A stretch of DNA of 64,000 nucleotides, taken from positions 4,711 to 68,710 of the forward strand of contig CAZYSK010000024.1 in NCBI GenBank assembly GCA_964649415.1. Reading direction: 5' to 3'. Below, piece after piece: positions 1 to 64,000 of this stretch. The notes beneath the pieces are model-generated. The model worked only from the letters and a program-made list of their open reading frames with translations. It was not told the DNA's origin and made no database searches. Numbering within the stretch: the stretch's first letter is position 1; each line of letters starts with the position of its first letter. Origin of the DNA: an uncultured Anaerolineales bacterium. Its GTDB lineage: Bacteria > Chloroflexota > Anaerolineae > B4-G1. A program made the translations under genes and the position numbers.

Positions 1-108
1 ACCGGCGTGCTGTTCGGCCTGGCCACAGTCTGGCTGGCCTATCCATACGTGCAGGAGGCGATGGACGAGTTCCGCGAGTCGCTGCGCCGGCGCCGTGGCT
101 GGGAATGA
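1..108 (+). CDS. 3' end of an unidentified CDS entering from the left edge (last 35 codons)
   Basis: Frame +1 is open from nt 1 to TGA 106-108 (TGVLFGLATVWLAYPYVQEAMDEFRESLRRRRGWE*). The stop overlaps ATG 105 (ATGA). Too short to name. Confidence 0.35.
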   Translation, partial: TGVLFGLATVWLAYPYVQEAMDEFRESLRRRRGWE

Positions 109-962
109 GGCGCACGTCACGGAGTCTGGACTGTGCCGATGCTGCACGTGATTGGTTCGGGCCTGGTCTCATGATACGCGCGTGTGTGGACGGCGTGGTG
201 TTGTACCGCTTCGAGGGGCTGGACGGCGTCGAGGGCGTGCGTCACGCCGTACTGACGCGTATCGGCGGCGTGAGCCGGGGGCCATACGCCACGCTCAACC
301 TGGGGCACACGGTGGGTGACGATCTGGCCGCTGTGGAGGAGAACCACCGGCGGGCTTTCCGCGTGCTGGGGTTGGCGTCCGGCAAGGTGGTCAGCCCGTA
401 CCAGGTACACGGGGCGCGGGTGGGTGTCGTCGGGCGCGCGCATCTGGGCACCGTCCAGCCGGCCACCGACGCGTTGGTGACCGCCACACCGGGCGTGCCG
501 CTGCTCATGCGCTTCGGCGACTGCGCGCCGGTGCTGTTCTTCGATCCGGCGCGGCGCGTGATCGGGATGGCGCACGCGGGCTGGCGCGGGGTCGTGGCGG
601 GAACGGTGGAAGCGACAGTGCGGACGATGGCGGAGCGGCTGGGCTGCGATCCGGCTAACCTGTGGGCGGGTATCGGCCCGACCATCGGACCGTGCTGTTA
701 CGAGGTTGGACCGGAGACCGTGACGGCGGTGCAGGGGGCGTGCCCGCCGGGGGCGGGCGTGGCGCGTCGCGTCAATGGGCGGGTACATCTTGACCTGCCG
801 GCGGCGGTGGGGGCTCAACTGCGCGCTGCCGGGGTGGGGGAGATCGAGGCCGCGGGACTGTGCACCGCGTGCCACGTGGACGAGTTTTTCTCGCATCGAG
901 CGGAGCACGGACGCACGGGGCGCTTTGGCGTGGCTATGGAGTTGCGGAGTAGCGAGACCTGA
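105..962 (+). CDS. pgeF: PgeF/YfiH-family protein (DUF152 laccase-domain; peptidoglycan editing factor-like)
   Basis: 285-aa ORF with family motifs HAVLTRIGGVS, LNLGHTVGD, QVHG, TDALVT, FGDCAPVLF, AHAGWRG, GPCCYEV, CTACHVDEFFSHR. ATG 105 is coupled (ATGA) to the upstream stop. ATG 171 is an alternative start. Confidence 0.85.
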   Translation: MRRTSRSLDCADAARDWFGPGLMIRACVDGVVLYRFEGLDGVEGVRHAVLTRIGGVSRGPYATLNLGHTVGDDLAAVEENHRRAFRVLGLASGKVVSPYQVHGARVGVVGRAHLGTVQPATDALVTATPGVPLLMRFGDCAPVLFFDPARRVIGMAHAGWRGVVAGTVEATVRTMAERLGCDPANLWAGIGPTIGPCCYEVGPETVTAVQGACPPGAGVARRVNGRVHLDLPAAVGAQLRAAGVGEIEAAGLCTACHVDEFFSHRAEHGRTGRFGVAMELRSSET

Positions 963-1011
963 CAGGTTCTCCGAAACCTGCCGGGTCTGCCTGGGTAGCG
1001 GAGGTGGCGAG

Positions 1012-1755
1012 GTGGTTGACGTCGCGCACAAGTTGGCACAGGTGCAGGAGCGCATTGGCGAGGCGGCACTGCGGGTGGGGCGGGATCCGGGTGAGGTCAC
1101 GCTGGTCGCCGTGAGCAAGACCCATCCACCCGAGGCGGTCGTGGCTGTCTATCAGGCGGGGGTGCGTCACTTTGGCGAGAACCGCGTCGAAGAGGGGATG
1201 GCCAAGATCCCGGCCGTGCACGTCGCCCTCGCCGGCCCACGGCCGACCTGGCACATGGTGGGCCACGTGCAGAGCCGGAAGGCACAGGAAGCCGTGGCGC
1301 ACTTCGACTACGTGCACTCGGTGGATCGGGTGAAGATCGCGCGGCGGCTGAGCCGTTTCGCGCAAGAGGCCGGACGCACGCTGCCCGTGCTGCTCGAGTG
1401 CAACGTCTCGGGCGAGGCGTCGAAGTTCGGCTTCGACGCGCGGAACTGGGAGGGCGATGCGGGACAGCGGGGGGCATTGTTCGCCGCTGTCGAGGAGGTA
1501 TCGGCGCTGCCGGGTCTCTTGGTCCAGGGTCTGATGACGATGGCTCCGCTTGTGTCCGATCCCGAGATTGTGCGGCCGGTCTTCGTTGGGCTGCGCGTGC
1601 TGCGGGATGCGCTGCGCGAGCGCTATCCGGATTGCCATTGGCCCCACCTCTCAATGGGTATGACCGATGACTTCGAGGTCGCCGTGGAGGAGGGGGCGAC
1701 CATGGTGCGCATTGGACGCGCCATCTTTGGGGAACGGAGGAGCGATCAGTGCTGA
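1012..1755 (+). CDS. yggS: YggS-family pyridoxal-phosphate homeostasis protein
   Basis: Motifs LVAVSKTHP, HFGENRVEEG, WHMVGHVQSRK, LLECNVSGEASKFGF, GLMTMAP, LSMGMTDDFEVAVEEGATMVRIG. GTG 1012 is preceded by GGAGGTGG. The ORF-track start at 775 overlaps pgeF and is unlikely. Confidence 0.85.
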   Translation: MVDVAHKLAQVQERIGEAALRVGRDPGEVTLVAVSKTHPPEAVVAVYQAGVRHFGENRVEEGMAKIPAVHVALAGPRPTWHMVGHVQSRKAQEAVAHFDYVHSVDRVKIARRLSRFAQEAGRTLPVLLECNVSGEASKFGFDARNWEGDAGQRGALFAAVEEVSALPGLLVQGLMTMAPLVSDPEIVRPVFVGLRVLRDALRERYPDCHWPHLSMGMTDDFEVAVEEGATMVRIGRAIFGERRSDQC

Positions 1756-1774
1756 GTGGGGAAGCGGAGAGCCA

Positions 1775-2053
1775 ATGAGTGTACTACCGATTGGCGCGTT
1801 GTTGCGATTCTTGAACCTGCTATTCACGCTTTACTCGTTTGCGATCATCGCCCGTTCGTTGCTGTCGTGGTTTCGGATCAGCTACTACCACCCGATAGCA
1901 CGTTTCTTGATCCAGATCACCGAGCCGGTGCTGGCCCCGCTGCGTCGACACATTCCACCTGTGGGGGGACTGGACTTCACGCCTATGGTGGCGCTGGTCT
2001 TGATCTGGGTGGTCGAGCAAGTCCTGCAGATGGTGATCTTGGCACTGTTCTAG
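1775..2053 (+). CDS. yggT: YggT-family small membrane protein
   Basis: 92 aa from ATG 1775, with two hydrophobic helices. LLRFLNLLFTLYSFAIIARSLLSW and ITEPVLAPLRRHIPPVGGLDFTPMVALVLI are typical of YggT. It follows yggS as in many bacteria. Confidence 0.75.
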   Translation: MSVLPIGALLRFLNLLFTLYSFAIIARSLLSWFRISYYHPIARFLIQITEPVLAPLRRHIPPVGGLDFTPMVALVLIWVVEQVLQMVILALF

Positions 2054-2059
2054 GCGGTC

Positions 2060-2347
2060 ATGGGGCTGTTGGTCAGTCAGGGGGATGACGGGTCTGTCTT
2101 CCCGGTGCACGTCGTGCCTCGGGGCAGGCGGAACGAGGTCGTGGGGCTGTATGGCGATGCGCTGAAGGTGCGGCTGACGGCCCCGCCGGTGCAAGGTAAG
2201 GCGAACCGGGCACTGCGCGAATTCCTGGCCGAGCGGCTTGGTGTCCCGACCGCGCAGGTCGAGGTGATCAGCGGGCATACCTCGCGTCACAAGCGGGTGC
2301 GTGTTTGGGGCGTGTCGGGCGATGAGGTCCGGGGGTTGCTGGACTAA
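2060..2347 (+). CDS. yggU: DUF167/YggU-family protein
   Basis: 95 aa. VHVVPRGRRNEVVG, LKVRLTAPPVQGKANRALREFLAERLGV and VISGHTSRHKRV match the YggU pattern. Confidence 0.75.
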   Translation: MGLLVSQGDDGSVFPVHVVPRGRRNEVVGLYGDALKVRLTAPPVQGKANRALREFLAERLGVPTAQVEVISGHTSRHKRVRVWGVSGDEVRGLLD

Positions 2348-2374
2348 GCCCGAATTGCCAAGGCTAAGTCTGAT

Positions 2375-4891
2375 TCAGGTGATGAGTAGGTCGTAGCGCC
2401 TGCTGATCCGGTCGAGTGCCTCCAAGGCCGCGCCGACGACTTCCGGATCGGGGTCCAACAGCGCGGTTTGCAGGAGTTCGACGTCGTCCAGCCGGCCGAT
2501 CTGGGCCAGCGCTTGCGCTGCGGCCAAGCGGATTGGTACGTCTCCTTCCCCCAGGGCACGGCGCAGCACGTGGCGCGCGGCCTCGCCGAGTCCAACGGCC
2601 TGTCCCCGGGCCGCTGCCCACGAGATGAGCCAGGGCAACTGGTCGGCCCGTGGCAGGGGGGCCACGCCGGCGGTCTTCTCCTGTTCGTCCATTTCGTCCA
2701 GCGCCGCCGTCGCTGCCGAGCGCACGATCCACTGCTCGTCCTCGCGCGCCACCTCCTCCAGCGCGTCGCGCGCTTCCAGTTGCACCAGCCCAAAGACGGC
2801 CGCGCGACGGGCGACCACGTCTTCTGCCTGGGTGGCTTCGCGCAGGAGGCTCAGCCCTTCCTCTCCCCACGTGGCCAATGCCTCGGCGGCTGCCGGTCTG
2901 AGTGCGTCGTCCCCTTCGAGCAGTAACCGCGCCAGCAGGCGCTTGGCAGCATCGCTTTCCAGGTGCGCAAGCCGCCGCACGGCCGCTTCGCGCACGGTGG
3001 ATGAGCTGTTCTGTAGCATGGCTTCCAGCAAGGCCAGGTCCCCGTCGCCCGCCGTCCTGATCAACCCCAACGCAGCGGCGACGCGCACTTCGACGTCTGG
3101 GTGCTTCAGGGCCTGCTTGAAGAAGTAGACGACGCCCTGCATGTTGGTCGCCGCCAGCGTTTCGGCTAACGCCTGCCGGATTCGGGCGGCATGGCCGGCC
3201 TGGAGGAACGCACGGGCCAGCACGGCCATCGCCCCGTCTCGCCAGGCGGCGTCCTGCGGAGCCATGCCGATCCAGGAGCTGAGCGTGTGGAGTCGCCTGT
3301 GGAAGATGTCATCTGGCCCGTTGAGCCAGGCTGCCACCAGCGGCCCCATGTCGCCGATCTCGGCATAGAAGCGCAGAGTCTCAGACCAGCGCTCGTCCTC
3401 CAGCCGTTCGATGAGCGCTGCGGGATTGGTGGCGATCAGTTGCCGGGCGGCCAGGTACGCCTGCCACAGCGGGTGGACGAAGGCATAGGAACTGGAGCCG
3501 TTGCGCTTCCCGTTGCTTAGAATGGTGCCGGTGGAACGCAGCAAGCCCCGCTCGCCGGTGATTGTGTGGAGGACGTCGGCGGCCGCACGGACCGGGCGTT
3601 CCTCGACCGGGGGCAGTGCCGCCTCGATAGCCGCCTCGATTTCCTTGCGGGTTGCGGACCCCCGGCCCTCCTGCTGCAAGCTCAGCGCCACCTGTCCCAG
3701 CGCTGCCCGACAGGTGGCCGGGAACCAGGGTTCATCGTCGTGCCGGAGCAGCAGGTCCAGCGTGCGGTCGAACAGTACCACGCGCCTGTCGGGCGCGTGG
3801 CCGTCGGAGAGGTAGACGAACGCCCGCAGTGCCAGTTCCAGCGGGGAAGCGCCTTCCAGGATCGCGCGGCGCAGTTGGGCCATCACTTCGTGAGGCGGGA
3901 ACGGGGGCGATTCACCGTCCGGCGTATATGCCGCGATCCACTGCCTGACGAATGCGTCCACCTGAGCGGCTTTCCAGGGCGCCAGCGCCAGAGGAACGAA
4001 GCCTGCTTCCGTCCAGGGCGCGTAGCCCCGCACGCCCGTGCTGACCAGCCAGATGTTCCCAGGCAGAGCGCGTGCGAGCGCAGACAAGCACGCAGTGGCC
4101 CGTTGACGCTGCTGCGGGTTGAGTTCGTCCCAGCCGTCGGCGAGCACGATGGCTTGCCCCGCTTCCAGGTGCTGGCGCACCGGTTTCGTCATCCCGCCAC
4201 CACCTGCGATGGTTGCCACGGCGCCGCCAACAAGCCGCTCGATTTCCTCGCTGACCTGCCCGTCTGACTGCTCGCCTTCGCCGTCCGTCTCCGGCCATTC
4301 GATGGCCGGCATGTGGACACAGAGGGGCAGGTGGTCTTGGGCCAGGCCGAGCGTTTCCACACCGTCGTGGGCTCGCGCGGCGCACGTGAGCGCAAGGTGG
4401 GCCATGAGGGCCGTTCGACCTGCTCCTGGGGGGCCCAGGATCAGCAATTGGGTGTGCTGTCCCAACGTTCGGCTCAGGGGCAGGGCCAGCTTGCCCATAG
4501 GAGATGTCTCGATCTCGGAGATGGACTGGGGGAGTGGCCGAGGGGGACACAGTTCGGGCTCAACGAACACGGTGTCCAGGGGAGCGACGTGCTTCAGGAC
4601 GGCGAGGGAGCGTGCCCATTTAGCGACGCGCTCTCGATAGCGGTCCTCAGCGCTAGCCTGGAAACGGTGAAACACCCGGGCAAGCGGGGCCGTCACGGCT
4701 TCCCAACCCACGCGTAGTATGTCGCGGAAGTGGAATGCGAGCCACGCCAGGAGAAGGGCCACCGCAGCACCGATGAAGGCCGATGCGGGGTCAAACTGCC
4801 ACTGGCGCGCGATGAAACGGGTTGGTTCCAACCCGTGGGGCATCCGAGTTCCCGGCAGGTTGTGGGCAATGTGGCGGGCCACGTGAGCCAT
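2375..4891 (-). CDS. Membrane-anchored NACHT-family STAND NTPase with C-terminal HEAT/PBS-lyase-like repeats
   Basis: 838 aa. N-terminal TM helix FIGAAVALLLAWLAFHF. P-loop LILGPPGAGRT (nt 4412-4435) has an Arg codon (CGA) where the Walker-A Lys is expected. NACHT-type Walker B IVLADGWDEL. At least 7 HEAT-like repeats follow (DVEVRVAAALGL, STVREAAVRRL, VVARRAAVFGL, PIRLAAAQALAQIG, DPEVVGAALEAL). Confidence 0.7.
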   Translation of the reverse strand: MAHVARHIAHNLPGTRMPHGLEPTRFIARQWQFDPASAFIGAAVALLLAWLAFHFRDILRVGWEAVTAPLARVFHRFQASAEDRYRERVAKWARSLAVLKHVAPLDTVFVEPELCPPRPLPQSISEIETSPMGKLALPLSRTLGQHTQLLILGPPGAGRTALMAHLALTCAARAHDGVETLGLAQDHLPLCVHMPAIEWPETDGEGEQSDGQVSEEIERLVGGAVATIAGGGGMTKPVRQHLEAGQAIVLADGWDELNPQQRQRATACLSALARALPGNIWLVSTGVRGYAPWTEAGFVPLALAPWKAAQVDAFVRQWIAAYTPDGESPPFPPHEVMAQLRRAILEGASPLELALRAFVYLSDGHAPDRRVVLFDRTLDLLLRHDDEPWFPATCRAALGQVALSLQQEGRGSATRKEIEAAIEAALPPVEERPVRAAADVLHTITGERGLLRSTGTILSNGKRNGSSSYAFVHPLWQAYLAARQLIATNPAALIERLEDERWSETLRFYAEIGDMGPLVAAWLNGPDDIFHRRLHTLSSWIGMAPQDAAWRDGAMAVLARAFLQAGHAARIRQALAETLAATNMQGVVYFFKQALKHPDVEVRVAAALGLIRTAGDGDLALLEAMLQNSSSTVREAAVRRLAHLESDAAKRLLARLLLEGDDALRPAAAEALATWGEEGLSLLREATQAEDVVARRAAVFGLVQLEARDALEEVAREDEQWIVRSAATAALDEMDEQEKTAGVAPLPRADQLPWLISWAAARGQAVGLGEAARHVLRRALGEGDVPIRLAAAQALAQIGRLDDVELLQTALLDPDPEVVGAALEALDRISRRYDLLIT

Positions 4892-4914
4892 GGGGTTATC
4901 CTTGGGGATGGTGC

Positions 4915-5610
4915 CTAGTCTGCGTCCTCAGGGGCGGCCAACTGGTATCCGATCCCTCGCTCCGTGCGGACGAGGACGGGGTGGGCAGGGTCCACCTCGA
5001 TCTTCTGGCGGAGGTACCAGATGTACAGCTTCAGGTACTGCCGTCGCTCCTCGCATTGTGGTCCCCAGACGCGACGGAGCAGTATCTTGTGAGAGACCAC
5101 GTGTCCGGCCTCTCGAACCAACACGGCGAGCAGCTTGTATTCGAGGGGGGTGAGGGAGACGCGTTCGCCGTTGATCTCGACGAGGCGCCGGTTGAGGTCA
5201 ACCAGGAGCTGACCATTGCTGTAGATCCGGTGTCGAGATGCAGCGCGCTGTGCGCGGTGCAAGGCAGCCGTTACGCGGGCCAGGAGTTCCTTGTAGCTGA
5301 AAGGCTTGATGATGTAGTCGTCGGCGCCCATCTCAAGACCACGGATCACGTCCTTCTCAGCACCTAGCGCAGTGGTGAAGATGATGGGGGCGTTGGTGAT
5401 CTCCTGTAGCCTCTCGCACACGAACCAGCCATCCACGTCGGGCAGGAGGATGTCGAGTAGTATCAGGTCTAGATCAGAATCCTGAGCTGCCTGGATCCCG
5501 CTCATTCCATCCTGGGCGATCTTGACCTGGTAGCCTGCGTACTCAAGTTGCGCGTGCATCATCTCTGCCAACGCGTCATCATCTTCGATGAGCAAGATAT
5601 GCTCTTTCAC
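4915..5610 (-). CDS. OmpR/PhoB-family response regulator (receiver + winged-helix)
   Basis: Receiver motifs ILLIEDD, LDLILLDILLPDVDG, DDYIIKPF. C-terminal winged helix LTPLEYKLLAVL...ERGIGYQL. GTG 5610 lies 6 nt after GGAGGT. It sits 23 nt upstream of the NACHT gene on the same strand. No histidine kinase is in the window. Confidence 0.85.
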   Translation of the reverse strand: MKEHILLIEDDDALAEMMHAQLEYAGYQVKIAQDGMSGIQAAQDSDLDLILLDILLPDVDGWFVCERLQEITNAPIIFTTALGAEKDVIRGLEMGADDYIIKPFSYKELLARVTAALHRAQRAASRHRIYSNGQLLVDLNRRLVEINGERVSLTPLEYKLLAVLVREAGHVVSHKILLRRVWGPQCEERRQYLKLYIWYLRQKIEVDPAHPVLVRTERGIGYQLAAPEDAD

Positions 5611-5737
5611 TATCTGACCTCCGTGCCTAATGCCCTGACGAAATACGGGAGCCCCAAGCTCTGACTGCATCCTGATTGGCGTGAGTTCACTGGCCGTGCC
5701 ACAGATTCTTGGGTCCTGAAATGGTACGAGAGTACTA

Positions 5738-5766
5738 TTGACGTAGCATGTTCTATGTGCTAGAAT
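5738..5766 (+). promoter_or_regulatory. Sigma70-like promoter (TTGACG-17 nt-TAGAAT)
   Basis: TTGACG 5738-5743, 17-nt spacer, TAGAAT 5761-5766. It is divergent from the response-regulator gene. No credible CDS lies downstream before the terminator at 5843. Confidence 0.45.
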
Positions 5767-5772
5767 GAAATC

Positions 5773-5883
5773 GATGTCGGGACGGGTGTCCGCCCCCCGA
5801 AGCCCACATCAAAGGCTGTTTGTGGTTACCCTCCTTTCGCAAGTCACGGCCTCCTCTAGATGGGGAGGCCGTGACTTCTTTAT
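5773..5883 (+). ncRNA. Candidate ~110-nt small RNA (promoter-to-terminator unit without a closed ORF)
   Basis: Bounded by the promoter above and an intrinsic terminator. It contains ACCCUCCUUUC (5828-5838), which resembles the 16S rRNA 3' end and so could pair with GGAGG Shine-Dalgarno sites. The only ATG-initiated frame (5774) has no stop before the terminator. Confidence 0.35.
5843..5883 (+). terminator. Intrinsic terminator hairpin with T-tract
   Basis: GTCACGGCCTCC (5843-5854) pairs with GGAGGCCGTGAC (5864-5875), followed by TTCTTTAT. The T-tract is only on the + strand. The hairpin lies just past the stop of the convergent gene at 5889. Confidence 0.55.
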
Positions 5884-5888
5884 GCCGG

Positions 5889-6587
5889 TCATGTTCGTAC
5901 GACGATGCGGTCACAGTTGCTGCAGAAGGCCAGTCCATCCTGGCGCAACTGCCACTGCAGGCTGGCTGAGACGTTCACTCCACACCCGCCGCATGCGCCG
6001 TCGCGCACCTCGACCACTGCCAGACCTGCCTTCCTGCGTCGCAGATCCTGGTAGCTGGCCATGTGATCCGCTTCGATCTTGGGCACGAGTTCTTCCCGCG
6101 CCTGTCCGATTTTCAACAGTCCCTCCTGCAATTCCTCTCGCTCGGCTAGCAGGTCGCTCTGATCGGCCGACCACTGGGCCTCGATTTCGCCGAGGTGTTG
6201 TTGCGCCTGGGCGTGCGCGGCAACCGCTTCCTCCCGCCCAATCATCGTCTCCAGTAGATCGTCCTCCAGGCGTTGCCGTCGCCGCCGGAGCGCAGCGACG
6301 TCAGCCTGCAAATCCGTCAGTTCCTTCGGGTTCTTAACCACGCCGCTGTACAGTCGCTTCTCATTGCGCGAGATCTTGTCCAGCAGTCCTTGCGTCTGCA
6401 GCTCCAGGTCGCGCTGTCGGAGCGTGGTCTTCTGGACCACGACCCGCGTGCGTTCCAGTTCTCGTCGCGCGTGCTGCAGTGCCTCGCTCTCCCCGAGCGC
6501 GGCTTCCACCTCCGCCAGACGGTGCTGCATCTCGTCGGCCTGGCTGTCGAGACGCTGCAAGCGATAGAGATCCGCTCCTCTAGTCAT
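5889..6587 (-). CDS. Coiled-coil / C4 zinc-ribbon protein (COG1579-like)
   Basis: 232 aa. Long heptad-rich N-terminal part, then a C-terminal CxxC...CxxC ribbon (ACGGCGV ... FCSNCDRI). Confidence 0.65.
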   Translation of the reverse strand: MTRGADLYRLQRLDSQADEMQHRLAEVEAALGESEALQHARRELERTRVVVQKTTLRQRDLELQTQGLLDKISRNEKRLYSGVVKNPKELTDLQADVAALRRRRQRLEDDLLETMIGREEAVAAHAQAQQHLGEIEAQWSADQSDLLAEREELQEGLLKIGQAREELVPKIEADHMASYQDLRRRKAGLAVVEVRDGACGGCGVNVSASLQWQLRQDGLAFCSNCDRIVVRT

Positions 6588-6630
6588 TGGCCGAACCCCC
6601 GGTTGTCAAGCGTGTCTGATCTTCGATGGC

Positions 6631-7548
6631 CTATTCCTGTTCACTCTGCTCTGCGGGTGACTCGGTGGTCCTCGTCTCCCGCTCCGCAGCGTGATCGTCG
6701 ATGGGTGTGCCGGCGGACGGCTGACCGGGTCTGGCCTTCACGTGTCGCACGATCAACATGGCGGTCCCGCCGATCACGAAAATGATGGCGAATAGTTGGG
6801 CGGCCGCGAGCGAGCCGATCATCCAGGCGTCGGGACGCAGATACTCAATGAAGAAGCGGCCCAGTGGGTATCCAATGACGTAGCCCAGGAGGAGGTCTCC
6901 CTCAATCAGCTTGTCCTTGCACTTCTGCGCGATCAATGCCAGCGCGACAAACAGCGCCAGGCACCAGAGAGATTCGTACAGGAAGGTGGGATGGAATAGG
7001 GTGTCAGGTGGGAATGCGCTGAGATCGTTGTACGGGACAATGCGATGCTCTGCATCAATGATCAGACCCCAGGGGAGGTCCGTAGGAGGGCCGTACAGCT
7101 CCTGGTTGATGAAGTTACCCCAGCGGCCGATGGCCTGCCCCAGCGCCAGCCCTGGCGCGCCGTAGTCGAGCCACTGCAGGGGGCGCAGTTGGGCACGCCA
7201 GGCGTAGATGATCACCCCCAGCAGACCGCCGAGGATAGCGCCGTAGATTCCCAGGCCGCCATGCCAGATGTAGAGGATTTCAATCGGGTGCTGGCGGTAG
7301 TAGCTCCAACCCACCATCCCACCCGCTGGCTCGGAGAAGACGTGGTAGAGCCGGGCGCCGACGATGGCCAGGATGATGGCGGCGGTGAGGGCATTCCATG
7401 CGTGTTCGGGATCCTCCCCGTCCCGCTTGGCCCGCCAGGAGGCGTACATGGTTCCCATCATGACGCCAGTGACGATCAGAACGCCGTACCAGTGGATGCC
7501 GAAAGTTGGTGTGATGTGAATGAGAATGGGATCAAACGGCGGCCTCAT
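6631..7548 (-). CDS. lgt: Prolipoprotein diacylglyceryl transferase
   Basis: Motifs HWYGVLIVTG, GGLGIYGAILGG, GRWGNFINQELYG and multiple TM segments. ATG 7548 is preceded by AGGAGG. The ORF-track TTG 7566 is an alternative. Confidence 0.9.
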   Translation of the reverse strand: MRPPFDPILIHITPTFGIHWYGVLIVTGVMMGTMYASWRAKRDGEDPEHAWNALTAAIILAIVGARLYHVFSEPAGGMVGWSYYRQHPIEILYIWHGGLGIYGAILGGLLGVIIYAWRAQLRPLQWLDYGAPGLALGQAIGRWGNFINQELYGPPTDLPWGLIIDAEHRIVPYNDLSAFPPDTLFHPTFLYESLWCLALFVALALIAQKCKDKLIEGDLLLGYVIGYPLGRFFIEYLRPDAWMIGSLAAAQLFAIIFVIGGTAMLIVRHVKARPGQPSAGTPIDDHAAERETRTTESPAEQSEQE

Positions 7549-7619
7549 ACATTCCTCCTGCCACAATCGTGCAGTGGATTATACCACAGGCAAGCTGGTT
7601 ATCCAATCGGTTGCGAATC

Positions 7620-7687
7620 CCAGACCTGACAGGGCGGATGCCGCGGATGAGTACATCCGACATCCGTTCAAAACCTGTCAGGTCTGG
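7620..7687. repeat. 68-nt nested hairpin (14-bp outer stem, duplicated GCGGATG/CATCCG inner stems)
   Basis: CCAGACCTGACAGG (7620-7633) pairs with CCTGTCAGGTCTGG (7674-7687). The interior is GCGGATG-CC-GCGGATG-AGTA-CATCCG-A-CATCCG. It lies between the Yip1-like gene stop and the lgt start and has no T-tract. Confidence 0.6.
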
Positions 7688-7694
7688 TGCCTGG

Positions 7695-8447
7695 CTACGA
7701 ACTGGCACCCAGTAACGCCAGGATAAGCGTGGTGAGGCCGCCCATCAGGAGCAATGCCCCGAGGAGCAGCCCGGGCAATATCGTCGCGACGATGGCGCGC
7801 CCGATGCTAAGCCGATGGGACACCGCCACGGCCTTCACGTAGATGGCGATGCCCCACAGCGTCGCCGCCAGTCCAAGCAGCCCTCCCAGGCAGGGCACGA
7901 AACCCAGGATGCCCAGGACGTGCGGTGTGGCATAGAGCGCCGTCGCGCCCAGCATCTCGGAGGCTGTCGCCCGGCCTCCCAGCAGCTTGGCGGCCAGCAA
8001 GACCCAGATGGCGTAGCCGATCCACCCCGCCACGCGGCCAAAGGGCAGTGATAGCCACTGTCCCAGGTCCTGCAGTACGCGCCCCAGCGGTTTGGGTAGC
8101 GCCGTCGGCAGCGCCTCGATGCGCAAGCCCATATCTATTCCGGCCTCCATGTTGGCCACTATTTGGCGTTCGATGCCGGGCGGCAGGTCGATGAACTGCC
8201 GCATCGAGTCAAAGGTGGTGAGTAGCTCCTGGATGGCCTGATTCGCCTCGCGTCGCTGATCCTCGATGTCCACCGGACGGATGTCGCCGACAAAGCTGAT
8301 GAGGAACGGGACGAGGCCCGCGACCAGCGTCACCAGCGCGAGCAGCGCCAGACCGCGCTTCAGTGCGTCAGGGCGGGCGACGTGTTGCGCGTAGGCCTCG
8401 TGTCTGAGTAGCGCTGTGTCCACGGCCAGCTGAAGCAGCTCTTTCAT
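7695..8447 (-). CDS. Polytopic membrane protein, Yip1-like (paralog B)
   Basis: 250 aa from ATG 8447, which overlaps the upstream stop (ATGA). The N-terminus MKELLQLAVDTALLRHEAYAQHV...LKRGLALLALVTLV parallels paralog A, followed by 5 hydrophobic helices. The Yip1 assignment is by pattern only. Confidence 0.55.
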   Translation of the reverse strand: MKELLQLAVDTALLRHEAYAQHVARPDALKRGLALLALVTLVAGLVPFLISFVGDIRPVDIEDQRREANQAIQELLTTFDSMRQFIDLPPGIERQIVANMEAGIDMGLRIEALPTALPKPLGRVLQDLGQWLSLPFGRVAGWIGYAIWVLLAAKLLGGRATASEMLGATALYATPHVLGILGFVPCLGGLLGLAATLWGIAIYVKAVAVSHRLSIGRAIVATILPGLLLGALLLMGGLTTLILALLGASS

Positions 8448-9163
8448 TGCACTGCACCTCCTTCGAAGATCATAGCTGCGAGCACACCGCCCAGGCAGGT
8501 GAAGGACGCGACCACCAGCGCAAGGGCGGCATACGGCAACAGTGTCGCTGCCAGCGCACGCCCCCACGTCAATCGATGGCACGATTTCAGGGCCAGGTAG
8601 CGGCACAGGAGCGTCCACGTGCCCACGACAGCGCCGACGCCGACGTAGGGCAGGAAGGTTGCCAGGTTCAGCAGTTGAGGGGCTACGCTCAGTGCGGTGC
8701 AGCCCAGCATCTGGGAGAGGCTGCCCTGTCCCCCCATCAGCCGCGCGAAGAGATGCGCCACAGCCCCGTACAGCACCCAGATGATTAGCAGGCTCAGGGG
8801 CAGGAGGATGATGCGCAACGCGCCACTGACGAGGTCAGGCGCGCCGAACAACTGGGGGAAAACGCGCCAACCGATGTCGAACGAACGAAGGAACCCCTCG
8901 ACGAACTCGGGCTCATACTGTAGTTCTTTGTACCATGGCATCGCTTGCAGCCCCTCCAGAACGGTCTTCTGGATGTCCTGCAGGTTGGGCGAGGTCGCCC
9001 ACTCCAGCGCGGTGCCCACCAGGCCGGCTACTGCCACAACCAGGCCCACCAGCGCGACGAGACCTAATCCACGCAGCGCCGGCTTCGGGGTCTCCCGCAT
9101 TTCCGTGTAGGGCTCCTCGCGCAGGAAGAGCGCCTCCCACGCCAATCGGATGAGTGCTTTCAT
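8444..9163 (-). CDS. Polytopic membrane protein, Yip1-like (paralog A)
   Basis: 239 aa. MKALIRLAWEALFLREEPYTEMR...LRGLGLVALVGLVV, with the same topology as paralog B. GGAGAAACA precedes ATG 9163. Confidence 0.55.
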   Translation of the reverse strand: MKALIRLAWEALFLREEPYTEMRETPKPALRGLGLVALVGLVVAVAGLVGTALEWATSPNLQDIQKTVLEGLQAMPWYKELQYEPEFVEGFLRSFDIGWRVFPQLFGAPDLVSGALRIILLPLSLLIIWVLYGAVAHLFARLMGGQGSLSQMLGCTALSVAPQLLNLATFLPYVGVGAVVGTWTLLCRYLALKSCHRLTWGRALAATLLPYAALALVVASFTCLGGVLAAMIFEGGAVQ

Positions 9164-9184
9164 TGTTTCTCCTTTCGGTATCTC

Positions 9185-9595
9185 TCAGGATTCCTTGGGC
9201 GCAAAGATTCTGGCTAGCGCCAGAGTGGTCCAGAATACGGTCCAGCCGATGAGGAGCGCCCGGGCCAGCGTGAGCTTCCGCTCGTCGATGATCCCTTTCA
9301 CCTGCGTGCCCGCCGGCGTCACCTCGACGACGGCGAGGGGACGGGCCAGCAGGCCACCACCGCCGCCACTGCCAACGTCGACTTCGTCTCCTGTCGTCTC
9401 TCCGGGCTCTTCGGCCGTCGTTGGTTCTGACCCGATGCCCATCGCGAAGCCATAGGCCACCCCGGCGACGGGGATGACCGTGCGATCCCCGGCGGTCACC
9501 GGCTCGCCGAAGCAGGCGTTGACGTCGGCCTTCTCTCGCAGATCAGCGAGTGCGTCGAGCAGTGCGCTGACTTCCTTTTCCATCAGTTTGTCCAT
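9185..9595 (-). CDS. GerW/YtfJ-family protein
   Basis: 136 aa. FGEPVTAGDRTVIPVAGVAYGFAMG, a Gly-rich GSGGGGG stretch and PLAVVEVTP resemble the Bacillus YtfJ/GerW core. There is an extra C-terminal hydrophobic helix. Confidence 0.65.
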   Translation of the reverse strand: MDKLMEKEVSALLDALADLREKADVNACFGEPVTAGDRTVIPVAGVAYGFAMGIGSEPTTAEEPGETTGDEVDVGSGGGGGLLARPLAVVEVTPAGTQVKGIIDERKLTLARALLIGWTVFWTTLALARIFAPKES

Positions 9596-9653
9596 CCATC
9601 GCCTCCTCTCTTGCCTGTCTCTGCTTCTTGGGTTCGGACACGAGTGGGCCTGG

Positions 9654-9998
9654 TCAGCTGTTGCGCAATCTGCGCGCCAGATGCACGGCCAGGGCCAGCC
9701 AGAGCGGGATCAAGAGTGCTGCCAGGAGCAGGACACCGAGCGCGCGGGCCGTTTTGTCGTGGATCGGAATGCGGCGTTCACTTGCGGCGTCTCGTTCCAG
9801 GATCGCGATGGGCTTGAGGTGCACGAATCCGCCACCTCTTCCGGCAAGCCGGTCGCTGCCTATGAAGGCGTGGCGTCGTGCGTACGTCGTCACCCGTACG
9901 AGAGGCACCAGTTCTCGCTCGCCAACGCGCACGGGATTTCCTTCGACCGTCTCAGTCACGAGTGGCGTGGGCTTGTCCATATCCTGTCTGCCTGTCAT
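9654..9998 (-). CDS. Hypothetical protein with C-terminal membrane anchor
   Basis: 114-aa ORF. Its ATG 9998 overlaps the stop of the upstream 885-aa gene (ATGA). C-terminal helix LGVLLLAALLIPLWLALAVHL. No family recognised. Confidence 0.45.
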   Translation of the reverse strand: MTGRQDMDKPTPLVTETVEGNPVRVGERELVPLVRVTTYARRHAFIGSDRLAGRGGGFVHLKPIAILERDAASERRIPIHDKTARALGVLLLAALLIPLWLALAVHLARRLRNS

Positions 9999-12652
9999 CC
10001 TGCCTCCCGTTCGATTCCTTGTCCCCGTCCGGCCATCCCCTCGGCCGACAGCAGTTCGTCCAGCAGTGCTTCTTCCTCTTCTCTCGTGCTCACCTGGCCG
10101 TCCAGCCGGGCGTCGAGTAGACTCGCCAGTATCTGCCCGAAGAGCGGGCTGGGTCTCAGCCCCCGTGTTTTGAGATCGTCGCCGCTCAGCTCAGTCTCCA
10201 ATAGTCGCCAATCCGTCTCGTAGCGTAGCATACGCCTCCGCAGCCGCTTGCGGTCCGTGGCCACCCACGCGACGGCCAAGACGCGAGCCGGGTACGGTTG
10301 CAGCAGGCGATACGTAGCGCTGGGCCGGCGCGCCTTTGCCAGAGCGGGCAGATCCTCTCTCAGGCTGTGCAGAGAGCGCAGGTCGTCGGCATCGTCGCGG
10401 ACCATCTTCAGCCGGGCAATCAGCTCCTCCAGCTCTTCACCGCTGAGCCGATATGAGAGCAGTGCCAGGTAGGCAAAGGGCGTAACATCGGCCTCCAGTT
10501 TCCAGTGCTGATCGTCAAGCGCCCAGCCACCATTGTCCAGGTGTTCCCTGAACTCCCGGTATTTTCTGCAGATCCACTCGTCGCAGCGAAGATTGGGATG
10601 AATGTAGGCCAGCACGCCCAGTTCCTCCAGGCGACATAGGGCCTGTTCGGGTTCCCGCTCGCGGAAGATCAACTCCAGTTCGTGGCGGAGCCGATCACCG
10701 CTGACCCGTTTGAGGAGCGGCAGGCCTTCGGCGATCAGTTGCTCTGTGCGGGGGTCGAGGTGGAATCCGAGCCGGCTCTCCAGCCGGGCAGCGCGGAGCA
10801 TGCGGGTGGGATCATCCGCAAAGCTAAGGCTGTGCAGCACGCGGATGACGCCGCTCTGCAGGTCGGCCTCGCCGCCGTAGAAGTCCAGGATCTCCCCCCA
10901 GTGCTCTGGATCGAGGCGGATCGCCAGGGTGTTGATCGTGAAGTCGCGGCGGTGGAGATCCTGCCTGATTGAGCTGCGCTCTACCTGCGGCAGGGCCGTA
11001 GGGTGGGTGTAGAACTCGGTACGCGCCGTCACGAAGTCCACGCTGGGCGGCACTTCGTCGTGGGATGCGTCATCGACCACCTGCCGCCAGACCGGCTGCG
11101 AGAGGAGCCACTTGGCGGTGCCAAAGCGTCTGTGAGCGATCACGCGTCCTCCCAGGTCCTTGGCCAGCCGGTGTGCGAGGGCGATGGCGTCGCCCTCAAC
11201 GACCATGTCCACGTCCACGATGGGGCTGCCGAGCAGCAGATCGCGCACCAAGCCGCCGACGAAGTAGGGGACGGCCCCCATGGCGTGAGCTTCCCGTGAG
11301 ATGCGACGCACCAGCGCCAGCACGGGACGTGAGAGGGCGCTCTCTAGCCGTGCGGCGACTTCCTGGCGGCGGGGAGGTGTGGGGGGGGTGCCCCATAGCG
11401 TGATCAGGTCGGTGCGGGTGACCACGCCGACGATGCGTTCATCTTCAACTACGGGGATCTGGCCCCAGCCGCTTTCGATCATCTCCCGCTGGAGGTGGGC
11501 GACGGAATCCTGGCTACTGACCGAGACGTTGCCGGCCTCCATCACCTGGGTGACGGGGACGGCGGCCATCTTGAATTGGAGCGCCCGATCCACGGCCCGC
11601 CGGGTGAGCAGCCCGATCACGCGCCCGGCGTCCAGAACCGGATACCCCTCGTGCCCGGTGCGACGCATGCGCTCGGCGGCGTCGGCGACCGTGTCCTCGG
11701 GAGAGAGCACTTGCACGCCCCGTGACATGATCTCTGCGACGGTGACGCTGGGGCGTATCACCTTCGGCAGCAGGTGCAGCAACTCCTCGCGCACCATGCG
11801 CAGCGGCCGGCCGCGGATGAGCGCTGCCGCCGCGCGCTTGTGGCCCCCGCCGCCGAAGTGGGTGGTAACCACCGAGACGTCAATGTCGTCGGTGGTGCTG
11901 CGGGCGACGAGCTGGATGCGACCGTCGAGAGCGACGAGCACAAACAGGGCCGATGGTTCCAGGAGTTCGCGCAGTTTGTGCGCCAGTGTCGAGATTTCCT
12001 CGGTGAAATCTGGCGCCTCAGCCCAGGCGATGATGACGTGATGGCCTTCGATTTCGTGCGTCTCGCTTTGCCTCAGCAGCCGGTCGTAGAGCTCGCGTTG
12101 CTCTGGTGCGAGCGGGTGGTGGATAAACTCGTTGGCGATGTCGAGGCGGGCGCCTTGTTCCATCAGCCAGGCCGCTGCCCGTACGTCCCGGGGAGTCGTG
12201 CCGGTGTATGAGAGGGAACCGGTGTCTTCGTAGATGCCCAGCAGCAGCAGCGTGGCCTCGGCGCTGGTCAGTTTGAGGGCCCGGCCCGAGATCTCCTCGA
12301 TGAGCAATGTCGTCGTGGCCCCCAGCATCTCGCCGTAGAAGGTCCAATCGGGGGGCAGATCGGGACTGCGCTTGTGATGATCGATGATGTCCACGTGCAC
12401 GTCGGTGCCCATGCCCCTGAGCGTGGTCAGGCTCTGCGTGTCCACGAGGATGGCGCGCTTGATCTTGCGCCGGGGGAGGTCGTCGGGCTGGACCAAGGGG
12501 AGTTCAGCGCCGTATAGCGCCAGGAACGCGCGCCCGTTGCGGTTGACGCGCCTGGGCAGCACGGGCGTGGCCGCCGGGAACAGCTTACTTGCTCCGAGCA
12601 AGCTGGCGATGGCATCGAAATCCGCGTTCTCGTGGCTGAGGATGACCTCCAA
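9995..12652 (-). CDS. DHH/DHHA1 - CBS pair - poly(A) polymerase/CCA-adding tRNA nucleotidyltransferase fusion protein
   Basis: 885 aa. DHH motifs HENADFDAIAS, ILVDT, IIDHH. DHHA1 motif GGGGHKRAAAA. Two CBS modules. Nucleotidyltransferase head YFVGGLVRDLLLG...VDVDMVV and RRDFTINTLA. Confidence 0.85.
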   Translation of the reverse strand: MEVILSHENADFDAIASLLGASKLFPAATPVLPRRVNRNGRAFLALYGAELPLVQPDDLPRRKIKRAILVDTQSLTTLRGMGTDVHVDIIDHHKRSPDLPPDWTFYGEMLGATTTLLIEEISGRALKLTSAEATLLLLGIYEDTGSLSYTGTTPRDVRAAAWLMEQGARLDIANEFIHHPLAPEQRELYDRLLRQSETHEIEGHHVIIAWAEAPDFTEEISTLAHKLRELLEPSALFVLVALDGRIQLVARSTTDDIDVSVVTTHFGGGGHKRAAAALIRGRPLRMVREELLHLLPKVIRPSVTVAEIMSRGVQVLSPEDTVADAAERMRRTGHEGYPVLDAGRVIGLLTRRAVDRALQFKMAAVPVTQVMEAGNVSVSSQDSVAHLQREMIESGWGQIPVVEDERIVGVVTRTDLITLWGTPPTPPRRQEVAARLESALSRPVLALVRRISREAHAMGAVPYFVGGLVRDLLLGSPIVDVDMVVEGDAIALAHRLAKDLGGRVIAHRRFGTAKWLLSQPVWRQVVDDASHDEVPPSVDFVTARTEFYTHPTALPQVERSSIRQDLHRRDFTINTLAIRLDPEHWGEILDFYGGEADLQSGVIRVLHSLSFADDPTRMLRAARLESRLGFHLDPRTEQLIAEGLPLLKRVSGDRLRHELELIFREREPEQALCRLEELGVLAYIHPNLRCDEWICRKYREFREHLDNGGWALDDQHWKLEADVTPFAYLALLSYRLSGEELEELIARLKMVRDDADDLRSLHSLREDLPALAKARRPSATYRLLQPYPARVLAVAWVATDRKRLRRRMLRYETDWRLLETELSGDDLKTRGLRPSPLFGQILASLLDARLDGQVSTREEEEALLDELLSAEGMAGRGQGIEREAG

Positions 12653-12764
12653 ACGATACCTCTCTTAAGCAGGATGGATCATGTCCAGGATAGCACGATT
12701 CGCACAAAACATCAACTCAGGATCGGAGGTAGCTGGCCAGAGATTACGAACCGTGCGTATGATT

Positions 12765-13448
12765 TTATCTGCACCCTTCCAGACGCCAGTCCCCCCAGCC
12801 CGTGGGCGTGCATTCGCCTGCCACCAGACGGCTGATGCGGCGCGCCCGCTCATCGTTGGCCTCTGGTTGATGCTGCACGTTGAAGTTGGCTGGGCCGGGC
12901 AGCATGGCAACCAGTCTCAGGTACTCCTCCTCGCTCAGTTCAGGGAAAGCCTTCCCGAAGTAGGCTTGAGATGCTGCCGCGAATCCAATCACCTGTTCCC
13001 CGTCAACCTGTCCCAAGCGGGCCTCGTTGATGAAGAGCAGGAGTTGATCTCGTTTCGACACCAGGGGATCCATGGCAAACCTGGCGATGAATGTCTGCCG
13101 GATTTTCGGCAGCCCCTGCGTGAAGTGCTCGAAGTAGTGTATCTTCACGAGTGCCTGGGTTATCGTTGTCATTCCAGACCCCGGCGTGTGGAAATCCCAG
13201 CCACGATGGTGGTGGAAGTCGGGATCCTCGACGGCCAGCAGGATGTCAATCTGTCGCTGCGACAGATCGTCGATGTCCAGGGTAATTCTTTCCGGTTGCA
13301 TCGCCGCTTGCACAATGGACGGAGTCGCCTGACGCGCCTCGATGACCTCGACAGTGTAGTAGCCCGCCACAGCGGCAGCGGCCAGCGCCATTAGCGCGAG
13401 TAGCACACGTGCGAACCGCCTGGGTACGGATAGCTTATGCCGCTTCAT
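12765..13448 (-). CDS. Monofunctional peptidoglycan glycosyltransferase-like protein (GT51 domain) with N-terminal anchor
   Basis: 227 aa. Anchor VLLALMALAAAAVAGYY. GT51 donor-site motifs LLAVEDPDFHHHRGWD and TITQALVK. Confidence 0.7.
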   Translation of the reverse strand: MKRHKLSVPRRFARVLLALMALAAAAVAGYYTVEVIEARQATPSIVQAAMQPERITLDIDDLSQRQIDILLAVEDPDFHHHRGWDFHTPGSGMTTITQALVKIHYFEHFTQGLPKIRQTFIARFAMDPLVSKRDQLLLFINEARLGQVDGEQVIGFAAASQAYFGKAFPELSEEEYLRLVAMLPGPANFNVQHQPEANDERARRISRLVAGECTPTGWGDWRLEGCR

Positions 13449-13586
13449 TTCGATCTAGCCTCGTGGTCAATGGTGGAGTTGCCTGCGAGGGTGTCGACCT
13501 GGGTTGACGAGCGGACGTCGTCAGGGAGTGGTCCTGGCCCTCGAGGGTTGATTATAGGCATCCTGGCACGTAGGTCAAGGTGGGCG

Positions 13587-13620
13587 AGACCCTAAAGGTT
13601 TCAGAGAACCTTTAGGGTCT
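13587..13620. repeat. Palindromic element, family F (AGACCCTAAAGGTT-TCAGAG-AACCTTTAGGGTCT)
   Basis: Perfect 14-bp arms in the intergenic region upstream of ltaE. A second full copy lies inside a CDS at 43183-43216. Confidence 0.85.
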
Positions 13621-13698
13621 GTAAGAGTATGACCTCCCGCGTTTGACGCGGATTTCCTCGGGAAAACAGAGGAGAATGCAGGAACTTGTTCTCTTGCG

Positions 13699-13712
13699 AA
13701 CCTTTAGGGTCT
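13699..13712. repeat. Half copy of family F (AACCTTTAGGGTCT)
   Basis: Identical to the right arm at 13607-13620, 79 nt downstream of the full copy. Confidence 0.6.
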
Positions 13713-13730
13713 TGGGGGACCGCACGGCTG

Positions 13731-13758
13731 TTGACTAGGGTGGGATGGGTACTATAAT
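13731..13758 (+). promoter_or_regulatory. Sigma70-like promoter upstream of ltaE (TTGACT-16 nt-TATAAT)
   Basis: TTGACT 13731-13736 and TATAAT 13753-13758, about 80 nt upstream of ATG 13841, which has a GGAGGTG RBS. Confidence 0.5.
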
Positions 13759-13840
13759 CGGTCTCACGCATCACGAACGCTGACCCCAGCGGTCGGACCG
13801 CGATACGTGCTATACATCATGTCTATGGAGGTGCAACGGT

Positions 13841-14875
13841 ATGGATAGAATCATTGATCTACGCAGCGACACGGTAACCTGGCCGACGCCGGAGATGCGG
13901 GAGGCGATGTACCGGGCGGAGGTGGGCGACGACGTCTACGGAGAGGATCCGAGCGTCAACCGGCTCGAGGCGATGGCGGCGGAGCGACTGGGGAAGGAGG
14001 CGGCGCTGTTCGTCGTCAGTGGCACGATGGGGAACCTGGTGGCGCTGCTGACCCACTGCGGGCGGGGCGACGAGGTGATCCTGGGGCATCGGAGCCACAC
14101 GTTCATATACGAGCAGGGTGGCATGGCAGCGCTGGGGGGCATCATGCCGCACACGGTGCCCAACCAGGACGACGGCACGATGCGGCTGAATGACATCGAG
14201 GCGGCGATCCGGGGCGACAATGTCCACTACCCGCGCTCGCGCCTGGTGTGCCTGGAGAACACGCACAACGTATGCAACGGCTCGCCGGTGACTGCCGAGT
14301 ACACGGCGCAGGTGGCTCGTGTGGCCCACGAGCACGGCCTGGGGGTACACGTGGACGGGGCGCGCATTTTCAACGCAGCGGCGGCGCTGGAGGTGAACGT
14401 GCGGGAGTTGGTGCGGGACGTGGACTCGGTGCAGATCTGCCTTTCGAAGGGATTGTGCGCGCCGGTGGGTTCGCTGGTGTGCGGCAGCGCAGCTTTCATC
14501 GCCGAGGCGCGGCGGGCGCGAAAGGTGGTGGGCGGCGGGATGCGTCAGGCCGGGATATTGGCGGCGGCGGGGATCGTCGCGCTGGAGCGGATCGCGCCCC
14601 GTATGGGCGAGGATCACGCGCGGGCGAAGCAACTGGCGGAAGGGTTGGCTGAGATCCCGGGTCTTGAGGTTGCGCCGGTGGCGACCAATATCCTCTATTT
14701 CGGGCTGACGGACGCGGTGGAGCGGACGCCTGCAGAGGTGAGCGCGGCGCTGGAGGAAAGGGGTGTGCGGATACTGGGCCGGGTGGGCGGCCGCTTCCGA
14801 GCGGTGACGCACTATTGGATCACGGACGAGGACATTGAGCGAACGATCTCCGCGGTGCGGGAGGTGGTGGCGTAG
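13841..14875 (+). CDS. ltaE: Low-specificity L-threonine aldolase
   Basis: 344 aa. LRSDTVT, GDDVYGEDPS, SGTMGN, VHVDGARIFNAA and the PLP-lysine region CLSKGLCAPVGS. Confidence 0.9.
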   Translation: MDRIIDLRSDTVTWPTPEMREAMYRAEVGDDVYGEDPSVNRLEAMAAERLGKEAALFVVSGTMGNLVALLTHCGRGDEVILGHRSHTFIYEQGGMAALGGIMPHTVPNQDDGTMRLNDIEAAIRGDNVHYPRSRLVCLENTHNVCNGSPVTAEYTAQVARVAHEHGLGVHVDGARIFNAAAALEVNVRELVRDVDSVQICLSKGLCAPVGSLVCGSAAFIAEARRARKVVGGGMRQAGILAAAGIVALERIAPRMGEDHARAKQLAEGLAEIPGLEVAPVATNILYFGLTDAVERTPAEVSAALEERGVRILGRVGGRFRAVTHYWITDEDIERTISAVREVVA

Positions 14876-14879
14876 GCGG

Positions 14880-15223
14880 GGCGCACAACGGATTTCTCTT
14901 TCTCCGTCCTCGGAACGACAGACCAACTCCCGGGCCTGGGGATCGAACGTGATCTCCAGTTGCTGCTCAGCGAAGTCCTTTCCAGCATTGTAGAGCTGCG
15001 CACCGAGAGAGAACTGACCCTGCGAACTCGTGCGCCGAAACCACCGTCCTTGAGCGAGGTAGTCGTAGACTCGTTCGAGGTCGAGCATCGACTCTTCCCT
15101 GTCCGGACGATACGGTCTGCCAGAGTGCACAGCTTCTGGATAGGCCTCCAGCGGAGGACGCCGATCCGAGGCCTGGGTTGGAAAGTCGTGGTTGAGGAAA
15201 TGACGTCGATCGGTCAGTCTCAT
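14880..15223 (-). pseudogene. Remnant of the C-terminal part of a DDE (rve/Mu-like) transposase
   Basis: About 110 codons (…RPYRPDREESMLDLERVYDYLAQGRWFRRTSSQGQFSLGAQLYNAGKDFAEQQLEITFDPQARELVC…) resemble the non-catalytic C-terminus of integrase-core transposases. No catalytic domain lies upstream. The frame then runs antisense into ltaE. Recognition is weak. Confidence 0.35.
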
Positions 15224-15308
15224 TCGAGACTTTGCTAATGTGCAACCGGTACGACTTTATAGGACTTGACACCCGGACAGTACTATGCTTTCTATGTTCT
15301 TATCCTTT

Positions 15309-16229
15309 TCACCGGCCGTTCCGCTCTCGATACAGAATATACATCCCACTAGACAGCGTCAGAAAAGCACCTGCCAATGTCATCAACGTCGGGATCTCTT
15401 GCCAAATGACAAAGCCCCACATGATATTGATCGGCAGCGATACATATTCAAACGGGGCAACCACCGAGGCTTGAGCCGCGCTATAGGCACGCGCCATACA
15501 ATACATCCCACCAGCCCATACCAGCCCTAAACCGGACATGATGATCCAATCCAGGAATGTCGGCATGGTCCAGGTCCGAAGAAGAAAAGCAATACTCGGA
15601 TGAGCGTCGGGAATCTCTCCCACAATGCCAGGAAGTGGCACCAAAACAAAAGCGGCAACCAGGTAAACAAGCGAACTGTAGTAGGCCATTGTGGCGCTGC
15701 TGTCCGTTGTTTGCAGCCTACGTGTGAGCATGACATTAAGCGCATAGAACAGCACGGATATCAAAATGAAAATGGAACCCAGATTGAAGGTTACCGAACC
15801 GGGTCTGACAATAAAAAGGACACCCACAAAACCAACGATCAGCGCCAGCCAGCGACGTGGGCCAACCTTTTCGCCCAGCATCACGACCGATAAGAAGGTG
15901 ATCATCAGCGGAGCCGAGAAGCGAATCGATTCGACATCGGCCAGCGGCAGAGCAGCCAATCCCATAAAGTGGGTGGTGTAGGAGAGAAAAAGGAAAACTC
16001 CACGCACATATTCGAGCTTGTGCCGCTGCGTGGTTGGCAGCCCCCGCTTGCCTTCATAGCGATAAAAGAGCAGGGTGCAGGGCAAGGCAATCAAGCTGCG
16101 AAAAGTGACGATTTCCAATATGGAATAGTCGCCGCCAATCCATTTGACCGCGATATTTTGGAGGGAGAAGATCAGTGCAGACAGCATGAGAAAGCTGACG
16201 CCCGTGACGTTGGAACTAGTTTTCGTCAT
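15309..16229 (-). CDS. EamA/DMT-family transporter
   Basis: 306 aa from ATG 16229 (GAGGTAAACA upstream). About 10 TM segments in two EamA-like halves. The ORF-track extension to 16529 overlaps the upstream gene. Confidence 0.85.
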   Translation of the reverse strand: MTKTSSNVTGVSFLMLSALIFSLQNIAVKWIGGDYSILEIVTFRSLIALPCTLLFYRYEGKRGLPTTQRHKLEYVRGVFLFLSYTTHFMGLAALPLADVESIRFSAPLMITFLSVVMLGEKVGPRRWLALIVGFVGVLFIVRPGSVTFNLGSIFILISVLFYALNVMLTRRLQTTDSSATMAYYSSLVYLVAAFVLVPLPGIVGEIPDAHPSIAFLLRTWTMPTFLDWIIMSGLGLVWAGGMYCMARAYSAAQASVVAPFEYVSLPINIMWGFVIWQEIPTLMTLAGAFLTLSSGMYILYRERNGR

Positions 16230-16248
16230 GTGTTTACCTCGGTGATGT

Positions 16249-17967
16249 TCATCTTTCAATAATTGGGAGAACCAGACGCGATGGATACGCCGCGTCATGG
16301 AAGACACGGTTGATCGCGGGTTGGTATTGATCGGCAGTCTCACTGGCGATCTCCCCGCCCGTGTTGCTGTTGCGGTCGAACCGTGGGAAGTTGCTGCTGG
16401 AGACCTCCAACCGGATGCGGTGGCTTGGCAAGAACACGTTCGCCGTGGCCCACAAGTCGAGCCGGAGTTCGTAGATCGCATCAGGTTCGAGGAGTTCAGG
16501 CTCCGTGAACGAGTCGCGGTAGCGGGCACGCAGAATGCCCTCGGTCAGGATCATCGCCTGGCCATCTGGGTAGACATCCACCAGCTTGCCCGTAAAGTCC
16601 GTGTCACGCGCCGATGAGACCACGAACAGGCACAGTTCGATTGGACCGGTCACTTCCACCGGGCGATCCAGCACCGGGGTGCTATACACCAGCACGTCAT
16701 CGCGCAGTTCAACCTCGCGCTGGTCGCGCGGCCCCATGGCATTGCCACCAGGTAGGATGACTTGGCCGCCGACGGTTGGCACCGGACGCAAGGGGTTGTA
16801 CAGGTACACATCCGGCGGCTCGTCGCCCGGTGGCTCGGTTGATAGTGTGCCGTCGCCGTAAAGAGTGTTCGCCCCTCCGCTGCTGTGCAGGTAGTAAGGG
16901 CGGTATTGCGTGTTTGGTAGCGGCCAAGCGGCTTCGGTGCGCCATTCGTCAACGCCCATCACAAAGATCATCACCGGCGGCTCTTGGTCTATACCATTGT
17001 CCACATCTTTCAGCCAGCGGTCGAACCAACGAAGATGGATACCAGGCAGATCGATGGCAGCGCTGCTGCTGCCCCAGCCAAATTCGCGTTCCGGGAAACT
17101 GCCGCTGAAGTTCATATGTGTCCAGGGGCCGATGATCAGGCGCTGGTTCCGGCGGGCCTCTTCCGTGCCGCCTCGCTGCTTCATGCCCATGTAATTCTGG
17201 AAGGTGCTCCACAGAAAGATGTCGTACCAGCCGCTGACGTTGAGCGCGGGCACGCTGATCTGCTCGTATCCCGCCTGGGGTGAGGAAGGCAGCCAATAGT
17301 CATCCGCCGTTGGGTGAGCCAGCCAGTCAAGGTAGAAGTCTGCGTACTCCCGGATCAAAGGATGGGTGGCGAGCGGGAGTTCAGTCAGTGCCACATCCAC
17401 GTCTAAAGGGGTTTCACTATCTAACGGCTTCTCACCGCGGGCGACACGGCGCCCGACTTCTGCCGGAACGATGTTTGCGACCACCCAGCGGAGATCATGG
17501 AGTACCTTGGCTCCGCCCTGGTATGCGCAACCTTCGTACCCATCTGAGAAGGTGATCGATGGCGCCATCGCTCGCAAGGCCGGGGGCTGTTCACGGGCAG
17601 GCAACCACTGGGTGGAACCCAGGTAGGAGCCACCGAAGGTGCCCACCACCCCATTTGACCAGGGTTGAGCCGCCGCCCAGGCAAAGGCATCAAGGCCGTC
17701 GTCTGTTTCTTGAACGTGCGGGTTGAACGTCCCCTCGGAGGCATAGCGTCCCCGCACATCCTGAGCCACCACTGTGTAGCCAGCCTGCACCGCCCGCAAA
17801 ATGTTGAAGATATCCCCGCCGGCGACCACGTGGTCTTTGTTGTAGGGGGTGCGGACGACCAGCACAGGTGTAGGGCTTGCGCCCTCCAGCCGATAGATGT
17901 CGGTGGCGAGCTGTACTCCATCGCGCATGGGGACCATGATGTTCTTTTCAACTAGAATGGTTGTCAT
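16249..17967 (-). CDS. CocE/NonD-family hydrolase (S15 X-Pro dipeptidyl-peptidase fold)
   Basis: 572 aa. VVRTPYNK, QDVRGRYASEG and the nucleophile elbow GGSYLGSTQW (compare CocE GVSYLG). Confidence 0.85.
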   Translation of the reverse strand: MTTILVEKNIMVPMRDGVQLATDIYRLEGASPTPVLVVRTPYNKDHVVAGGDIFNILRAVQAGYTVVAQDVRGRYASEGTFNPHVQETDDGLDAFAWAAAQPWSNGVVGTFGGSYLGSTQWLPAREQPPALRAMAPSITFSDGYEGCAYQGGAKVLHDLRWVVANIVPAEVGRRVARGEKPLDSETPLDVDVALTELPLATHPLIREYADFYLDWLAHPTADDYWLPSSPQAGYEQISVPALNVSGWYDIFLWSTFQNYMGMKQRGGTEEARRNQRLIIGPWTHMNFSGSFPEREFGWGSSSAAIDLPGIHLRWFDRWLKDVDNGIDQEPPVMIFVMGVDEWRTEAAWPLPNTQYRPYYLHSSGGANTLYGDGTLSTEPPGDEPPDVYLYNPLRPVPTVGGQVILPGGNAMGPRDQREVELRDDVLVYSTPVLDRPVEVTGPIELCLFVVSSARDTDFTGKLVDVYPDGQAMILTEGILRARYRDSFTEPELLEPDAIYELRLDLWATANVFLPSHRIRLEVSSSNFPRFDRNSNTGGEIASETADQYQPAINRVFHDAAYPSRLVLPIIER

Positions 17968-20251
17968 TGCTGTGTACCTGCTTCAACAATTCGTCCACCA
18001 TTTCCTCGGGGTGCACGGTCCACGCGTCTCGCTGGAAAATCAGTACGCTCACCAGGGGCATGTCATTAAGCATTTCCATAATATCCATACCGATGGCGCC
18101 TTCGTTGCCATAACGCTCGTCGCCACCGCTGAACCTCTTGCGGGCTTGGGTTTCCATCTTTTCGTAGTGAGGGCCAAAGGCAGCCTTGCCGCGCGGGTCA
18201 GCCATCCACTCGCGGACGGTGGATTCCTTGTCGAGAATGCAGGGCAACTCGAGGGTTGATTCAAGCGTCACCGTCAGGGTGTGGCGAATGTCCGCCGCGG
18301 AGGCCGCGATGAGGAGGTCGAACTCCCCAGCTTCGGTAATCCACTGCTTATATTCGGGATGATAGTAAGCAAAGGCGCGGAAATCGAGAGGGATGGAGAT
18401 GGTTTTGGTCTCGCCCGGCTGGAGTTCCACTTTGGCGAAGCCTTTCAACTCCTTTTCTGGCCGCACCAACCCGGCTTCGTGGTCGTGGACATACACCTGG
18501 ACAATTTCCTTGCCTGCCACATCCCCGGTGTTGGTGACATCCACCGTAACCGTCACGCCCTCCGTGTCCTTGAAGGATTGCGCCGATACTTGCGGATTGC
18601 TGTATTCAAAGGTGGTGTAGCTCAGCCCGTAGCCGAAGGGGAAGAGGACGGGCATTTGCTTGGCATCGTAGTAGCGATAGCCGATGAACAGACCTTCGCC
18701 GTAGCGCACTGCGCCCGCGTCGCCCGGCCAGTTGAGATGGGAGGGAGTGTCGGCGAGTTTGAGAGGGAAGGTTTCCGCCAGCTTGCCGGAGGGATTGACT
18801 TTGCCAAACAGTACATCGGCAATCGCCGTGCCGCCTGCCTGCCCCATCAGCCAGCTTTCAAGGACGGCGGCCACATCGTCAATCCAGGCGCTCATGGCGA
18901 CCGGCGCGCCGTTGTTGAGCACCACGACGGTCTTGGACTGGACCGCGGCGACGGCTTTGATCAGCGCGATCTGCTGTTCGGTCAGGTCGAGGTCGGGGCG
19001 GTCGTAGCCCTCGGATTCCTTGAAGGTCGGCAGCGCGATGTACAGCACGGCTACGTCCGCATTCTGGGCGAGTGTCACGGCTTCGTCGATCAAATCCTGG
19101 CGGAAGGAATCATCTTTGGGGTAGCCTTCGCCGTAGGTCAGTCCGGCGTCTCTGGCCAGAGCTGCCAGCTCGTCGAACGGAACCGCCACTTTGGTCGGTT
19201 TGATGTGCGAACTGCCGCCGCCCTGGAAGTGAGCGTGTTGCGCGGAGCGACCGATCACGGCGATGCGCTGCTGGCCTTTGAGGGGCAGGATACCGTCGTT
19301 TTTGAGCAGCACGATGCCTTCCGCGGCGACGTGATGCGCCAGTTCGTGATGCGCGTCCACATCAAATTCGCCGCCTTTGGACGTTTCCGCGGCCTTGAAG
19401 ACGATGCCCAGAATGCGGCGAACGGATTCGTCCAGCACGGCTTCGTCCAGTTCGCCGGAGCGCACGGCGGCAATCACTTCTTTGACACGGCGATCCTGCG
19501 GGCCGGGCATTTCCCAATCCAGCCCGCCTTTCAGCGCCGCGACTCGGTCGCGCACCGCGCCCCAGTCGGAGACCACCAAACCTTGAAAGCCCCATTCGCC
19601 CTTGAGAACCTTGTTCAAAAGGCCGGCGTGCTCGGAGGCAAACGTGCCATTGACTTTGTTGTACGAACACATCACCGTCCAGGGTTGGGCCTGTTTGACG
19701 GCTTTCTCAAAGGCGGGTAGGTAGATTTCGCGCAGGGTACGCTCGTCCACTTCGGCGCTGATGCTGAAACGCTGGAATTCCTGGTTGTTGGCGGCGTAAT
19801 GCTTGAGGGAAGTTCCCACCCCTTTGCTTTGCACGCCATTGATGAAGTTGGCGGCCAGCTCCCCGGCCAGATAGGGGTCTTCGGAAAAGTACTCAAAGTC
19901 ACGGCCACCCAACGGGGAGCGTTTCATATTCGCGCCGGGGCCGAGGAGTACATCCACATTCAGGGCAATACATTCTTCGGCTAGGGCCTCGCCCACTGTG
20001 CGGATCAAATCCACATCCCAGGTGGACGCGAGACAAGATGCGGTGGGGAAACAGGTGGCAGGCAGACTGTCGTGCGCTATATCGTGGACATCCGGCACGC
20101 GGCGGACGCCGTGTGGCCCGTCCGAGACGATCATTTCCGGCACATCCAGGCGCTCGATGGGGGTGGTCGTCCATGCGCTTGCGCCGGTGCAGAGCGCGGC
20201 TTTCTCTTCGAGGGTCATTTGTGAAACGATAGATTGAATGTTTTTCATCAT
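17948..20251 (-). CDS. Glycoside hydrolase family 3 beta-glucosidase
   Basis: 767 aa. SDGPHGVR, GGRDFEYFSEDPYL, the nucleophile region LVVSDWGAV, and a C-terminal Fn3-like domain. Its 3' end overlaps the CocE-like start by 20 nt. Confidence 0.9.
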   Translation of the reverse strand: MMKNIQSIVSQMTLEEKAALCTGASAWTTTPIERLDVPEMIVSDGPHGVRRVPDVHDIAHDSLPATCFPTASCLASTWDVDLIRTVGEALAEECIALNVDVLLGPGANMKRSPLGGRDFEYFSEDPYLAGELAANFINGVQSKGVGTSLKHYAANNQEFQRFSISAEVDERTLREIYLPAFEKAVKQAQPWTVMCSYNKVNGTFASEHAGLLNKVLKGEWGFQGLVVSDWGAVRDRVAALKGGLDWEMPGPQDRRVKEVIAAVRSGELDEAVLDESVRRILGIVFKAAETSKGGEFDVDAHHELAHHVAAEGIVLLKNDGILPLKGQQRIAVIGRSAQHAHFQGGGSSHIKPTKVAVPFDELAALARDAGLTYGEGYPKDDSFRQDLIDEAVTLAQNADVAVLYIALPTFKESEGYDRPDLDLTEQQIALIKAVAAVQSKTVVVLNNGAPVAMSAWIDDVAAVLESWLMGQAGGTAIADVLFGKVNPSGKLAETFPLKLADTPSHLNWPGDAGAVRYGEGLFIGYRYYDAKQMPVLFPFGYGLSYTTFEYSNPQVSAQSFKDTEGVTVTVDVTNTGDVAGKEIVQVYVHDHEAGLVRPEKELKGFAKVELQPGETKTISIPLDFRAFAYYHPEYKQWITEAGEFDLLIAASAADIRHTLTVTLESTLELPCILDKESTVREWMADPRGKAAFGPHYEKMETQARKRFSGGDERYGNEGAIGMDIMEMLNDMPLVSVLIFQRDAWTVHPEEMVDELLKQVHSNDNHSS

Positions 20252-20408
20252 TTATTCTTCTCCTTATAGTGAAAGATTCATGATTAACCACTTGCTATAG
20301 ATTGTTCGCAAAACGCACTCCGGTTATCTATTGACTGGCAGTTCACAACCGATGATGCGCGTATCAAGCTCAAGCGTCTTTATCCGTCAATTCCAGATTG
20401 ACTGGGTA

Positions 20409-22856
20409 CTAGTGCGCACTGTACAGTGCCTGATAGACGGCGAGGTGTTCTCGGACGCGCCGGAGATAGAGGCGCGGTTCGTACAGCGTGACAAGTTCGA
20501 GGAACAGATCGGTGTCGTCGCCGGCAAGCTCCAGCCAACGCTCGGCGCGGGACGGGCCGGCGTTGTAGGCGGCCAGGGCGGCATCTATCCGGCCGTCGAA
20601 CCGGTCGCGCTGCTGGGCCAGGTAGTAGGTGCCGAAACGGAGGCTGACGTAGGGGAGGTAGAGGTCGGCGGTCTCGTAGCCGGGCGGCCAGTCCAATTCG
20701 GCGGCGATCTGTGCGCCGGTGGGGGGGACGACCTGCATCACTCCGTGGGCACTGGCCACCGAAGTGGCGAGGCTTTCGAAGAGGCTCTCCTGGCGGATGA
20801 GGGCGAAGACAAGGAGCGGGTTAAGGCCGCTCAGGCGGGCGTTGTCCAGTACGAGGTCTTCGTAGTAGGTGGGATAGACCAGGCGCGCGACGAAGGTGGG
20901 GGCGTCGAGGACGGTGTCGGCCGGGGAGAGGGACATGACCCGCGCGGCGCAGAGGATGGAGGAACGATACAGGCCGATGTCGCGGAACGCCAGGGCCAGT
21001 TGGTATTGGGCCAGTGCGTCTGCGCGGGTGGCCGTGCGCAGTGCTTCAAGTTCCCATTTGGCTTCCTCGAAGCGTCCCAGGCGCCACAGCGCCAGCCCGC
21101 GTTGGAGGCGGGGATCGGCAGCCAGGTCGGGGGAGAGCTCGCCCAGGCGCACGGCGGATTCCAGGCCCAGCCATCCGGCCAGCCACTCCTCCGCCTCGAC
21201 CTGGGCGGCTGCCGGATCGTATCCGGGATCGGGGCTGTAGCTGGCGGGCGGGAAAGGCGGGGATATGGGAGCGGCCAGCAGGTCGGCAGCCCGGAGGCCA
21301 TAGTAGCCCAGGGGATCAGTGGCGCTGGCGGCCTCAAACGCCTCCTGGGCGGCCTCGGCATCGCCCTGGTCGCGGCGGAGCTTGCCCAGCCAAAGGAGAG
21401 CAATGGGGCGGTAGGGCGAGTCGGGGTAGAGCGCGGCCAGGGTGTCCCAGGAGACCGCGGCGTCGACGAGTTCGCCCAGCCGGTAGGACTGGAGCCCGCT
21501 CCGGAAGAGGGCGGGGGGGGCGTAGTCAGAGTCAGGATAGCGCACGTGGGCGTCGAGGTAGGCCTCGGCAGCATCCTCCAGTTCATCGCCCCGCTCGAGA
21601 AGCTGTGCGGCCTCCCAGAGCGCCTGGGGCGCGTTCGGGTCGTCGGGGACGATCTCCGTAAACTGCGTGTAGGTCTCGATGGCGGCGTCCGCGTCACCGG
21701 CGTCGATGAAGGCCTCCGCCAGGCGCATCCAGGCGTCGCTCCAATGCGCGTTGCCCGGGAAAGAGTCAAGCAGGGTCTCGAACTCGGCGGCTGCCAGTTC
21801 CGGGCTGCCGGCGGCCAGGTACGATAGACCGGCGTACCAGTGGGCGTCGTCCGAGTACGTGTCTGGATAGGTGCGCATGTAGCGGTAGAGCGCCTCGACC
21901 GCCGGGCCGTATGCCTCCCCGTAGTAGTCCACCACGCCGCGCAGGAAGTCGTCCACCGGGCGTCCCGCCTCGACCAATTCGACCAGCGAGAGGTAGGCGT
22001 AGCGCTCATCGGGGTACGCCTCGACGACGGACGTGTGGCGCTCGTAGCCCGCCTCAACCTCGCCGGACAGGATCAGGGTCAGGGCGGCCTGGTGCTCAAT
22101 GCGGGCGCGATAGGCGCGGATCTGGGCGATGTCCAGGATGGCCTCGTATTGGGCGATGGCGGCGGGGTAGTCTTGCAGAGCGACGTGTGTCAGGGCCAGC
22201 TTCTCGCGCATGCCGACCTCGAAAGAGCGGTCAGGCGCATCGGCGAGCGCGGACTCGTAGGCTTCGACGGCGGGAAGATAGGCCCCGCCCGCGTAGAGCG
22301 CGTTTCCCAGCGACTCGTTGACGTACGCAGTGATGACCGTGCCTGCCGACAGGGCGGCCTGGTACGCCTCAGTGGCCGTCAGTGGGTGCCCCGCGCCCAC
22401 CAAAGCCTCGGCCAGGAGGAAGTGGCCGTCGAAAGCCCACTCCCTCTCAGGGTGGGTGGTCAGAAAGTCGCGGAAGGCCCCCGTGGCCGGGTCGTAGTCG
22501 CCCGCGCGCAGATAGGCCGTGCCCAGGCCAAGACGGGCCTGGGCGTCGCCGTCTTGGTCGAGCGGCAGGGCGAGCACGCGGCGGTAGATCCCGGCCGCGG
22601 CCTCGAAGTCACCGTTCTCCGTCGCCCGCGCGGCATCGGCGAGCCATTCGGCTGGGTCGGGCGTGGGTGTTGGTGTTGGTGTTGGGGTGGGGGTAGGCGT
22701 CGGGGTGGGCGTGGGCGTGGAAGTGGGGGTGAGGGTGGGTGTGGGCGTGTCGGTCGCGAGGAATGCCGGCGGCGTCAAACCGAAGGGCAGGTTGCAGGCC
22801 AGCGCAGCCACGGCCAGGGTGGCGAGAACACACAGGGCAATCCTTGCTCGGCTCAT
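20409..22856 (-). CDS. Lipoprotein-type lytic transglycosylase (TPR-like repeats + C-terminal SLT domain)
   Basis: 815 aa from ATG 22856. Signal/lipobox LAVAALAC. A (Thr-Pro)n linker. Many TPR-like helices. SLT motifs ALIRQESLFE, AHGVMQVVP, AYNAGPSRAERW. Confidence 0.8.
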   Translation of the reverse strand: MSRARIALCVLATLAVAALACNLPFGLTPPAFLATDTPTPTLTPTSTPTPTPTPTPTPTPTPTPTPDPAEWLADAARATENGDFEAAAGIYRRVLALPLDQDGDAQARLGLGTAYLRAGDYDPATGAFRDFLTTHPEREWAFDGHFLLAEALVGAGHPLTATEAYQAALSAGTVITAYVNESLGNALYAGGAYLPAVEAYESALADAPDRSFEVGMREKLALTHVALQDYPAAIAQYEAILDIAQIRAYRARIEHQAALTLILSGEVEAGYERHTSVVEAYPDERYAYLSLVELVEAGRPVDDFLRGVVDYYGEAYGPAVEALYRYMRTYPDTYSDDAHWYAGLSYLAAGSPELAAAEFETLLDSFPGNAHWSDAWMRLAEAFIDAGDADAAIETYTQFTEIVPDDPNAPQALWEAAQLLERGDELEDAAEAYLDAHVRYPDSDYAPPALFRSGLQSYRLGELVDAAVSWDTLAALYPDSPYRPIALLWLGKLRRDQGDAEAAQEAFEAASATDPLGYYGLRAADLLAAPISPPFPPASYSPDPGYDPAAAQVEAEEWLAGWLGLESAVRLGELSPDLAADPRLQRGLALWRLGRFEEAKWELEALRTATRADALAQYQLALAFRDIGLYRSSILCAARVMSLSPADTVLDAPTFVARLVYPTYYEDLVLDNARLSGLNPLLVFALIRQESLFESLATSVASAHGVMQVVPPTGAQIAAELDWPPGYETADLYLPYVSLRFGTYYLAQQRDRFDGRIDAALAAYNAGPSRAERWLELAGDDTDLFLELVTLYEPRLYLRRVREHLAVYQALYSAH

Positions 22857-22976
22857 GGTCTGATCGAGGCGTATTCTACCGCCGTCAGGTGGCTTTGGCA
22901 AGGGGCGCGCGCGGCGCCGATGCGGCCTGTTTTCTGTCAACAACGTGTTATTGAACCTCAAAACCCGGCGCGCGCG

Positions 22977-23005
22977 TTGACATACTTGTGGTTTTCGTGT
23001 ATAAT
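22977..23005 (+). promoter_or_regulatory. Consensus sigma70 promoter (TTGACA-17 nt-TATAAT) for the C1 operon
   Basis: TTGACA 22977-22982, 17-nt spacer, TATAAT 23000-23005. The first CDS starts about 390 nt downstream. Confidence 0.6.
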
Positions 23006-23011
23006 AGAGAA

Positions 23012-23397
23012 AATCCAATATTCCACTGCGCATACACTAGCTCCAACGAGCATTGCCGCATTGAGTAGCGTCCTCGTCTCATCAAGCGCGCTTTTTGGTA
23101 ACAGCTTTGGCCTCAGCGGCCTAAGCGTGGGGAACGTCTGGACGGCTCAATACAGCTACCCTGCGGATGGGATTGCGCGGCTGTTTAGCATGATCCGCTT
23201 AACCACAGCCGAGCCGCCGAGAGCCTTCTCTCAGCGGTTCGGTTGTTTGCATGTAGGGAGGTGATATAGCCACATAAGTACAGTCAAACAGGTAATGGTT
23301 AGGTAACTCAAGCAGGTTTCAGGGATTCCGATTAGGGTTGGAACGTTTGCGTATTTCAGGCTCTGAAGGGCCGACACAAATACCTGGAGGTGTTAAC
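23012..23397 (+). promoter_or_regulatory. Long (~385 nt) untranslated leader; candidate riboswitch/attenuator of unknown class
   Basis: No credible ORF. It contains several GC hairpins and a terminator-like stem at 23209-23250. Confidence 0.4.
23209..23250 (+). terminator. Terminator-like stem-loop inside the leader (attenuator candidate)
   Basis: CCGAGCCGCCGAGAG (23209-23223), loop CCTT, CTCTCAGCGGTTCGG (23228-23242). That is 15 positions with 1 wobble and 1 mismatch, followed by TTGTTTGC. Confidence 0.4.
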
Positions 23398-25176
23398 GTG
23401 GAGAAGGAACTTCTAGCGACCGTTATGGCGGTGACTTCGAACGTCGAGTATACGACCAGTGACCGGATTGAGGCCTTGACCAAGGGGCACGGGATGTTGA
23501 ACCTCTCGGCCCTGTGTGCGGCGAACGCGATGACACACGAGATTCTGCAGGGACGCGACATCGCCCTCTCAGATGCGAACCTTGAAGCGCTGCCTCTCGA
23601 CATGGTGGTTGAGGCAGGTGTGAATGCGGCTATGGAGGCGGGTGCAGCGCCTGCGAACGCGGCCCTGATTACTGCCTCTCTGCTCCTGATTGCGGGCACG
23701 GAATCGCGGGCCGGTGTACCCGCTGGCAACCGCAAGCTTGGGGCAATGGCTCGCCTGAAGGCAGGCGCGGGCCGCTCCGGCGTGGCAGCCATTCCCACAT
23801 CCAAGCTGACGAACAAGGTTTCGGGTTTTGCTGCCGTGCAGGCACTGTATGACGCGATGCAGAAAGGTGAGTTGGTCCGGGTAGACGGCGCTGCCGTGCC
23901 CGCCTTCGTGGCCGGTGGTGCTCCCATGGGCCACAGCGTGTTGGGCGAGGACATGGTCTACGTGGATCTGTGCATGAACGGCGGCAAGATCGCGGTGGAC
24001 GCGATGATGAAGGCCTACCACGGTGTGGGCATCAGCGCCAGCCCGATCCAGTGCGCCATGCTCGCCGCTGCCGCCGTGCTGGAGATCATCAACCCGGACG
24101 GGATGATCGGAGCCGAGTACGGCACTTTCTTTGTCGAGGGCACCGGCTATCTGGCGGGCAAGGGCGCGGCCGAGGCTGCCGGGCTCCCAGAGAAGCTCCA
24201 CCTGCGCGGCACGGGCACAGAGTACGACACAGCCGCGTTCATAGGCGGCATGGGCATGATCCTCAAGGACGTGGGTGCCCCCTCGGTGATCGGCATGATG
24301 ACGCTGAACGAGATACTGGCCGCTTTCGCGGAGGGCCCGATGATCGGGGCTGGCTTCGGCGGTGGCCCGGTCAATCCTCCGCTGGCTCACCTGTTGGCTG
24401 ACTGCGTCATCTCCATGAATTTGCTGATCGACCACAAGGGTGATGTGGAGGCATGCGCCGACGTCATCCACGAGGTCAAACTCACGCAGTGGATTGACGG
24501 TGAGATCGCCGCCTGCTGCACCAACACGATCGCTCGCAAGGCCGAGCAGGTCCGCCGCGGCCCGGTCACGGAGACCATCATCAAGGCCACCGACGGCATC
24601 CGGGCCAATGCTATCTACCGCCGGGCGAAGTTCGCTTACGACGAACTGAGCGCCGGCAAGGAACTGGCCGACGTGTGCGTGGCGCTGGATCAGGCGCGCA
24701 AGGAGAAGGTCGAGGCGAGCGCCGGCGTGATCCTGAGCGGTTTCTTCGGCAAGGAAATCGCCATCAAGTTCACCAAGCTGGAGGGTGGAGCGCGTCGCGA
24801 TCACCCCTTCGCCCAGTCCTACTGGGGCTTCGACGCTGACATTGACACCGTGGTGACCGTAGACGGTGAGGAGTTCGTGATGGAGGGTCTGAGCCACAAG
24901 GTGATCCCCGACGCCGTGCTCAACAAGAAAGCCGAGCTGTCATTGCCGATCACCGTCGCGGCAGCAGTGGCGCAGGAACTCATGTACGTCGGCTGCTGCA
25001 CGATTGACGCGGTCATTCCGGCCGTCGTGGCCGCGGCTATGGGCAAGTACACCTGGAAGGACGCGGGGAAGAAGGCGGAGAAGGCCGCCCGAATCACGTG
25101 CTCCATCCCAGGGGCGAAGGACACAGCCCGCGAGGTGGCCCGGCTCGCCGTGCGGATCTTGAAGGATCTGGAGTAG
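23398..25176 (+). CDS. Uncharacterised Ala/Gly-rich 592-aa protein; first gene of the C1/Lar operon
   Basis: GTG 23398 lies 7 nt after GGAGG. It appears soluble (no long hydrophobic stretch). Two vicinal Cys-Cys dipeptides: IAACCTNT (TGCTGC 24514-24519) and YVGCCTID (TGCTGC 24994-24999). No Walker A, Rossmann or LarA-like motif recognised. Confidence 0.7.
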
Positions 25177-25230
25177 TCTCCGGAGTTTGTCTTGCTCCGG
25201 GCAGTCCTAAGACCTGTCGCATCTGAGTAA

Positions 25231-25262
25231 GGGTAGGGGTGCGGGGGATCGTACCCCTACCC
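25231..25262 (+). other. 10-bp GC hairpin between the first two operon genes
   Basis: GGGTAGGGGT (25231-25240) pairs with ACCCCTACCC (25253-25262). No T-tract follows. Confidence 0.4.
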
Positions 25263-25315
25263 ATCTGGTGGTCGATCTCACACGGCCCTGAGCACTGGCG
25301 AGACGCTAACCTCTG

Positions 25316-25822
25316 ATGTTGCTTTTGGTGAATGTGGATGACATATCGGGTGAGGTGATCCCCCACGTCATTGATGGATTGATGGCGCGGGGGGCTATGA
25401 GTGTGCACGTGGTTCAGGCATTCACCAAGAAGGGGCGGCTGGACTATCTATTCTTCATAGACGCCCCGGAGGAGCGGGCCGAGGGATTGGGAGGCTACCT
25501 GGCCTGCGAGTTGGGCACGTTGGGTGTACGGGTCTTCGATCCACGCCACATCCGCTTCGAGTACCGCATGCAGCGGGTGCGACTGAGCGCTCAGGTGGAC
25601 GTGCGTGTGGAAGCGCTCGTGAGCGTGAAGGAGGTCCTCGGCCACGATGGGAGCGTTGTCCACGTCAAGGCCGAGTGGGGTGATCTGGAGGCGGCACTGA
25701 CCCAGCTTGAGCGGGCCGGTTGCCCTGTCTCCCTCACTGCACTCAAACGACTCGTCGAGCAGGCCGTGCTGGGGCGGAGGGACTGTTCCCTCTCGAACGT
25801 TCAGGCAGAGTATCTACCTTGA
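25316..25822 (+). CDS. Stand-alone LarC C-terminal-domain-like protein (DUF111 C-terminal half)
   Basis: 168 aa. LLLVNVDDISGEVIPHVIDGLMARGAMSVHVVQAFTKKGRLDYLFFID...TLGVRV aligns by eye with the in-window LarC segment [48 protein letters not shown]...TIGVRM. The N-terminal LarC domain is absent. Confidence 0.65.
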   Translation: MLLLVNVDDISGEVIPHVIDGLMARGAMSVHVVQAFTKKGRLDYLFFIDAPEERAEGLGGYLACELGTLGVRVFDPRHIRFEYRMQRVRLSAQVDVRVEALVSVKEVLGHDGSVVHVKAEWGDLEAALTQLERAGCPVSLTALKRLVEQAVLGRRDCSLSNVQAEYLP

Positions 25823-25839
25823 GTTGCAAGGAGATGATA

Positions 25840-26715
25840 ATGAAGCATATACTGATCTACTTCGACATGAACAAGCGGCCGAGTCCGTTCGACATCTTGT
25901 TCGCATACGACGTGGGCTTCGACATCGTGCTGCCGTTCAGCGGGGTGACGATGGAGGAGATCACGCCACTGGTGCAGGATGCCATGTTCCCCCGTGGACC
26001 GAAGGGGGCGACGTACACGACGATCTTCTTCGGGGGCAGCGACCTTGACGCCGTGGAGAAAATGGCCAAGAAGGCCAAGAAGACGATGTTCCCGCCGTTT
26101 CAGCTTTCCATCGCTGTTGACCCGAAGGGCGCTCACACGACGTCCTCAGCGATCGTAGCGAAGGTTTTAGAGGCCTTGGCCAGCAAGGGTGAGACGTTGG
26201 AGGGCAAGAAGGCCGCCGTTCTAGGGGGCTGTGGCCGTGTGGGCCGGGTGGCGAGCCGAATCCTGGCCAGGGAAGGCGTCGAGGTCACGATGTTGGACAT
26301 CGTCGAAGACGTGACCTCGCTTGCTCTTCAGATTTCTGAGATGGTGGAAGGGAAAGTGACGGGCGTGGTGGCCAAGTCGCCGCAGGAGATAGTGGCGGCA
26401 GCGAAAGAGTGCGAGATCGTGGTCTCTGCCGGCCCGGCGGGTGTCGAGCTGGTACCTGAGGAGTTCGTTCCCCAGTTGGAGAAGTGCATGGTCGCGGCCG
26501 ACGTGAACGCGGTCCCGCCGGCGGGCATCGCGGGCATCAAGGCGAAGTATGACAAGCGGGAGAAGAACGGGATTTTGACCATTGGTGCGCTCGCTGTCGG
26601 GAACCTCAGGAACAAGATCGAGGCCAAGATGCTGAAGACAGCGATGGAATCGGAGGGGGCGTTCCTGGACTACACCAACGCCTTCGAGTTCGCCAAGGAG
26701 TTGGCGGACATTTGA
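25840..26715 (+). CDS. NAD(P)-dependent methylene-tetrahydromethanopterin dehydrogenase (MtdA/MtdB family)
   Basis: 291 aa from ATG 25840 (AAGGAG upstream). FDMNKRPSPFDILFAYDVG, TTIFFGGSD, PFQLSIAVDPKGAHTTSSA, GKKAAVLGGCGRVG and IGALAVGNLRNKIE parallel Methylobacterium MtdA/MtdB. Confidence 0.85.
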   Translation: MKHILIYFDMNKRPSPFDILFAYDVGFDIVLPFSGVTMEEITPLVQDAMFPRGPKGATYTTIFFGGSDLDAVEKMAKKAKKTMFPPFQLSIAVDPKGAHTTSSAIVAKVLEALASKGETLEGKKAAVLGGCGRVGRVASRILAREGVEVTMLDIVEDVTSLALQISEMVEGKVTGVVAKSPQEIVAAAKECEIVVSAGPAGVELVPEEFVPQLEKCMVAADVNAVPPAGIAGIKAKYDKREKNGILTIGALAVGNLRNKIEAKMLKTAMESEGAFLDYTNAFEFAKELADI

Positions 26716-26790
26716 GTCGACCGAGTCTTTGAGACCAGCCATGGAGAACGGCTGGGAAGGAAACCGGGTTCTTGGCGACGCCATCTTGAT

Positions 26791-26824
26791 GGCGCGCCAT
26801 CGGAATGGCGCCTTTGTAGGAATG
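26791..26824. repeat. Hairpin+GTAG element related to families B2/C (GGCGCGCCAT-CGGA-ATGGCGCC-TTT-GTAGGAATG)
   Basis: Intergenic between mtd and the ATP-grasp gene. It is the reverse-complement counterpart of the 36-nt units at 45628-45735, with a few mismatches. A second small palindrome, GCCATC-TT-GATGGC, lies at 26780-26793. Confidence 0.6.
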
Positions 26825-26890
26825 CTGGGGCGCCGTCGCGGGAGCCTACGTCGTACGAGAGGCCCTGGTTTCTGAGGGTGGTGGAGCGGA

Positions 26891-28129
26891 GTGCGCACTG
26901 GCATTCTCATCGTCGGACTTAGCACACGCGCCATCGCCGAGTCGGCGGTGAGGGGGGGGCATCAGGTCGTCACACTGGACTACTTTGGCGATCGGGATCA
27001 GCGGGAGCTGGTGGAGAACCACGCGCTCCTGCGAGATCCTACACTGATTGGTGAGACCTGCCCCTCCTTCAGCGCCGCAGCACTGGAGCAAGCCAGCCGT
27101 TCTCTTGACTTCGAGTCAGTTGTGTACATCTCCAATCTGGAGAACCATCCCGAGGTGGTTGAAGAACTGGCACAGGGGCGCGTTCTGCTCGGGAACGCGC
27201 CCACTGTGCTCTATCAGGTGCGCGACTGGCGCACGCTGCGGGCCTTCTGCCATGAGGTTGGGGTTGCCTGTCCGCACACGTTGCTAGCTGGAGAGGGGGC
27301 GGCGGCTGACGGGGGCAACCGCTGGCTACGCAAGCCGGTCCGCAGCGGCGGAGGGCACGGCGTCCAGCCGTGGGATGGCAGGCCGTTAGGCCAGTCTCAC
27401 TTCCTGCAGGCGTATGTTGAAGGTCGGCCTGCGTCTGCGGCCTTCGTGGCCGATGGGAAGCGGTGCGTGGTGATCGGCCTGACGGAGCAACTCATTGGGC
27501 GGGGTGAGCTGGGGGCACAGGGCTTCGGCTGGTGTGGCAACATCCTTCCGTTGGCAGGGGGGGACAACGAATCGGGAAAGGAACGAAGGGGGGAAGGGGC
27601 GCAGCGGACTGCGCCTTGGAAGGACGAAGGGCTCGCCGTATTGGAGGAAGTGGAGCGGATGGCTGCTGCGCTCACTCGCCGCTTCGGTTTGCGGGGTGTG
27701 AACGGGCTGGATTTGATCGTGGCGCGCGACCGAGACGGTGGTCCACGCGCGATCCTGGTGGAGGTCAACCCCCGCTACACGGCCTCGATGGAATTGGTCG
27801 AGCGAGCATACGGGCTTAACATCTTCTCGCTGCACGTGGAAGCGATGGACGGTCGATTGCCTGACTTTCGGCTGGCGGAGCACTTGTACGCTCGGGGTCT
27901 GTGGTTTGCCAAAGGGATCGTCTACGCCAGGCGACCGGTGACTATGCCGGAGACAGGCGGGTGGGTGAAACGGGGCAGGCGGGACATTCCCTTCCCCGGC
28001 GAGCGGATCGAGGCTGGCCATCCCGTGTGTACGGTTCTAGCAGAAGGTGAGGGGCGAGATACGTGCTGGCAGCATTTGTTGGCGGGCGTCGCAGACGTCC
28101 GGCAGGAGATCGGAGACCTGACAGAGTGA
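26891..28129 (+). CDS. ATP-grasp domain protein of the C1-cofactor cluster (Orf17/OrfY- or MfnD-like)
   Basis: 412 aa from GTG 26891. ATP-grasp core: WLRKPVRSGGGHGV, FLQAYVEG, GVNGLDLIV, LVEVNPRYTASMEL. It carries the family B insert at 27559-27619. The exact substrate cannot be told from sequence. Confidence 0.7.
   Translation: MRTGILIVGLSTRAIAESAVRGGHQVVTLDYFGDRDQRELVENHALLRDPTLIGETCPSFSAAALEQASRSLDFESVVYISNLENHPEVVEELAQGRVLLGNAPTVLYQVRDWRTLRAFCHEVGVACPHTLLAGEGAAADGGNRWLRKPVRSGGGHGVQPWDGRPLGQSHFLQAYVEGRPASAAFVADGKRCVVIGLTEQLIGRGELGAQGFGWCGNILPLAGGDNESGKERRGEGAQRTAPWKDEGLAVLEEVERMAAALTRRFGLRGVNGLDLIVARDRDGGPRAILVEVNPRYTASMELVERAYGLNIFSLHVEAMDGRLPDFRLAEHLYARGLWFAKGIVYARRPVTMPETGGWVKRGRRDIPFPGERIEAGHPVCTVLAEGEGRDTCWQHLLAGVADVRQEIGDLTE
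27559..27619 (+). repeat. Composite repeat B (module B1 27559-27592 + hairpin module B2 27596-27619), in-frame in the ATP-grasp CDS
   Basis: GGGGGACAACGAATCGGGAAAGGAACGAAGGGGG is identical to 42664-42697. GGGGCGCAGCGGACTGCGCCTTGG is identical to the units at 44644-44742. It is translated as GDNESGKERRGEGAQRTAPW. Confidence 0.85.
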
Positions 28130-28143
28130 AGGAGACGAGGCGG

Positions 28144-28488
28144 ATGAGTACATCCGTGAGCAAGTGTTTCACGTTGATTACCGGGCGCACGCCTGAACAG
28201 GGGAAAGGGTTGCACGTGGGCAAGGATTCGGACGTGTACCGCGAGGCAACCGCTGCGGTGATGATGGGCGAAGGGGACATGGCCCACCTTGGCGTCAAGG
28301 AGGGGCAGATTGTCCGAGTCCGGACGGCGGCAGGACAGGTGGAAGTGCCGGTGCGGGCGGAGTCGCTTCCTGAGGGGCTGTTGTTTATGCCGATGGGGCC
28401 GATGGCGAATGTGCTGATTGGGACGGGCACGGAGGGGACGGGCATGCCCCACTTCAAGGGATTGGAGGCGGAGGTGGAGGCAGCATGA
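28144..28488 (+). CDS. fwdD: Formylmethanofuran dehydrogenase subunit D (molybdopterin-dinucleotide-binding-domain protein)
   Basis: 114 aa. FTLITGRT.EQG, GEGDMAHLGVKEGQIVRVRTAAGQVEVPV and GLLFMPMGP are typical of FwdD/FmdD. The stop overlaps the fwdB ATG (ATGA). Confidence 0.8.
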   Translation: MSTSVSKCFTLITGRTPEQGKGLHVGKDSDVYREATAAVMMGEGDMAHLGVKEGQIVRVRTAAGQVEVPVRAESLPEGLLFMPMGPMANVLIGTGTEGTGMPHFKGLEAEVEAA

Positions 28489-29783
28489 CGCGGACGCAGG
28501 AGTCCAACGTGTTCGAGAACGTGGTGTGTTCTTTCTGTGGCTGTCTGTGCGACGACCTGGCGGTAGAGGTGGATGGGGGGCGTATCACGCGGGTGCGCAG
28601 GGCATGCGCCAACGGGCGTGGGCTCTTCACGCACTACGATCCATCGCCCCGGCGACCTCGCGTGAATGGCCGGGAGGTGGATTGGGACGAAGCGGTTGCG
28701 GAGGCGGCACGCATCCTAAGCGCATCTGACAGCCCGTTGATCTATGGCCTCAGCTCCACGGCCACGGAAGCTCAGCGCAAGGCGGTGGAACTGGCGGACC
28801 GGCTGGGGGCGATGATAGACACCACGTCGTCGGTGTGCCACGGCCCCACAGGGCTGGCGATGCAGGCTGTGGGCGAGCCGACGTGTACACTGGGGGAGGT
28901 GCGGAACCGCGCTGATCTGCTGGTTTTCTGGGGCTGCAACCCAGCGGTCTCCCACATCCGCCACTTCTCGCGATATTCGGTGACGCCCAAGGGTATGCTC
29001 ACTCCCAATGGGCGCCGGGATCGGACCTTGGTCGTCGTGGACGTGCGGCCCACCGGCAGCACGAAGATGGCCGACCTCTTCCTGCAGGTGAAGCCGGGTT
29101 CCGACTTCGAGGTGCTGACGGCGCTGCGAGCGCTGGTAGGTGGGAAGGAACTCGACGCGGAGGCGGTGGGCGGCGTCCCGCTGTCGCAACTGCGAGACCT
29201 CGCGGAGCGGATGAAGACGTGCCGTTTCGGGGTGGCGTTTATGGGCATGGGGCTGACGCAGACCGGAGGGCGGGATCTCAACGTGAGCGAGCTTTTCACG
29301 TTAGTGGCCGAGTTGAACGCGCACACGCGTTTCACCGTCATCCCGATGCGAGGACACGGGAACGTGGCCGGAGCGGATCAGGTGGTGACCTGGCAGAGTG
29401 GCTATCCGTTCGCTGTCAGCTACTCACGTGGCTATCCCCGCTATGGCCCCGGCGAGTTCTCGGCGGTGGACGTGTTGGCACGAGGGGAGGCGGACGCGGC
29501 CCTGATTGTGGCCTCAGACCCGGTGGCCCATTTCCCGAAGGCGGCCGCCCAGCAATTGGAGCGCATCCCGGTCATCGCTCTCGACCCGATGCCGAGCCTG
29601 ACGACGGAGGTCGCGCAGGTGGTCTTTCCTACCGCCTGCTATGGCGTGGATGCGGCCGGCACGGCCTATCGCATGGATGGCGTGCCCATCCGGCTCCGGC
29701 CGGTGCTCCCTTCGGTGCGTCCGACCGACGAGAAGGTCTTGGGTGATATCAGTGCCTTAGTGCAGCCTGGGATGGTGATGTGA
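28485..29783 (+). CDS. fwdB: Formylmethanofuran dehydrogenase subunit B
   Basis: 432 aa. N-terminal Fe-S motif VVCSFCGCLCDD...ACANG. TTSSVCHGPTGLAMQ carries Cys118-His119 (TGC 28836-28838). RNRADLLVFWGCNP, IPMRGHGNVAG and GTAYRMDGVPIRL align closely with archaeal FwdB as I recall it. Confidence 0.9.
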   Translation: MTRTQESNVFENVVCSFCGCLCDDLAVEVDGGRITRVRRACANGRGLFTHYDPSPRRPRVNGREVDWDEAVAEAARILSASDSPLIYGLSSTATEAQRKAVELADRLGAMIDTTSSVCHGPTGLAMQAVGEPTCTLGEVRNRADLLVFWGCNPAVSHIRHFSRYSVTPKGMLTPNGRRDRTLVVVDVRPTGSTKMADLFLQVKPGSDFEVLTALRALVGGKELDAEAVGGVPLSQLRDLAERMKTCRFGVAFMGMGLTQTGGRDLNVSELFTLVAELNAHTRFTVIPMRGHGNVAGADQVVTWQSGYPFAVSYSRGYPRYGPGEFSAVDVLARGEADAALIVASDPVAHFPKAAAQQLERIPVIALDPMPSLTTEVAQVVFPTACYGVDAAGTAYRMDGVPIRLRPVLPSVRPTDEKVLGDISALVQPGMVM

Positions 29784-31471
29784 TGCTAGGAATCCTGAAC
29801 GGTCGAGTATACGACCCGATAAATGGGGTGAACGGCGAGGTCAAGGACCTGTGGATTGAGGACGGGCGGGTGGTTGCCCCGAGTGACGTGGATCGTGGCG
29901 GCGCGCAGACCATAGATGCGACGGACCTGGTGGTGATGCCCGGCGGTGTGGACGTCCACAGCCACTTTGCTGGGGCCAAGGTGAACTCGGGGCGCAAATT
30001 CCGTCCAGAGGATCACCGTGGGCACGTGCGGGCGCGGGGGAGTACGCCGGATGGGAGTGATACACGATGGCGTGGGGGGCGGATGGGCATGACCCGGTCC
30101 GGCGTGGGCTACACGACCCCAACGACGCATCTGACCGGATACCTCTACGCGGAGATGGGCTACACCACGGTGATGGAGGCTGCCTCTGCTCCCCTGGTGG
30201 CCCGCCATACCCACGAGGAGTTCGACGATGTCCCCATCTTGGACAAAGGCGCGTACATCACGATGGGCAACAATCACTTCATCATGCGCTGCATCCGTGA
30301 TGGGGAGCGGGAGAAGGCCCGGGACTACGTGGCCTGGTTGCTGGACGCGACCAAGGGTTACGCGATCAAGGTCGTCAACCCGGGTGGGGTAGAGAACTGG
30401 AAATGGGGCCAGAACGTGGCGCGCCTGGATGACGAAGTCATCGGTTTCGGTGTCACCCCCAGGCAGATTCTCACCACGCTGTCCTGGATCAATGACGACC
30501 TCGGCCTGCCTCACGTGCCGCACCTCCACAGCCTGAACCTGGGGCAGGCGGGGAACGTGCCCTCGACGATCGAGGTGATTGAGGCGCTCGACGGGCGACG
30601 GGCGCATATCTGTCACCTCCAGTTCTTCAGCTACGGCGGCGAGCCCGGCAAGATGCCGCGCTCCGGCGCGGTGGAGATCGCCCAGGCGGTGAACGCGCAC
30701 CCCCTCCTCACCGTGGATGTGGGGCAGGTGATCTTCGGCGAGGCAACGACGATGACGTCCGATGGCCCCCTCCAGTACCGGTTGCATCAGTTGACGGGCA
30801 ACAAGTGGTTGAACGACGATGTGGAGGGAGAGACGGGCGGCGGGCTGGTGCCCGTGCTCTACAAGCGGTCTAATGCGTTCAACGCGGTGCAATGGCTGAC
30901 CGGCATGGAGCTCTTCCTGCTCATCGAGGATCCGTGGCGGGTCTTCCTCACCACGGACCACCCGAATGCCGGCCCGTTCTTCTACTATCCGCGCGTGATC
31001 AAACTGTTGATGGACCGTGACTACCGGGCAGAGGCGTTGGCGGGCATATCGGCCCGGGTGCGAAGGGGGGCGCTGCTTCCCGAACTGGATCGGGAGTACT
31101 CGCTGTACGAAATCGCGATTATCACCCGAGCGGGCACGGCTCGCGTGCTGGGTCTCAAGAACAAGGGCCATCTGGGGGTGGGGGCCGACGCTGACGTGAC
31201 CATCTATGCACCGCTGGAGGATAAAGAGGAGATGTTCGCCCATCCTCGATACGTGCTCAAGGATGGTGAGGTGGTGGTGAAGGACGGCCGGCTCGTGAGC
31301 GAGCGACCGGGGCGCACGTTCTACGTCAGTCCACCGCACGATCCGGGGATCGAGGCGGACATCCGCGCCCACTTCGAGACGTGCTATAGCATGTCGTTCG
31401 ACAACTACCCGGTCCAGCCAGAGTATCTGCCCCACGGCGACGTTGTGGCCTGTGCAGGGGGCGGACATTGA
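29780..31471 (+). CDS. fwdA: Formylmethanofuran dehydrogenase subunit A (amidohydrolase)
   Basis: 563 aa. VVMPGGVDVHSHF (the HxH metal site), HVPHLHSLN, HICHLQF, FLTTDHPN. The start (GTG 29780 or ATG 29783) overlaps the fwdB stop. Confidence 0.9.
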   Translation: MMLGILNGRVYDPINGVNGEVKDLWIEDGRVVAPSDVDRGGAQTIDATDLVVMPGGVDVHSHFAGAKVNSGRKFRPEDHRGHVRARGSTPDGSDTRWRGGRMGMTRSGVGYTTPTTHLTGYLYAEMGYTTVMEAASAPLVARHTHEEFDDVPILDKGAYITMGNNHFIMRCIRDGEREKARDYVAWLLDATKGYAIKVVNPGGVENWKWGQNVARLDDEVIGFGVTPRQILTTLSWINDDLGLPHVPHLHSLNLGQAGNVPSTIEVIEALDGRRAHICHLQFFSYGGEPGKMPRSGAVEIAQAVNAHPLLTVDVGQVIFGEATTMTSDGPLQYRLHQLTGNKWLNDDVEGETGGGLVPVLYKRSNAFNAVQWLTGMELFLLIEDPWRVFLTTDHPNAGPFFYYPRVIKLLMDRDYRAEALAGISARVRRGALLPELDREYSLYEIAIITRAGTARVLGLKNKGHLGVGADADVTIYAPLEDKEEMFAHPRYVLKDGEVVVKDGRLVSERPGRTFYVSPPHDPGIEADIRAHFETCYSMSFDNYPVQPEYLPHGDVVACAGGGH

Positions 31472-31491
31472 CCGTGCGTCCAGGACACTTG

Positions 31492-32061
31492 ATGAGCATC
31501 GCCTGGGGAGTCACGGGCGGTGGTCATTTTCTGCAGGAGTGCGTCGACTTGGTTCGGGAGCTCGGTGAGGCGGAATTTGGGGGTGCGGCCAAGATGGCCG
31601 CGGTCCGAGTGGACGTCTTCCTCTCCCTCGCGGGTGAGGAGGTACTGCGCATGTATGGCCTGGCGGACGCGGTGCACCGGTCAGCCAGGGCGGTAGTGCG
31701 GGACAACATGAGCAGTGCGCCCGTCGTGGGTCGCTTTGCCCAACCCGACCGGTATCGCGCCCTGGTCATTGCCCCGGCCACGTCGAATACAGTGGCCAAG
31801 TTTGTCTTGGGCATCTCCGATTCCCTGATCACCAACCTGTTTGCCCAGGCCGGGAAAAACCGGGTGCCGACTCTGGTGCTACCCACGGATCTCGCGCCCG
31901 AGATGGACACCGTCACGCCCAGTGGAAGGACGATCAAGGTCTACCCGCGCGAGGTCGACCTGGAGAACACGGCCAGGCTGCGCGAGTTCCCGAACGTAGC
32001 GGTGGTGGAAGATCTGGAGGGACTTCGATGTCGGTTGCAGGGCCTAGATACCTGTTCGTAA
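31492..32061 (+). CDS. AfpA/DmrB-like flavoprotein (candidate dihydromethanopterin reductase)
   Basis: 189 aa from ATG 31492. MSIAWGVTGGGHFL and LVIAPATSNTVAKFVLGISDSLITNL are typical of the flavoprotein (PF02441-type) fold. Function is inferred from cluster context. TTG 31468 is an alternative start. Confidence 0.65.
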   Translation: MSIAWGVTGGGHFLQECVDLVRELGEAEFGGAAKMAAVRVDVFLSLAGEEVLRMYGLADAVHRSARAVVRDNMSSAPVVGRFAQPDRYRALVIAPATSNTVAKFVLGISDSLITNLFAQAGKNRVPTLVLPTDLAPEMDTVTPSGRTIKVYPREVDLENTARLREFPNVAVVEDLEGLRCRLQGLDTCS

Positions 32062-33380
32062 CCGGCAAGCTGGCGGCGGATGCGCTCACGGCGGCGCTGG
32101 AGCGGATGGCGCCCGATTTCGAGTACGAGGTGGCCGTGCTCGACTACTCGGTGGCGGCTCTGATGAGTACTGACTGGATCGCACGGCAACTGGTGGATGC
32201 CCGGCGGTGCGAGGAGATTATGATCTCCGGGTGGTGTCAGGGCGATCTATCCGTCATCGAGGAGCGGCTGGGGGTTCCGGTGACTCGCGGCCCCAAGGAT
32301 CTCAAGGACTTGCCCGCCCTATTCGGTCGCGAACGGGTGATGCCAGGCTACGGCCAGTACCGGGTGAAGATCCTGGCCGAGGTCGTGGACGCTCATCGGT
32401 TGCCCTGGGAGGACATTCTGACCCGGGCCGAGTACTACCACGCCAGCGGAGCCGACATCATTGACCTGGGGTGTCCGGTGCAGGGCGGTTTCCCCCACGT
32501 GGGCGAGGTCGTGAGGAAGCTGAAGGAGCGCGGCTTTCTCGTCAGTGTGGACACCTTTGATCACGAGACGATCCTGCACGCCGATGCGGCGGGCGTGGAC
32601 TTCCTGCTGAGTGTCAACTCGAAGAACATCGAACTGGCCCCGCGTCTTGGGTGCAAGGTGGTGGTTATCCCCGATTTCGACCAGGGGCTGCCTTCCCTGG
32701 AACGCAATATTGCCCGGCTGGAGGAATGGGGGGTTCCGTATATCGTTGACCCGGTGCTGAATCCCATCAGCTTCGGTTTCACGGAATCCATCCATCGGTT
32801 CTACGAGGTGAGGCAGCGATACCCGGATGCAGAGATGCTCATGGGGTTGGGGAACCTGACCGAGCTGACCGAGGCGGACAGCACCGGCATCAACGCCGTG
32901 ATGGCCGGGATGCTTTCGGAGTTGGAGATAGACTACGTCCTGACCACAGAGGTGATCAGTTGGGCCAGAGGAGCGGTGCGCGAACTGGATCTGGCGCGCA
33001 AGCTGATGTACTACTCTCGTCAGAACCAGGTTCTGCCCAAGCACGTGGACAGCAGCCTGGTGACGGTTAAGGACCCGCTGCACGGATACACGTACTATGG
33101 CGAAGCAGATCTACGGCTGATGCAATCCCAGGTGCGGGATCGGAACTTCCGTATCTTCACCGACGACGAGCAAATCACCGTGTTCAACAGTGAGATGTTT
33201 GTCGTGGGCACCGATCCGGATGAGGTTTTCGCCCGCCTTGGCGTGAGCGAGGGCTCACACGCCTTCTACCTGGGGCGGGAGTTGGAGCGGGCGGCTCTGG
33301 CTGTGAGGCTGGGCAAGAGATACACGCAGGAGGAGCCGCTGCGATGGGGGTACTTGAGCGATCGGATTCGGAAGGGCTGA
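32028..33380 (+). CDS. Dihydropteroate-synthase-like pterin-binding protein with N-terminal extension (Orf20/MJ0301-type H4MPT biosynthesis enzyme)
   Basis: 450 aa. RYLFVTGKLA N-domain, then a pterin-binding barrel (GADIIDLGC, VSVDTF, LLSVNS, IVDPVL, GLGNLTELTEADSTG). GGAGGG lies 6 nt before ATG 32028. Confidence 0.75.
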   Translation: MSVAGPRYLFVTGKLAADALTAALERMAPDFEYEVAVLDYSVAALMSTDWIARQLVDARRCEEIMISGWCQGDLSVIEERLGVPVTRGPKDLKDLPALFGRERVMPGYGQYRVKILAEVVDAHRLPWEDILTRAEYYHASGADIIDLGCPVQGGFPHVGEVVRKLKERGFLVSVDTFDHETILHADAAGVDFLLSVNSKNIELAPRLGCKVVVIPDFDQGLPSLERNIARLEEWGVPYIVDPVLNPISFGFTESIHRFYEVRQRYPDAEMLMGLGNLTELTEADSTGINAVMAGMLSELEIDYVLTTEVISWARGAVRELDLARKLMYYSRQNQVLPKHVDSSLVTVKDPLHGYTYYGEADLRLMQSQVRDRNFRIFTDDEQITVFNSEMFVVGTDPDEVFARLGVSEGSHAFYLGRELERAALAVRLGKRYTQEEPLRWGYLSDRIRKG

Positions 33381-33399
33381 TATTTGGAGGTAGTAGAGG

Positions 33400-34284
33400 A
33401 TGCACATCAACGGCGTTGAGATTGAGGACACCTTCGCCGAGGCGTTCAAGATGCGGGCTGCACGGTTGCTCATCACTGCGATTAACCCGCAGTGGGCGAT
33501 GACGGCGGCGCAAGTGAGCACGGGTTTCGCCACATCGGTCATCGCATGTGGCTGCGAGGCCGGCATCGAAGGGGTCGTCCCGTCGGACGTGACACCCGAT
33601 GGCCGCCCCGGCGTGAGTATTCTCATCTTCACAATGGGGCCAAAGGGGATGAAGGATCAGTTGATGCGCCGCGTGGGCCAGTGTATCATGACTTGTCCCA
33701 CGACGGCCTGCTTCAACGGCCTGGAGGGCGAGGAGTGGCTCAAGATCGGCGGGACGCTGCGCTACTTCGGCGATGGGTTCCAGGCGAGCAAGCTCGTGGG
33801 GGGGCGGAGGTTCTGGCGGATACCGGTGATGCAGGGCGAGTTCCTGGTGGAAGAGCAGTTCGGCATGAAGAAAGCCGTTGGCGGCGGGAACTTCCTTATC
33901 CTGGGCGAAAGCGTCGAGGCCACGCTTGGGGCGGCCGAACGGGCGGTGGAGGCGATGCACGCAGTGGAGGGGGTGGTGATGCCGTTCCCCGGTGGCATCG
34001 TACGCAGTGGCAGCAAGACGTCGTCACAGTACAAGTTCCTGCATGCCTCGACCAACACCGCGTACTGTCCTAGCCTCCGTCGCCAGACCGACAGCGCGCT
34101 GCCGGAGGGCGTCAATTCCGTGCTGGAGATCGTGATCGATGGGCTGGATGAGGATGCGGTGAGAGAGGCGACGCGGGTGGGCGTCGATGCGGCGTGCCGG
34201 CCCGGCATCGTGCGCATCTCGGCGGGCAACTACGGTGGCACTTTGGGGCAATACCAGATTCATCTGCAGGAGTTGTGGAAGTGA
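33400..34284 (+). CDS. ftr: Formylmethanofuran:tetrahydromethanopterin N-formyltransferase
   Basis: 294 aa. VEIEDTFAEAF.MRAARLLITA, GFATSVIACGCEAGIE, RIPVMQGEFLVEE, GGGNFLILG, MPFPGGIVRSGSK, ISAGNYGG.LG match Ftr/FhcD. Confidence 0.9.
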   Translation: MHINGVEIEDTFAEAFKMRAARLLITAINPQWAMTAAQVSTGFATSVIACGCEAGIEGVVPSDVTPDGRPGVSILIFTMGPKGMKDQLMRRVGQCIMTCPTTACFNGLEGEEWLKIGGTLRYFGDGFQASKLVGGRRFWRIPVMQGEFLVEEQFGMKKAVGGGNFLILGESVEATLGAAERAVEAMHAVEGVVMPFPGGIVRSGSKTSSQYKFLHASTNTAYCPSLRRQTDSALPEGVNSVLEIVIDGLDEDAVREATRVGVDAACRPGIVRISAGNYGGTLGQYQIHLQELWK

Positions 34285-35171
34285 GGAGCACTACACTGCG
34301 TTTGAGGGACTCGGTCACTCTCCCCGTCGAGGCGGAGAGTATATCGCCCGACCGGTTTGCCGGGCTCAGTCAGGAGGAGGTGGCGGCGCTACCACTCCTG
34401 TATGGGCGGCGACCGGTGACTGTCGGCGATCTGTTCGTGGTGGAAGGGGCGGACGTTGCGGACATTCAGGTGGGACGCACTTCAGAAAGTGCGTCCCACC
34501 TGGTTGGTCGTGCGTCCGATGGGGAGGAGATCCTCCTCGAAGGTGATCTCAGTCACGTGAAGCGGATCGGGCAGGGGATGGCCAGTGGACGGATCACCAT
34601 CCGAGGCAATGTCGGCATGCATCTTGGAGCCGAGATGAGCGGGGGGGAGATCGTCGTCCACGGGAACGCCGCGGCGTGGATGGGCGCGCACATGTCCGGT
34701 GGGGTCATCCGCGTGCGGGGGGACGTCGGCCCGATGGCCGGCGCTGCCTATCCGGGAGAGAAGCGCGGTATGCGCGGCGGTTCTATTCTCGTGGAAGGAA
34801 GCGCCGGGCCGCGGGTGGGGGAGCGCATGCGGCGCGGGCTGATCGCCGTCCAGGGCGACGTGGGAGAGTTCTCCGGGGTGCGGATGATCGCCGGATCGCT
34901 CTTCGTGTTTGGCACGTTGGGGCCGAGGGCGGGCGCTGGCATGAAGCGCGGCACGATCGTCGCGCTGGGATCTATTGAGGGCGACCTGCTGCCTGTGTTC
35001 CACTATGCCTGCTCCTATCAGCCGGCCTTCCTGCGCACTTATCTGCGCCACCTGCGCGGGTGGGGTTTGCCCGTCACGTCAGATCACGTCGAGGGAGTCT
35101 TTCGCCGCTACGTTGGTGACATCACGACTCTGGGAAAAGGGGAGATTCTGGTCTATGATCGGCGTCAATGA
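34281..35171 (+). CDS. fwdC: Formylmethanofuran dehydrogenase subunit C
   Basis: 296 aa from GTG 34281 (GTGA overlap with ftr). VTVGDLFVVEG, then the repeated G-x-x-x-G beta-helix motifs (GRITIRGNVGMHLGAEMSGGEIVVHGNAAAWMGAHMSGGVIRVRGDVG...). It carries the family A insert at 34449-34506. Confidence 0.85.
   Translation: MRSTTLRLRDSVTLPVEAESISPDRFAGLSQEEVAALPLLYGRRPVTVGDLFVVEGADVADIQVGRTSESASHLVGRASDGEEILLEGDLSHVKRIGQGMASGRITIRGNVGMHLGAEMSGGEIVVHGNAAAWMGAHMSGGVIRVRGDVGPMAGAAYPGEKRGMRGGSILVEGSAGPRVGERMRRGLIAVQGDVGEFSGVRMIAGSLFVFGTLGPRAGAGMKRGTIVALGSIEGDLLPVFHYACSYQPAFLRTYLRHLRGWGLPVTSDHVEGVFRRYVGDITTLGKGEILVYDRRQ
34449..34506 (+). repeat. Repeat family A copy 1 (58 nt, 16-bp hairpin), in-frame in fwdC
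   Basis: 58/58 identical to 39417-39474. The core is CAGGTGGGACGCACTT-CAGA-AAGTGCGTCCCACCTG (34467-34502). It is translated as ADVADIQVGRTSESASHLV. Confidence 0.9.
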
Positions 35172-36126
35172 ACGCGCAGTGGAGATCGTGCGGCGGATGA
35201 TCGCCGACGCGGAGGGATTGGGGTTGGCGGTGACGCGACTGCCGAACGGGACCACGGTGATCGATGCCGGTGTGCGGGTGCCCGGCTCGTTGGAGGCGGG
35301 ACGGCTGTTTGCTGAAGTATGCCTGGGGGGACTTGGCCAGGTTGGTTTCGCTGAGCTCGATTTCGACGACATGTGGCTGCCGGGAGTTTCCGTCTCGGTG
35401 AGCCACCCAGCGGTGGCGTGCATGGCGTCGCAGTATGCGGGGTGGTCGCTCGAGGCCAAGACCGAGAAGGGAAAGTACTTCGCGATGGGCTCCGGTCCAG
35501 CGCGGGCGCTTTACGCCGGGGAGCCGATCTTCGAGCGGCTGGTGATCCGGGACGAAGCCGATGTGGCAGTCCTGGCACTGGAGGGGCACGAGTTGCCGCC
35601 GGAGGTGGCAGCGGACAAGGTGGCCGAGAAGTGCGGGGTCTCTCCCGATGCGCTCTATCTTCTGGTTGCGCCTACCGCCAGCGTGGTGGGCTCGGTGCAG
35701 ATCGCTGCGCGTGTGGTGGAGACTGGGTTGCACAAGATGTTGGAGGTGTGCGACGGGGAAGACCTTGACATCGCTACGGTGGTGTCTGGCTTCGGCACCT
35801 GTCCCCTAGCGCCCGTCGCGGACGACGACCTGCGGGCCATCGGGCGCACCAACGACGCCGTGCTCTACGCTGGTCGGGCATGGTACACGATGAAGGCGGA
35901 CGACGCGCAGATCGAGGAGATGATTGACTGTTTACCCTCGTCGGCGTCACGGGACTACGGAACCTCCTTCTATGAGCTCTATCAGCGCTACAACGGTGAT
36001 TTCTACAAGATTGACCCGCTGCTCTTCAGTCCGGCCGAGGTGTTTATCAACAACCTGGGCAGTGGCCGCACGTTCCACGCCGGGCGCGTCAACGGCCGAA
36101 TGCTAAGGAAGGTGCTTCTGGAGTGA
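35155..36126 (+). CDS. mch: Methenyltetrahydromethanopterin cyclohydrolase
   Basis: 323 aa. Near-collinear with Methylobacterium/archaeal Mch: RMIADAE, LACMASQYAGW, FAMGSGPARA, GSVQIAARVVE, GRTNDA..YGG, SSASRDYG.F.E....YNGDFY.ID..LFSPAEV. Confidence 0.92.
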   Translation: MIGVNERAVEIVRRMIADAEGLGLAVTRLPNGTTVIDAGVRVPGSLEAGRLFAEVCLGGLGQVGFAELDFDDMWLPGVSVSVSHPAVACMASQYAGWSLEAKTEKGKYFAMGSGPARALYAGEPIFERLVIRDEADVAVLALEGHELPPEVAADKVAEKCGVSPDALYLLVAPTASVVGSVQIAARVVETGLHKMLEVCDGEDLDIATVVSGFGTCPLAPVADDDLRAIGRTNDAVLYAGRAWYTMKADDAQIEEMIDCLPSSASRDYGTSFYELYQRYNGDFYKIDPLLFSPAEVFINNLGSGRTFHAGRVNGRMLRKVLLE

Positions 36127-37043
36127 GAATCGGCATTCTTGGGCAGCGGGGGGGCTGGCACGTGCGTGCCCTGCAGCAGGCATTCGCTCGACGGGGCATC
36201 ACCGCCCCCTCGTTTTCTATTACGTGGCTGAAGGCGCGCCTGTCGGCGCGCCCATGGCTGACGGCCCCGGCCGATCAGGCCGACGCGGATGCGGGCATCC
36301 GCCTTCGGGATCTTGACGGAGCAGCACTGGAAAGCTACGACGTCTTGTTCGTGCGCGCGATCCCTGGGGGCTCCTTGGAGCAGATCATCTTCCGCGTGGA
36401 CGCGCTCCATCGCCTGGAAAACGCCGGCGTACGCATCGTCAACTCACCGGCGGCCATTGAGCGCACGGTGGACAAGTACTACACGTCGACGCTCCTGGAG
36501 GATGCGGGTCTGCCCACACCGCGCACAGTGGTCACCGAACGGTTCGCCGATGCGATGGCAGCGTTCCACGAGCTGGGGGGCGACGTTGTGGTCAAGCCCA
36601 TCTTTGGCTCGGAGGGACGGGGCATCGTGCGCGTCTTGGATCCGGACACGGCCTATCGGGTCTTCCGAGCGTTGGAACTGGGCCGCTACGTGTATTATCT
36701 TCAGGAGTTCGTGCCCCACGGCTGCCAGGACGTGCGTGTCTTTGTCGTCGGCCAGGAGGTGGTGGCCGCGATGACGCGCCGGGGAGAGACGTGGAAGACG
36801 AACGTGGCGCAGGGTGCTAAAGGCGAGCCGCTGGCGATCGACGACGAGCTGCGCGCGATGGCCCTCCAGGCAACCCGTGCATTGGGGGCCGATTACGCGG
36901 GCGTGGACATTCTCCCGCTTTCGGGCGGAGGCTATAGTGTGATCGAGGTCAACGGCATCCCCGGTTGGCGCGGTCTTCGGGCTGCGACCGGGGTGGATGC
37001 TGCTGACTGCCTGGTAGAATACGTTCTGGGAGAAGCGCGATGA
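36123..37043 (+). CDS. mptN: RimK-family ATP-grasp ligase, MptN-like (tetrahydromethanopterin:alpha-L-glutamate ligase by context)
   Basis: 306 aa. DKYYTSTLLEDAGLPTP, VVVKPIFGSEGRGI, YLQEFV, DVRVFVVG, GVDILP, VIEVNGIPGWRG. GTG 36123 overlaps the mch stop. Confidence 0.65.
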   Translation: MRIGILGQRGGWHVRALQQAFARRGITAPSFSITWLKARLSARPWLTAPADQADADAGIRLRDLDGAALESYDVLFVRAIPGGSLEQIIFRVDALHRLENAGVRIVNSPAAIERTVDKYYTSTLLEDAGLPTPRTVVTERFADAMAAFHELGGDVVVKPIFGSEGRGIVRVLDPDTAYRVFRALELGRYVYYLQEFVPHGCQDVRVFVVGQEVVAAMTRRGETWKTNVAQGAKGEPLAIDDELRAMALQATRALGADYAGVDILPLSGGGYSVIEVNGIPGWRGLRAATGVDAADCLVEYVLGEAR

Positions 37044-37927
37044 CACCTCTAGGACTGGACAAGATCGCATGGGCTGTCCACATTGCATGCCTGTTCGAGG
37101 TATGTGCCGACAAGCCGGGCAACGTGACCTGGGGCAAGGATTTCTGGGACACGCGCTTTGTCGACTTCCTGGCCAGTGCTATCGCCATTGGGCCTGCCCT
37201 GCGGGACGCGACTCACACCTCCGTTGGCCAGACCATCCTGCGGGCGGTGAACGACACCCACCAATTCGTGAGCACTAATACCAACCTGGGGATGGTCCTT
37301 CTGCTGGCTCCGTTGGCAAAGGCGGCCGGGCGGGGTCATCCCAATGGACTGCGGCTGGCTGTGAGCGAGGTATTGGAGGCGTTGACCGTGGAGGATGCCC
37401 GCTTGACGTTCGAGGCGATCCGCCTTGCCGCTCCGGGGGGCCTGGGCAGCGATGGTCGCTACGACGTGCACAGGGCAGACGTGGACGTGACGCTCAGAGA
37501 AGCTATGCGGGTGGCTCAGGATCGAGATACCGTGGCGCGGGAGTACGTGACGGACTTCGAAGTGACTTTCGAGCTTGGATACGCGACGCTCCGCCGCTTG
37601 TGGGCAGAGGGCCGCGGATTCTCAGAGTCCATTGTCCAGACTTCCCTCACTATCCTGTCGCAGATGCCGGATACGCTGATCGCGCGCAAGGAAGGAATGG
37701 ACGTTGCTTTGGACGTATCGCGGCGCGCCGGTGTCGTGTTACAGCACGGAGGGGCTTTCTCCGAGCAGGGCCGGGCGGCGTTGCGGGCATTCGATCTGTC
37801 GATCCGGGATGACAAACATCGTCTGAATCCGGGCACCACGGCGGACTTGATCGCAGCTTCGCTCTTCGTCTTCCTGACGGAGGGGGGCGCGTTCGAGGAC
37901 TTCCCGGAGTTGCTTGCACGTTGGTGA
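37040..37927 (+). CDS. Triphosphoribosyl-dephospho-CoA synthase (CitG/MdcB)-family protein ('Orf7' of C1 clusters)
   Basis: 295 aa. EVCADKPGNV, TNTNLGMVLLLAPL, DTLIARK, NPGTTADLIAASLF. ATGA overlap with mptN. Confidence 0.7.
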   Translation: MTPLGLDKIAWAVHIACLFEVCADKPGNVTWGKDFWDTRFVDFLASAIAIGPALRDATHTSVGQTILRAVNDTHQFVSTNTNLGMVLLLAPLAKAAGRGHPNGLRLAVSEVLEALTVEDARLTFEAIRLAAPGGLGSDGRYDVHRADVDVTLREAMRVAQDRDTVAREYVTDFEVTFELGYATLRRLWAEGRGFSESIVQTSLTILSQMPDTLIARKEGMDVALDVSRRAGVVLQHGGAFSEQGRAALRAFDLSIRDDKHRLNPGTTADLIAASLFVFLTEGGAFEDFPELLARW

Positions 37928-38003
37928 GGCAGTCGGCAAAGCAGCAAATCGGCAGAGGGGAGATTGTTTGACACGGTCGCGAGGTGCGGGAGGAACATCG
38001 GGT

Positions 38004-39095
38004 ATGGACCGCCGGCATCCTGCCGGCATGACTCGGGCGCACGATACGGGTCCGCAAGGCCCGCGCTTGCTGTGCGAAGGGTTCGCGGTGTTGACGGCAG
38101 ATGGCCTGATCTTCACGGTCAAGGGGTTGGTTCATCCCCCTGAGCGGGTGATCGCGTATCTGCGGTATCTCCCCGATCCAGAGGGCGGTCGGGAGCGCCT
38201 GGGCGTGCGCTACCGGCGCGTCTACCACTTCGAGGAGCAATTGGAAGTGCTCCAGAATCGCTTCCCGCACTATCTGTGGGACGATGAGGTGTTCGGGGTG
38301 CGTTTGCAGAGCGTGCCTCGGCGTTTTGTCCGGGAGGCATTCGATCCCTGCCTCTGCCTGGCTGATCTCCGTGACCGGGGTCCGGCCGACCTGGTCGAGG
38401 AACACGCCCTGGGTCTGTCGGAGCTGCTGAGAGACGTGGCCGGTGTGCCCGGCGAGGATCTGGGTGTCTCGGGGTCGGTGATGGTGGGCACGCACACAGA
38501 GAACTCGGACATTGACCTCCTCGTATATGGTGACGCGTCGGGGCGGGCCGTCCACCGAGCGCTTCAGCGTCTGTTGGATGAGCCGGGGAGGCCCGTGCGT
38601 CGCCTTGACGGGCAGGAGATGGCCGCACTGCACGCCGAGCATCGGCCGGACACCCCACTGTCTTTCGAGGATTTCTCCCGGCTTCAGAATCGCAAGGTCA
38701 ACGAGGGGCGCTATCGGGGGCGGGAGTATTTCATCCGCTTCGTGAAGCGACCATCGGAGGTGAGTGAGCGGTATGGGGATCGCCGCTTTGAGGCACTGGG
38801 GCAGGCCACGATTCGGGCGGAGGTGACGGACGCCCGTGATGCGATTTTCACGCCCTGTCGCTACACCGTCGCAAACGCGACGGTTCTGGATGGCCCGCCC
38901 GCGCCCGACTTGCGCGAGGTGGTCTCCTTTCGGGGGCGCTTCAGCGACCAGGTGCGCGTAGGTGAGTGGGCCATCGCCCGGGGGAGCCTGGAGCGGGTTG
39001 TGGTCGAAGGCGAGCGGGTGTATCATCACCTGGTCGTCGGTGGACAGGCGGGCGACTACGTGCGCCCTGAGCGCGTGACGTCCCCCGTTCAGTAG
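38004..39095 (+). CDS. Pol-beta-superfamily nucleotidyltransferase-like protein with C-terminal OB-like domain (paralog 1)
   Basis: 363 aa from ATG 38004 (GGAGG 10 nt upstream; ORF-track TTG 37914 is an alternative). NTase signature LGVSGSVMVGTHTENSDIDLLVYG. Clearly paralogous to 42119-43303 over its full length. Confidence 0.6.
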   Translation: MDRRHPAGMTRAHDTGPQGPRLLCEGFAVLTADGLIFTVKGLVHPPERVIAYLRYLPDPEGGRERLGVRYRRVYHFEEQLEVLQNRFPHYLWDDEVFGVRLQSVPRRFVREAFDPCLCLADLRDRGPADLVEEHALGLSELLRDVAGVPGEDLGVSGSVMVGTHTENSDIDLLVYGDASGRAVHRALQRLLDEPGRPVRRLDGQEMAALHAEHRPDTPLSFEDFSRLQNRKVNEGRYRGREYFIRFVKRPSEVSERYGDRRFEALGQATIRAEVTDARDAIFTPCRYTVANATVLDGPPAPDLREVVSFRGRFSDQVRVGEWAIARGSLERVVVEGERVYHHLVVGGQAGDYVRPERVTSPVQ

Positions 39096-39128
39096 GGGCG
39101 CGGTTTCCGCGCCCGCCGGAGTGCCAGA

Positions 39129-40070
39129 GTGCCGGAGTTGATGGCTTTGGAGTCTGAAGACAGGGAGTTGGATACGAAACGGGCTGCGCTGAGGGAAACG
39201 TTCGCCGATATGGAGCGCGTGCTGGTCGCCTACTCTGGCGGCGTGGACAGCGCGTTTCTGCTGTGGGCTGCCTTGGACGCGCTGGGCCCGGAGCGTGTGC
39301 TGGCCGTGACCGCTTCCTCGCCCATATTCGCCCGCCGGGAGTTGAGGGCAGCCGAGGACTTGGCGCATCGCTTGGGGGCTCCCCATCGTTTCGTGCGCAC
39401 CATGCAACTGGAGGATGCGGACGTTGCGGACATTCAGGTGGGACGCACTTCAGAAAGTGCGTCCCACCTGGTTGATGGTGCGCCCGTGAAATTCGCGACG
39501 AATCCGCCGGAGCGATGCTATCTTTGCAAGCGGGAGATATTCGCCCGGCTGGTGGAGGTGGCCCGCGAGGAGGAAATACCCTGGGTCGTCGAGGGCTCCA
39601 ACCTGGACGACCGTGACGAGTACCGGCCAGGCACCCGGGCAGTGCGTGAGTTGGACGTGCGAAGCCCGTTGGAGGAGGTCGGACTGACCAAGGCGGACAT
39701 CCGGGCTCTCTCCCGGCGCGTGGGCTTGCCGACGTGGAATCAGCCAGCGCAGACCTGTTTGGCCACGCGCTTCCCGCACGGCACGCCGATCACGCGTGAG
39801 CGGCTGGAGCGGGTGGAGGCCGCTGAGGTGGTGTTGAGGGAGATGGGATTCGGCGAGCTGCGGGTGCGGGATCACGTCGACCCTGCGGCGGGTCCTATCG
39901 CCCGCATCGAGGTGCTCCGTGAGGATGTGGCACGGCTGGCGCGACCGGAAGCCGCGGAACGGGTGGTGGCCGCGCTGCGGGGGCTGGGCTACGACTACGT
40001 CACGTTGGACCTGGGGGGCTACCGGCGCGGTGGCCTCAGTGGGCAGGTTGGTGAAGTAGTAGATTGGTAG
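39129..40070 (+). CDS. larE: LarE, ATP-dependent sulfur transferase of nickel-pincer (NPN) cofactor biosynthesis (PP-loop ATP pyrophosphatase)
   Basis: 313 aa. PP-loop VAYSGGVDSAFL, DDRDEYRPG, CLATRFPHG, RVRDH, YVTLDLGGYRRG. There are three Cys: CYLC 39516-39527 and TGT 39756-39758. It carries the family A insert at 39417-39474. Confidence 0.85.
   Translation: MPELMALESEDRELDTKRAALRETFADMERVLVAYSGGVDSAFLLWAALDALGPERVLAVTASSPIFARRELRAAEDLAHRLGAPHRFVRTMQLEDADVADIQVGRTSESASHLVDGAPVKFATNPPERCYLCKREIFARLVEVAREEEIPWVVEGSNLDDRDEYRPGTRAVRELDVRSPLEEVGLTKADIRALSRRVGLPTWNQPAQTCLATRFPHGTPITRERLERVEAAEVVLREMGFGELRVRDHVDPAAGPIARIEVLREDVARLARPEAAERVVAALRGLGYDYVTLDLGGYRRGGLSGQVGEVVDW
39417..39474 (+). repeat. 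Repeat family A copy 2, in-frame in larE
   Basis: Identical to 34449-34506 and in the same reading frame (ADVADIQVGRTSESASHLV). The hairpin is at 39435-39470. Confidence 0.9.
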
Positions 40071-40131
40071 ATTGGTACATTGGTACATTGGTAGATTGGT
40101 AGATTGGTACATTGGTACATTGGTCAATCGG
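40060..40131. repeat. Octanucleotide tandem array [(TAGATTGG)2(TACATTGG)2]x2 + TCAATCGG
   Basis: Nine 8-nt units from 40060 to 40131. The second unit contains the larE stop codon TAG (40068-40070). The array fills the larE-larB spacer. Confidence 0.9.
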
Positions 40132-40143
40132 AGTGTGATATAG

Positions 40144-40887
40144 ATGGAAGTGAAGTGGTTGCGTGAGTTGTTGGAGAACGTACGAGAGGGCGAGACGGAC
40201 ATAGAGGATGCGTTGGCCCGGTTGCGGGGATTCCCCTACGAGGATCTGGGATTCGCCCGGCTGGACAGCCATCGCACCTTGCGCAAGGGTTTCCCCGAGG
40301 TGATATTCTGCCCGGGCAAGACTACCGGGCAGATCGTGCAGATCGTAGAGCGAATCCGGGCGCGGGAGGGGCGGGTGATGGCGGCGCGCGCCGAGCCAGC
40401 GGTGGCAGATGCGGTACAGCAGGCTTTTCCCGACGCGGTCTATCATCCTGCCGCGCGGATGATCGTCGTCGGTGAGCCGGCCCCCCAGCAGGGACGGGGG
40501 ACGGTGCTTGTGGTCAGCGCGGGCACCGCAGACATCCCGGTGGCCGACGAGGCCGTCGTGACGGCTGGGACGATGGGCAGCCCCGTGGAACGGCTGTACG
40601 ACGTCGGCGTGGCGGGCATTCACCGGCTGCTGGGCAACCGTGACCGCCTGTTCGCCGCCAATGTGCTGGTGGTTGTGGCCGGGATGGAGGGAGCGCTGGC
40701 CAGTGTCGTGGCCGGCCTGGTGGACCGGCCTGTTGTGGCTGTCCCCACCAGTGTCGGCTACGGGGCCAGTTTCGGCGGGTTGTCTGCGCTGCTGACGATG
40801 TTGAATAGCTGCTCACCCGGCGTGTGCACGGTCAACATCGACAATGGGTTTGGGGCGGGATACCTGGCTCACTTGATCAATCAGTGA
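40144..40887 (+). CDS. larB: LarB, NPN cofactor biosynthesis carboxylase/hydrolase (PurE-like)
   Basis: 247 aa. N-terminal LD.HR..R.GFPEVIFCPGKT, then a PurE-like core VLVVSAGTADIPVADEA, VVVAGMEGALASVVAG, VVAVPTSVGYG. Confidence 0.85.
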   Translation: MEVKWLRELLENVREGETDIEDALARLRGFPYEDLGFARLDSHRTLRKGFPEVIFCPGKTTGQIVQIVERIRAREGRVMAARAEPAVADAVQQAFPDAVYHPAARMIVVGEPAPQQGRGTVLVVSAGTADIPVADEAVVTAGTMGSPVERLYDVGVAGIHRLLGNRDRLFAANVLVVVAGMEGALASVVAGLVDRPVVAVPTSVGYGASFGGLSALLTMLNSCSPGVCTVNIDNGFGAGYLAHLINQ

Positions 40888-40915
40888 AAGGATTACTCTC
40901 AACGAGGGGTGACAG

Positions 40916-42115
40916 ATGAGGATTGCATATTTCGATTGCTTCTCGGGTATCAGTGGGAACATGGTTCTGGGGGCGCTGGTGGACGCCGGCCTGGACGTCG
41001 AGCGGTTAAGGGCCGAGTTAGCCCGTCTGCCGGTGTCCGGCTACGAACTGGTCGCCGAGCCGGTGCAGAAACGCGGTCTGCGCGGCACGCACGTCAGCGT
41101 TGAGGTGTCGGAGCACGGGGTGGAGCGTCACCTACATGACATTGAGGAGATCATCGGGGGGAGCGATCTGCCCGATGAGGTCAAGCGCACCGGTCTGGCG
41201 ATATTCCGACGATTGGCGGAGGCGGAGGCGGGGGTGCACGGCATGCCGCTGGATCACGTGCACTTCCACGAAGTGGGAGCGGTGGACGCCATCGTGGACG
41301 TGGTGGGGGCAGCAATTGGACTGTGGCTGATGGGCATAGAGCAGGTCTACGCATCGCCGGTGCACGTGGGATGTGGGACGGTGACGTGTGCCCACGGTAC
41401 ACTGCCGGTGCCTGCCCCGGCGACGCAGGAGCTGCTGCGTGGGGTGCCGATCTATGGGCGGGATGTGGAATCGGAACTGGTGACCCCAACGGGAGCGGCC
41501 ATCCTCACGACGCTGGCCGAGGCGTTTGGGAGCGCGCCCCCGATGCGTGTGGAACAGATGGGCTACGGCGCTGGGACCCGCGATCTGCCGCTGCCTAATC
41601 TGCTGCGCGTCTCGATCGGTGAGGTCGAGGCGGCGTTGGAGGAGATGGAGGGGTACGAGGCGGACGTCATCACCGTCATCGAGACCAACATCGACGACAT
41701 GAACCCACAGTTCTACGAGCACGTGATGGCCAAGTTGTTCGATGCGGGGGCGGTTGACGTGTTCCTGACGCCCATCCAGATGAAGGCGGGACGGCCGGGC
41801 GTGCAGTTGAGTGTGCTCGTGGCCCAGGCGCACGTTGCGGCTGCCACGGAGACCCTGTTCGCTGAGACGAGTACCATCGGGGTGCGGATGGCCTCAATGC
41901 GGCGGTGGAAACTGGGGCGCGAGCGCGTGGTGGTGGAGACGCGCTATGGGCCGATTGGCACGAAGGTGGCCCGGCGTGGGGAGGAAGTGGTGAACGCGGC
42001 TCCGGAGTATCGAGAATGCCGCCGCGTCGCCGAGGAGCTTGGCGTGCCGCTGAAGGACGTGTATCAGGCGGCTACGGAGGCTGTCCGCGCCTATGTCCAG
42101 CAGGAGACGGGTTAA
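40916..42115 (+). CDS. larC: LarC, nickel-inserting cyclometallase of NPN biosynthesis (DUF111)
   Basis: 399 aa in a single frame. MRIAYFDCFSGISGNMVLGALVDAG, HFHEVGAVDAIVDVVG, ETNIDDMNPQ, PIQMKAGRPG. Confidence 0.88.
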   Translation: MRIAYFDCFSGISGNMVLGALVDAGLDVERLRAELARLPVSGYELVAEPVQKRGLRGTHVSVEVSEHGVERHLHDIEEIIGGSDLPDEVKRTGLAIFRRLAEAEAGVHGMPLDHVHFHEVGAVDAIVDVVGAAIGLWLMGIEQVYASPVHVGCGTVTCAHGTLPVPAPATQELLRGVPIYGRDVESELVTPTGAAILTTLAEAFGSAPPMRVEQMGYGAGTRDLPLPNLLRVSIGEVEAALEEMEGYEADVITVIETNIDDMNPQFYEHVMAKLFDAGAVDVFLTPIQMKAGRPGVQLSVLVAQAHVAAATETLFAETSTIGVRMASMRRWKLGRERVVVETRYGPIGTKVARRGEEVVNAAPEYRECRRVAEELGVPLKDVYQAATEAVRAYVQQETG

Positions 42116-42118
42116 GCC

Positions 42119-43303
42119 GTGACAGATATGCAGGAGAGGCGCAAGCCCAAGGACCGGGACTTCCTCCGTACCCGCGAGGGCATGTTCTTCTGTGTGACCG
42201 GTTATCTGCACCCGCCGGATCGGTATACCGCCTATCTCAAGTATTCGCCTGCTGCGTCGGGGAAGTGGCACAATGCGGAGACGGCCTACCAGCGGGAACT
42301 GCCTTACTACCACGTCCGCAGTGTGGAGGATACAATCCAGCATCTGGAGGCGCATTACCCCTGGTACGTCGCGGATTGCCCCGTCCGGAATATCCGCTTC
42401 TCAATGGTGCCCCGGGAATACGTCGCCCGCTACTACGATCCACAGGAGCGGTTGAGGGAGATACTGGCGCATCCTGGCGACTCGCTGGAGGAGGAGGTGT
42501 GTGGTCTGGCGACCGAGATCGCCGAGACCGCCGGCGTGCCCGTCGGCGATCTGGGTATCACGGGATCGATCCTGATCGGATTGCACAACCCGACCTTCTC
42601 GGATATTGATCTGGTGGTGTATGGGCGGCAGAGCGCCCGTCGGGTGCGCCGGGCCTTGGGCGCGGGGGACAACGAATCGGGAAAGGAACGAAGGGGGAGA
42701 GCAGCGCAGTCCGCTGCGCCGCGAATCCGCGAGTTGGGCGCGGCGTTCATCGAGCGCTGGAGCCGGGGAATCGCGGAGCGCTTTCCCTTGACGGTGAGTG
42801 AGGCGCAGTATCTCGCCCGCCGGCGTTGGAACTACGGCTGGTACGGGGAGCGGTATTTCTCGATCCACCCGATCCGCACGGATGACGAGATCACCGAGCA
42901 CTACGGAGATCACATCTACCGCGGCCAGGGAGCCGCACGAATCCGGGCCACCGTTGTCGGCACGAGCGACGCGCTGTTCATGCCCGCCGGGTACCTGCTG
43001 GCGGACGTGGAGGTCTTGGAAGGCCTTGCAGAGGCGGCGGATGTCCGGGAACTGGTCTCCTACGAGGGTCTCTATCGCGACGTGGCCGACGTGGGGCAGA
43101 GAATCGAGGCCAAGGGGAACGTGGAGCGAGTGGACGCGGACATTGCGGACATTGATAGCGCGTCCGTCCGTGCGTCCGCGGCAGACCCTAAAGGTTTCGG
43201 AAAACCTTTAGGGTCTGACATCAGGCTGGTGGTCGGCACGAGCGCCCTCAAGGGTGAGGGGTACATACGGCCGCTTCCCGCCGGGGATAGCGCGGACAAC
43301 TGA
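42119..43303 (+). CDS. Pol-beta-superfamily nucleotidyltransferase-like protein (paralog 2)
   Basis: 394 aa. LGITGSILIGLHNPTFSDIDLVVYG. Collinear with paralog 1 except for two extra segments, which coincide with the repeat elements at 42664-42720 and 43136-43216. Its stop overlaps the next ATG (TGATG). Confidence 0.6.
   Translation: MTDMQERRKPKDRDFLRTREGMFFCVTGYLHPPDRYTAYLKYSPAASGKWHNAETAYQRELPYYHVRSVEDTIQHLEAHYPWYVADCPVRNIRFSMVPREYVARYYDPQERLREILAHPGDSLEEEVCGLATEIAETAGVPVGDLGITGSILIGLHNPTFSDIDLVVYGRQSARRVRRALGAGDNESGKERRGRAAQSAAPRIRELGAAFIERWSRGIAERFPLTVSEAQYLARRRWNYGWYGERYFSIHPIRTDDEITEHYGDHIYRGQGAARIRATVVGTSDALFMPAGYLLADVEVLEGLAEAADVRELVSYEGLYRDVADVGQRIEAKGNVERVDADIADIDSASVRASAADPKGFGKPLGSDIRLVVGTSALKGEGYIRPLPAGDSADN
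42664..42720 (+). repeat. Composite repeat B copy 2 (B1 42664-42697 + B2 hairpin with flipped loop 42704-42719), in-frame
   Basis: B1 is 34/34 identical to 27559-27592. The hairpin is GCGCAG-TCCG-CTGCGC, against GCGCAG-CGGA-CTGCGC in copy 1. It is translated as GDNESGKERRGRAAQSAAP. Confidence 0.85.
43136..43216 (+). repeat. Double hairpin element in-frame in paralog 2: GCGGAC-repeat hairpin (43136-43179) + family F palindrome (43183-43216)
   Basis: GCGGACATTGCGGACATT...GCGTCCGTCCGTGCGTCCGC, then AGACCCTAAAGGTTT-CGGA-AAACCTTTAGGGTCT. It is translated as DADIADIDSASVRASAADPKGFGKPLGSD. Confidence 0.8.
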
Positions 43304-44670
43304 TGGCGGAAGCGGTCTTCCTGATATACGTCGCCACGGTCATGGTGATGGGCGTCAAGGCCAAAGCTAAGACGCTGGAGACGTTCATCCTGGGCGACGT
43401 GCTGGACACGAAGACGATGGTGGCCACAATCGTGTCCACGTTCTACGGCGCGTCTGCCATCCTTGGCGGGGTGAGCCTGACGTACCAGTTGGGGCTGGAC
43501 GTAATCTGGTTCATGGTGCCCTTCTATCTGGGCAACGTGGCCATCATCCTCTTGCTCAAGCGGATCGCTTCCTCAGAAAGGTGCACGCTGCCAGGCTTCC
43601 TGGGCGACTTCTACGGCAATGGGTTCGCTGTGGCAAGTTCGATGCTGTTGGTGACTCTGTGCCTCGTTCCGGAGGAGATCATCGCCGGGGGAAAGATCCT
43701 ATCCCTGTTCACGTCAATGCCCGTGGAGGCGGCGATGGGCGCTATGACCTTCGTGTTGGTGGTGCCTGTTGCCATCGGCGGGATGAAAGCAGACGTGATA
43801 ACGGATATCGCTCAGTTCGCCCTGATGTTGATCATGCTTGGCGTCATGGTGCTGTTCCTCGGCCATACGGGCCGCCTGGGCCTGCAGCCGGACCTGGACT
43901 CGGGTGTCCCGCCCGGGCATCTGACTCTCTGCTCGTCTCTATCGCTGCAGGAAATCGCCGTGTTCTTCGTCTCCTTCTTCTTCCTGCCGATCACCTCAGC
44001 ACCTCTGTACCTGCGCTTCTTTGCCTCGGAGTCAGAAGCGTGCTCCAGGAAATCGGTGCTGTCGTCTGTCGCGATATGGATGGTCGTAGACGCGATCATC
44101 GTGCTCTGCGGCTTCGCGGCCCTGCGGATGTTTCCGAACCTGGACGATCCAGATATGTCGTTCGTCCTGCTTGGGATGGCGATGCCCCCGGTGGGTCGGG
44201 GCGTGTTCACTATAGGGCTGCTGGCCGCGATCATGAGCACGGTGAACTCCTTTCTCCAGTCCGGGGCGTCAAGCCTGGCGCACGACGCATTCAGGCATTT
44301 CATGCCTGGAACCAGTGACCGGCGATTGCTCGCGCTGTCCAGGGTGTTCGTGATTGTGCTGGGCTTGCTGAGCCTGGCGCTGGCTCTGTGGTTCCAGATG
44401 ATCGTGCCGGCGCTGTTGTTCACGTTGAGTATGTGGACGGCCGGGGTGCTGGTTCCCACTCTGGCGGCTCTCAGCGGCGTGCGGTTGAGGAAGCGGTCGG
44501 CGTGGGCCAGTCTGGCGGCCGGGACACTATCCTGTCTGGCCTGGCAGATGGCGCAGCCGTTTCAGGTAGATGCGTTGTTCGTCGGCCTGGGATGCTCTGT
44601 GCTCGCCGCGCTTATCTCGGAAGTCCTGCCCGGTCGCGCTCAGGGGGCGCAGCGGACTGCGCCTTGGTAG
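43303..44670 (+). CDS. Sodium:solute symporter (SSS) family transporter
   Basis: 455 aa with about 12 TM segments. GGMKADVITDIAQF-type motif. The last 8 codons and the stop (GAQRTAPW*) are encoded by repeat unit 1 at 44644. Confidence 0.75.
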   Translation: MAEAVFLIYVATVMVMGVKAKAKTLETFILGDVLDTKTMVATIVSTFYGASAILGGVSLTYQLGLDVIWFMVPFYLGNVAIILLLKRIASSERCTLPGFLGDFYGNGFAVASSMLLVTLCLVPEEIIAGGKILSLFTSMPVEAAMGAMTFVLVVPVAIGGMKADVITDIAQFALMLIMLGVMVLFLGHTGRLGLQPDLDSGVPPGHLTLCSSLSLQEIAVFFVSFFFLPITSAPLYLRFFASESEACSRKSVLSSVAIWMVVDAIIVLCGFAALRMFPNLDDPDMSFVLLGMAMPPVGRGVFTIGLLAAIMSTVNSFLQSGASSLAHDAFRHFMPGTSDRRLLALSRVFVIVLGLLSLALALWFQMIVPALLFTLSMWTAGVLVPTLAALSGVRLRKRSAWASLAAGTLSCLAWQMAQPFQVDALFVGLGCSVLAALISEVLPGRAQGAQRTAPW

Positions 44671-44742
44671 AGGAGCGGGGCGCAGCGGACTGCGCCTTGG
44701 TAGAGGAGCGGGGCGCAGCGGACTGCGCCTTGGTAGAGGAGC
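44644..44742 (+). repeat. Three perfect tandem 33-nt units of hairpin module B2 (GGGGCGCAGCGGACTGCGCCTTGGTAGAGGAGC)
   Basis: Units at 44644-44676, 44677-44709 and 44710-44742, then a degenerate start of a fourth unit. Each has the GGCGCAG-CGGA-CTGCGCC hairpin followed by TTGGTAG. Confidence 0.9.
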
Positions 44743-44798
44743 GGGGTGAAGCGGTGAATCCGCGAGGAGAAAGGGTCGGGCCACGACTGGGCCTCAAT

Positions 44799-45611
44799 AT
44801 GCATCCCCGGTGGGTGGGGGGCGGCACGCCTGGCGCGTTTCTCTTTCCCCTGAGGGAACTGGGCCTGAGCGTCCTCGAGTTCGGCTTGAACCTCACGGCT
44901 CCCGATTGGCCGGAGATGGACGCCTTGATCAAAGCGTGCCATCAGTTGGGGTTCCTGCTGAGCTTTCACGCGCCTTTCAAAGGCCCGCACAACCCGGCCG
45001 GTTTCTCTGGCCCCAAGCGGGGGGAACTCGAATCGCTGTATGCGCCGGCCATGCGCTATGCCGCTGGATTTGCCGAGGAGATGGGGCCTGTCAGTCTCGT
45101 CGTTCACGGGGCTAAGGGGAATCGCCCGCGCGAGGCGCTGCGGCGGGACACCGCGGCTTTCCTGACGTGGATATCGCAGGAGTGGCCGGACGTTCGCCCC
45201 TCCCTCGAGCTCCTGTATCGGGATGAGAACGTGGTCAAGGTCGGGGACAACAAGCCGGAACTGGTTGAGCTCGTCTCCGGGCTGGGGCTGGCGCAGGTCG
45301 GTATCTGCTGGGATATGGGTCACGATGCGCGCAACGGTTCGAAACCCGTTCCGCCTGGATTTCTGGCGCGGGTGAGACATGTGCATGCCCACGACGTCTC
45401 TCCCGATGGGAAGGATCACTGTCCACTGGTTTTCGGCAACGTGCCCTACGCCCGCCATCTGCGTCGCCTGGGGCAGGTGGGCTATGGTGGGACGATCATT
45501 CTCGAGGTGAACGGTGTCCGCGTGTGTGACCTGGCGACAGGGCGGGGGAAGAAGCCTATCGAGATTCTGCAGGATAGCTTCGTGGAGTTGGCCCGGGTAA
45601 TCTCTGTGTGA
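44799..45611 (+). CDS. Sugar phosphate isomerase/epimerase (xylose-isomerase-like TIM barrel)
   Basis: 270 aa from ATG 44799. FHAPF, LELLY, ICWDMGHD, HVHAHD, IILEVNG metal-ligand pattern. The ORF-track start at 44388 would read through the repeats and overlap the symporter. Confidence 0.75.
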   Translation: MHPRWVGGGTPGAFLFPLRELGLSVLEFGLNLTAPDWPEMDALIKACHQLGFLLSFHAPFKGPHNPAGFSGPKRGELESLYAPAMRYAAGFAEEMGPVSLVVHGAKGNRPREALRRDTAAFLTWISQEWPDVRPSLELLYRDENVVKVGDNKPELVELVSGLGLAQVGICWDMGHDARNGSKPVPPGFLARVRHVHAHDVSPDGKDHCPLVFGNVPYARHLRRLGQVGYGGTIILEVNGVRVCDLATGRGKKPIEILQDSFVELARVISV

Positions 45612-45627
45612 TGATATAGCGAGCCAT

Positions 45628-45735
45628 CATCCCTACAAAGGCGCCGTTCTGACGGCGCACTAACATCCCTACAAAGGCGCCGTTCTGACGGCGCGCTAAC
45701 ATCCCTACAAAGGCGCCGTTCTGACGGCGCGCTAA
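45628..45735. repeat. Three tandem 36-nt units, family C (CATCCCTACAAAGGCGCCGTTCTGACGGCGCRCTAA)
   Basis: Units at 45628-45663, 45664-45699 and 45700-45735, between convergent genes. Hairpin GCGCCGT-TCTG-ACGGCGC with CTAC 3 nt upstream. The last unit supplies the stop codon (45732-45734) of the minus-strand lipoprotein gene. Confidence 0.9.
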
Positions 45736-46598
45736 TCGCCGCTCAGGCCGTCGATCTTGCGGGCCTGGCGCGTTGTCAGGTCGAGCAGGTAGATGCCCTC
45801 TGTGTTGTCCTGCACCGGGCAGGCCCATTTCATGGCCGTTACCAGTTCGGTGTTGCTTCGCCACCTACCTGGGGCTGTCAGATCGCCCGCTGTCGTGGGA
45901 TAGAAGGAAGCCGCCTCGTCATCTCTTGGCAATCCTGCGAAATCTGTCTGATGGTAGACGGCCGCTGTCCGCATAGTCGCGTCCAGTTCAACGACCGTGA
46001 GCCTGTATCCCACATGGCAGGCGTCGCCCCATAGTACACCGGCAAGCACGGCCACATAGCGACCATCGGGCGAGACGCGCGGAGCGTGTCCCGTGCCGAT
46101 CTGGTGTCTCTCTCCGGTCTCGACGTCGCGGATGCAGACATCCGCCTCTAGAGGGGGGATTGATATGATCCACAATGTGTCTTCCCTGTTCACGACTGGC
46201 TGTGAAGGATCGCGGTCACTGTACACGATATGGTCCCCATTGGGGAACCAAGCCAGGCTGGAGATCTCATCGATGACCAGGATCTTGTGCTGTTGGCCAT
46301 CCGCGTCCTGCACGATCAGGGTGCCGAGGTCTTGCACGACTGCTAGGCGCGAGTTGTCCGGAGACGGGAATGGCAGGGTGGTTGTCGTTGCAGGGGAGGC
46401 CGTTGCGGTTGTTGGCGGGAGGGACGGGGGCGGCGTGCGGATGGCCGCATGAGGGCTTTCTGTCCCAGGTGCTACCGGCGTCGGATCTGGGGCAGAGGTG
46501 GGGGAGACCGCTGGAGCACAACTGAGAAACGTGACAATCAGTGCTGTGACTGTCAACGAAAGCCATCCTTTGCTGCTACTGATGTTGATCACTCTCAT
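45732..46598 (-). CDS. Lipoprotein with TolB/PD40-like beta-propeller repeats
   Basis: 288 aa. Signal plus lipobox LIVTFLSC. Pro/Thr-rich linker. Repeats such as WFPNGDHIVYSD and VSPDGRYVAV. Confidence 0.65.
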   Translation of the reverse strand: MRVINISSSKGWLSLTVTALIVTFLSCAPAVSPTSAPDPTPVAPGTESPHAAIRTPPPSLPPTTATASPATTTTLPFPSPDNSRLAVVQDLGTLIVQDADGQQHKILVIDEISSLAWFPNGDHIVYSDRDPSQPVVNREDTLWIISIPPLEADVCIRDVETGERHQIGTGHAPRVSPDGRYVAVLAGVLWGDACHVGYRLTVVELDATMRTAAVYHQTDFAGLPRDDEAASFYPTTAGDLTAPGRWRSNTELVTAMKWACPVQDNTEGIYLLDLTTRQARKIDGLSGD

Positions 46599-46608
46599 CC
46601 TCGCTTTT

Positions 46609-46734
46609 GGGGGCGGCGCGTATGGAAACGCGCCCTACGTTGGCCGATGGTTCGGCGGGGGCGGCGTGTATGGAAACGCGCCCTACGTTGGCTGATGGTT
46701 CGGCGGGGGCGGCGCGTATGGAAACGCGCCCTAC
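46609..46734. repeat. Tandem 48-nt units x2.6, family D (GGGGGCGGCGCGTATGGAAACGCGCCCTACGTTGGCYGATGGTTCGGC)
   Basis: Units at 46609-46656 and 46657-46704, plus a partial unit at 46705-46734. Hairpin GGCGCGT-ATGGAA-ACGCGCC is followed directly by CTAC. The array fills the spacer between the FtsX permease stop and the lipoprotein start. Confidence 0.9.
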
Positions 46735-46749
46735 AGGGATTGGGGATCG

Positions 46750-49311
46750 TCACTCGTATTGCACCGCCCGCACGATGTTGACTTTCGTGGCCCGCCACGC
46801 CGGGTAGAGGGACGCGAGCTGGGAGATGCCCAGCGCGAGGACCGCGCCGACGACAAGCAGGCTCTTGGGCAGGACGAACTCCAGTTCCCAGCCTGAGCTC
46901 TGTGCCATTCCCTGCACGGCGAAGTAAGCCACGTACGTCCCAACCGCCACCCCGAACAGCCCACCGAGGATGCCGATGATCAAGGCCTCGGCCAGGACCA
47001 TCCTGACCACCTGCCAGCGGGTCATGCCGACTGCCCGTAAGATTCCGATCTCCCGGATACGCTCCAGGACGTTCATCGTCATCGTGTTGGTCACGCCCAG
47101 CGTACCGATGACAATGCCGATTCCGACGACGATGTCGAAGAAGGTCATCACCGACATGAACTCCTTCAGCCATCTCTCCCTGTAATCCTGTCCGGACGCC
47201 ACCTCGATGTGCCGGCGCTTGCCGTACTGGTCCTCCATCCGCTGCTGTACCTGGTCGACATCGGCCCCTGGCGCGACGTCCACAACGAAGATGTCGGCCT
47301 TGTCCGTCCTGAAGTAGCGCTGTAGATCTGGCCAAGAGCCTGTGACCGACTGGCCGCCCCACGTATAGTCCGCGATCACGCCGGCCACGGCGAAGTCCTG
47401 TTCTCCACGGGACGTGCGGAGACGGATGGCGTCGCCCTTTCCGAAGTCATACTTCTCGCTCATCAGAGTGGAGATGAACACCGCGTTCCCCTCCACCAGG
47501 CGCTCCACCATCGCCTGCCCATCGCCCTGACCTGAAGCGAACTCGAATTCGCTGATCTGGATGTACTCCAGGGGTTTGACGGCTACAAAGGCGACGTCGT
47601 CGTCCTGGGGGGTGAAGCCCTCGTGTGTCGTGGTCCCCGCCACCTTAGTGTGCTGGTAGCGCATAGGTGTGATCCCGACCACGCCCTCGATGGTCGCCAG
47701 TTCCTCCCGCAGGTCGAGCCGCATGGGTTGGTAGGAGTCTACGAACAGATCCCCCTGCATGGCCGTTTGCATCCAGGCTCTTACGTCAGACGTCATACTC
47801 GTTGATTGCGCACCGATCACGATGAGCATGAGCACGCTCATCGTCAGAGCGCCGGCCGTGACGGTGGTGCGGCCCAGAGCCCGGTTGACGTTGCTGCCCC
47901 CGATCCGCCCCTCGGTGCCGTAGAGGAGGGCGATGGCGGGCCGGGCGAGCCGCTCCAGCAGGCGGATGACGAGGGGGAGGAGCAGCGTGACACCGGCCAG
48001 GAGGACCAGGAAGGTCATCTGGTCAAAGCCCATCTGGGCGACGTCCTCGGGGATGGGAATGAACGACGTGGACTCGGCCAGGAGTATGAGCGCCAGCCCG
48101 ACCTTCCAGCCGTGCCGGATGAGCCAACCTGCCTTGTGCCCTGTGCCTCTGACGGTCAGGGCCTGGATGGGTGAGATACGGCCGGCGCGGATGGCAGGAA
48201 TGAGCGCGCCGCCTATTGTCACTGCCATTCCCACGGCCAGTCCGGCGATGAGGCCGCTGGGTGGCACGGAAAGGGTCCACTCGGTCAATCCAAAGGGCGC
48301 ACTGAGCATGCGCGTCATCGCCAGGGACAGCAGCAGCCCAAGGAGGATGCCGAGGAGAGAGCCTGCGAGCCCTAGAATGAGGGCCTCGGACAGAATGAGG
48401 CGGAAGTTCTGCCCCTTGGTGGCGCCGACTGCCCTGAGCATCCCGATCTCGCGCATGCGCTCCACGACTGTCATCGAGAACGTGTTGAAGATCAGGTACG
48501 CGCCCCCGAACAGGGCTGTGGCGGCGAAGAAGCTGAGCCCCAGGGATATGCCCTCCAGCGCTTCGGTGATGGTCTTGGCCCTGGCGGCGGGGTATAGGGC
48601 TTCGTAGGACGCGCCCACTTCATCCTGGAGCGCGGCCTTCAGCCGATCCAGTGTGCTGGTGGATTGGGCAATCTCTTCCTTGGCGATGATGTCGATGGTG
48701 TCAATCCTGTGTCGCCGTGCAAAGATGTCCTGGGAGTCCGTGAGGGGCATCACGATCTGCGCCCGCCGGGCCGGTCCCTCCTTAGCCATGATGCCCACGA
48801 CCAGGACCTGCTCCGGCCCCTGGGCCCCCAGGAGTGTCACGTTCTCGCCTACCTCGATACCATGCTCGGTGGATAGATCCTTCACGACGATGGCCGTGTA
48901 CTGCCGGGCGGCGGACAGAAAGCTGCCTTCGACCATATGGTATGGGCGCACGCGTGCATCTATCTCCGGGTCGACGCCGTAGACTGTGAGGGCGATCTCT
49001 CTGTCTCCGAGCAAGAGCATGGTTTCGTTGGCGGTGCTGGGCACGGCCAGCGCGACTCCCTCGACGGCTCGAACCTGCTCCAGGAGGCGCTCGTCGAACC
49101 CGTCCTCGGATATGGAGGCGGCCTGGACTGTGAGGTGGGCGGAACCTGCCACGTCGGCGAAGAGGGCTTCGAAGCCGGCGAGTATGCTCTGGTTCGCGAT
49201 GGATATGCTGACAATCGTGGCTACTCCCAATATAATGCCGGCGGCCGTCAGCAGGGTGCGGCTAGGCCTGGTCCAAACGTTTCGGAGAGCTAGCGCGGAC
49301 AGACGTTGCAT
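46750..49311 (-). CDS. ABC transporter permease with two FtsX domains (MacB/YbbP-like)
   Basis: 853 aa. Two FtsX-type 4-TM modules, each preceded by a large extracytoplasmic domain. It lies downstream of the ATPase gene. Confidence 0.85.
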   Translation of the reverse strand: MQRLSALALRNVWTRPSRTLLTAAGIILGVATIVSISIANQSILAGFEALFADVAGSAHLTVQAASISEDGFDERLLEQVRAVEGVALAVPSTANETMLLLGDREIALTVYGVDPEIDARVRPYHMVEGSFLSAARQYTAIVVKDLSTEHGIEVGENVTLLGAQGPEQVLVVGIMAKEGPARRAQIVMPLTDSQDIFARRHRIDTIDIIAKEEIAQSTSTLDRLKAALQDEVGASYEALYPAARAKTITEALEGISLGLSFFAATALFGGAYLIFNTFSMTVVERMREIGMLRAVGATKGQNFRLILSEALILGLAGSLLGILLGLLLSLAMTRMLSAPFGLTEWTLSVPPSGLIAGLAVGMAVTIGGALIPAIRAGRISPIQALTVRGTGHKAGWLIRHGWKVGLALILLAESTSFIPIPEDVAQMGFDQMTFLVLLAGVTLLLPLVIRLLERLARPAIALLYGTEGRIGGSNVNRALGRTTVTAGALTMSVLMLIVIGAQSTSMTSDVRAWMQTAMQGDLFVDSYQPMRLDLREELATIEGVVGITPMRYQHTKVAGTTTHEGFTPQDDDVAFVAVKPLEYIQISEFEFASGQGDGQAMVERLVEGNAVFISTLMSEKYDFGKGDAIRLRTSRGEQDFAVAGVIADYTWGGQSVTGSWPDLQRYFRTDKADIFVVDVAPGADVDQVQQRMEDQYGKRRHIEVASGQDYRERWLKEFMSVMTFFDIVVGIGIVIGTLGVTNTMTMNVLERIREIGILRAVGMTRWQVVRMVLAEALIIGILGGLFGVAVGTYVAYFAVQGMAQSSGWELEFVLPKSLLVVGAVLALGISQLASLYPAWRATKVNIVRAVQYE

Positions 49312-49335
49312 GATGGTCTCCTCTTCCCCGTCAGA

Positions 49336-50073
<738 letters not shown>

Positions 50074-50105
50074 CTGGAGCCTCCTTCGGAGGACCGCGAA
50101 CTGTG

Positions 50106-50224
50106 ACTGGAAACGTCAAACGTTGAGAGTTGTCATTGGCAAACCGGGCCGACTACCGCGGATGGAGAAATACACGATAGTACACTGGAAACGTCAAACG
50201 TTGAGAGTTGTCATTGGCAAACCG
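50106..50224. repeat. Two identical 41-nt direct repeats, family E (ACTGGAAACGTCAAACGTTGAGAGTTGTCATTGGCAAACCG), 78 nt apart
   Basis: Copies at 50106-50146 and 50184-50224, immediately upstream of the ABC ATPase gene. Each contains the small palindrome AACGT-CAA-ACGTT. Confidence 0.85.
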
Positions 50225-50473
50225 TGTACTGTGCTCATTATAGCAGCAGTTGGCTGATTTGTCATCGGACCGGCGGATGAATGCGAGTTGTACTTGGGTA
50301 CAGTGTGCGGCTGCGGGGCAGGGATGGCTGCGCTCATTCTTGACTCCAGGCTGCTTTTGTGGTAGAACGACACCGTTGTAGGTACAAAGTCCCGCAGGAA
50401 TGGAACCAGCCAGGATGCAGGGTGCCGGGGTGTATAACGTGCCCTGCTTCACCGCCAACCCCGGAGGTGTCGC

Positions 50474-51523
50474 ATGCGCGTTGACCAATTGGATACACCG
50501 GTCGCCATTGTTGATCTGGATCGGCTAGCTGCAAACATCGCCAGGCTCCAGCGCTACCTGGATGAGCACGGTATCGCCAACCGGCCTCACATCAAGACCC
50601 ACAAGATCCCAGAGATCGCCCACATGCAGCTCAACGCCGGGGCGGTGGGGATCACGTGTCAGAAGTTGGGGGAGGCCGAGGTAATGGTCCAAGCGGGGAT
50701 TCGCGATGTCTTCTTGCCCTACAACATCGTGGGCCAGGCCAAGCTGGAGCGCCTGATGTGTATGGCTCGTCGGGCGCGCATGAGCGTCACCGCCGATTCA
50801 GAGGTCGTCGTGCGAGGGCTCTCGAGCGCGGCACAGCGCGCGGGGTTGACCTTGCCAGTGCTGGTGGAGTGCGATACCGGTGGAAAGCGCTGTGGGGTTC
50901 AGTCGCCCCACGAGGCCGCCGATCTGGCGCGCGCCATTGCGCGGTCGCCTGGCCTGCGCTTTGGCGGCCTGATGACGTTCCCCAACGGCGAAGGCACCGA
51001 TCGCTTCGTGCGCGAAGCCAAGGCGCTGCTGGCCGCGGATGGGCTCTCGGTAGAGCGTGTCAGCGGCGGGGGAACGCCCTGTATGTGGCAGGCCCATACC
51101 CTGGAAATGCTCACCGAGCACCGGGCCGGCACGTACGTCTATGGCGACCGCTGCACCCTCAAGTCAGGCGCGATGCAACTGGAGGATGTCGCCTTCAAGG
51201 TCGTCACCACTGTCGTCAGCCGGCCCACGCCAGATCGGGGGATTCTCGATGCGGGGAGCAAGACCTTCTCCTCCGATCTGCCTGGGTTGAGAGGATACGG
51301 CATCATCTTGGAGTATCCCGAGGCCGAATTCTATGGTCTGTCGGAGGAGCACGGCCACGTTGACTTTTCGAGGTGCCAACGCAAGCCGAAAATCGGCGAC
51401 CGGCTCAGCGTTGTCCCGAATCACGTTTGTGTGGTCTCCAATCTCTTCAACGAGGTTGTCGGCGTTCGCCAAGACACGGTCGAGGTCGTGTGGCCGGTCG
51501 CGTGTCGTGGCGCGTTGGGCTAG
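50474..51523 (+). CDS. D-threonine aldolase / D-serine dehydratase-like PLP enzyme (alanine-racemase-fold)
   Basis: 349 aa. TPVAIVDLDRL..N, PLP-lysine motif RPHIKTHK, ITCQKLGEAE, HGHV near the C-terminus. GGAGG lies 6 nt before the ATG. Confidence 0.78.
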   Translation: MRVDQLDTPVAIVDLDRLAANIARLQRYLDEHGIANRPHIKTHKIPEIAHMQLNAGAVGITCQKLGEAEVMVQAGIRDVFLPYNIVGQAKLERLMCMARRARMSVTADSEVVVRGLSSAAQRAGLTLPVLVECDTGGKRCGVQSPHEAADLARAIARSPGLRFGGLMTFPNGEGTDRFVREAKALLAADGLSVERVSGGGTPCMWQAHTLEMLTEHRAGTYVYGDRCTLKSGAMQLEDVAFKVVTTVVSRPTPDRGILDAGSKTFSSDLPGLRGYGIILEYPEAEFYGLSEEHGHVDFSRCQRKPKIGDRLSVVPNHVCVVSNLFNEVVGVRQDTVEVVWPVACRGALG

Positions 51524-51634
51524 CACCCAGGTAGCCGTGGCACCCATCTGGCCAGTTGAGAGTGGGCCCCACCACGAATCACCACTCTTGATCTGCTGAA
51601 GCGTGCCAGGTTTCTCGACTCCTTCCTTGATTAT

Positions 51635-52672
51635 TCAGCGTGAGACACGTCCGGAGACGTCGCCGCCCATGAGTTTCTCGACCTCAGCGACGGTCACTAG
51701 ATTGAAGTCACCAAAGATCGAGTGTTTCAGGCAAGAAGCAGCCACGGCAAACTCGAGAGCCGTCTGCCGGTTTGCCCCATAGTTGCGCAGGCCATAGATT
51801 AGCCCTCCCACGAACGAATCTCCGCCCCCCACCCGGTCCACAATGTGGGTAATATCATAGATGGGAGCCACATAAAACTCTCCCTGATCCCACAGTACTC
51901 CTGACCAGGTATTGTGATTGGCCGAAATCGAGCCCCGCAAAGTGATGGCAACAGCATTCAGGTTAGAGAATCGCTTCTTCAATTCCTCACACACGTAGCG
52001 ATATCCATCGGCGTCGACCTTGCCCGCAATCACATTAACATCAGGTGCCTTGATGCCGAGCACCTTGTCGGCATCCTCCTCGTTGCCAACGGCCACATCA
52101 CAGTATTTCAATAACTCTGGCATCACTTGGTTCGGCTTCTTTCCCCATTTCCACAGCTTCCTGCGGTAGTTCAAGTCGCACGACACTGTGAGTCCCGATT
52201 CTTTCGCTACCTGAACTGCCTCCAGACAGGTGTCTGCTGCCCCTGCCGAGAGAGCTGGGGTGATACCGGTCCAGTGGAACCAGTCAGCGCCCGTGAAAAC
52301 CTTCTTCCAGTCAATCATTCCGCGTTCGATCGTAGCGATGGCTGAGTTGGCTCGGTCATACACCACCTTGCTAGCGCGCTGAATTGCACCTATCTCGAGA
52401 AAATAGGCACCCAGGCGGTCACCGCCGCGTACAATTTCGTCTACACCTACGCCGTGCTGTCGGAGGAACTGAATACACGCATCGCCCAGGTCGTTATCGG
52501 GCAGACGCGTGACGTAATCAACCGGCACCCCGAAATTGGCCAGTGACACAGCTACATTGGCCTCACCCCCGCCATAGCATACGTCAAATGAGCGTGCCTG
52601 CCCGAACCGTAAGAACCTCGGCGGCGATAACCGCATCATGATTTCGCCAAAGGTCACCACTTTCTTGGTCAT
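51635..52672 (-). CDS. kdgK: 2-dehydro-3-deoxygluconokinase
   Basis: 345 aa from ATG 52672. Near-collinear with Thermotoga-type KdgK: VVTFGEIMMRLSPP, YGGGEANVA, GAYFLEIGA.QR.SKVVYDR, VSCDLNYR.KLW, DRVGGGDSF, ASCLKH.I.GDF. Confidence 0.88.
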   Translation of the reverse strand: MTKKVVTFGEIMMRLSPPRFLRFGQARSFDVCYGGGEANVAVSLANFGVPVDYVTRLPDNDLGDACIQFLRQHGVGVDEIVRGGDRLGAYFLEIGAIQRASKVVYDRANSAIATIERGMIDWKKVFTGADWFHWTGITPALSAGAADTCLEAVQVAKESGLTVSCDLNYRRKLWKWGKKPNQVMPELLKYCDVAVGNEEDADKVLGIKAPDVNVIAGKVDADGYRYVCEELKKRFSNLNAVAITLRGSISANHNTWSGVLWDQGEFYVAPIYDITHIVDRVGGGDSFVGGLIYGLRNYGANRQTALEFAVAASCLKHSIFGDFNLVTVAEVEKLMGGDVSGRVSR

Positions 52673-52696
52673 TGTATCGGCCCCTATCGCAAATGT

Positions 52697-52726
52697 GCAG
52701 AACCGGCCTTCCCTGGCCGGTTCTGC
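52697..52726 (-). other. 12-bp intercistronic hairpin between kduD and kdgK
   Basis: GCAGAACCGGCC-TTCCCT-GGCCGGTTCTGC. It has no clear T-tract, so it may be a partial terminator or an mRNA stabiliser. Confidence 0.45.
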
Positions 52727-52809
52727 TACAATTCTGAACACATATCCGTCTCGATCACTTGGCCTATGCTTCGCCCTCCCCATAAGGGTAAGGCCAGGAT
52801 AAGTAAACT

Positions 52810-53577
52810 CTATCGAGCCAACCACCCGCCGTCCACCGGCACGATCGCGCCATGCATGTAATCCGAGGCTGACGAGGCCAAGAATACTACTACTCCCACC
52901 AAATCGGTTGGTTCTCCCCACCGGCCTGTCGGGATGTGGGCCAGGATGGCCTGACTGCGTTGTGGGTCGGCGCGTAGGGGAGCGGTGTTGTCGGTCGCCA
53001 TATAGCCCGGCGCGATGGCGTTCACGTTGATGCCCTTCGATGCCCATTCGTTGGCCAGGGCGCGGGTGAGCCCGGCTACCCCGCTCTTGGCCGCCGTGTA
53101 GGAGGGAACCAGAATCCCGCCCTGAAACGAGAGCATGGAGGCCACGTTGATGACCTTTCCTTTCCCCTGCTGGTCCATCACGCGGGCCACGGCCTGCGAG
53201 AGGAAGAAGAGCGCCTTCAGGTTGATCTGAAGCACATCGTCCCAGTATTGCTCGCTGAATTCAAGCGCAGGCGCGCGGCGGATGATCCCGGCGTTGTTGA
53301 CCAGGACGTCCAGCCGTCCCAGTTTGCGGACTACCTGATCGACCACCTCGTTCAGCCGGGCGACAGTGGCCTCCCGTAGATCGCACTGCACCGGCAGAAA
53401 GCGCCTGCCCAATGCTTCCACCTGAGCCTGTGTGTCCTCGTAGCGGGTCAGATACAGACCGGCGATTTCCGCACCGGCCTCTGCCAGTCCAACGGCCATA
53501 GCCTGTCCCAGACCCCGTCCCGCACCGGTGACCATGGCGACCTTTCCGTCTAGCTGAAACAAGTCTAGTATGCCCAT
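52810..53577 (-). CDS. kduD: 2-dehydro-3-deoxy-D-gluconate 5-dehydrogenase (SDR)
   Basis: 255 aa. Strongly collinear with E. coli KduD: GKVAMVTGAGRGLGQ, VNNAGIIRR, INVASMLSFQGG, VPSYTAAKSG, NAIAPGYMATDNT, VDGGWLAR. Confidence 0.9.
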   Translation of the reverse strand: MGILDLFQLDGKVAMVTGAGRGLGQAMAVGLAEAGAEIAGLYLTRYEDTQAQVEALGRRFLPVQCDLREATVARLNEVVDQVVRKLGRLDVLVNNAGIIRRAPALEFSEQYWDDVLQINLKALFFLSQAVARVMDQQGKGKVINVASMLSFQGGILVPSYTAAKSGVAGLTRALANEWASKGINVNAIAPGYMATDNTAPLRADPQRSQAILAHIPTGRWGEPTDLVGVVVFLASSASDYMHGAIVPVDGGWLAR

Positions 53578-53696
53578 CTCAATGTCTCCTTAAATATGCA
53601 ATGTAATACGACTGGTTGGGGCTGTTGGCCCCTGGCAATGGGTGGAGGTTTTTATCAAGCCAATGGCTATTTTCGTTTGTGCCGTTGCGAGGATGA

Positions 53697-54716
53697 TTAA
53701 GCGATGAGGATTTTCCCCCGATTCTTTCCCTCCTTCATGGTCTGAAGCGATGTTTCCAATTCGTCCAGGCTGCGCAGTTCGTAGATCAGCTGGTCCACAT
53801 CAAACAGTTTGGTTATGCCCTCCAGTATTTTGGTGGTTCGCTTAAAGTGATCGAAACTGTAGACTCTACTCCCGATGATGGTCAGTTCTTTGAATATCAC
53901 CTGTAAGATATCGCACTCTGGTTTGCTGGCGGGGAATCCCACTGGGACGATAGTGCCCCTGATCCTGCAAGCTTGGGTCGCCATCAATTGTCCTGCTTGC
54001 GACCCTGACACTTCAAAAACGATGTCAAAGCCGATGTCTTCGGTAAGTTCACTGATACGGGCTATGGCGCCTTCTTCAGTGGGGTTAACGGCAGTGAAGC
54101 CAAATTCTCGGATCATCTCCACTCTGGCTGGATTGATCTCTGAGAAGACAACCTGGGCCGCTCCACTCATTTTCGCCACCATGCCCACAATTAAACCAAT
54201 GGGACCACCGCCAATGACGAGGGCCGTGTCCCCAATACCTAATCCTGCCCTTTGATTGACGTGAAAGCCGACCGCAAAGGGTTCGGTGAGAGCCGCAACG
54301 CTATCAGGTAGCGTGTTGTTGACTTTGATCACCTTGTCTGCCGGCACTTTGACGTATTCTGCAAACCCGCCATTGATATGAATCCCCAGAAGCTTCAGGT
54401 TTCGGCATACGTGCCAGTTTCCTTCCTGGCAGGCTTCACACACGCCGCAGCTGATCAAGGGACAGACCACAACTTTGTCTCCAACTGCCACATCAGTTGG
54501 ACCTTGCGGCTTTATCTCTTCCACAATACCGACGAACTCGTGGCCTAATACGAGCGGTGTGACCGCAGTAGGATGATGCCCCTCATATATGTGCACATCT
54601 GAGCCACATATGCTTGCACATTTTACTCTTATCAAGCATTCTCCCTCGCTGATTTCCGGCACTGGGATGTCTTGAAGTTCGATATGTTTCCATTCAGTCA
54701 ATACCGCTGCTTTCAT
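53697..54716 (-). CDS. Zinc-dependent medium-chain alcohol/polyol dehydrogenase
   Basis: 339 aa. CGSD.H, GHEFVG, the structural zinc site CGVCEACQEGNWHVC, and the NAD site VIGGGPIGL. Confidence 0.85.
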   Translation of the reverse strand: MKAAVLTEWKHIELQDIPVPEISEGECLIRVKCASICGSDVHIYEGHHPTAVTPLVLGHEFVGIVEEIKPQGPTDVAVGDKVVVCPLISCGVCEACQEGNWHVCRNLKLLGIHINGGFAEYVKVPADKVIKVNNTLPDSVAALTEPFAVGFHVNQRAGLGIGDTALVIGGGPIGLIVGMVAKMSGAAQVVFSEINPARVEMIREFGFTAVNPTEEGAIARISELTEDIGFDIVFEVSGSQAGQLMATQACRIRGTIVPVGFPASKPECDILQVIFKELTIIGSRVYSFDHFKRTTKILEGITKLFDVDQLIYELRSLDELETSLQTMKEGKNRGKILIA

Positions 54717-54834
54717 CGTAATGCACCTCCTGGGAAATGTTTGAGGTTCACGGGGCCAAGCTGTTTCCTACACGAATAGGGTAGACTACCAACTCACGGG
54801 GTTGGTCTTGGCGAATTTTCGGTATTTCATGTCG

Positions 54835-54845
54835 CCCCCCCCCCC
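54835..54845. repeat. Homopolymeric C11 tract (G11 on the coding strand)
   Basis: Eleven consecutive C residues between the uxuA stop (54860) and the dehydrogenase start (54716). Confidence 0.9.
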
Positions 54846-54859
54846 GTGTCTTGACCCGG

Positions 54860-55825
54860 TCACGAAGCCGCTGCAAGCAGGGCCGTCATGTATCCAATCG
54901 CGTAGGCTCGCCCTCGGTGCCCCCACGGTGTGTCACCTGCCATTTGCGGTACGTGGTCGGGCAAAAGGGATCCGGTGAACCCCACCTCTCTGAGGGTCCT
55001 CACTACCTCGAACAAGTCAGTGTTCCCCTCATTGATGAAACACTCTTGAAACCCGGGTACTGCACCTTGCACGTCTCGAAAGTGTATGTAAAAGATTTTA
55101 TCTCGCTCTCCAAAGTAACGGATAGACTCGATCACTCCCGTGCCCATCTCAGACAGGCAACCCAGACACAGATTCAGACCGTGCACAGGACTTTCTATGA
55201 CTTCCATTGCCCGCTTGAGACCCTCGAAATTACGAAAGATGCGTGCGATCCCGCCCAGGGACTCAACCGGTGGGTCGTCTGGGTGGAGGGCTAACTTGAC
55301 ACCCGCCTGCTCCGCAACGGGGACGATGGCTCTCACAAAGTACTCATAGTTGGCCCACATCGCCTCCTCGGTGTATATCCGGTTATGGGATAGCGGTGCA
55401 TTCTTGGCCAGTTCCATATCAAAGCTCATGCACTTTGCACCACCTCTGCCGAGTGTGGTGCGCGATGTCCGCCACACGAAGTTGGGCATCCAGTGGTAGC
55501 TGAAGATTGAGATGCCGGCTCGGCCCATGTTCTCGATAGTAGTGGCCAGTTGATCGATTTCCTCGTCCCGTCCCGGTAGCCCCAGCATAACCTTGTCATA
55601 GGAGCCAATCGGAACACCCTCAATTGCCTCCAATATCAGCCCGGCGTCTTCGCACCGTGTTCGAAGATGTAGCAGATCCATGAACCGATAATGCTTCTCG
55701 TTGAACAGAAGCGGTCTGCTGAGATGAACCACGTCCACGCCGAGCTGCTTGATGAAGTGTAACGTCTCGTCAGTCAGGTCCTCGACGTGGCGTAATTCCT
55801 TAATATGTCCTAGAGCCAGCCTCAT
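54860..55825 (-). CDS. uxuA: Mannonate dehydratase (UxuA family)
   Basis: 321 aa from ATG 55825. TIM-barrel UxuA pattern, including HFRDVQG, FQECFINEGNTD, LLPDHVPQM and GRAYAIGYM. Confidence 0.8.
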   Translation of the reverse strand: MRLALGHIKELRHVEDLTDETLHFIKQLGVDVVHLSRPLLFNEKHYRFMDLLHLRTRCEDAGLILEAIEGVPIGSYDKVMLGLPGRDEEIDQLATTIENMGRAGISIFSYHWMPNFVWRTSRTTLGRGGAKCMSFDMELAKNAPLSHNRIYTEEAMWANYEYFVRAIVPVAEQAGVKLALHPDDPPVESLGGIARIFRNFEGLKRAMEVIESPVHGLNLCLGCLSEMGTGVIESIRYFGERDKIFYIHFRDVQGAVPGFQECFINEGNTDLFEVVRTLREVGFTGSLLPDHVPQMAGDTPWGHRGRAYAIGYMTALLAAAS

Positions 55826-55964
55826 TTTCTTTTCCACGATGATCTTATTCCTTTTTTGCGAATTAGCAGAGAGCACAAACTGTCGCTCAACTTAATTGTA
55901 CTGTGCCGTTGGACTTCCAGGATAGCGCGTGCAGCATAGGTGGGTCATTTCCTTTGGGGACTGA

Positions 55965-57077
55965 CTACCAGTCTGTTACGCTGCCGTCGTCATCGTGGAA
56001 CCAGGAAGTGAGCGCAAAGTCGCCGTCGAAGGACCCCTTGAGAGCCTCTTCGTCAATCTCAAATCCAAGCCCTGGTTTCTGGGGAAGTTCGATGTATCCG
56101 TCCTTCACCTCCCAGTCTTCTTTGAGAATGCCCCAACCGCAAGTATAGTCGTGTAGCTCCTGGATCAAGAAATTTGGGATGCAGGCATCCAATTGGAGAG
56201 AGGCAGCGAAAGCTACTGGCCCGATGGCAGAGTGAGGTGCCAGGTAAATATAGTACATCTCTGCCAGTGCGGCAATTTTCCTTGTCTCCAAGATGCCTCC
56301 CGCATGAGCGAGGTCTGGCTGCAGGATAGCTGCTGCCTGCTTTTCGACGATGTCCCGGAAACCCCATCGGGTGATCAGCCGCTCGCCGGTGGCGATGGGA
56401 ATAGTGGTGGAGCGGGCGATAGTGGCCAGCACATCAGGGTTTTCCTGAGGAACCGGCTCCTCCACCCATAAAGGATGTGCATCCTCGAGTTCTTTGCACA
56501 CTCGGATGGCTTGAGCCGGACTCATCTTTCCGTGCAGTTCCACAGCGATATCTACGCTTGGGCCCACGTGCTCCCTCGCCTTGTAGACCAGGTCGATGAA
56601 TTCCTGTGTGCGCTGAGGTGTCTCGATGCCGTGCCATTTTCCCGGCACTTTACACTTGATCGCTTTGAACCCTTTCTCCTTGACGAGATAGTCCATACGA
56701 TCGTAGTCATCCCAAGCAGAGTGCGCGTACACCTTGATCCGATCACGTGTGGGACCACCCAGGAGCCAGTACGAAGGTACACCGAAGTGTTTTCCGGCGA
56801 TGTCGTACAGCGCGTGCTCAATGCCGGAGATCGCGGTCATGTTCTGGGGACCCCCACGGTAAAAAGCGCTACGATACATACTCTGCCAGTGATGTTCGAT
56901 TCTGAGGGGGTCTTGGCCGATCAAATAGCCTGACAGTTCCTTGACAGCCGCCGAGGCACTATCCAATTTCCCCTCTAGAGTGATCTCGCCCCAACCCACC
57001 AACCCGGTGTCGGTGGTCACTTTCACGAGCTGGCAACGGTGTCTAAGCCTGTACTGCTCGATGCTCACGATTCTCAT
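55965..57077 (-). CDS. Enolase-superfamily dehydratase, galactonate-dehydratase (DgoD)-like
   Basis: 370 aa. LVKVTTDTGLVGWGE, HWQSMYRSAFYRGGP, SGIEHALYDIAGK, LLGGPTRD. Metal/acid-base residues are in the usual MR/MLE positions. Confidence 0.82.
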   Translation of the reverse strand: MRIVSIEQYRLRHRCQLVKVTTDTGLVGWGEITLEGKLDSASAAVKELSGYLIGQDPLRIEHHWQSMYRSAFYRGGPQNMTAISGIEHALYDIAGKHFGVPSYWLLGGPTRDRIKVYAHSAWDDYDRMDYLVKEKGFKAIKCKVPGKWHGIETPQRTQEFIDLVYKAREHVGPSVDIAVELHGKMSPAQAIRVCKELEDAHPLWVEEPVPQENPDVLATIARSTTIPIATGERLITRWGFRDIVEKQAAAILQPDLAHAGGILETRKIAALAEMYYIYLAPHSAIGPVAFAASLQLDACIPNFLIQELHDYTCGWGILKEDWEVKDGYIELPQKPGLGFEIDEEALKGSFDGDFALTSWFHDDDGSVTDW

Positions 57078-57128
57078 AGTATCTCCTCATTCGACATTGT
57101 ATGGTTCCCGGTCAAGGTGCTCCCAATG

Positions 57129-57977
57129 TCAGGCCTCATTGGATTGGAGACCACCCTTTCGCGGGCCGATCAAGTTGTAGATGGTGTCCAAGACAGCAAG
57201 CTGGGCTACGCGAGAGGGACTCAAGTTCGCAGCCATAAGCCCTCCCGGTGTGCCAGTGACGAGTTTTATGTCCGAGATTTCGGTGATGGGTGTGCCTGCG
57301 AAATTGGTGAGGCAAATAGTGGTGCTTCCGCTTTCTTTGGCCTCAGCCAATACATCAACGATAGCTTTGTTGGAGCCTCCAAATGAAATCCCGATAGCTA
57401 CCGCTGTGGGTCCGGCCAGCGAAGCTTGAGTCATTTGAGAGGCGACATCGGGATGAGCTGTCGCCAAGTATCCCATGCGCATAAGCTTGAAGGCTGAGAG
57501 TTGTGCTATGCGCATCGAACCGCCGATGGAAAAAAGGTGCACACACTCGGCAGCCGATATGGCCTCCACTGCTCGGGCCAATTCGTCGACGTCCAGAACT
57601 GTAAGCACGTTTTGCAGTGCCTGTGAACAGAGGGATACAACCTTTGACAGCACATCTGTAGGCGAGTCTTCAGGGGAGAAGGGCGCGGTTACTGGCGACT
57701 TGGAACTGGCGACCTCCTGGAGCAGTGCCTCCCTGAATGCGGATAAACCTTCATATCCTACTTTCCGTACGAAGCGAATGACCGACGCTTCACTGACGCC
57801 GCACCGACGGCCTAACTCTCGTGATGAGAAACTGGCAACTGCTGTTGGGTAACTGATGGTTAAATCGGCTATGGCCCGGTCGGCCCGGGTGAAGTGAGGA
57901 TACAGTGTGTGAATTCTCGCGGTGCACGTCGTTTCACCCCTAGACGATTGTGTCAAGAGAGTTTCAGTCATTTTCAT
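57129..57977 (-). CDS. RpiR/MurR-family transcriptional regulator (HTH + SIS domain)
   Basis: 282 aa. HTH region SSRELGRRCGVSEASVIRFVRKVGYEG. SIS domain with VHLFSIGGS and ISFGGSN. Confidence 0.88.
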   Translation of the reverse strand: MKMTETLLTQSSRGETTCTARIHTLYPHFTRADRAIADLTISYPTAVASFSSRELGRRCGVSEASVIRFVRKVGYEGLSAFREALLQEVASSKSPVTAPFSPEDSPTDVLSKVVSLCSQALQNVLTVLDVDELARAVEAISAAECVHLFSIGGSMRIAQLSAFKLMRMGYLATAHPDVASQMTQASLAGPTAVAIGISFGGSNKAIVDVLAEAKESGSTTICLTNFAGTPITEISDIKLVTGTPGGLMAANLSPSRVAQLAVLDTIYNLIGPRKGGLQSNEA

Positions 57978-58036
57978 ACCTCGTCAGTTGCTACACTGAA
58001 TGTCGGTTCTATGTAACACAGACCTTCACTGGCGTC

Positions 58037-58065
58037 ATTCTACCATAATCGATCCATAATGTCAA
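58037..58065 (-). promoter_or_regulatory. Sigma70-like promoter for rpiR (TTGACA-17 nt-TAGAAT on the minus strand)
   Basis: -35 at 58065-58060 and -10 at 58042-58037, read on the minus strand. Confidence 0.55.
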
Positions 58066-58137
58066 GCATAGATGTAACAAACGGCCCCTGATTGTGGTAT
58101 TTAAACCTTAAAAAACGCGATTTTGTTACACTAGTGC

Positions 58138-58166
58138 TTGACAGTATGTAACAGCTATGATATAAT
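58138..58166 (+). promoter_or_regulatory. Consensus sigma70 promoter for the sugar ABC operon (TTGACA-17 nt-TATAAT)
   Basis: TTGACA 58138-58143, 17-nt spacer, TATAAT 58161-58166. A TGTAACA box sits in the spacer. Confidence 0.6.
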
Positions 58167-58329
58167 ATCCACTGTGTTACATTTTGTCTCGATAAATGTA
58201 ACAGTTACTCTGGGCTGAGTTCAACCAGCAAAGAGCCACGCGCTGAATGAGTGAGATTGAGGATGTGCATTGGCTCAACTCGCAAGGCTGGTTCTGCTGG
58301 TTCTGATCGTAAAGATGGAGAATCATGAC

Positions 58330-59247
58330 ATGTTATTTCAGAGTGTTCCGATCTCAACTCATCACCCTGATCACCGTACACCAATCTGGTACAGACGTAG
58401 GAATCGTATTGCCAAGACGCTGCGGATAGCCAATAGAGCAGCAGCCTATCTACTGCTCATTATCTTGGTGTCCAGTATGGCGCTGCCGCTCTTCTGGATG
58501 CTTATGTCGTCTCTCAAGACGGACGGTGAGCTCCTTTCTTACCCACCTACGATCTTCCCCCAGAAGTGGACTCTGGAACACTATCGGATACTGTTCGACA
58601 CCACACTGTTCCCGATATGGTTCCGCAACAGTCTTCTTGTTTCTATCGGCACTACGTTGACCTCGATTGCGGTGAGCGTCGCGGGAGCGTATGCCTTCTC
58701 GAGATTCCGTTACCGGGCGTTTGAAGTGTTCTCCCGCGTGATCCTGTTTGCCTACATGGTACCCCGAGTTCTGCTCCTCATCCCAGTGTTCAAGATTATC
58801 TATTCACTCAAACTGAACGACTCCCTGTATGGGCTGCTGCTTACCAATAATGCTTTCCTAATCCCGTATGGTCTTTGGACACTGCGTTCCTACTTCGCCG
58901 GGATACCACACGAGATTGAGGAAGCAGCCTGGATAGACGGATGTAGCCGCTGGCGCGCTTTTGTCCACGCGGTCCTTCCTCAGGCACTTCCAGGCATCAT
59001 TTCTGCAGCCTTGTTCGCTTTCCATGTGGCCTGGAATGAATACCTCTTCTCCTCAGTTCTTCTTTGGTCATCCAATCACCAGACACTAAGTGCAGGCGTC
59101 GCAACTTTCATGGGCAAGGTTGGCCCTAACTCTTGGGGTTTGTTGATGGCTGCCTCGGTGATGATCACTTTGCCGGTTGTCATTCTGTTTTCTTTCATGC
59201 AGAGTTTCCTGGTAGCGGGATGGGGCGGAGGGGCGGTGAAAGGGTAG
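58330..59247 (+). CDS. Carbohydrate ABC transporter permease (MalG-like)
   Basis: 305 aa from ATG 58330 (GGAGAA 7 nt upstream; TTG 58270 and ATG 58315 are alternatives). Six TM segments. EAA loop EEAAWIDGCSRWRAF. Confidence 0.85.
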   Translation: MLFQSVPISTHHPDHRTPIWYRRRNRIAKTLRIANRAAAYLLLIILVSSMALPLFWMLMSSLKTDGELLSYPPTIFPQKWTLEHYRILFDTTLFPIWFRNSLLVSIGTTLTSIAVSVAGAYAFSRFRYRAFEVFSRVILFAYMVPRVLLLIPVFKIIYSLKLNDSLYGLLLTNNAFLIPYGLWTLRSYFAGIPHEIEEAAWIDGCSRWRAFVHAVLPQALPGIISAALFAFHVAWNEYLFSSVLLWSSNHQTLSAGVATFMGKVGPNSWGLLMAASVMITLPVVILFSFMQSFLVAGWGGGAVKG

Positions 59248-59392
59248 ACCTAACTCTGACCCCGCCTGGGAGCGACACAATTAAAAGGAGGTGGATAGGG
59301 AAGGAGATACATGGCCAGTTCCGGTTGAGTACCGTTGGATGCTCTTTGGTCCAAAAGAACCGACATCAGAATCAAGAGAGGAGTACGCAACA

Positions 59393-60910
59393 ATGAAGAG
59401 AAGGGATTTGAAGCGAGGGCTGATTGGGGGCACGTTGGTGCTTCTCCTCAGCATAGGGATCGTAGCATGTGGCCCGGCGCCAACACCAGAGGTGGTCGAG
59501 GTCACCAAGGTAGTAGAGGTAGAAATCGAGAAGGAGACGGAGGTCGAGGTCGAGGTCGAGGTCGAGGTAGTGGTGACACCAACTCCGGCCCCACTCCCTG
59601 AAGGATCAGTCAAAACGATCTCCTTAGGCACGACTGAATCTGACCCCGAATCGGTGGTTGTCTGGCAGGAGATTATTGCCGAATATGAGGAACTTCACCC
59701 GGACGTCCGCATTGACCTGGTGCTCATGCCACATGGCACGGAAATGGAGCGACTGGTAACAGCCCAGGCTGTGGGAGCGGAGCTGGGTATAATGTCGCCG
59801 GAGCGCGAATACTTCAGCGATTATGTTGAGGCTGGTTACCTGATTCCACTGGATGATGTAGTCGACGGTATTGGCCGCGACAAGTTCAAGCCGAACGCGG
59901 TGTTGAGCCTGGATGGCCACGATTACGCTATCGGCTATGCTGGGGGCACGCAAACCACGCTGTGGGTGCGGAAGGATCTTTTCGATGCAGCCGGTCTTGA
60001 ACTCCCGACCAACTACGACGAATTGTTGGCGGCTGCCAAGGCGCTGACCCAGGACACGGACGGAGACGGAGACATCGATATCTATGGTATCGGTCTTCCG
60101 GCGGCTGCAAATGGCGCGACTCAAAACCGGTTTATTCCCTTCGTCTACCAGAACGGCGGCGACTGGTTTGACAAAGAGGGCAACCTGACATTTGACAGTC
60201 CCAATGTTCTTGAGGCCCTCGAGAGGTATGTCGCGCTCCTGGAGTACGCGCCCCCTGATGTCACTGGCTGGTCATACTCCGATGGCATTACCGCGTTCAC
60301 CGCGGGCAGAATTGCTATGCATCCCTATGGTGGTCGCTTGGGCTACAACCTTTTCCGCGACAAGCCAGAAATGCGCGAGAAGACCACGGCCATTTGGTTC
60401 CCTGTGGGCGAAAAGGTCTATGCAGGGCGTGGATCGTACGATTACCTGGCGGTTTCTAGCACCTGTCGCTGGCCTGAGGAGACGAAGGACTTCCTGGAGT
60501 TTTTCTTCACCGGTGACAGGCTGGCTCGTTTCTTGATGACTGTACCCGGTCACCTGATCCCACCGACGACTGACCTCGACCAGGTCGTCTTTGAATCCGA
60601 TCATCCGTATGTGCAGCAGTACGCCGACGATGTCCATACACTCTTCGGCGCGCTGACACACGATTGCTTCCCTCAGCTCCAGATGGGGGGAGTGGATGTC
60701 AAGACGGGCACGTTTGACTGTGCCTACAATCCTTGTCCGTGGTCTGGTGGAGTCTTTGGCGCCAAACTCGGTGTCCAGATGATCGTAGACGTGTACGTGG
60801 GTGGTGATACGCCTGAGGACGCCTGGACCCGGGCGTACACCGAAATGCAGAGAGTTGCAGACGAGTGGAAGGCCGAGCATCCAGATTGGAAACCTGTGGT
60901 TAGCCAGTAG
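59393..60910 (+). CDS. ABC transporter extracellular solute-binding lipoprotein (family 1)
   Basis: 505 aa from ATG 59393. Signal/lipobox LLLSIGIVACG. An acidic (Glu-Val)n linker. SBP-like body. Confidence 0.85.
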   Translation: MKRRDLKRGLIGGTLVLLLSIGIVACGPAPTPEVVEVTKVVEVEIEKETEVEVEVEVEVVVTPTPAPLPEGSVKTISLGTTESDPESVVVWQEIIAEYEELHPDVRIDLVLMPHGTEMERLVTAQAVGAELGIMSPEREYFSDYVEAGYLIPLDDVVDGIGRDKFKPNAVLSLDGHDYAIGYAGGTQTTLWVRKDLFDAAGLELPTNYDELLAAAKALTQDTDGDGDIDIYGIGLPAAANGATQNRFIPFVYQNGGDWFDKEGNLTFDSPNVLEALERYVALLEYAPPDVTGWSYSDGITAFTAGRIAMHPYGGRLGYNLFRDKPEMREKTTAIWFPVGEKVYAGRGSYDYLAVSSTCRWPEETKDFLEFFFTGDRLARFLMTVPGHLIPPTTDLDQVVFESDHPYVQQYADDVHTLFGALTHDCFPQLQMGGVDVKTGTFDCAYNPCPWSGGVFGAKLGVQMIVDVYVGGDTPEDAWTRAYTEMQRVADEWKAEHPDWKPVVSQ

Positions 60911-60925
60911 CCTTACTGCAACGTT

Positions 60926-60957
60926 CAGGTTGGGAGCCCGCGTGGGCTCCCAACCTG
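60926..60957 (+). other. 14-bp perfect hairpin after the binding-protein gene
   Basis: CAGGTTGGGAGCCC-GCGT-GGGCTCCCAACCTG with no T-tract. It is positioned like the mRNA-stabilising hairpins that follow SBP genes in sugar ABC operons. Confidence 0.5.
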
Positions 60958-61016
60958 TAAGGGGAACATAGGAGTCCCTTCTTGGCACTAGACTTAGCAT
61001 TAGTTGGAGTTTAAAC

Positions 61017-61922
61017 ATGGAGTTCAAGTTGGGCGAGCGTCTGGGAGCTAAGGTTTTTGCCTGGGGTCTGGTTGCACCTTCAATCATCTGTCTGACCGCG
61101 CTTTCGATCTATCCCTTCCTGACGGCGGTTCAGAGTAGCTTCTACTGCATCCATACCATCACTCGTGAGTCCTCCTACGTTGGGTTGGACAACTACGTCT
61201 GGGTTCTCCATTCGCCGATGTTTTGGGCATCGTTGAGACGGTCCTTTATCTGGTCGTTTTTCGGGGTGGGTATCCAGCTTGTCTTGGGCATCGTATTTTC
61301 GCTAGTCCTGCATCAAGAACTCAAAGGCCGGGTTATCGCTCGTGGCCTGGTCTTGTTTCCATATCTCATCCCTGCTGTTGTGGCGGCAAGTGTCTGGCGG
61401 TTCATGCTGAGTCCATCAGTCGGCGTCATCAATTATCTGCTGGTCGACGTGCTCCATCTGCTCAAGGGTCCCCTGACGTGGCTGATGCGTCCCGAAACGG
61501 CTTTGCCTGGCGTGATCCTGGTGGGAATCTGGAAGTACATTCCATTTATGGTCATCTTGTTCCTGGGGCGCTTGCAGACCACGCCCCTCGAACTCTATGA
61601 TGCGGCAAAGATCGACGGTGCTAATGCGTGGCAATCGTTTCGGTACATTACGTTTGCTTGGCTGAAGCCCATCATCCTGGTGGCTCTCATGCTGCGTACC
61701 ATCTGGCTTTTTAATCATTTCGATCTGGTCTACCTGTTGACGTTCGGCGGCCCGATGCACGCTACGACGACTGTTCCCGTGCTGATTCGCCACACTGCCT
61801 TTGAGGAGCTTCAAATGGGAAGGGCCGCCACTATCAGTATGGTCCTTGTAGTCGTCCTGCTGATCGCTTCCATCGGATACACATGGGCCTATGCTCGGTC
61901 AGAGGAAGAGCTTCGGCATTAG
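61017..61922 (+). CDS. Carbohydrate ABC transporter permease (MalF-like)
   Basis: 301 aa with six TM segments. EAA loop YDAAKIDGANAWQSFRYIT. Confidence 0.88.
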   Translation: MEFKLGERLGAKVFAWGLVAPSIICLTALSIYPFLTAVQSSFYCIHTITRESSYVGLDNYVWVLHSPMFWASLRRSFIWSFFGVGIQLVLGIVFSLVLHQELKGRVIARGLVLFPYLIPAVVAASVWRFMLSPSVGVINYLLVDVLHLLKGPLTWLMRPETALPGVILVGIWKYIPFMVILFLGRLQTTPLELYDAAKIDGANAWQSFRYITFAWLKPIILVALMLRTIWLFNHFDLVYLLTFGGPMHATTTVPVLIRHTAFEELQMGRAATISMVLVVVLLIASIGYTWAYARSEEELRH

Positions 61923-62046
61923 CCCTTGTTCTGCTTACAATCGTTTGGTGGCATGGAAAGCGGCTGGATCCAGTCGATTGTTCAGAACCGAGTGCCGTTC
62001 CTGGCCCCCAGGACCATGCCAACATCACCACGGAAGAGGTCGTAGA

Positions 62047-63237
62047 ATGAGGATCACCGAAGTACGCGTTATTGTAACCTGCCCTAATCGGAATTTCGTT
62101 CTCGCCAAAGTCATGACAGACCAGGATGGCCTGTACGGCGTAGGCGGGGGAACGCTCAATGGGAACGAGCTGACTGTCGCTCAGGCTATCGAGCACGCGT
62201 CACATCTGATCATCGGGCGCGACCCGTTGGACACTGAGGATACGTGGCAGTTGCTCTATCACTGGAGCTACTGGCGTGGAGGCCCGATTTTCATGCCTGC
62301 CATCGCCGCGATTGATCTGGCTCTGTGGGATATCAAAGGAAAGGTTGCTGGCCTCCCTGTCTACCAGCTTCTGGGGGGCAAGTCCCGAGAGGGAGTTGCC
62401 TGTTACGAGCATGCGGACGGGAACAATCCGGTTGAGGTAGAGGACAGCGTGCGCAGCTTTATCGAAAAGGGGTACAAGTACGTCCGAGCCCAACTGAACG
62501 GCTACGGTGGGCCAGGGAAGGTCAGGTACGAGCCGCCCACACAGCCGGGTATTCCCGGCACCAGTTTCTTCACTCCTAGGCCCTACTTGCTGAGCACACC
62601 CAAGCTGTTTGAACACCTGCGTAAGACGCTTGGCGAGGAGGTGAATCTCGTACACGACGTCCACGAACGGTTGACGCCCATTGAGGCAGCCTGGCTCGCC
62701 AAGCGATTGGAGCCACATGGCCTCTTCTATTTGGAGGACCCTATCCGGCCAGAGCACAGGGAGAGTCTTAGGCTCGTTCGTCAAGCGTCTACGACTCCTA
62801 TTGCAATGGGGGAACTCTTTACTTCCCGCTGGGATTGTCTGCCTCTCTTCCAGGAGCAGCTAATAGACTTCATCCGTGTCGGGCCTATTCACGTCGGGGG
62901 CATTACAGAGGCAAAAAGAATCTCCACACTGGCTGAGACTTTCCAGATTCGCACTGCTTTCCATGGTCCCCCCGACATAGATCCTATTGGCCAGGCGGCC
63001 GCCGTTCACATTGGCATGGTCATCCCCAACTTTGGTGTGCAGGAGTGGTCGACCTTTCCCGACTTGGTGCACGAAATCATGCCTGGAGCCTGTGAGTTCC
63101 GTGATGGCTATGCTTACCCCAGCGACAAGCCGGGGTTGGGTATGGACATCAACGAAGAGTTGGCAAAGAAATATCCTTATCAGCGCGCCTACATGTCGAT
63201 CGTTCGTCGGCAGGACGGCAGCATGCATGTCTACTAG
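62047..63237 (+). CDS. manD: Enolase-superfamily D-mannonate dehydratase (ManD/RspA-like)
   Basis: 396 aa from ATG 62047. VIVTCPNRNFVLAKV, GGGTLNGNELTVA, YWRGGP, AIDLALWDIKGK, YQLLGG match the ManD subgroup pattern. Confidence 0.85.
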   Translation: MRITEVRVIVTCPNRNFVLAKVMTDQDGLYGVGGGTLNGNELTVAQAIEHASHLIIGRDPLDTEDTWQLLYHWSYWRGGPIFMPAIAAIDLALWDIKGKVAGLPVYQLLGGKSREGVACYEHADGNNPVEVEDSVRSFIEKGYKYVRAQLNGYGGPGKVRYEPPTQPGIPGTSFFTPRPYLLSTPKLFEHLRKTLGEEVNLVHDVHERLTPIEAAWLAKRLEPHGLFYLEDPIRPEHRESLRLVRQASTTPIAMGELFTSRWDCLPLFQEQLIDFIRVGPIHVGGITEAKRISTLAETFQIRTAFHGPPDIDPIGQAAAVHIGMVIPNFGVQEWSTFPDLVHEIMPGACEFRDGYAYPSDKPGLGMDINEELAKKYPYQRAYMSIVRRQDGSMHVY

Positions 63238-63288
63238 GACGCCTACATCCTATTTGGTCGAGAACAAGACAAAAGGAGGCTGCTAACA

Positions 63289-64000
63289 ATGAGAATTGAT
63301 CCTAACAGCTGTGTTGGCTGCGGACAGTGTATTTCCTATTGCCCTATGGAGGCCATTCACCTGACGGACGCGGGTGTATCCGAGGTCGATCAAGAGGAAT
63401 GCGTGGAGTGTGGTGTCTGCCTGCGGAATGCAAGTTGCCCCACAGATGCGATCATCGAGACAGAAAATCCATGGCCCCGTTCGGTGCGTGCTTCGTTCTC
63501 CAATCCATTGATGGAACATAAAGAAACTCGCATCCCTGGCCGTGGTACCGAGGAGATGAAGACCAACGACGTGACTGGGCGATTCAGATATGGCCAGGTC
63601 GGGATGGCTATGGAAGTGGGGCGTCCGGGCACTGGTACGCGCTTCCGTGACGTACAGATTCTGACGATGATGCTGGCGGAACTAGGCATTCACCTTGAGG
63701 TCCAGAACCCTGTGACGTCTCTCATCGTAGACGAGGACAAGGGCTTACTCAATCCTGATGTGCTAAATGAGAAGGTCTTATCGGCAATCGTTGAGTTTAC
63801 CATCCCCATTGAGAAAGTGCCGGGAGTCATCGAACGGCTGCGCGAGGTGGAAGGACAGTTGAACACCGTGTTTAGTGTCGATTTGATCTGCAAGGTGCGG
63901 CAAAATGACTTCGTGGCTACTGTCCCGCTGATGGAGCGACTCGGCGTCTCACTTTCGGCGAATGGCAAGAATAACTTGGGTCTGGGACGACCGTACTTCG
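63289..64000 (+). CDS. 4Fe-4S dicluster-domain protein, 5' part (runs off the right edge)
   Basis: ATG 63289 lies 9 nt after GGAGG, and the frame is open to the window end. Two ferredoxin motifs, CVGCGQCISYCP and CVECGVCLRNASCP, then at least 190 aa without a motif I recognise. Not listed in the ORF track because it is incomplete. Confidence 0.7.
   Translation, partial: MRIDPNSCVGCGQCISYCPMEAIHLTDAGVSEVDQEECVECGVCLRNASCPTDAIIETENPWPRSVRASFSNPLMEHKETRIPGRGTEEMKTNDVTGRFRYGQVGMAMEVGRPGTGTRFRDVQILTMMLAELGIHLEVQNPVTSLIVDEDKGLLNPDVLNEKVLSAIVEFTIPIEKVPGVIERLREVEGQLNTVFSVDLICKVRQNDFVATVPLMERLGVSLSANGKNNLGLGRPYF

Follow-up and report, generated by a model that had tools for sequence, protein, structure and literature searches.

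A nested hairpin repeat inside fwdC and larE of an Anaerolineales bacterium and its probable relationship to REP-RAYT systems

The locus described here raises the question of how one and the same run of nucleotides came to lie, in frame, inside two unrelated genes, fwdC and larE. The stretch of DNA that was analysed (the window) is 64 kb long and belongs to a 125-kb JGI metagenome contig which is listed for two samples. An initial annotation of the window regarded the repeat as a mobile palindromic element tolerated in coding sequence and called it RPE-like, after the Rickettsia palindromic elements (RPEs). The comparisons below point to another relationship: with a probability of roughly 80%, the repeat is a REP-type element, dependent on a RAYT/TnpA-REP tyrosine (HUH-Y1) transposase, of a family whose members occur mainly in Chloroflexota, class Anaerolineae. 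This Anaerolineae REP-RAYT family is apparently undescribed; a search of the literature on REP-RAYT systems in Anaerolineae found no paper describing one.

A composite palindrome and its host genes

Direct comparison of positions 34449-34506 and 39417-39474 of the window gives identity at 58 of 58 nucleotides, as the initial annotation had stated, and with a repeat finder the similarity stretches to 78 nt at 92% identity (34441-34518 against 39409-39486). At the centre lies a 36-nt palindrome, CAGGTGGGACGCACTT-CAGA-AAGTGCGTCCCACCTG, with a 16-bp perfect stem and a 4-nt CAGA loop. It had been described at 34467-34502 and is present a second time at 39435-39470; these are its two exact occurrences in the window, against 0.00 expected from 100 dinucleotide-preserving shuffles. 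In size and shape this core is like a REP, which is a short palindrome of about 20-40 nt that forms a stable hairpin. The nested hairpin of about 70 nt which had been suspected around the core is recovered by folding, both as DNA (-29.5 kcal/mol, z = -7.6) and as RNA (-43.9 kcal/mol, z = -5.6), the outer stem of this fold being made of the right module and the 5' GCGGACG. In both host ORFs, which are on the + strand, the copy is read in frame 0 as ADVADIQVGRTSESASHLV. A scan of positions 33000-41000 against Rfam (E <= 1) gave no match.

The size of the unit has to be revised. While the 58-nt identity stands, the true unit is a composite of 69 nt (23 codons) with the layout GCGGACGTT + GCGGACATT + REP1 (36 nt) + GTT + G(G/A)T(C/G)GTGCG(T/C)CC, and after the 58 identical nucleotides the copies differ at 3 of the next 11 positions (Table 1). 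The motif GCGGACRTT of the left module occurs nine times in the window against 1.35 expected; its tandem form is restricted to positions 34449, 39417 and 43136 and to the loci L010 and L060. The right extension after REP1 is also found in L010, L037, L060 and L072 and partly in L012 and L059, the left extension before REP1 in L010 and partly in L072. Outer modules exist without REP1 as well, since the 21-nt unit U, GCGGACRTTGAYCGTGCGTCC, stands in tandem in L060. The sub-parts of the composite are all multiples of three (9, 21 and 39 nt). In the composite, REP1 thus occupies the loop of another small palindromic module (GCGGACRTT ... GRTSGTGCGYCC), and as both window copies share every junction, the composite was copied as one piece.

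Table 1. Coordinates of the host genes, the composite and its modules, and the related repeats in the window
Feature	Position	Strand	Remarks
fwdC/fhcC-like (formylmethanofuran dehydrogenase subunit C family)	34281..35171	+	TIGR03122, Pfam GXGXG; host of copy 1
Copy 1, 69-nt composite palindromic element	34449..34517	+	encodes ADVADIQVGRTSESASHLVGRAS; without counterpart in orthologues
Left module GCGGACGTT GCGGACATT	34449..34466	+	9-nt tandem; left half of 21-nt unit U
REP1 core hairpin, 16-bp perfect stem, CAGA loop	34467..34502	+	found across contigs; flanks RAYT genes
Right module GTT GGTCGTGCGTCC(G)	34503..34518	+	outer stem with 5' GCGGACG (fold)
larE-like (ATP-dependent sulfur transferase LarE family)	39129..40070	+	TIGR00268; host of copy 2
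Copy 2, 69-nt composite	39417..39485	+	encodes ADVADIQVGRTSESASHLVDGAP; core hairpin 39435-39470
Related composite in NTP_transf_2 family ORF 42119-43303	43136..43217	+	modules then REP2; orthologue comparison
REP2 copy AGACCCTAAAGGTT-TCAGAG-AACCTTTAGGGTCT	13587..13621	+	outside every listed ORF of at least 70 aa

The first host is a fwdC gene, in agreement with the initial annotation, with the element in frame 0. Its ORF scores 264 bits against TIGR03122 (cutoff 131), the product is identical to the called protein P0001 of 296 aa, and the gene sits in a fwd/ftr/mch operon of the H4MPT pathway. The further claim that FwdC/FhcC relatives do without this segment is confirmed at several levels. 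The closest FwdC homologues (<= 72% identity) are about 20 residues shorter than the window protein; the segment between VVEG and DGxEEI is missing in all 24 aligned homologues, and the solved FwdC structure 5t5i_C does not have it either. At the DNA level the element is missing in loci L132 and L133, whose FwdC proteins are orthologues, given that these loci share the operon order. The orthologue DNA reads GAA GGG / GAT GGG GCG GAG without the element, while in the window 69 extra nucleotides (GCG GAC GTT ... CGT GCG TCC) lie between the junctions GAAGGG and GATGGG. The net gain is 66 nt and not 69, as one GCG codon of the orthologues is missing in the window. A few homologues (P0010, P0028) carry short, unrelated extra residues at the insert site; the length of this loop is variable. 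Close relatives yielded no empty-site allele, and among FwdC orthologues free of the insert the nearest is just 72% identical; the recency and mobility of the insertion are therefore deduced rather than seen.

The second, unrelated host is larE, as had been proposed: the ORF scores 294 bits against TIGR00268 (cutoff 150), a match which the insert divides into two stretches, and next to it lie larB-like (AIRC) and larC-like (Ni_insertion) genes. The insert site lies 8 residues ahead of the conserved NPPxRCYxCK cysteine motif, and every one of the 19 aligned LarE homologues has a gap of 23 residues (69 nt) there. The element is bounded here by GAGGAT on the left and GTGAAA on the right. Neither a target-site duplication nor a convincing target motif was found at the junctions of either copy. 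The left sides of both copies have TGGA-G in common, which may be chance.

AlphaFold2 models of the two proteins bear on the suggestion that the insert forms a surface loop. The FwdC model has a mean pLDDT of 87, and values below 50 are essentially confined to residues 59-79, between two strands; the LarE model has a mean pLDDT of 90, with low values around residues 97-120 (the insert), between a strand and a helix, and also at the C-terminal residues 304-313. In both proteins the inserts are thus low-pLDDT loops between secondary-structure elements, whereas disorder of these loops is not established, because low pLDDT is expected for columns without homologues. The folds of FwdC and LarE are predicted to survive the insertion, and the host proteins presumably stay functional. 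Digestion with trypsin would release the insert-derived peptides TSESASHLVGR from FwdC and TSESASHLVDGAPVK from LarE.

Related repeats are present elsewhere in the window. The composite in the NTP_transf_2 family ORF has the order GCGGACATT twice, then GATAGCGCGTCC..GTGCGTCC, then a second hairpin, REP2. REP2 (CAGACCCTAAAGGTTT-CGGA-AAACCTTTAGGGTCTG, 43182-43217) has the same architecture as REP1 and is preceded by the shared modules at 43136-43180. An orthologue of this ORF in L132 (60% identical) lacks 25 residues exactly at the composite. A partial REP2 arm at 13699-13714 lies near the REP2 copy listed in Table 1. ORF 42119-43303 has a further repeat, D7, which recurs in the ATP-grasp ORF 26891-28129 and is read there in an identical frame (GDNESGKERRG); this ATP-grasp ORF has no relative among solved structures, and its D7 is a candidate insert.

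The hairpin family and its probable transposase

The distribution of the hairpin was determined with an exact-pattern scan for the stem, in which GTGGGACGCAC is followed after a gap of 4-12 nt by GTGCGTCCCAC, across metagenome contigs and GTDB species-representative genomes. The scan gives matches in 82 metagenome contigs and 48 GTDB genome contigs. Chloroflexota MAGs account for about 37 of the latter (Anaerolineae, Anaerolineales, Ardenticatenaceae, Thermoflexia and Ca. Leptofilum); the other genome matches are mostly actinobacterial (e.g. Streptomyces) and look like unrelated hairpins. This census of copies places the hairpin in many unrelated contexts, including other coding sequences. Among 44 oriented copies, the family unit is a 36-nt hairpin, (C)AGGTGGGACGCACTT-CRGA-AAGTGCGTCCCACCT(G), in which conservation ends at (C)AG...CT(G), and the flanks beyond the 36 nt are unrelated between copies. 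An unpaired GTAG or CGTC tag is absent from the consensus of these 44 copies, in which position -3 is occupied by C (27 copies), T (7), A (5) or G (5) and the neighbouring AG pairs with CT. Assignment to the GTAG-tagged REPs was rejected for the predominance of C at this position (27/44), although GTAG stands ahead of a minority of copies, e.g. the upstream copy in L035. Exact cores number two in the window, both in genes, and 1-4 per MAG. Inverted REP1 doublets (REPINs) were not seen, the window copies being one hairpin nested in a different module.

Coding sequence takes up the hairpin beyond the window as well. Twenty long ORFs that span a hairpin were scanned; 11 have no Pfam match and may be spurious (e.g. 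the plus-strand ORF of L010 and the minus-strand ORF of L060), while Pfam confirms as real genes nine ORFs with a copy, which represent seven distinct sites outside the window. REP1 lies in frame in Pfam-confirmed ORFs for HsdS (two MAGs have it at an orthologous site), for HsdR, and for proteins of the FGE-sulfatase, TIR and AAA/TPR types; REP1 is probably in frame in a GNAT ORF too, at the same site in L010 and L060. For 27 of 63 copies the reading frame across the hairpin stays open over at least 50 codons to either side, which is an upper bound on the in-gene share. Most of the verified in-gene cases use the frame reading VGRT..SASHL, which is free of the Trp, Cys and Pro residues that the other two frames encode. 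As the stem is palindromic, the orientation of an insertion alters just the loop codons, and in this frame the TCTG loop contains a stop codon. Such a pattern of frames would be expected to remain after selection has acted on random insertions. Tolerance of in-frame copies is a general property of the REP1 family.

The assignment of the hairpin to REP elements comes from its neighbours. In several contigs two hairpins lie 620-720 nt apart with a conserved ORF of about 190 aa in between. With tblastn this ORF was found beside the hairpin in 12 loci, two of which are identical in sequence (L092 = L031); in at least nine distinct loci the distance from the hairpin to one end of the ORF, or to each of its ends, is about 20-110 nt. 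The loci in which the two adjoin are L035, L071, L092 (= L031), L008, L023, L114, L100, L106, L093, L043 and L091, and in the clearest of them, e.g. L035 and L071, hairpins stand about 20 nt from both ends. The ORF scores 32-37 bits against Pfam Y1_Tnp (cutoff 23). It matches the whole NCBIfam profile REP_Tyr_transpos with E = 2.5e-19, at 69.6 bits, which is under the curated cutoff of 80. A single sequence of the ORF found no match among solved structures; just a profile of the ORFs did, with E. coli TnpA-REP (4er8_A, E = 3.7e-5) as best match over the YIxxNPVKxG..DWPxS region. The HYH and YIH motifs are invariant. Taken together, these matches make the ORF a probable Y1 HUH transposase of the RAYT type. 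There are at least 4,000 relatives, some of them named 'REP element-mobilizing transposase RayT' by JGI and some assigned by NCBI to Chloroflexi or Anaerolineae MAGs.

In REP-RAYT systems the transposase gene characteristically has copies of its own REP on its flanks, and this arrangement defines such systems (PMC5581495). The hairpin studied here therefore behaves as a REP, and REP elements, not RPE families, are the right comparison. The label RPE-like thus holds as a functional analogy, with in-frame inserts and the same peptide in unrelated proteins, and is not to be read as family membership. In the hairpins which flank RAYT genes the stem shifts, e.g. from GGA to GGG, GGT, CGA or CAA, and the opposite arm matches. 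Across the hairpin variants 94.6% of cells are paired and both-sided changes are seen in 14 of 16 pairs, figures which illustrate co-variation and are no test of it, as the variants were chosen for being hairpins. All six RAYT loci with enough flank are restriction-modification clusters, five of them beside type I genes: the RAYT lies between hsdM and hsdS in three, after hsdS in one, before hsdR in one, and between an Mrr-like gene and hsdR in one.

Mechanism and rival explanations

A route by which the composite could have reached fwdC and larE can be drawn from better-studied transposases. By analogy with IS200/IS605 and RAYT biochemistry, the hairpin would extrude on single-stranded DNA, e.g. 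at the replication fork, where a RAYT would recognise it and then cut and rejoin the DNA as is described for E. coli TnpA-REP and IS200/IS605. Insertions would land at many places, and the survivors would be those with a whole number of codons and no stop codon in a tolerant surface loop. The 69-nt composite may have been copied in this way as one piece into fwdC and larE. No RAYT gene lies within the 64-kb window; a RAYT of the source genome presumably mobilised these copies, and a single-stranded DNA mechanism is suggested by the same analogy. The element can thus be described as a palindromic element tolerated in coding sequence, as first proposed, since its insertion is supported by orthologues without the segment and by its other contexts; its mobility is deduced, with support from analogy.

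The strongest of the rival explanations, though an unlikely one, is that short-patch gene conversion or template switching between existing hairpins, and no transposase, carried the composite among fwdC, larE and the third gene, with the RAYT link of the core being irrelevant here. The 58 identical nucleotides followed by 3 differences in 11 look like a conversion tract, and no more than 9 kb of one strand holds all three composites. In orthologues the fwdC site has GGGGCGGAG, which matches the 5' end of the element (GCGGA), and L010 and L060 have different left sides at one orthologous site. The run of identity and the differences after it fit a conversion tract, or selection on the encoded residues, as well as they fit a single transposition. 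Conversion, however, needs a prior copy at each site, which leaves the primary insertion into three unrelated genes unexplained, and the flanks of the copies share no homology able to support recombination.

That the hairpin is kept for a benefit to the host at the RNA or DNA level, as a translational pause between domains, an RNase or mRNA-stability signal or a protein-binding site, and is not a tolerated selfish insertion, is improbable to a greater degree. Many Anaerolineae MAGs share the sequence of the stem, the reading frame is one and the same in all four composite copies, the RNA hairpin is very stable at -43.9 kcal/mol, and the FwdC insert lies at a domain boundary. Yet the hairpin is found in unrelated genes and outside Pfam-confirmed genes with no common context, orthologues do without it, and it has no Rfam match; the conservation of the stem is explained by recognition by a co-inherited RAYT.

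Two further explanations have next to no weight. A MITE, i.e. a deletion derivative of a DDE-type insertion sequence mobilised via its terminal inverted repeats, would also be small, palindromic, repeated and non-coding by itself, but this was rejected for want of target-site duplications at either junction and of terminal inverted repeats: what is conserved is one hairpin and not a pair of ends enclosing a variable core, and a Y1 transposase gene is the sole one that consistently adjoins it. An ancestral protein segment or an assembly artefact, which could be suspected from the extra residues of P0010 and P0028 at the same FwdC site, is largely refuted by the nucleotide identity across two unrelated genes, by the absence of the segment from all orthologues examined and, in the case of the artefact that the initial annotation had named as a possible refutation, by the presence of the same insert-bearing FwdC protein on three contigs and the listing of the contig for two samples.

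Returning to a REP-type element dependent on a RAYT, a more far-reaching version can be put forward, which is itself unlikely. The Anaerolineae system would then be unlike the classified REP-RAYT systems, with no GTAG tag, 16-bp perfect stems and nested hairpins; its RAYT would reside in type I operons (hsdM-RAYT-hsdS) and might be functionally coupled to them, and its repeats would settle in coding sequence often enough to supply core metabolic enzymes regularly with new surface loops, the 64-kb window having at least five in-frame insertions that come from three repeat families. If true, this would be a free-living counterpart of the Rickettsia RPE phenomenon.

Relation to known systems

The kind of event is already known and no new principle is involved: REPs inside ORFs are documented in several phyla, with the RPEs as the classic case (Di Nocera et al. 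2013, PMC3733652). What the locus offers is an extension of REP-RAYT systems to Anaerolineae, together with a clean natural example in which hairpin repeats are absorbed into enzymes of the H4MPT C1 and nickel-pincer cofactor pathways, apparently without a break in the predicted fold. For annotation, it accounts for odd inserts of 20-25 residues and split HMM matches in the proteins of Chloroflexota MAGs.

Like the intragenic REPs and the RPEs, the Anaerolineae hairpins are palindromic repeats that stand in frame in genes for known, apparently functional proteins, where they add about 20-30 residues and give the same peptide in unrelated proteins. Their host is probably a member of the Chloroflexota and their unit in the window is 69 nt long, and in sequence and in host they appear to be unrelated to the RPEs; unlike the RPEs and the CGTC-type repeats, which have no associated transposase (PMC3733652), the Anaerolineae family has a probable one. 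With IS200/IS605 elements and their non-autonomous PATE derivatives they share the lack of a target-site duplication and, as far as the likeness of the transposase goes, Y1 HUH chemistry on DNA hairpins. The transposase gene here is flanked by copies of one near-symmetric hairpin rather than by distinct left and right ends, and no tnpB was noted beside it in the loci examined.

The closest likeness is to the REPtrons of Proteobacteria, in which, to our knowledge, REP-RAYT systems have been studied almost solely. The repeats of REPtrons are present in many copies per genome and are mostly extragenic, and the REPIN, which consists of two inverted REPs, is the replicating unit. As in E. coli TnpA-REP with its REP/BIME repeats and in the REPINs of Pseudomonas, a short hairpin repeat appears to be scattered over the genome, the same hairpin flanks the gene of a Y1 HUH transposase, probably of the RAYT type, with a C-terminal YIxxNPVKxG..DWPxS region, and the sequence of the stem co-varies between lineages while the hairpin is kept. 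A conserved unpaired GTAG or CGTC tetranucleotide at one end is typical of the classified REP superfamilies (PMC3733652), whereas the Anaerolineae consensus is without the unpaired GTAG tag. By comparison with the proteobacterial systems, the stem is unusually long (16 bp) and perfect, the elements are mostly singlets or nested composites and not inverted doublets, the number of exact copies appears low, the host phylum is Chloroflexota, and the RAYT loci examined lie in restriction-modification clusters, five of six beside type I genes. Within the literature searched, what appears to be new is the family itself: its Chloroflexota host, its 16-bp perfect stem without the GTAG tag, its nested composites, and the position of its RAYT in restriction-modification clusters.

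Palindromic inserts in coding sequence

The NTP_transf_2 ORF at 42119-43303 carries a third in-frame composite insert, which is made up of two copies of GCGGACATT, GCGTCC/GTGCGTCC modules and then a hairpin of the REP2 family, with a 16-bp stem and a CGGA loop in the same architecture as the core hairpin REP1. The orthologue from L132, the locus of a syntenic relative, does not have the 25-residue composite insert and is also 15 residues short at the site of a second repeat in this ORF, D7. D7 consists of GGGGACAACGAATCGGGAAAGGAACGAAGGGGG followed by the hairpin GGCGCAG-CGGA-CTGCGCC and lies in-frame in two unrelated ORFs, that of NTP_transf_2 and an ATP-grasp ORF (26891-28129), where it is a candidate insert. 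The peptide GDNESGKERRG is encoded by D7 in both, with the loop orientation of the hairpin flipped in one copy versus the other.

Repeats and hairpin elements located in the window
Feature	Position	Context	Details
Third in-frame composite insert	43136-43217	ORF 42119-43303	25 residues
D7 repeat	27551-27620; 42656-42720		~65 nt; copies 83% identical
REP2 copy	13587-13621	outside all listed ORFs of at least 70 aa
Partial REP2 arm	13699-13714	~80 nt downstream of REP2 copy 13587-13621
Small hairpin units, GC-rich, in tandem arrays	44644-44754; 45619-45735; 46609-46752		periods 33, 36 and 48 nt; three copies each
Array hairpin unit, inverted	26787-26837		single copy
8-nt tandem repeat TTGGTAGA/TTGGTACA	40040-40135	larE-larB spacer	~11-12 copies
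Perfect hairpin CAGGTTGGGAGCCC-GCGT-GGGCTCCCAACCTG	60926-60957		14 bp; base again CAGGT...ACCTG
Perfect direct repeat	50106-50224		41 nt; copies 78 nt apart

Some of these repeats reach into gene ends: the SSF transporter ORF (43303-44670) takes its final ~9 codons from the first 33-nt array unit, and the 8-nt tandem repeat starts inside the final larE codons. The hairpin loops of the three arrays are CGGA or TCTG and resemble those of REP1.

One site with different composites

Two other contigs, L010 and L060 (L060:12517), are near-identical on the right-hand side of the hairpin, consistent with a single orthologous site in a GNAT-like gene. REP1 and the right module are present there in both contigs, while the left module GCGGACGTT/GCGGACATT occurs in L010 only. 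This difference implies that the composite would either grow in place or be partly overwritten.

Genomic setting of the RAYT genes

Inspection of the gene neighbourhood of the RAYT genes, which encode a Y1 (HUH) transposase, placed all six loci with sufficient flanking sequence (L114:102-4406, L100:1594-6097, L092, L106:2854-5752, L091:4450-7998 and L008:197-2497) within restriction-modification gene clusters, with type I genes adjoining RAYT in five of them. RAYT lies between hsdM and hsdS in three loci, after hsdS in one and before hsdR in another; in the sixth it has an Mrr-like endonuclease gene on one side and hsdR on the other. At L071, the REP on the 3' side of RAYT follows immediately after a TAG stop and is in-frame with the N-terminus of hsdS, which makes the GTG inside this REP a possible start codon for hsdS.

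Follow-up and report, generated by a model that had tools for sequence, protein, structure and literature searches.

The larE gene in the 64-kb stretch of DNA analysed here (the window, taken at its full length) is interrupted by a 69-nt palindromic insert, and a second copy lies in the nearby fhcC gene. The insert is, in our judgement, likely to be a REP-type mobile palindrome of a Chloroflexota family that flanks RAYT genes, with in-frame copies surviving in fhcC and larE as tolerated loops. Both genes carry the insert in an intact reading frame and differ from their homologues by its presence. The hairpin at its centre belongs to a family with many further members, which in related loci accompany genes for a REP-associated tyrosine transposase. 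We infer that the copies in this genome were mobilized by a RAYT, and that the insert is translated and neutral. The odd LarE and FhcC sequences would thus be explained as REP insertions instead of errors, pseudogenes or new domains, which matters for the annotation of Chloroflexota MAGs. The features discussed are collected in Table 1.

Table 1. Location of the two inserts, their parts and their host genes in the window
Feature	Position	Strand	Description
Host gene fhcC/fwdC (formylmethanofuran dehydrogenase subunit C family)	34272..35171	+	TIGR03122, 263 bits; PF01493
Second 69-nt copy, in fhcC/fwdC	34449..34517	+	Encodes ADVADIQVGRTSESASHLVGRAS; orientation and frame as in larE
REP core hairpin of the fhcC copy	34467..34502	.	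Sequence identical to the larE core
Host gene larE	39129..40070	+	313 aa including the insert; CxxC and third Cys kept
Composite palindromic insert in larE	39417..39485	+	69 nt, 23 codons, codon phase 0; encodes ADVADIQVGRTSESASHLVDGAP
Left flank module CGGACGTTGCGGACATT	39418..39434	+	Two CGGACRTT(G/C) half-units of the 21-nt mini-palindrome family
REP core in larE	39435..39470	.	Perfect 16-bp stem, 4-nt loop: CAGGTGGGACGCACTT-CAGA-AAGTGCGTCCCACCTG; GTGG at the stem base
Right flank module GTTGATGGTGCGCCCG	39471..39486	+	Mini-palindrome right arm; lengthens the hairpin by pairing with the left module

The insert in LarE

The limits of the larE insert follow from a DNA-level comparison with the orthologues of two syntenic relatives, L090 and L091, in which the locus has the order fhcD-fhcC-mch...larE-larB-larC. 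In both relatives the site is uninterrupted at the DNA level (CTG GAG GAC|GTA GGC TTC in L090 and CTG AAA AAC|GAA CAG TTC in L091), while in the window it is filled (CTG GAG GAT-(69 nt)-GTG AAA TTC). The edge is ambiguous by one G, so that 39418-39486 is equally possible; with this reading the insert ends in the terminal inverted sequence CGGACG...CG(C/T)CCG. At the protein level the region reads TMQLED-(ADVADIQVGRTSESASHLVDGAP)-VKFATNPPERCYLCK, with 'VK' placed before FATNPP.

The CYLC motif of LarE starts 10 residues downstream of the insert. The preliminary description had located the element just upstream of the CxxC motif, and this position stands. Its length has to be corrected from about 57 nt and 19 residues to 69 nt and 23 codons, as DGAP had been omitted. 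The LarE model TIGR00268 (NCBIfam) matches the window protein at 294 bits, in two stretches that are separated by the insert. Two LarE alignments, one of 21 and one of 108 sequences, were built from 120 retrieved homologues. None of the 127 further rows in the two alignments contains the insert, and all 37 invariant columns of the 108-sequence alignment are kept in the window LarE, including C130, C133, K134 and C210. In the comparison with LarE from L. plantarum (PDB 6b2o/5udq), 36 query residues lie opposite 13 residues of the structure, which leaves 23 extra residues. The earlier claim that the element has no counterpart in Lactobacillus LarE is confirmed by this comparison and by the absence of the insert from the other LarE rows.

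The insert in FhcC

The fhcC and larE inserts are identical at 66 of 69 positions, and the initial 57 nt show no difference. The alignment between the copies extends over 78 nt at 92%. It had been claimed beforehand that one and the same element, in shared orientation and reading frame, occurs in larE and fwdC, and the copy at 34449-34517 agrees with this. To judge from the N-termini of the L090 and L091 orthologues, the true start of fhcC probably lies near 34272-34290 and not at the mechanical ORF start at 34194.

Among 150 cluster representatives of FhcC/FwdC, none places a residue opposite query residues 86-105 of FhcC, and the structures 5t5i_C and 6s6y_C both show a gap at the insert. 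The site is empty in L091 (GTG GAA GGG|GAC GGG) and likewise in L090, and it corresponds to a linker that varies in length among homologues. A shorter insert of 20 amino acids, in which 'RAS' would belong to the host, was suggested by a MAFFT alignment. This version was ruled out because GTGCGTCCG is part of the repeated module and the closest orthologue, that of L091, supports 23 codons.

Anatomy of the 69-nt composite

The center of each insert is formed by a hairpin with the stem-arm pattern GGTGGGACGCACTT-N4-AAGTGCGTCCCACC. Its 36-nt core has two exact occurrences in the window, against 0 expected from 100 shuffles. The 96-nt context of the larE copy folds at -46.1 kcal/mol (z = -4.6) and that of the fhcC copy at -52.5 kcal/mol (z = -6.8).

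The flanks of the hairpin belong to a separate family, that of the 21-nt mini-palindrome CGGACRTTGATCGTGCGTCCG, and the 69-nt unit can therefore be described as a hairpin nested in a mini-palindrome. The mini-palindrome is found singly and in tandem in L020, L039 and L062, and reads 'ADVDRAS' when it is in frame. No difference exists in the left flank module between the two window copies and the copy in L020. The right flank, taken over both window copies, is GTTG(G/A)T(C/G)GTGCG(T/C)CCG. Neither insertion is accompanied by a target duplication beyond one ambiguous G. A T-tract is missing 3' of the hairpin, and a terminator/promoter scan of 33300-40300 called neither copy. The Rfam scan of the whole 64-kb window at gathering thresholds returned no match.

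The hairpin family in other genomes

Further members of the family were collected with the exact pattern of the inner 26 nt, searched in GTDB species genomes and in metagenomes. The pattern occurs in 78 metagenome loci and in 10 GTDB genome loci, seven of which are from Anaerolineae/Anaerolineales, with one each from Thermoflexia, a Chloroflexota MAG and Alistipes. The Alistipes locus (L008) and other hairpins that match the exact pattern were left out as unrelated, their outer stems being different. The MAGs in which the hairpin occurs, together with the named LarE homologues, suggest that the source organism of the window is probably a member of the Chloroflexota. Within the 551 kb of retrieved DNA, about 97 core copies are present (at most 2 mismatches per arm), the majority of them intergenic and abutting the ends or starts of genes. 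REPs typically reach a high copy number in a genome; two copies are found in the 64-kb window, and elsewhere up to five occur in a contig of 4.3 kb (L009) and three in 1.9 kb (L038).

The stems are conserved and the loops are variable (CAGA, TCTG, CGGA, TCCG, GAGA and 3-nt loops). Over 34 distinct hairpin variants 92.9% of cells are paired, and in 7 of the 15 pairs both partners have changed (as in GG/CC to CA/TG, A/T to T/A and T/A to C/G). The resulting covariation score was reached by none of 500 shuffles. The inner GCAC/GTGC of the stem is invariant across the variants. A GTGG is located at the stem base in nearly all copies of the Chloroflexota type, and is here paired with CCAC.

The family has the short G+C-rich palindrome of REPs, in the form of the 36-nt hairpin, and also their GT(A/G)G tag, in the form of GTGG. 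The extragenic location of REPs applies to most of the family and not to the window copies, both of which are situated inside ORFs. Published exceptions (PMC3733652) make this intragenic position compatible with membership.

Association with RAYT genes

A protein of about 190 amino acids with a match to PF01797 (Y1_Tnp) is encoded in eight of the loci that were selected by the hairpin. The motifs PNHYH (HUH) and RY(I/L)HxNP are invariant in the eight sequences. Two of the proteins were scored with the NCBIfam model of the REP-associated tyrosine transposase (NF047646), at 80.0 and 69.9 bits, which is borderline for a cutoff of 80. The RAYT gene is bracketed by the hairpin on both sides, at a distance of about 25-90 bp, in L007, L018, L034, L038 and L074, and has the hairpin on one side in L041 and L045. 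In L006 only a degenerate copy is present, about 160 bp downstream of the gene.

To guard against circularity, four further RAYT loci (L093-L096) were picked by protein similarity alone. At E <= 1e-30 the RAYT has homologues in 3,741 clusters, a part of which bear the source names 'REP element-mobilizing transposase RayT' (JGI) or 'Transposase IS200 like [Chloroflexi]'. In L093 and L095 both sides of the RAYT gene are flanked by the hairpin or its compensated variant GGTGCAACGCACTT. In L094 one of these is found on one side, together with a downstream half-site, and in L096 the gene is surrounded by related half-sites only. The 64-kb window itself has no RAYT homologue (tblastn), and the retrieved RAYT loci stem from samples other than that of the window.

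The arrangement of the hairpin family is the defining one of a REP/RAYT system. As the hairpin flanks a Y1/HUH transposase that matches the model of the REP-associated tyrosine transposase, the element can be classified as a GTGG-tagged REP. The preliminary description had left it without a class, and it is now assigned to the REP family that flanks RAYT genes.

Coding copies and their reading frames

Copies were accepted as internal to a gene when recognizable domains are located on both sides of the in-frame hairpin. The census was taken from DNA-selected loci because the protein word index is unsuited to short peptides. Frame a is used in fhcC and larE of the window (both VGRTSESASHL), in a core copy in fhcA of L090, the closest syntenic relative (VGRTFRSASHL), and in a GNAT acetyltransferase (VGRTFRSASHL), which has a shorter version in L062 and the full 69-nt composite with an extra mini-palindrome in L020. 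Frame b is used in the anti-sigma factor of L064 (RWDALRKVRPT) and in HsdR site 1 of L006 (RWDALQKVRPT). The orthologous HsdR site 1 of L002 passes from frame a to frame b across a 3-nt loop (VGRTSEVHPT), and HsdR site 2 of L006 also passes from a to b (VGRTSEVRPT). Terminal copies of the hairpin in hsdS, both N- and C-terminal, begin in frame a. In every accepted intragenic copy the frame is open and stop-free on both sides.

Long ORFs that run over hairpins at other places (L032/35, L033, L034-5030, L053/59, L065, L074, L014/77, L057 and others) were not counted, as they are in the wrong frame, of low complexity or weak in GC3. The comparison of 69-nt open-frame translations with a set of 5.8 billion proteins gave a single match out of 72 candidates (P0121), which was discarded as a spurious ORF across a hairpin array.

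Of 7 independent internal events, about 5 use frame a (P ~0.045 against 1/3); the set is small and curated by hand. The preliminary description had asked whether all intragenic copies use one frame: over the window and the loci retrieved from related genomes, frame a is the majority frame without being universal. The 69-nt unit contains stops in two of its six combinations of orientation and frame, and the other four are open. The frame that is used gives a mildly acidic, hydrophilic peptide and is the only one that lacks Cys, Trp and Pro without being strongly basic. Of the other open frames, one would give two Trp and a charge of about +5, another three Cys, and the last two Cys and six Pro.

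Several repeat families of the 64-kb window have in-frame insertions, with one frame shared within each pair.

Probable translation and tolerance of the insert

The 69-nt insert is probably translated, and the extra loop is likely to be disordered. Translation is suggested by the length, which is a multiple of three, by the stop-free frame, by the location in linkers of variable length and by a predicted low-confidence loop in an otherwise confident fold. In addition, translation would account for a frame that is kept in every accepted copy, whereas removal from the RNA would not require it. In the AlphaFold2 model of LarE, made with the 108-sequence alignment, mean pLDDT is 90.8 and pTM 0.87, with weak stretches only at the insert and the C-terminus. 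The three 10-residue blocks covering residues 91-120 have values of 71, 48 and 63, residues 99-107 are below 50, and no secondary structure is predicted in the insert.

Read-through would produce the tryptic peptides TSESASHLVGR (FhcC), TSESASHLVDGAPVK (LarE) and TMQLEDADVADIQVGR, the first two being junction peptides. A G+C-rich hairpin of 16 bp within an ORF could hinder ribosomes. A guanylate kinase bearing a Rickettsia palindromic element (RPE) is translated and active (PMC2229807), and intragenic REPs that are in frame add 20-30 amino acids in several phyla (PMC3733652).

Origin of the in-frame copies

The proposed course of events starts from a hairpin nested in the 21-nt mini-palindrome (CGGACG...CGTCCG), the 69-nt composite of which would behave as one unit. 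Two such composites would have landed in fhcC and larE, probably recently. Most likely they would have been mobilized in trans, with a RAYT that acts on hairpins in single-stranded DNA, and insertion would leave no target duplication except for one ambiguous G. The copies would then persist since the genes are unbroken: the insert comprises 23 codons with an open frame and a hydrophilic peptide, and is accommodated in surface linkers of variable length. The shared frame is probably due mainly to purifying selection on the surviving insertions, possibly aided by a preference for targets at codon boundaries rich in G. In L090 the fhcC and larE sites are empty yet fhcA is filled, which points to ongoing independent insertions in the lineage.

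A shared frame might also arise from the insertion itself, if the transposase or some repair pathway recognizes a short target motif whose preferential place in a high-GC genome is at codon boundaries, such as N3|G1 with a G/C-rich third and a G-rich first position. Both window copies indeed begin at a codon boundary before a codon starting with G (GGG|GAT and GAT|GTG), with the upstream motif TGGARG in common, and the 69-nt composite has inserted independently three times in the same frame (in fhcC, larE and the GNAT gene of L020). The overall excess of frame a points in the same direction, as does a second repeat family (D7), whose copies in two separate window genes also agree in frame. We nevertheless consider codon-phase-specific insertion unlikely. 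Frame b is in use at an HsdR site and in the anti-sigma factor, L002 and L006 do not share the frame at their orthologous HsdR site, and the frame is meaningless for most copies, as these are intergenic. Moreover, the two target sites (TGGAAGGG^GAT and TGGAGGAT^GTG) are too few to define a motif, and survivor bias alone already predicts the frame excess. Of the two options that had been offered beforehand, selection for a tolerated peptide is thus favored, while a strictly frame-locked mechanism is unsupported, given the second frame in HsdR and the anti-sigma factor and the HsdR site that is read in two frames.

The perfect 16-bp stem in both copies and the compensatory changes across the family would also be expected of a hairpin that is selected for a cis-regulatory role (as a ribosome pausing site, RNase III/RNase E site or protein-binding palindrome) and coordinates the methanopterin C1 and lar genes. 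The two copies are only 5 kb apart within one gene cluster, and REPs elsewhere influence mRNA stability (PMC3733652). However, the hairpin is equally conserved at intergenic sites and beside RAYT genes, the orthologues in syntenic relatives lack the element (L090 has one in fhcA instead), and the hosts elsewhere are unrelated (RM, GNAT, anti-sigma). As there is also no Rfam family and no terminator signature, such a role is very improbable as the reason for the copies. Removal of the segment before the mature protein is formed (intron-like, intein-like or by translational bypass) would leave the host proteins unaltered, and a strong hairpin does recall the take-off and landing contexts of programmed bypassing; removal from the mRNA had already been considered beforehand. 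This is hardly conceivable for a segment of 69 nt, which is far below the size of a group I/II intron or an intein, in a window without any Rfam match. The well-supported copies (window, L062, L020 and L090) are open and stop-free on both sides, which would be needless if they were excised, and documented in-frame palindromic elements are translated (PMC2229807). Just as remote is a classical MITE, the deletion derivative of an insertion sequence with a DDE transposase. The small size, the presence of several copies and the short terminal inverted repeats (CGGACG...CGTCCG, 6 bp) would fit. Against it, the target-site duplication is absent at both sites beyond one ambiguous G, 69 nt is below the usual MITE range of 70-300 bp, the conserved part is the central hairpin and not the termini, and the hairpin flanks Y1/HUH and not DDE transposase genes. 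A REP-type palindrome that is tolerated in frame is accordingly the reading that is retained.

Comparison with known palindromic elements

Palindromic elements that lie in frame are already established (RPE, Correia, ERIC, YPAL), as are intragenic REPs. What is new here is the REP family and its set of hosts; the kind of element is already known. RPEs are A+T-rich elements of 105-146 bp; they are confined to Rickettsia, and no transposase is known for them. They were reportedly described by Ogata et al. in 2000 (in Science) and by Abergel et al. in 2006. The window element resembles them in that a palindrome is situated in frame within conserved protein genes and an extra surface peptide is tolerated. 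In contrast, it is 69 nt long, G+C-rich and found in a Chloroflexota-like context, and has no sequence relationship to RPEs.

In E. coli, the REPs are extragenic, and each is an imperfect palindrome of about 35 nt in which GTAG is unpaired (Nunvar 2010; Ton-Hoang 2012). As in the E. coli REP/BIME system with TnpA-REP, an HUH/Y1 gene is flanked by its cognate hairpins and mosaics of REPs and linkers are formed; the mosaic of hairpin and mini-palindrome in particular recalls BIMEs. Here, however, the tag forms part of a perfect stem, and coding copies also exist. REPINs consist of two inverted REPs with a spacer, are non-autonomous and are thought to be mobilized by a single-copy RAYT (Bertels & Rainey 2011, PMC3116915). 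The composite is likewise a non-autonomous unit that forms a long hairpin, but its 69 nt contain a single REP hairpin within an unrelated 21-nt mini-palindrome.

The closest parallels were described by Di Nocera et al. 2013 (BMC Genomics 14:522), who reported intragenic REPs tagged with GTAG/CGTC, a minority of which are entirely inside ORFs (PMC3733652). A GTGG variant of the GTAG tag is known from Opitutus terrae, the REPs of Thermomicrobium roseum (Chloroflexi) are located in small palindromes, and published REPs associate with RAYT genes as 'REPtrons' (all PMC3733652). The present family shares with the GTAG/CGTC REPs the short G+C-rich stem-loop, the GT(A/G)G tag, the mostly intergenic location, the association with RAYT and the nesting in small palindromes. 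It differs from them in the sequence of the stem and in its length, 16 bp compared to a published 5-13 bp. In the window, C1 and cofactor-biosynthesis enzymes are the hosts, whereas DNA-repair genes were emphasized for the GTAG/CGTC REPs.

Notable features are the long perfect stem, the nested composite moving as a unit, the multiple in-frame repeat families and the RAYT in restriction-modification operons (see below). The analysis adds a REP/RAYT family that is well defined and has a perfect stem of unusual length, as well as further cases of mobile palindromes in conserved enzymes whose translation is likely, one of them 10 residues away from the cluster-binding CxxC of LarE. The filled and empty sites provide a natural test of loop-insertion tolerance in LarE and FhcC.

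RAYT genes in restriction-modification operons

The RAYT gene of the hairpin family lies inside type I restriction-modification operons in eight distinct loci, with the hairpin at the junctions of the operon genes. In this respect the Chloroflexota hairpin family is unlike the GTAG/CGTC REP set. No paper that combines RAYT or REPIN with 'type I restriction' was found in the literature searched. One could speculate that codon-phase-biased REP insertion is a natural form of in-frame peptide insertion that lengthens enzyme loops and is functionally coupled to restriction-modification, a rather improbable proposal in our view. If such a coupling existed, the expression or specificity of hsd operons might be shaped by the RAYT and the REP, and the Chloroflexota REP/RAYT system would be more than a mere parasite of the genome. 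The RAYT clade inside type I restriction-modification operons may be the more original lead.

Palindromic repeats in coding and intergenic sequence

Several palindromic repeat families are abundant in this genome. The nucleotidyltransferase-like gene located 3' of larC carries an apparent in-frame insertion, composed of mini-palindrome units followed by a hairpin of a second family. The inserted segment is read as DADIADIDSASVRASAADPKGFGKPLGSD, which exceeds the paralogues by approximately 21 residues. Two further copies of the second hairpin were observed in the window, both of which appear to be intergenic.

The same gene also contains one of the two copies of a 65-nt repeat; the other is found in an ATP-grasp gene, at 83% identity. 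Both copies are read in frame, and the frame is common to these two unrelated hosts. The repeat includes the hairpin GCGCAG-CGGACT/GTCCGC-TGCGC. In the orthologue from L091, a syntenic relative, about 10 of the residues encoded by the repeat are missing.

Tandem repeats are present as well. An array of an 8-nt unit takes up the 3'-terminal ~31 nt of larE, stop codon (40070) included, and extends into the intergenic spacer between larE and larB. Other hairpin-containing repeats are arranged head to tail in three arrays of three copies each, with periods of 33, 36 and 48 nt, and the region that holds them resembles the clusters known as BIMEs.

Repeat features in the window and in related loci
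Feature	Position	Host or setting	Sequence or peptide
Insertion, 5' part	within 43130-43217	ORF 42119-43303 (+)	mini-palindrome units GCGGACATTGCGGACATTG...GTGCGTCCG
Insertion, 3' part	within 43130-43217	ORF 42119-43303 (+)	AGACCCTAAAGGTTTC-GGAA-AACCTTTAGGGTCT
Second-family hairpin	13587-13621; 955-989		AGACCCTAAAGGTTTC-GGAA-AACCTTTAGGGTCT
65-nt repeat	42656-42720	ORF 42119-43303	GAGDNESGKERRGRAAQSAAP
65-nt repeat	27551-27615	ATP-grasp ORF 26891-28129	AGGDNESGKERRGEGAQRTAP
8-nt tandem array	40040-40135		~11 copies, TTGGTAGA / TTGGTACA
Hairpin-repeat arrays	44644-44754; 45619-45735; 46609-46752 (and 26787-26837)
Mini-palindrome	L062 6723-6760; L020 1437-1520, 2037-2353; L039 229-265	metagenome contigs	CGGACRTTGATCGTGCGTCCG
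REP core	L090 371-402	fhcA	HEVGRTFRSASHLGGRARS
RAYT gene	L006; L007; L034/L095; L041; L074; L093; L096; L097-L100	hsd operons

Copies and variants in related loci

The 21-nt mini-palindrome makes up the outer shell of the window's 69-nt element; it was also found alone and in tandem (21-nt spacing) on contigs of the Ga01804xx samples. In L090 (GCA_054919575.1), the closest syntenic relative, the REP core lies in frame in fhcA, and the fhcC and larE sites of this relative are empty. At the matching fhcA position, L091 has a loop of similar length but of non-repeat sequence, possibly a decayed insertion.

Several hairpin variants (alignment A4), such as GGTGCATCGCACTT...AAGTGCAACGCACC, contain A·C mismatches. 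On the complementary strand these positions would pair as G·T wobbles, a hint that selection on the hairpin acts on a single specific strand, as ssDNA or as RNA.

In eight distinct related loci, the hairpin-flanked gene of the REP-associated transposase (RAYT) is set in a type I restriction-modification operon, in the order hsdM-RAYT-hsdS-hsdR or hsdM-hsdS-RAYT-hsdR. Hairpins occupy the gene junctions of these operons and are also located within hsdR and hsdS. L094 is the only RAYT locus that lacks hsd neighbours. In the literature library searched, no paper was found in which 'type I restriction' appears together with RAYT or REPIN.

Some LarE relatives (P0005, P0011 and P0014) contain a tandem-duplication insert in which GVRSPLQG is repeated (alignment A1, columns ~201-220). 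It is a further instance of loop-length variation among LarE proteins, at a site that differs from that of the insert in the window larE.

What the first reader, a model, noticed from the sequence alone, without database searches (positions are those of the whole stretch)
42664..42720. Second copy of repeat B with the hairpin loop flipped (CGGA -> TCCG)
In the nucleotidyltransferase paralog 2, module B1 is identical and in the same frame (GDNESGKERRG). The adjoining hairpin, however, is GCGCAG-TCCG-CTGCGC (42704-42719), against GCGCAG-CGGA-CTGCGC at 27599-27614. The stems are the same and the loop is reverse-complemented, which is the signature of the hairpin module being present in the opposite orientation. 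Paralog 1 lacks the whole segment (VYGDASGRAVHRALQRLLDEPG vs VYGRQSARRVRRALGA[GDNESGKERRGRAAQSAAP]RIRELG). This gives an internal before/after comparison.
Basis: seen in the sequence. Interest (0 to 1): 0.72.

Follow-up and report, generated by a model that had tools for sequence, protein, structure and literature searches.

The report
In-frame repeat insertion with flipped hairpin
A 57-base mosaic repeat, made of a purine-rich module plus a small GC-rich hairpin of the REP type, sits in frame inside two unrelated enzyme genes of an uncultured Chloroflexota bacterium, and in one copy the four-base hairpin loop is exactly inverted; this is real, but it is a new example of known phenomena rather than a new kind of system.

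Summary
Window 42664-42720 and 27559-27615 share a 57-nt block: 34 identical bases (B1, read as GDNESGKERRG in both genes), a 6-nt linker with only 2 of 6 bases matching, then GCGCAG-loop-CTGCGC. The loop is CGGA in copy 1 and its exact reverse complement, TCCG, in copy 2.

Sixteen orthologs of the nucleotidyltransferase-like gene lack the block, including one 79-85% identical. Eighteen 70-76% identical ATP-grasp orthologs lack copy 1. AlphaFold2 places copy 2 in a disordered loop of an otherwise confident fold.

The flip is identical in five contigs from JGI and ENA assemblies, so it is neither an assembly error nor a visible polymorphism.

The hairpin belongs to a REP-like family. Three tandem 33-nt units at 44644-44742 carry the same stem-loop plus TTG-GTAG, and their TAG supplies the stop codon of the upstream gene.

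Because the stem is a perfect palindrome, a module in opposite orientation and a loop-only inversion give the same sequence. Conserved spacing and the absence of inverted flanks mildly favour a loop-only template-switch inversion.

No further coding copy exists among 5.8 billion proteins. Intragenic REPs, Rickettsia RPEs and template-switch loop inversions are all described. Interest is moderate to low.

The parts
42664..42697 (+). B1 module, copy 2: 34-nt purine-rich GGGGGACAACGAATCGGGAAAGGAACGAAGGGGG, translated as GDNESGKERRG
   Evidence: 100% identical to 27559-27592. Absent from all 16 orthologs.
42698..42703 (+). 6-nt linker AGAGCA. Copy 1 has GAAGGG here, so only 2 of 6 bases match.
   Evidence: Read directly. 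Same length in both copies.
42704..42720 (-). REP-like stem-loop with inverted loop: GCGCAG-TCCG-CTGCGC plus C. On the minus strand it reads GGCGCAG-CGGA-CTGCGCt.
   Evidence: 17 nt 100% identical to the reverse complement of the copies at 27598, 44646, 44679 and 44712.
42119..43303 (+). Host gene of copy 2: nucleotidyltransferase-like protein (P0001, 394 aa). The block encodes residues about 182-200.
   Evidence: Pfam NTP_transf_2. AlphaFold2 mean pLDDT is 85, with pLDDT below 50 only at 183-198, 343-365 and the termini.
27559..27615 (+). Copy 1 of the 57-nt block: B1, linker GAAGGG, then GCGCAG-CGGA-CTGCGC-C. It continues with TTGG and GAAG (27616-27622), a degenerate version of the TTG-GTAG tail.
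   Evidence: family D2; 24 nt identical to the tandem unit. Net +57 nt against the ortholog L016. Absent from 18 orthologs in A4 and 17 in A3.
26891..28129 (+). Host gene of copy 1: ATP-grasp_3 protein (P0121, 412 aa)
44644..44742 (+). Three tandem 33-nt units GGGGCGCAGCGGACTGCGCCTTGGTAGAGGAGC, each the same stem-loop plus TTG-GTAG. The first unit's TAG (44668-44670) is the stop codon of the SSF transporter gene, which ends ...GAQRTAPW*.
   Evidence: ENA assemblies carry 2 units instead of 3.
43183..43217 (+). Second, unrelated palindromic repeat inserted in frame in the same gene (family D7, encodes DPKGFGKPLGSD)
   Evidence: Clean net +33 nt against ortholog L004. It lies within the low-pLDDT segment 343-365. 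Other family copies are at 955-989 and 13587-13621.
37914..39095 (+). Paralog 1 of the nucleotidyltransferase-like gene, which lacks the block
   Evidence: 36% identity over 322 residues. Alignment A1.

Best explanation
Window 42664-42720 is the second copy of a 57-nt mosaic repeat. It consists of a 34-nt purine-rich module (B1), a 6-nt linker and the 17-18-nt GC-rich stem-loop of the window's own REP-like hairpin family with a GTAG tail.

Shown: the block was acquired in frame by a nucleotidyltransferase-like gene after its lineage split from its closest sequenced relative. It replaced about 18 nt of native sequence, and it is predicted to form a disordered loop of 19 residues.

Inferred: the block is a passenger, selfish or neutral, and does not serve the protein. 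It persists because it is open in all frames and sits in a variable loop.

Inferred: the two B copies are related by one copying event of the whole block. The donor is unknown; it could be copy 1, 15 kb upstream on the same strand, or a non-coding master copy.

Inferred and favoured: the loop flip (CGGA to TCCG) arose during or after that copying. In this model the polymerase switches strands within the perfect 6-7-bp stem and back (intra-hairpin template switch), which inverts only the spacer and keeps the stem, its position and the reading frame.
For: Repeat identity and its non-chance nature.

Insertion status of copy 2: all 16 orthologs lack it, including one at 79-85% identity. The DNA alignment shows 62 nt against 23 nt.

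Insertion status of copy 1: 18 orthologs at 70-76% identity lack it. The net gain against L016 is exactly 57 nt.

Tolerated location: the AlphaFold2 model has mean pLDDT 85, with pLDDT below 50 only at 183-198 (the block), 343-365 (a second repeat insertion) and the termini.

Foreign composition: GC3 is 0.63 in the insert against 0.78 in the rest of the gene.

No stop codon in any of the six frames.

Membership of the hairpin in a REP-like family: the same stem-loop plus TTG-GTAG occurs in a 3-unit tandem array whose TAG ends the upstream gene. The array's copy number differs between assemblies. These are properties described for GTAG REPs, including in Chloroflexi (PMC3733652).

For a loop-only inversion: the stem lies exactly 6 nt from B1 in both copies, and neither the GGG nor the CTTGG-GTAG flank appears inverted around copy 2. 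Loop inversion by template switching is a documented and statistically enriched mutation class (PMC8794818; spacer inversion inside coding sequence, PMC8604942).

Not an artefact: the sequence is identical in 3 JGI and 2 ENA contigs.
Against: The linker differs at 4 of 6 positions although B1 is identical at 34 of 34 and the stems at 12 of 12. A simple 'copy then flip' history does not predict this clustering, and I could not reproduce the linker with a single template switch from either flank.

No pre-flip allele of copy 2 and no pre-insertion allele from a very close relative is available, so neither the order of events nor the donor is known.

Only two B1 copies are known anywhere, so it is unproven that B1 is a repeat family rather than a one-off duplication.

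No transposase was seen in the window. The genome-wide copy number of the hairpin is unknown.

The AlphaFold2 model of the ATP-grasp host of copy 1 failed (pLDDT 36.5), so the loop location of copy 1 rests only on alignment variability at that site.
Confidence: 0.6

Rival explanations
1. Mosaic assembly, as in BIMEs. B1 and the REP hairpin are separate modules. The hairpin was inserted next to B1 independently in the two copies, once in each orientation, for example by a RAYT or IS200/IS605-type single-strand transposase encoded elsewhere in the genome.
For: REPs are known to occur in both orientations as head-head, tail-tail and head-tail dimers, and to join unrelated motifs into mosaic structures (PMC3733652).

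The hairpin also occurs without B1, in the array at 44644-44742.

The linker between B1 and the hairpin is poorly conserved, 2 of 6 bases, as expected for independent junctions.

Another palindrome family in the window also shows an apparently inverted loop: 955-989 has CTCCGA where 43183 has TCGGAA.
Against: The stem lies at exactly the same distance (6 nt) from B1 in both copies.

The family's asymmetric flanks, including the GTAG tail, are not present in inverted form at copy 2.

No Y1 transposase or other transposase is present among the window's genes.

Only two B1 copies exist, and both already carry the hairpin.
Confidence: 0.27
2. The hairpin is a functional, reversible element: either a programmed DNA inversion that switches the encoded loop (AAQRTAP or AAQSAAP), or an RNA-level regulatory hairpin whose orientation matters.
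For: The stem-loop is stable. The DNA fold gives a 7-bp stem in copy 1 and a 9-bp stem with one G-T pair on the minus strand of copy 2. The flip preserves the reading frame.
Against: All five contigs from different samples and assemblers carry the same state.

The arms are only 6-7 bp, and no recombinase gene lies nearby.

There is no terminator-like or promoter-like signal at the site and no Rfam match.

The encoded segment is predicted to be disordered and is absent from all orthologs.
Confidence: 0.04
3. Sequencing or assembly artefact, or a chance resemblance.
For: The source is a short-read metagenome assembly, and hairpins can cause local misassembly.
Against: The sequence is identical in 3 JGI contigs and 2 ENA MEGAHIT contigs. 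Shuffles give 0.00 expected matches. The reading frame is intact, and the flip is an exact 4-of-4 reverse complement.
Confidence: 0.01

Closest known systems
GTAG-tagged REP elements (repetitive extragenic palindromes; Di Nocera, De Gregorio and Rocco 2013, PMC3733652), including intragenic REPs and the clustered GTAG-23 family of the Chloroflexi member Thermomicrobium roseum
   Same: Short GC-rich stem-loop (7 bp with a 4-nt loop). GTAG tail on the tandem copies. Tandem clustering downstream of genes. The TAG of the tail supplies the stop codon of the upstream ORF. Copies occur inside ORFs and encode extra residues. Several hairpin families coexist in one genome. Copy number varies between strains.
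   Different: Copy 2 has no recognisable GTAG tail, and copy 1 has GAAG. A 3-nt spacer separates stem and tail. The hairpin is fused to a 34-nt non-palindromic module. Genome-wide abundance and any RAYT partner are unknown.
Rickettsia palindromic elements (RPE; Ogata et al. 2000, as summarised in PMC10969869 and PMC3733652)
   Same: Repeats inserted in frame into unrelated, apparently functional enzyme genes, at sites compatible with the protein fold, with the same peptide appearing in different proteins. The same gene can carry two insertions.
   Different: RPEs are about 100-150 bp and palindromic overall, and they belong to the CGTC-tagged group in an obligate intracellular alphaproteobacterium. 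Here the block is 57 nt, only its last third is palindromic, and the host is a free-living Chloroflexota.
BIMEs (bacterial interspersed mosaic elements of enterobacteria); from my own knowledge of Gilson and colleagues' work
   Same: A mosaic architecture in which a REP hairpin can occur in either orientation, combined with conserved non-palindromic motifs.
   Different: BIMEs are extragenic and high-copy. No sequence similarity.
Template-switch mutations at hairpins: loop or spacer inversion (Monttinen and Loytynoja 2022, PMC8794818; yeast coding-sequence cases, PMC8604942; quasipalindrome mutagenesis in E. coli, PMC7202029)
   Same: Perfect inverted arms, with the loop replaced by its exact reverse complement and its length maintained, inside a coding sequence and preserving the frame.
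   Different: The ancestral state is not observed here. The inversion sits in a repeat copy rather than in a conserved RNA or native gene segment.

Membership tests
GTAG-type REP | Short palindromic stem-loop: stem 6-13 bp, GC-rich, short loop | tested here: met
   GGCGCAG-CGGA-CTGCGCC, 7 bp with a 4-nt loop, at 27598, 44646, 44679 and 44712. Copy 2 has 6 perfect bp plus an A/C mismatch.
GTAG-type REP | GTAG (or degenerate) tetranucleotide at one end | tested here: inconclusive
   Present 3 nt after the stem in all three tandem units (44667-44670 and the two following units). It is GAAG in copy 1 (27619-22). It is absent on either side and either strand of copy 2.
GTAG-type REP | Many dispersed or clustered copies per genome | not testable with these tools
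   5 copies at 3 loci in 64 kb and none in a further 8 kb of the contig. The rest of the genome could not be retrieved, and the genome is not in genome contigs.
GTAG-type REP | Association with a RAYT (Y1 HUH transposase) gene | not testable with these tools
   No Y1_Tnp or other transposase among the window's genes or in 8 kb beyond. The remainder of the genome was not seen.
GTAG-type REP | Typical position downstream of ORFs, with the tail supplying the TAG stop | tested here: met
   The SSF gene 43303-44670 ends at the TAG of the first 33-nt unit. This does not apply to copies 1 and 2, which are intragenic.
Rickettsia palindromic element (RPE) | In-frame insertion in unrelated protein-coding genes that remain intact | tested here: met
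   Six-frame openness.
Rickettsia palindromic element (RPE) | Element of about 100-150 bp that is palindromic over its whole length, with a CGTC tag and homology to RPE families | tested here: not met
   The block is 57 nt. B1 has no complementary arm in the window, and the block contains no CGTC.
MITE | Terminal inverted repeats and a target-site duplication | tested here: not met
   There is no TIR between the block ends. The candidate direct repeats (CGAATC around copy 2, CGAAGGG and TTGGNAGG around copy 1) do not give consistent pre-insertion sequences when compared with L004 and L016.
Template-switch loop inversion | Perfect inverted arms, with the loop replaced by its exact reverse complement at unchanged length and position | tested here: met
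   CGGA to TCCG between identical 6-bp arms, at the same distance from B1.
Template-switch loop inversion | Ancestral (uninverted) state at the same locus, shown by an outgroup | not testable with these tools
   The closest relative (L004) lacks the whole block. The 90%-identity cluster holds only the same sequence.
Site-specific invertible DNA switch | Both orientations present in the population, with a recombinase nearby | tested here: not met
   Five contigs all carry the same state. There is no recombinase gene in the window.

The most novel reading that the evidence does not exclude
This Chloroflexota lineage may carry an active, RPE-like process on a smaller scale. In it, several families of REP-type hairpins and mosaic modules of 33-78 nt are written in frame into housekeeping and C1-pathway enzyme genes, adding disordered loops.

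The window holds at least five such insertions: B twice, the 78-nt repeat in the FhcC-like and LarE-like genes, and the 35-nt palindrome in the nucleotidyltransferase-like gene. Orthologs in related organisms show other lineage-specific inserts at the same and other sites.

Under this reading, the flipped loop records a single-strand, hairpin-mediated copying mechanism, and the 24-nt B1 core shared with other Anaerolineales marks a wider element family.
Probability: 0.3. Interest if true: 0.6.

Novelty: new member of a known kind. Interest (0 to 1): 0.35.

Why it matters
If the general pattern holds, this uncultured Chloroflexota clade would be a second, free-living and GC-rich example of small palindromic repeats colonising coding sequence, alongside Rickettsia. 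It would offer clean before/after pairs for asking how proteins tolerate and perhaps exploit such insertions.

The flipped loop itself is a small, well-defined example of hairpin-mediated inversion inside a translated repeat. It does not open a new question, because each ingredient (intragenic REPs, REPs in both orientations, template-switch loop inversion) is already described.

Tried and rejected
(1) Exact scans of genome contigs and metagenome contigs with the 20-nt B1 core found no further copy of B. They found only a related 20-24-nt motif in non-coding DNA of other Anaerolineales MAGs. The window's own genome is not in those collections.

(2) I searched a six-frame translation of both B copies against 5.8 billion proteins. 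Only the two window proteins were returned. A match to B1 alone, 11 residues, would have been below the threshold.

(3) Rfam gave nothing at gathering threshold on the window and loci, or at E-value threshold around copy 2 and the MAG loci. There are no tRNAs.

(4) The promoter and terminator scan found nothing at the site.

(5) The AlphaFold2 model of the ATP-grasp host of copy 1 had pLDDT 36.5 and was unusable. The PDB profile search gave only a weak hit to 3df7, which places the site between a strand and a helix.

(6) A Foldseek search of the P0001 model against PDB found no whole-protein match.

(7) I looked for target-site duplications and microhomology. Short direct repeats exist: CGAATC at 42673 and 42722, and CGAAGGG and TTGGNAGG around copy 1. 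They are in different frames and do not reconstruct the ortholog sequence, so I do not count them as evidence.

(8) I tried to explain the diverged linker as part of a larger inverted segment or a single template switch from either flank. Neither orientation matches better than the other.

(9) Six-frame openness is not special: 8% of all 57-mers in the window are open in all six frames.

(10) Paralog 1 is too diverged (36% identity) to serve as the 'before' state.

Full report
**Observation.** The two cited sites read as described.
- A 34-nt purine-rich segment, GGGGGACAACGAATCGGGAAAGGAACGAAGGGGG, is identical at 27559-27592 and 42664-42697. Shuffles give 0.00 expected matches to its 27-nt core.
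- Six bases after it, both copies carry GCGCAG-NNNN-CTGCGC followed by C.
- That pattern occurs five times in the window against 0.00 expected. The loop is CGGA at 27599, 44647, 44680 and 44713, and TCCG only at 42704.
- TCCG is the exact reverse complement of CGGA. On the minus strand, copy 2 matches the 18-nt consensus with one mismatch.
- The shared block is 57 nt long, and the finding's coordinates 42664-42720 delimit it exactly.
- Differences within the block are strongly clustered: 0 of 34 in B1, 4 of 6 in the linker (GAAGGG against AGAGCA), 0 of 12 in the stem arms and 4 of 4 in the loop.

**Host genes and reading frame.**
- Copy 1 lies in an ATP-grasp_3 gene (26891-28129).
- Copy 2 lies in a nucleotidyltransferase-like gene (42119-43303).
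- Both copies are read in the same frame as GDNESGKERRG.
- Neither copy has a stop codon in any of the six frames. This holds for 8% of all 57-mers in the window, so it is not remarkable.
- The surrounding genes form an H4MPT/methanofuran-type C1 cluster with LarB-, LarC- and LarE-like genes.
- Protein relatives are annotated as Anaerolineae or Chloroflexi MAGs.

**Is it an insertion?**
It is a weak control.
- Orthologs settle the question. In an alignment of 16 orthologs, including P0002 at 79-85% identity, none has the segment. The window protein has 13 extra columns, and the following eight residues are replaced.
- At the DNA level, against the ortholog contig L004 (86% identity), 62 nt in the window stand where L004 has 23 nt. 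That is a net gain of 39 nt: the 57-nt block minus about 18 nt of lost native sequence.
- For copy 1, 18 orthologs at 70-76% identity read NILPL-A[LM]xPAE[RG]-xxVLE where the window reads NILPL-AGGDNESGKERRGEGAQRTAPWKDEG-LAVLE.
- Against contig L016 the net gain for copy 1 is exactly 57 nt.
- Both copies are therefore lineage-specific insertions into variable loops.
- An AlphaFold2 model of the copy-2 host is confident overall (mean pLDDT 85.2, pTM 0.84). It falls below pLDDT 50 only at residues 183-198 (the block), at 343-365 and at the termini.
- Third-position GC is 0.63 in the insert against 0.78 in the rest of the gene.
- The model for the copy-1 host failed (pLDDT 36.5).

**Artefact or polymorphism?** The window is identical to JGI contig Ga0309772_1000138 (sample 3300029258) over the 21 kb checked.
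- The same two proteins occur on three JGI contigs and two ENA contigs. They differ only in how the start codon was translated.
- The ENA DNA is identical through the block, including TCCG.
- The only differences nearby are two rather than three units of the 33-nt tandem repeat at 44644, and a 6-nt indel in the LarC gene in one assembly.
- The flip is therefore real and fixed in all available assemblies. There is no sign of an active switch.

**What the hairpin is.** The same stem-loop forms three perfect tandem 33-nt units at 44644-44742, GGGGCGCAGCGGACTGCGCC-TTG-GTAG-AGGAGC.
- The TAG of the first unit's GTAG (44668-44670) is the stop codon of the upstream SSF transporter gene. That gene therefore ends ...GAQRTAPW*, the same peptide and frame as in copy 1 (...GAQRTAPWK...).
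- Copy 1 shares 24 nt with the unit, up to TTGG. It has GAAG where the unit has GTAG, which removes what would be an in-frame stop.
- The next two intergenic regions hold three-unit arrays of other GC-rich hairpins associated with GTAG or CTAC (45619-45735, 46609-46752). An array of (TTGGTAGA/TTGGTACA)n lies at 40040-40135.
- These properties match the GTAG-tagged REP superfamily of Di Nocera et al. (PMC3733652). That family has 6-13-bp stems, short loops and a GTAG tail, sometimes after unpaired bases. It forms tandem clusters, its TAG often serves as a stop codon, it occurs in Chloroflexi, and copies inside ORFs encode extra residues.
- No Y1 transposase or any other transposase gene is present in the window or in the next 8 kb.

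**What B1 is.** B1 is not palindromic, and it has no further copy in the window, in 8 kb of extra contig or in the relatives' loci.
- A six-frame peptide query built from both B copies found only the two window proteins among 5.8 billion.
- Exact scans of the genome and metagenome collections with its 20-nt core found no other B.
- Those scans did find the 20-24-nt core ACAACGAATCGGGAAAGGAACGAA in non-coding DNA of three unrelated loci of other Anaerolineales MAGs.
- In one of these loci the core is the 5' arm of a roughly 115-nt imperfect hairpin. B1 may therefore derive from an arm of a wider palindromic element family. This is a lead, not a result.

**Orientation or loop-only inversion?** Because the stem is a perfect palindrome, a module inserted in the opposite orientation and an inversion of the loop alone produce the same 16 nt.
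- Only the flanks are asymmetric: GGG upstream and CTTGG-[G/T]AG downstream in the other four copies.
- Around copy 2, neither orientation of these flanks is recognisable. The right flank is native gene sequence that is conserved in L004.
- The stem lies exactly 6 nt from B1 in both copies. This is expected if the block was copied as a unit and only the stem-loop was inverted, and it would be a coincidence if the hairpin had been inserted twice independently.
- Loop or spacer inversion by intra-hairpin template switching during replication is a documented mutation class (PMC8794818; PMC8604942 and PMC7202029).
- Against a simple 'copy then flip' history, the linker differs at 4 of 6 positions, and I could not derive it from a single switch.
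- I therefore favour loop-only inversion (about 0.55-0.6) over independent mosaic assembly in the opposite orientation (about 0.25-0.3).
- A programmed switch, a regulatory RNA hairpin or an artefact are unlikely.

**Context: not an isolated case.**
- The same gene carries a second, unrelated 35-nt palindrome at 43183-43217. It is a clean net +33 nt against L004 and coincides with the second low-confidence segment.
- A 78-nt hairpin-containing repeat lies inside the FhcC-like gene (34441-34518) and the LarE-like gene (39409-39486).
- The LarE alignment to PDB LarE breaks at exactly that place, with about 23 extra residues in the window protein.
- ATP-grasp orthologs from related organisms show their own lineage-specific inserts. 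One of them, NPKGFRKPLGF in P0333, resembles the peptide encoded by the window's 35-nt palindrome.
- In-frame colonisation of enzyme genes by small hairpin repeats therefore seems common in this clade. It is reminiscent of Rickettsia RPEs (PMC10969869) but with much shorter elements.

**Comparison and verdict.** The element works like an intragenic REP or RPE: a translated, tolerated passenger in a surface loop.
- It meets the structural REP criteria. Its GTAG tail is degenerate in copy 1 and absent in copy 2, and copy number and RAYT association could not be tested.
- It is not an RPE in the strict sense, given its length, lack of overall palindromy and tag.
- It is not a MITE, because it has no TIR or target-site duplication.
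- The loop flip matches the signature of a template-switch inversion, but the ancestral state is not available.
- I rate it a new member of a known kind, with moderate to low interest (0.35).
- The wider pattern of many in-frame hairpin insertions in a Chloroflexota C1-metabolism cluster is the more interesting lead.

Noticed in passing
window 43183-43217 (also 13587-13621 and 955-989): A 35-nt perfect palindrome, CAG-ACCCTAAAGGTTT-CGGA-AAACCTTTAGGGT-CTG, is inserted in frame in the same nucleotidyltransferase-like gene and encodes DPKGFGKPLGSD. It is a clean net +33 nt against ortholog L004. A similar peptide, NPKGFRKPLGF, occurs in an ATP-grasp ortholog of another organism (P0333). The copy at 955-989 has a loop close to the reverse complement of the others.
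   Followed up: partly
window 34441-34518 and 39409-39486: A 78-nt repeat (92% identical copies) with a 16-bp hairpin, CAGGTGGGACGCACTT-CAGA-AAGTGCGTCCCACCTG, lies inside the FhcC-like (GXGXG) and LarE-like genes. The LarE alignment to PDB 6b2o/5udq breaks there, with about 23 extra residues in the window protein. Its flanks (GCGGACRTTGCGGACATT ... GTGCGTCCG) also appear around the palindrome at 43134-43180.
   Followed up: partly
window 44644-44742, 45619-45735 and 46609-46752: Three consecutive intergenic regions each hold a three-unit tandem array of a different GC-rich hairpin with a GTAG or CTAC tag (periods 33, 36 and 48 nt). Two ENA assemblies of the same organism have 2 instead of 3 units of the 33-nt array.
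   Followed up: partly
window 40040-40135: About 12 tandem copies of the octamer TTGGTAGA/TTGGTACA lie between the LarE-like and LarB-like genes. The octamer equals the spacer plus GTAG tail of the 33-nt hairpin unit.
   Followed up: no
L003 1320-1343 (= L007, L008, L009), L001 1140-1159, L010 897-916: The 20-24-nt core of B1 (ACAACGAATCGGGAAAGGAACGAA) occurs exactly in non-coding DNA of other Anaerolineales MAGs. In L007 it is the 5' arm of a roughly 115-nt imperfect hairpin with ends CACTACAACGAAT / ATTCGCTGTAGTG (RNA MFE -48 kcal/mol). There is no Rfam match.
   Followed up: partly
window 25700-43300: The gene cluster encodes an H4MPT/methanofuran-type C1 pathway (Mpt_N, FTR, MCH, Fhc/Fwd-like subunits, CitG, RimK-like and ATP-grasp_3 ligases, DUF6513 pterin-binding). 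It also holds two paralogous nucleotidyltransferase-like genes and LarE-, LarB- and LarC-like genes, in a Chloroflexota MAG. The nucleotidyltransferase-like protein has no whole-protein match in the PDB by fold.
   Followed up: no
window 41215-41220: One ENA assembly (ERZ27256778) lacks the 6 nt GGCGGA in the LarC-like gene, giving 397 residues instead of 399.
   Followed up: no
alignment A4 (ATP-grasp orthologs): Several orthologs from related organisms carry their own short lineage-specific inserts. P0285 and P0291 have GLAVTDPPLRGG at the same loop as copy 1. P0333, P0318 and P0284 have inserts elsewhere. This suggests the phenomenon is widespread in the clade.
   Followed up: no
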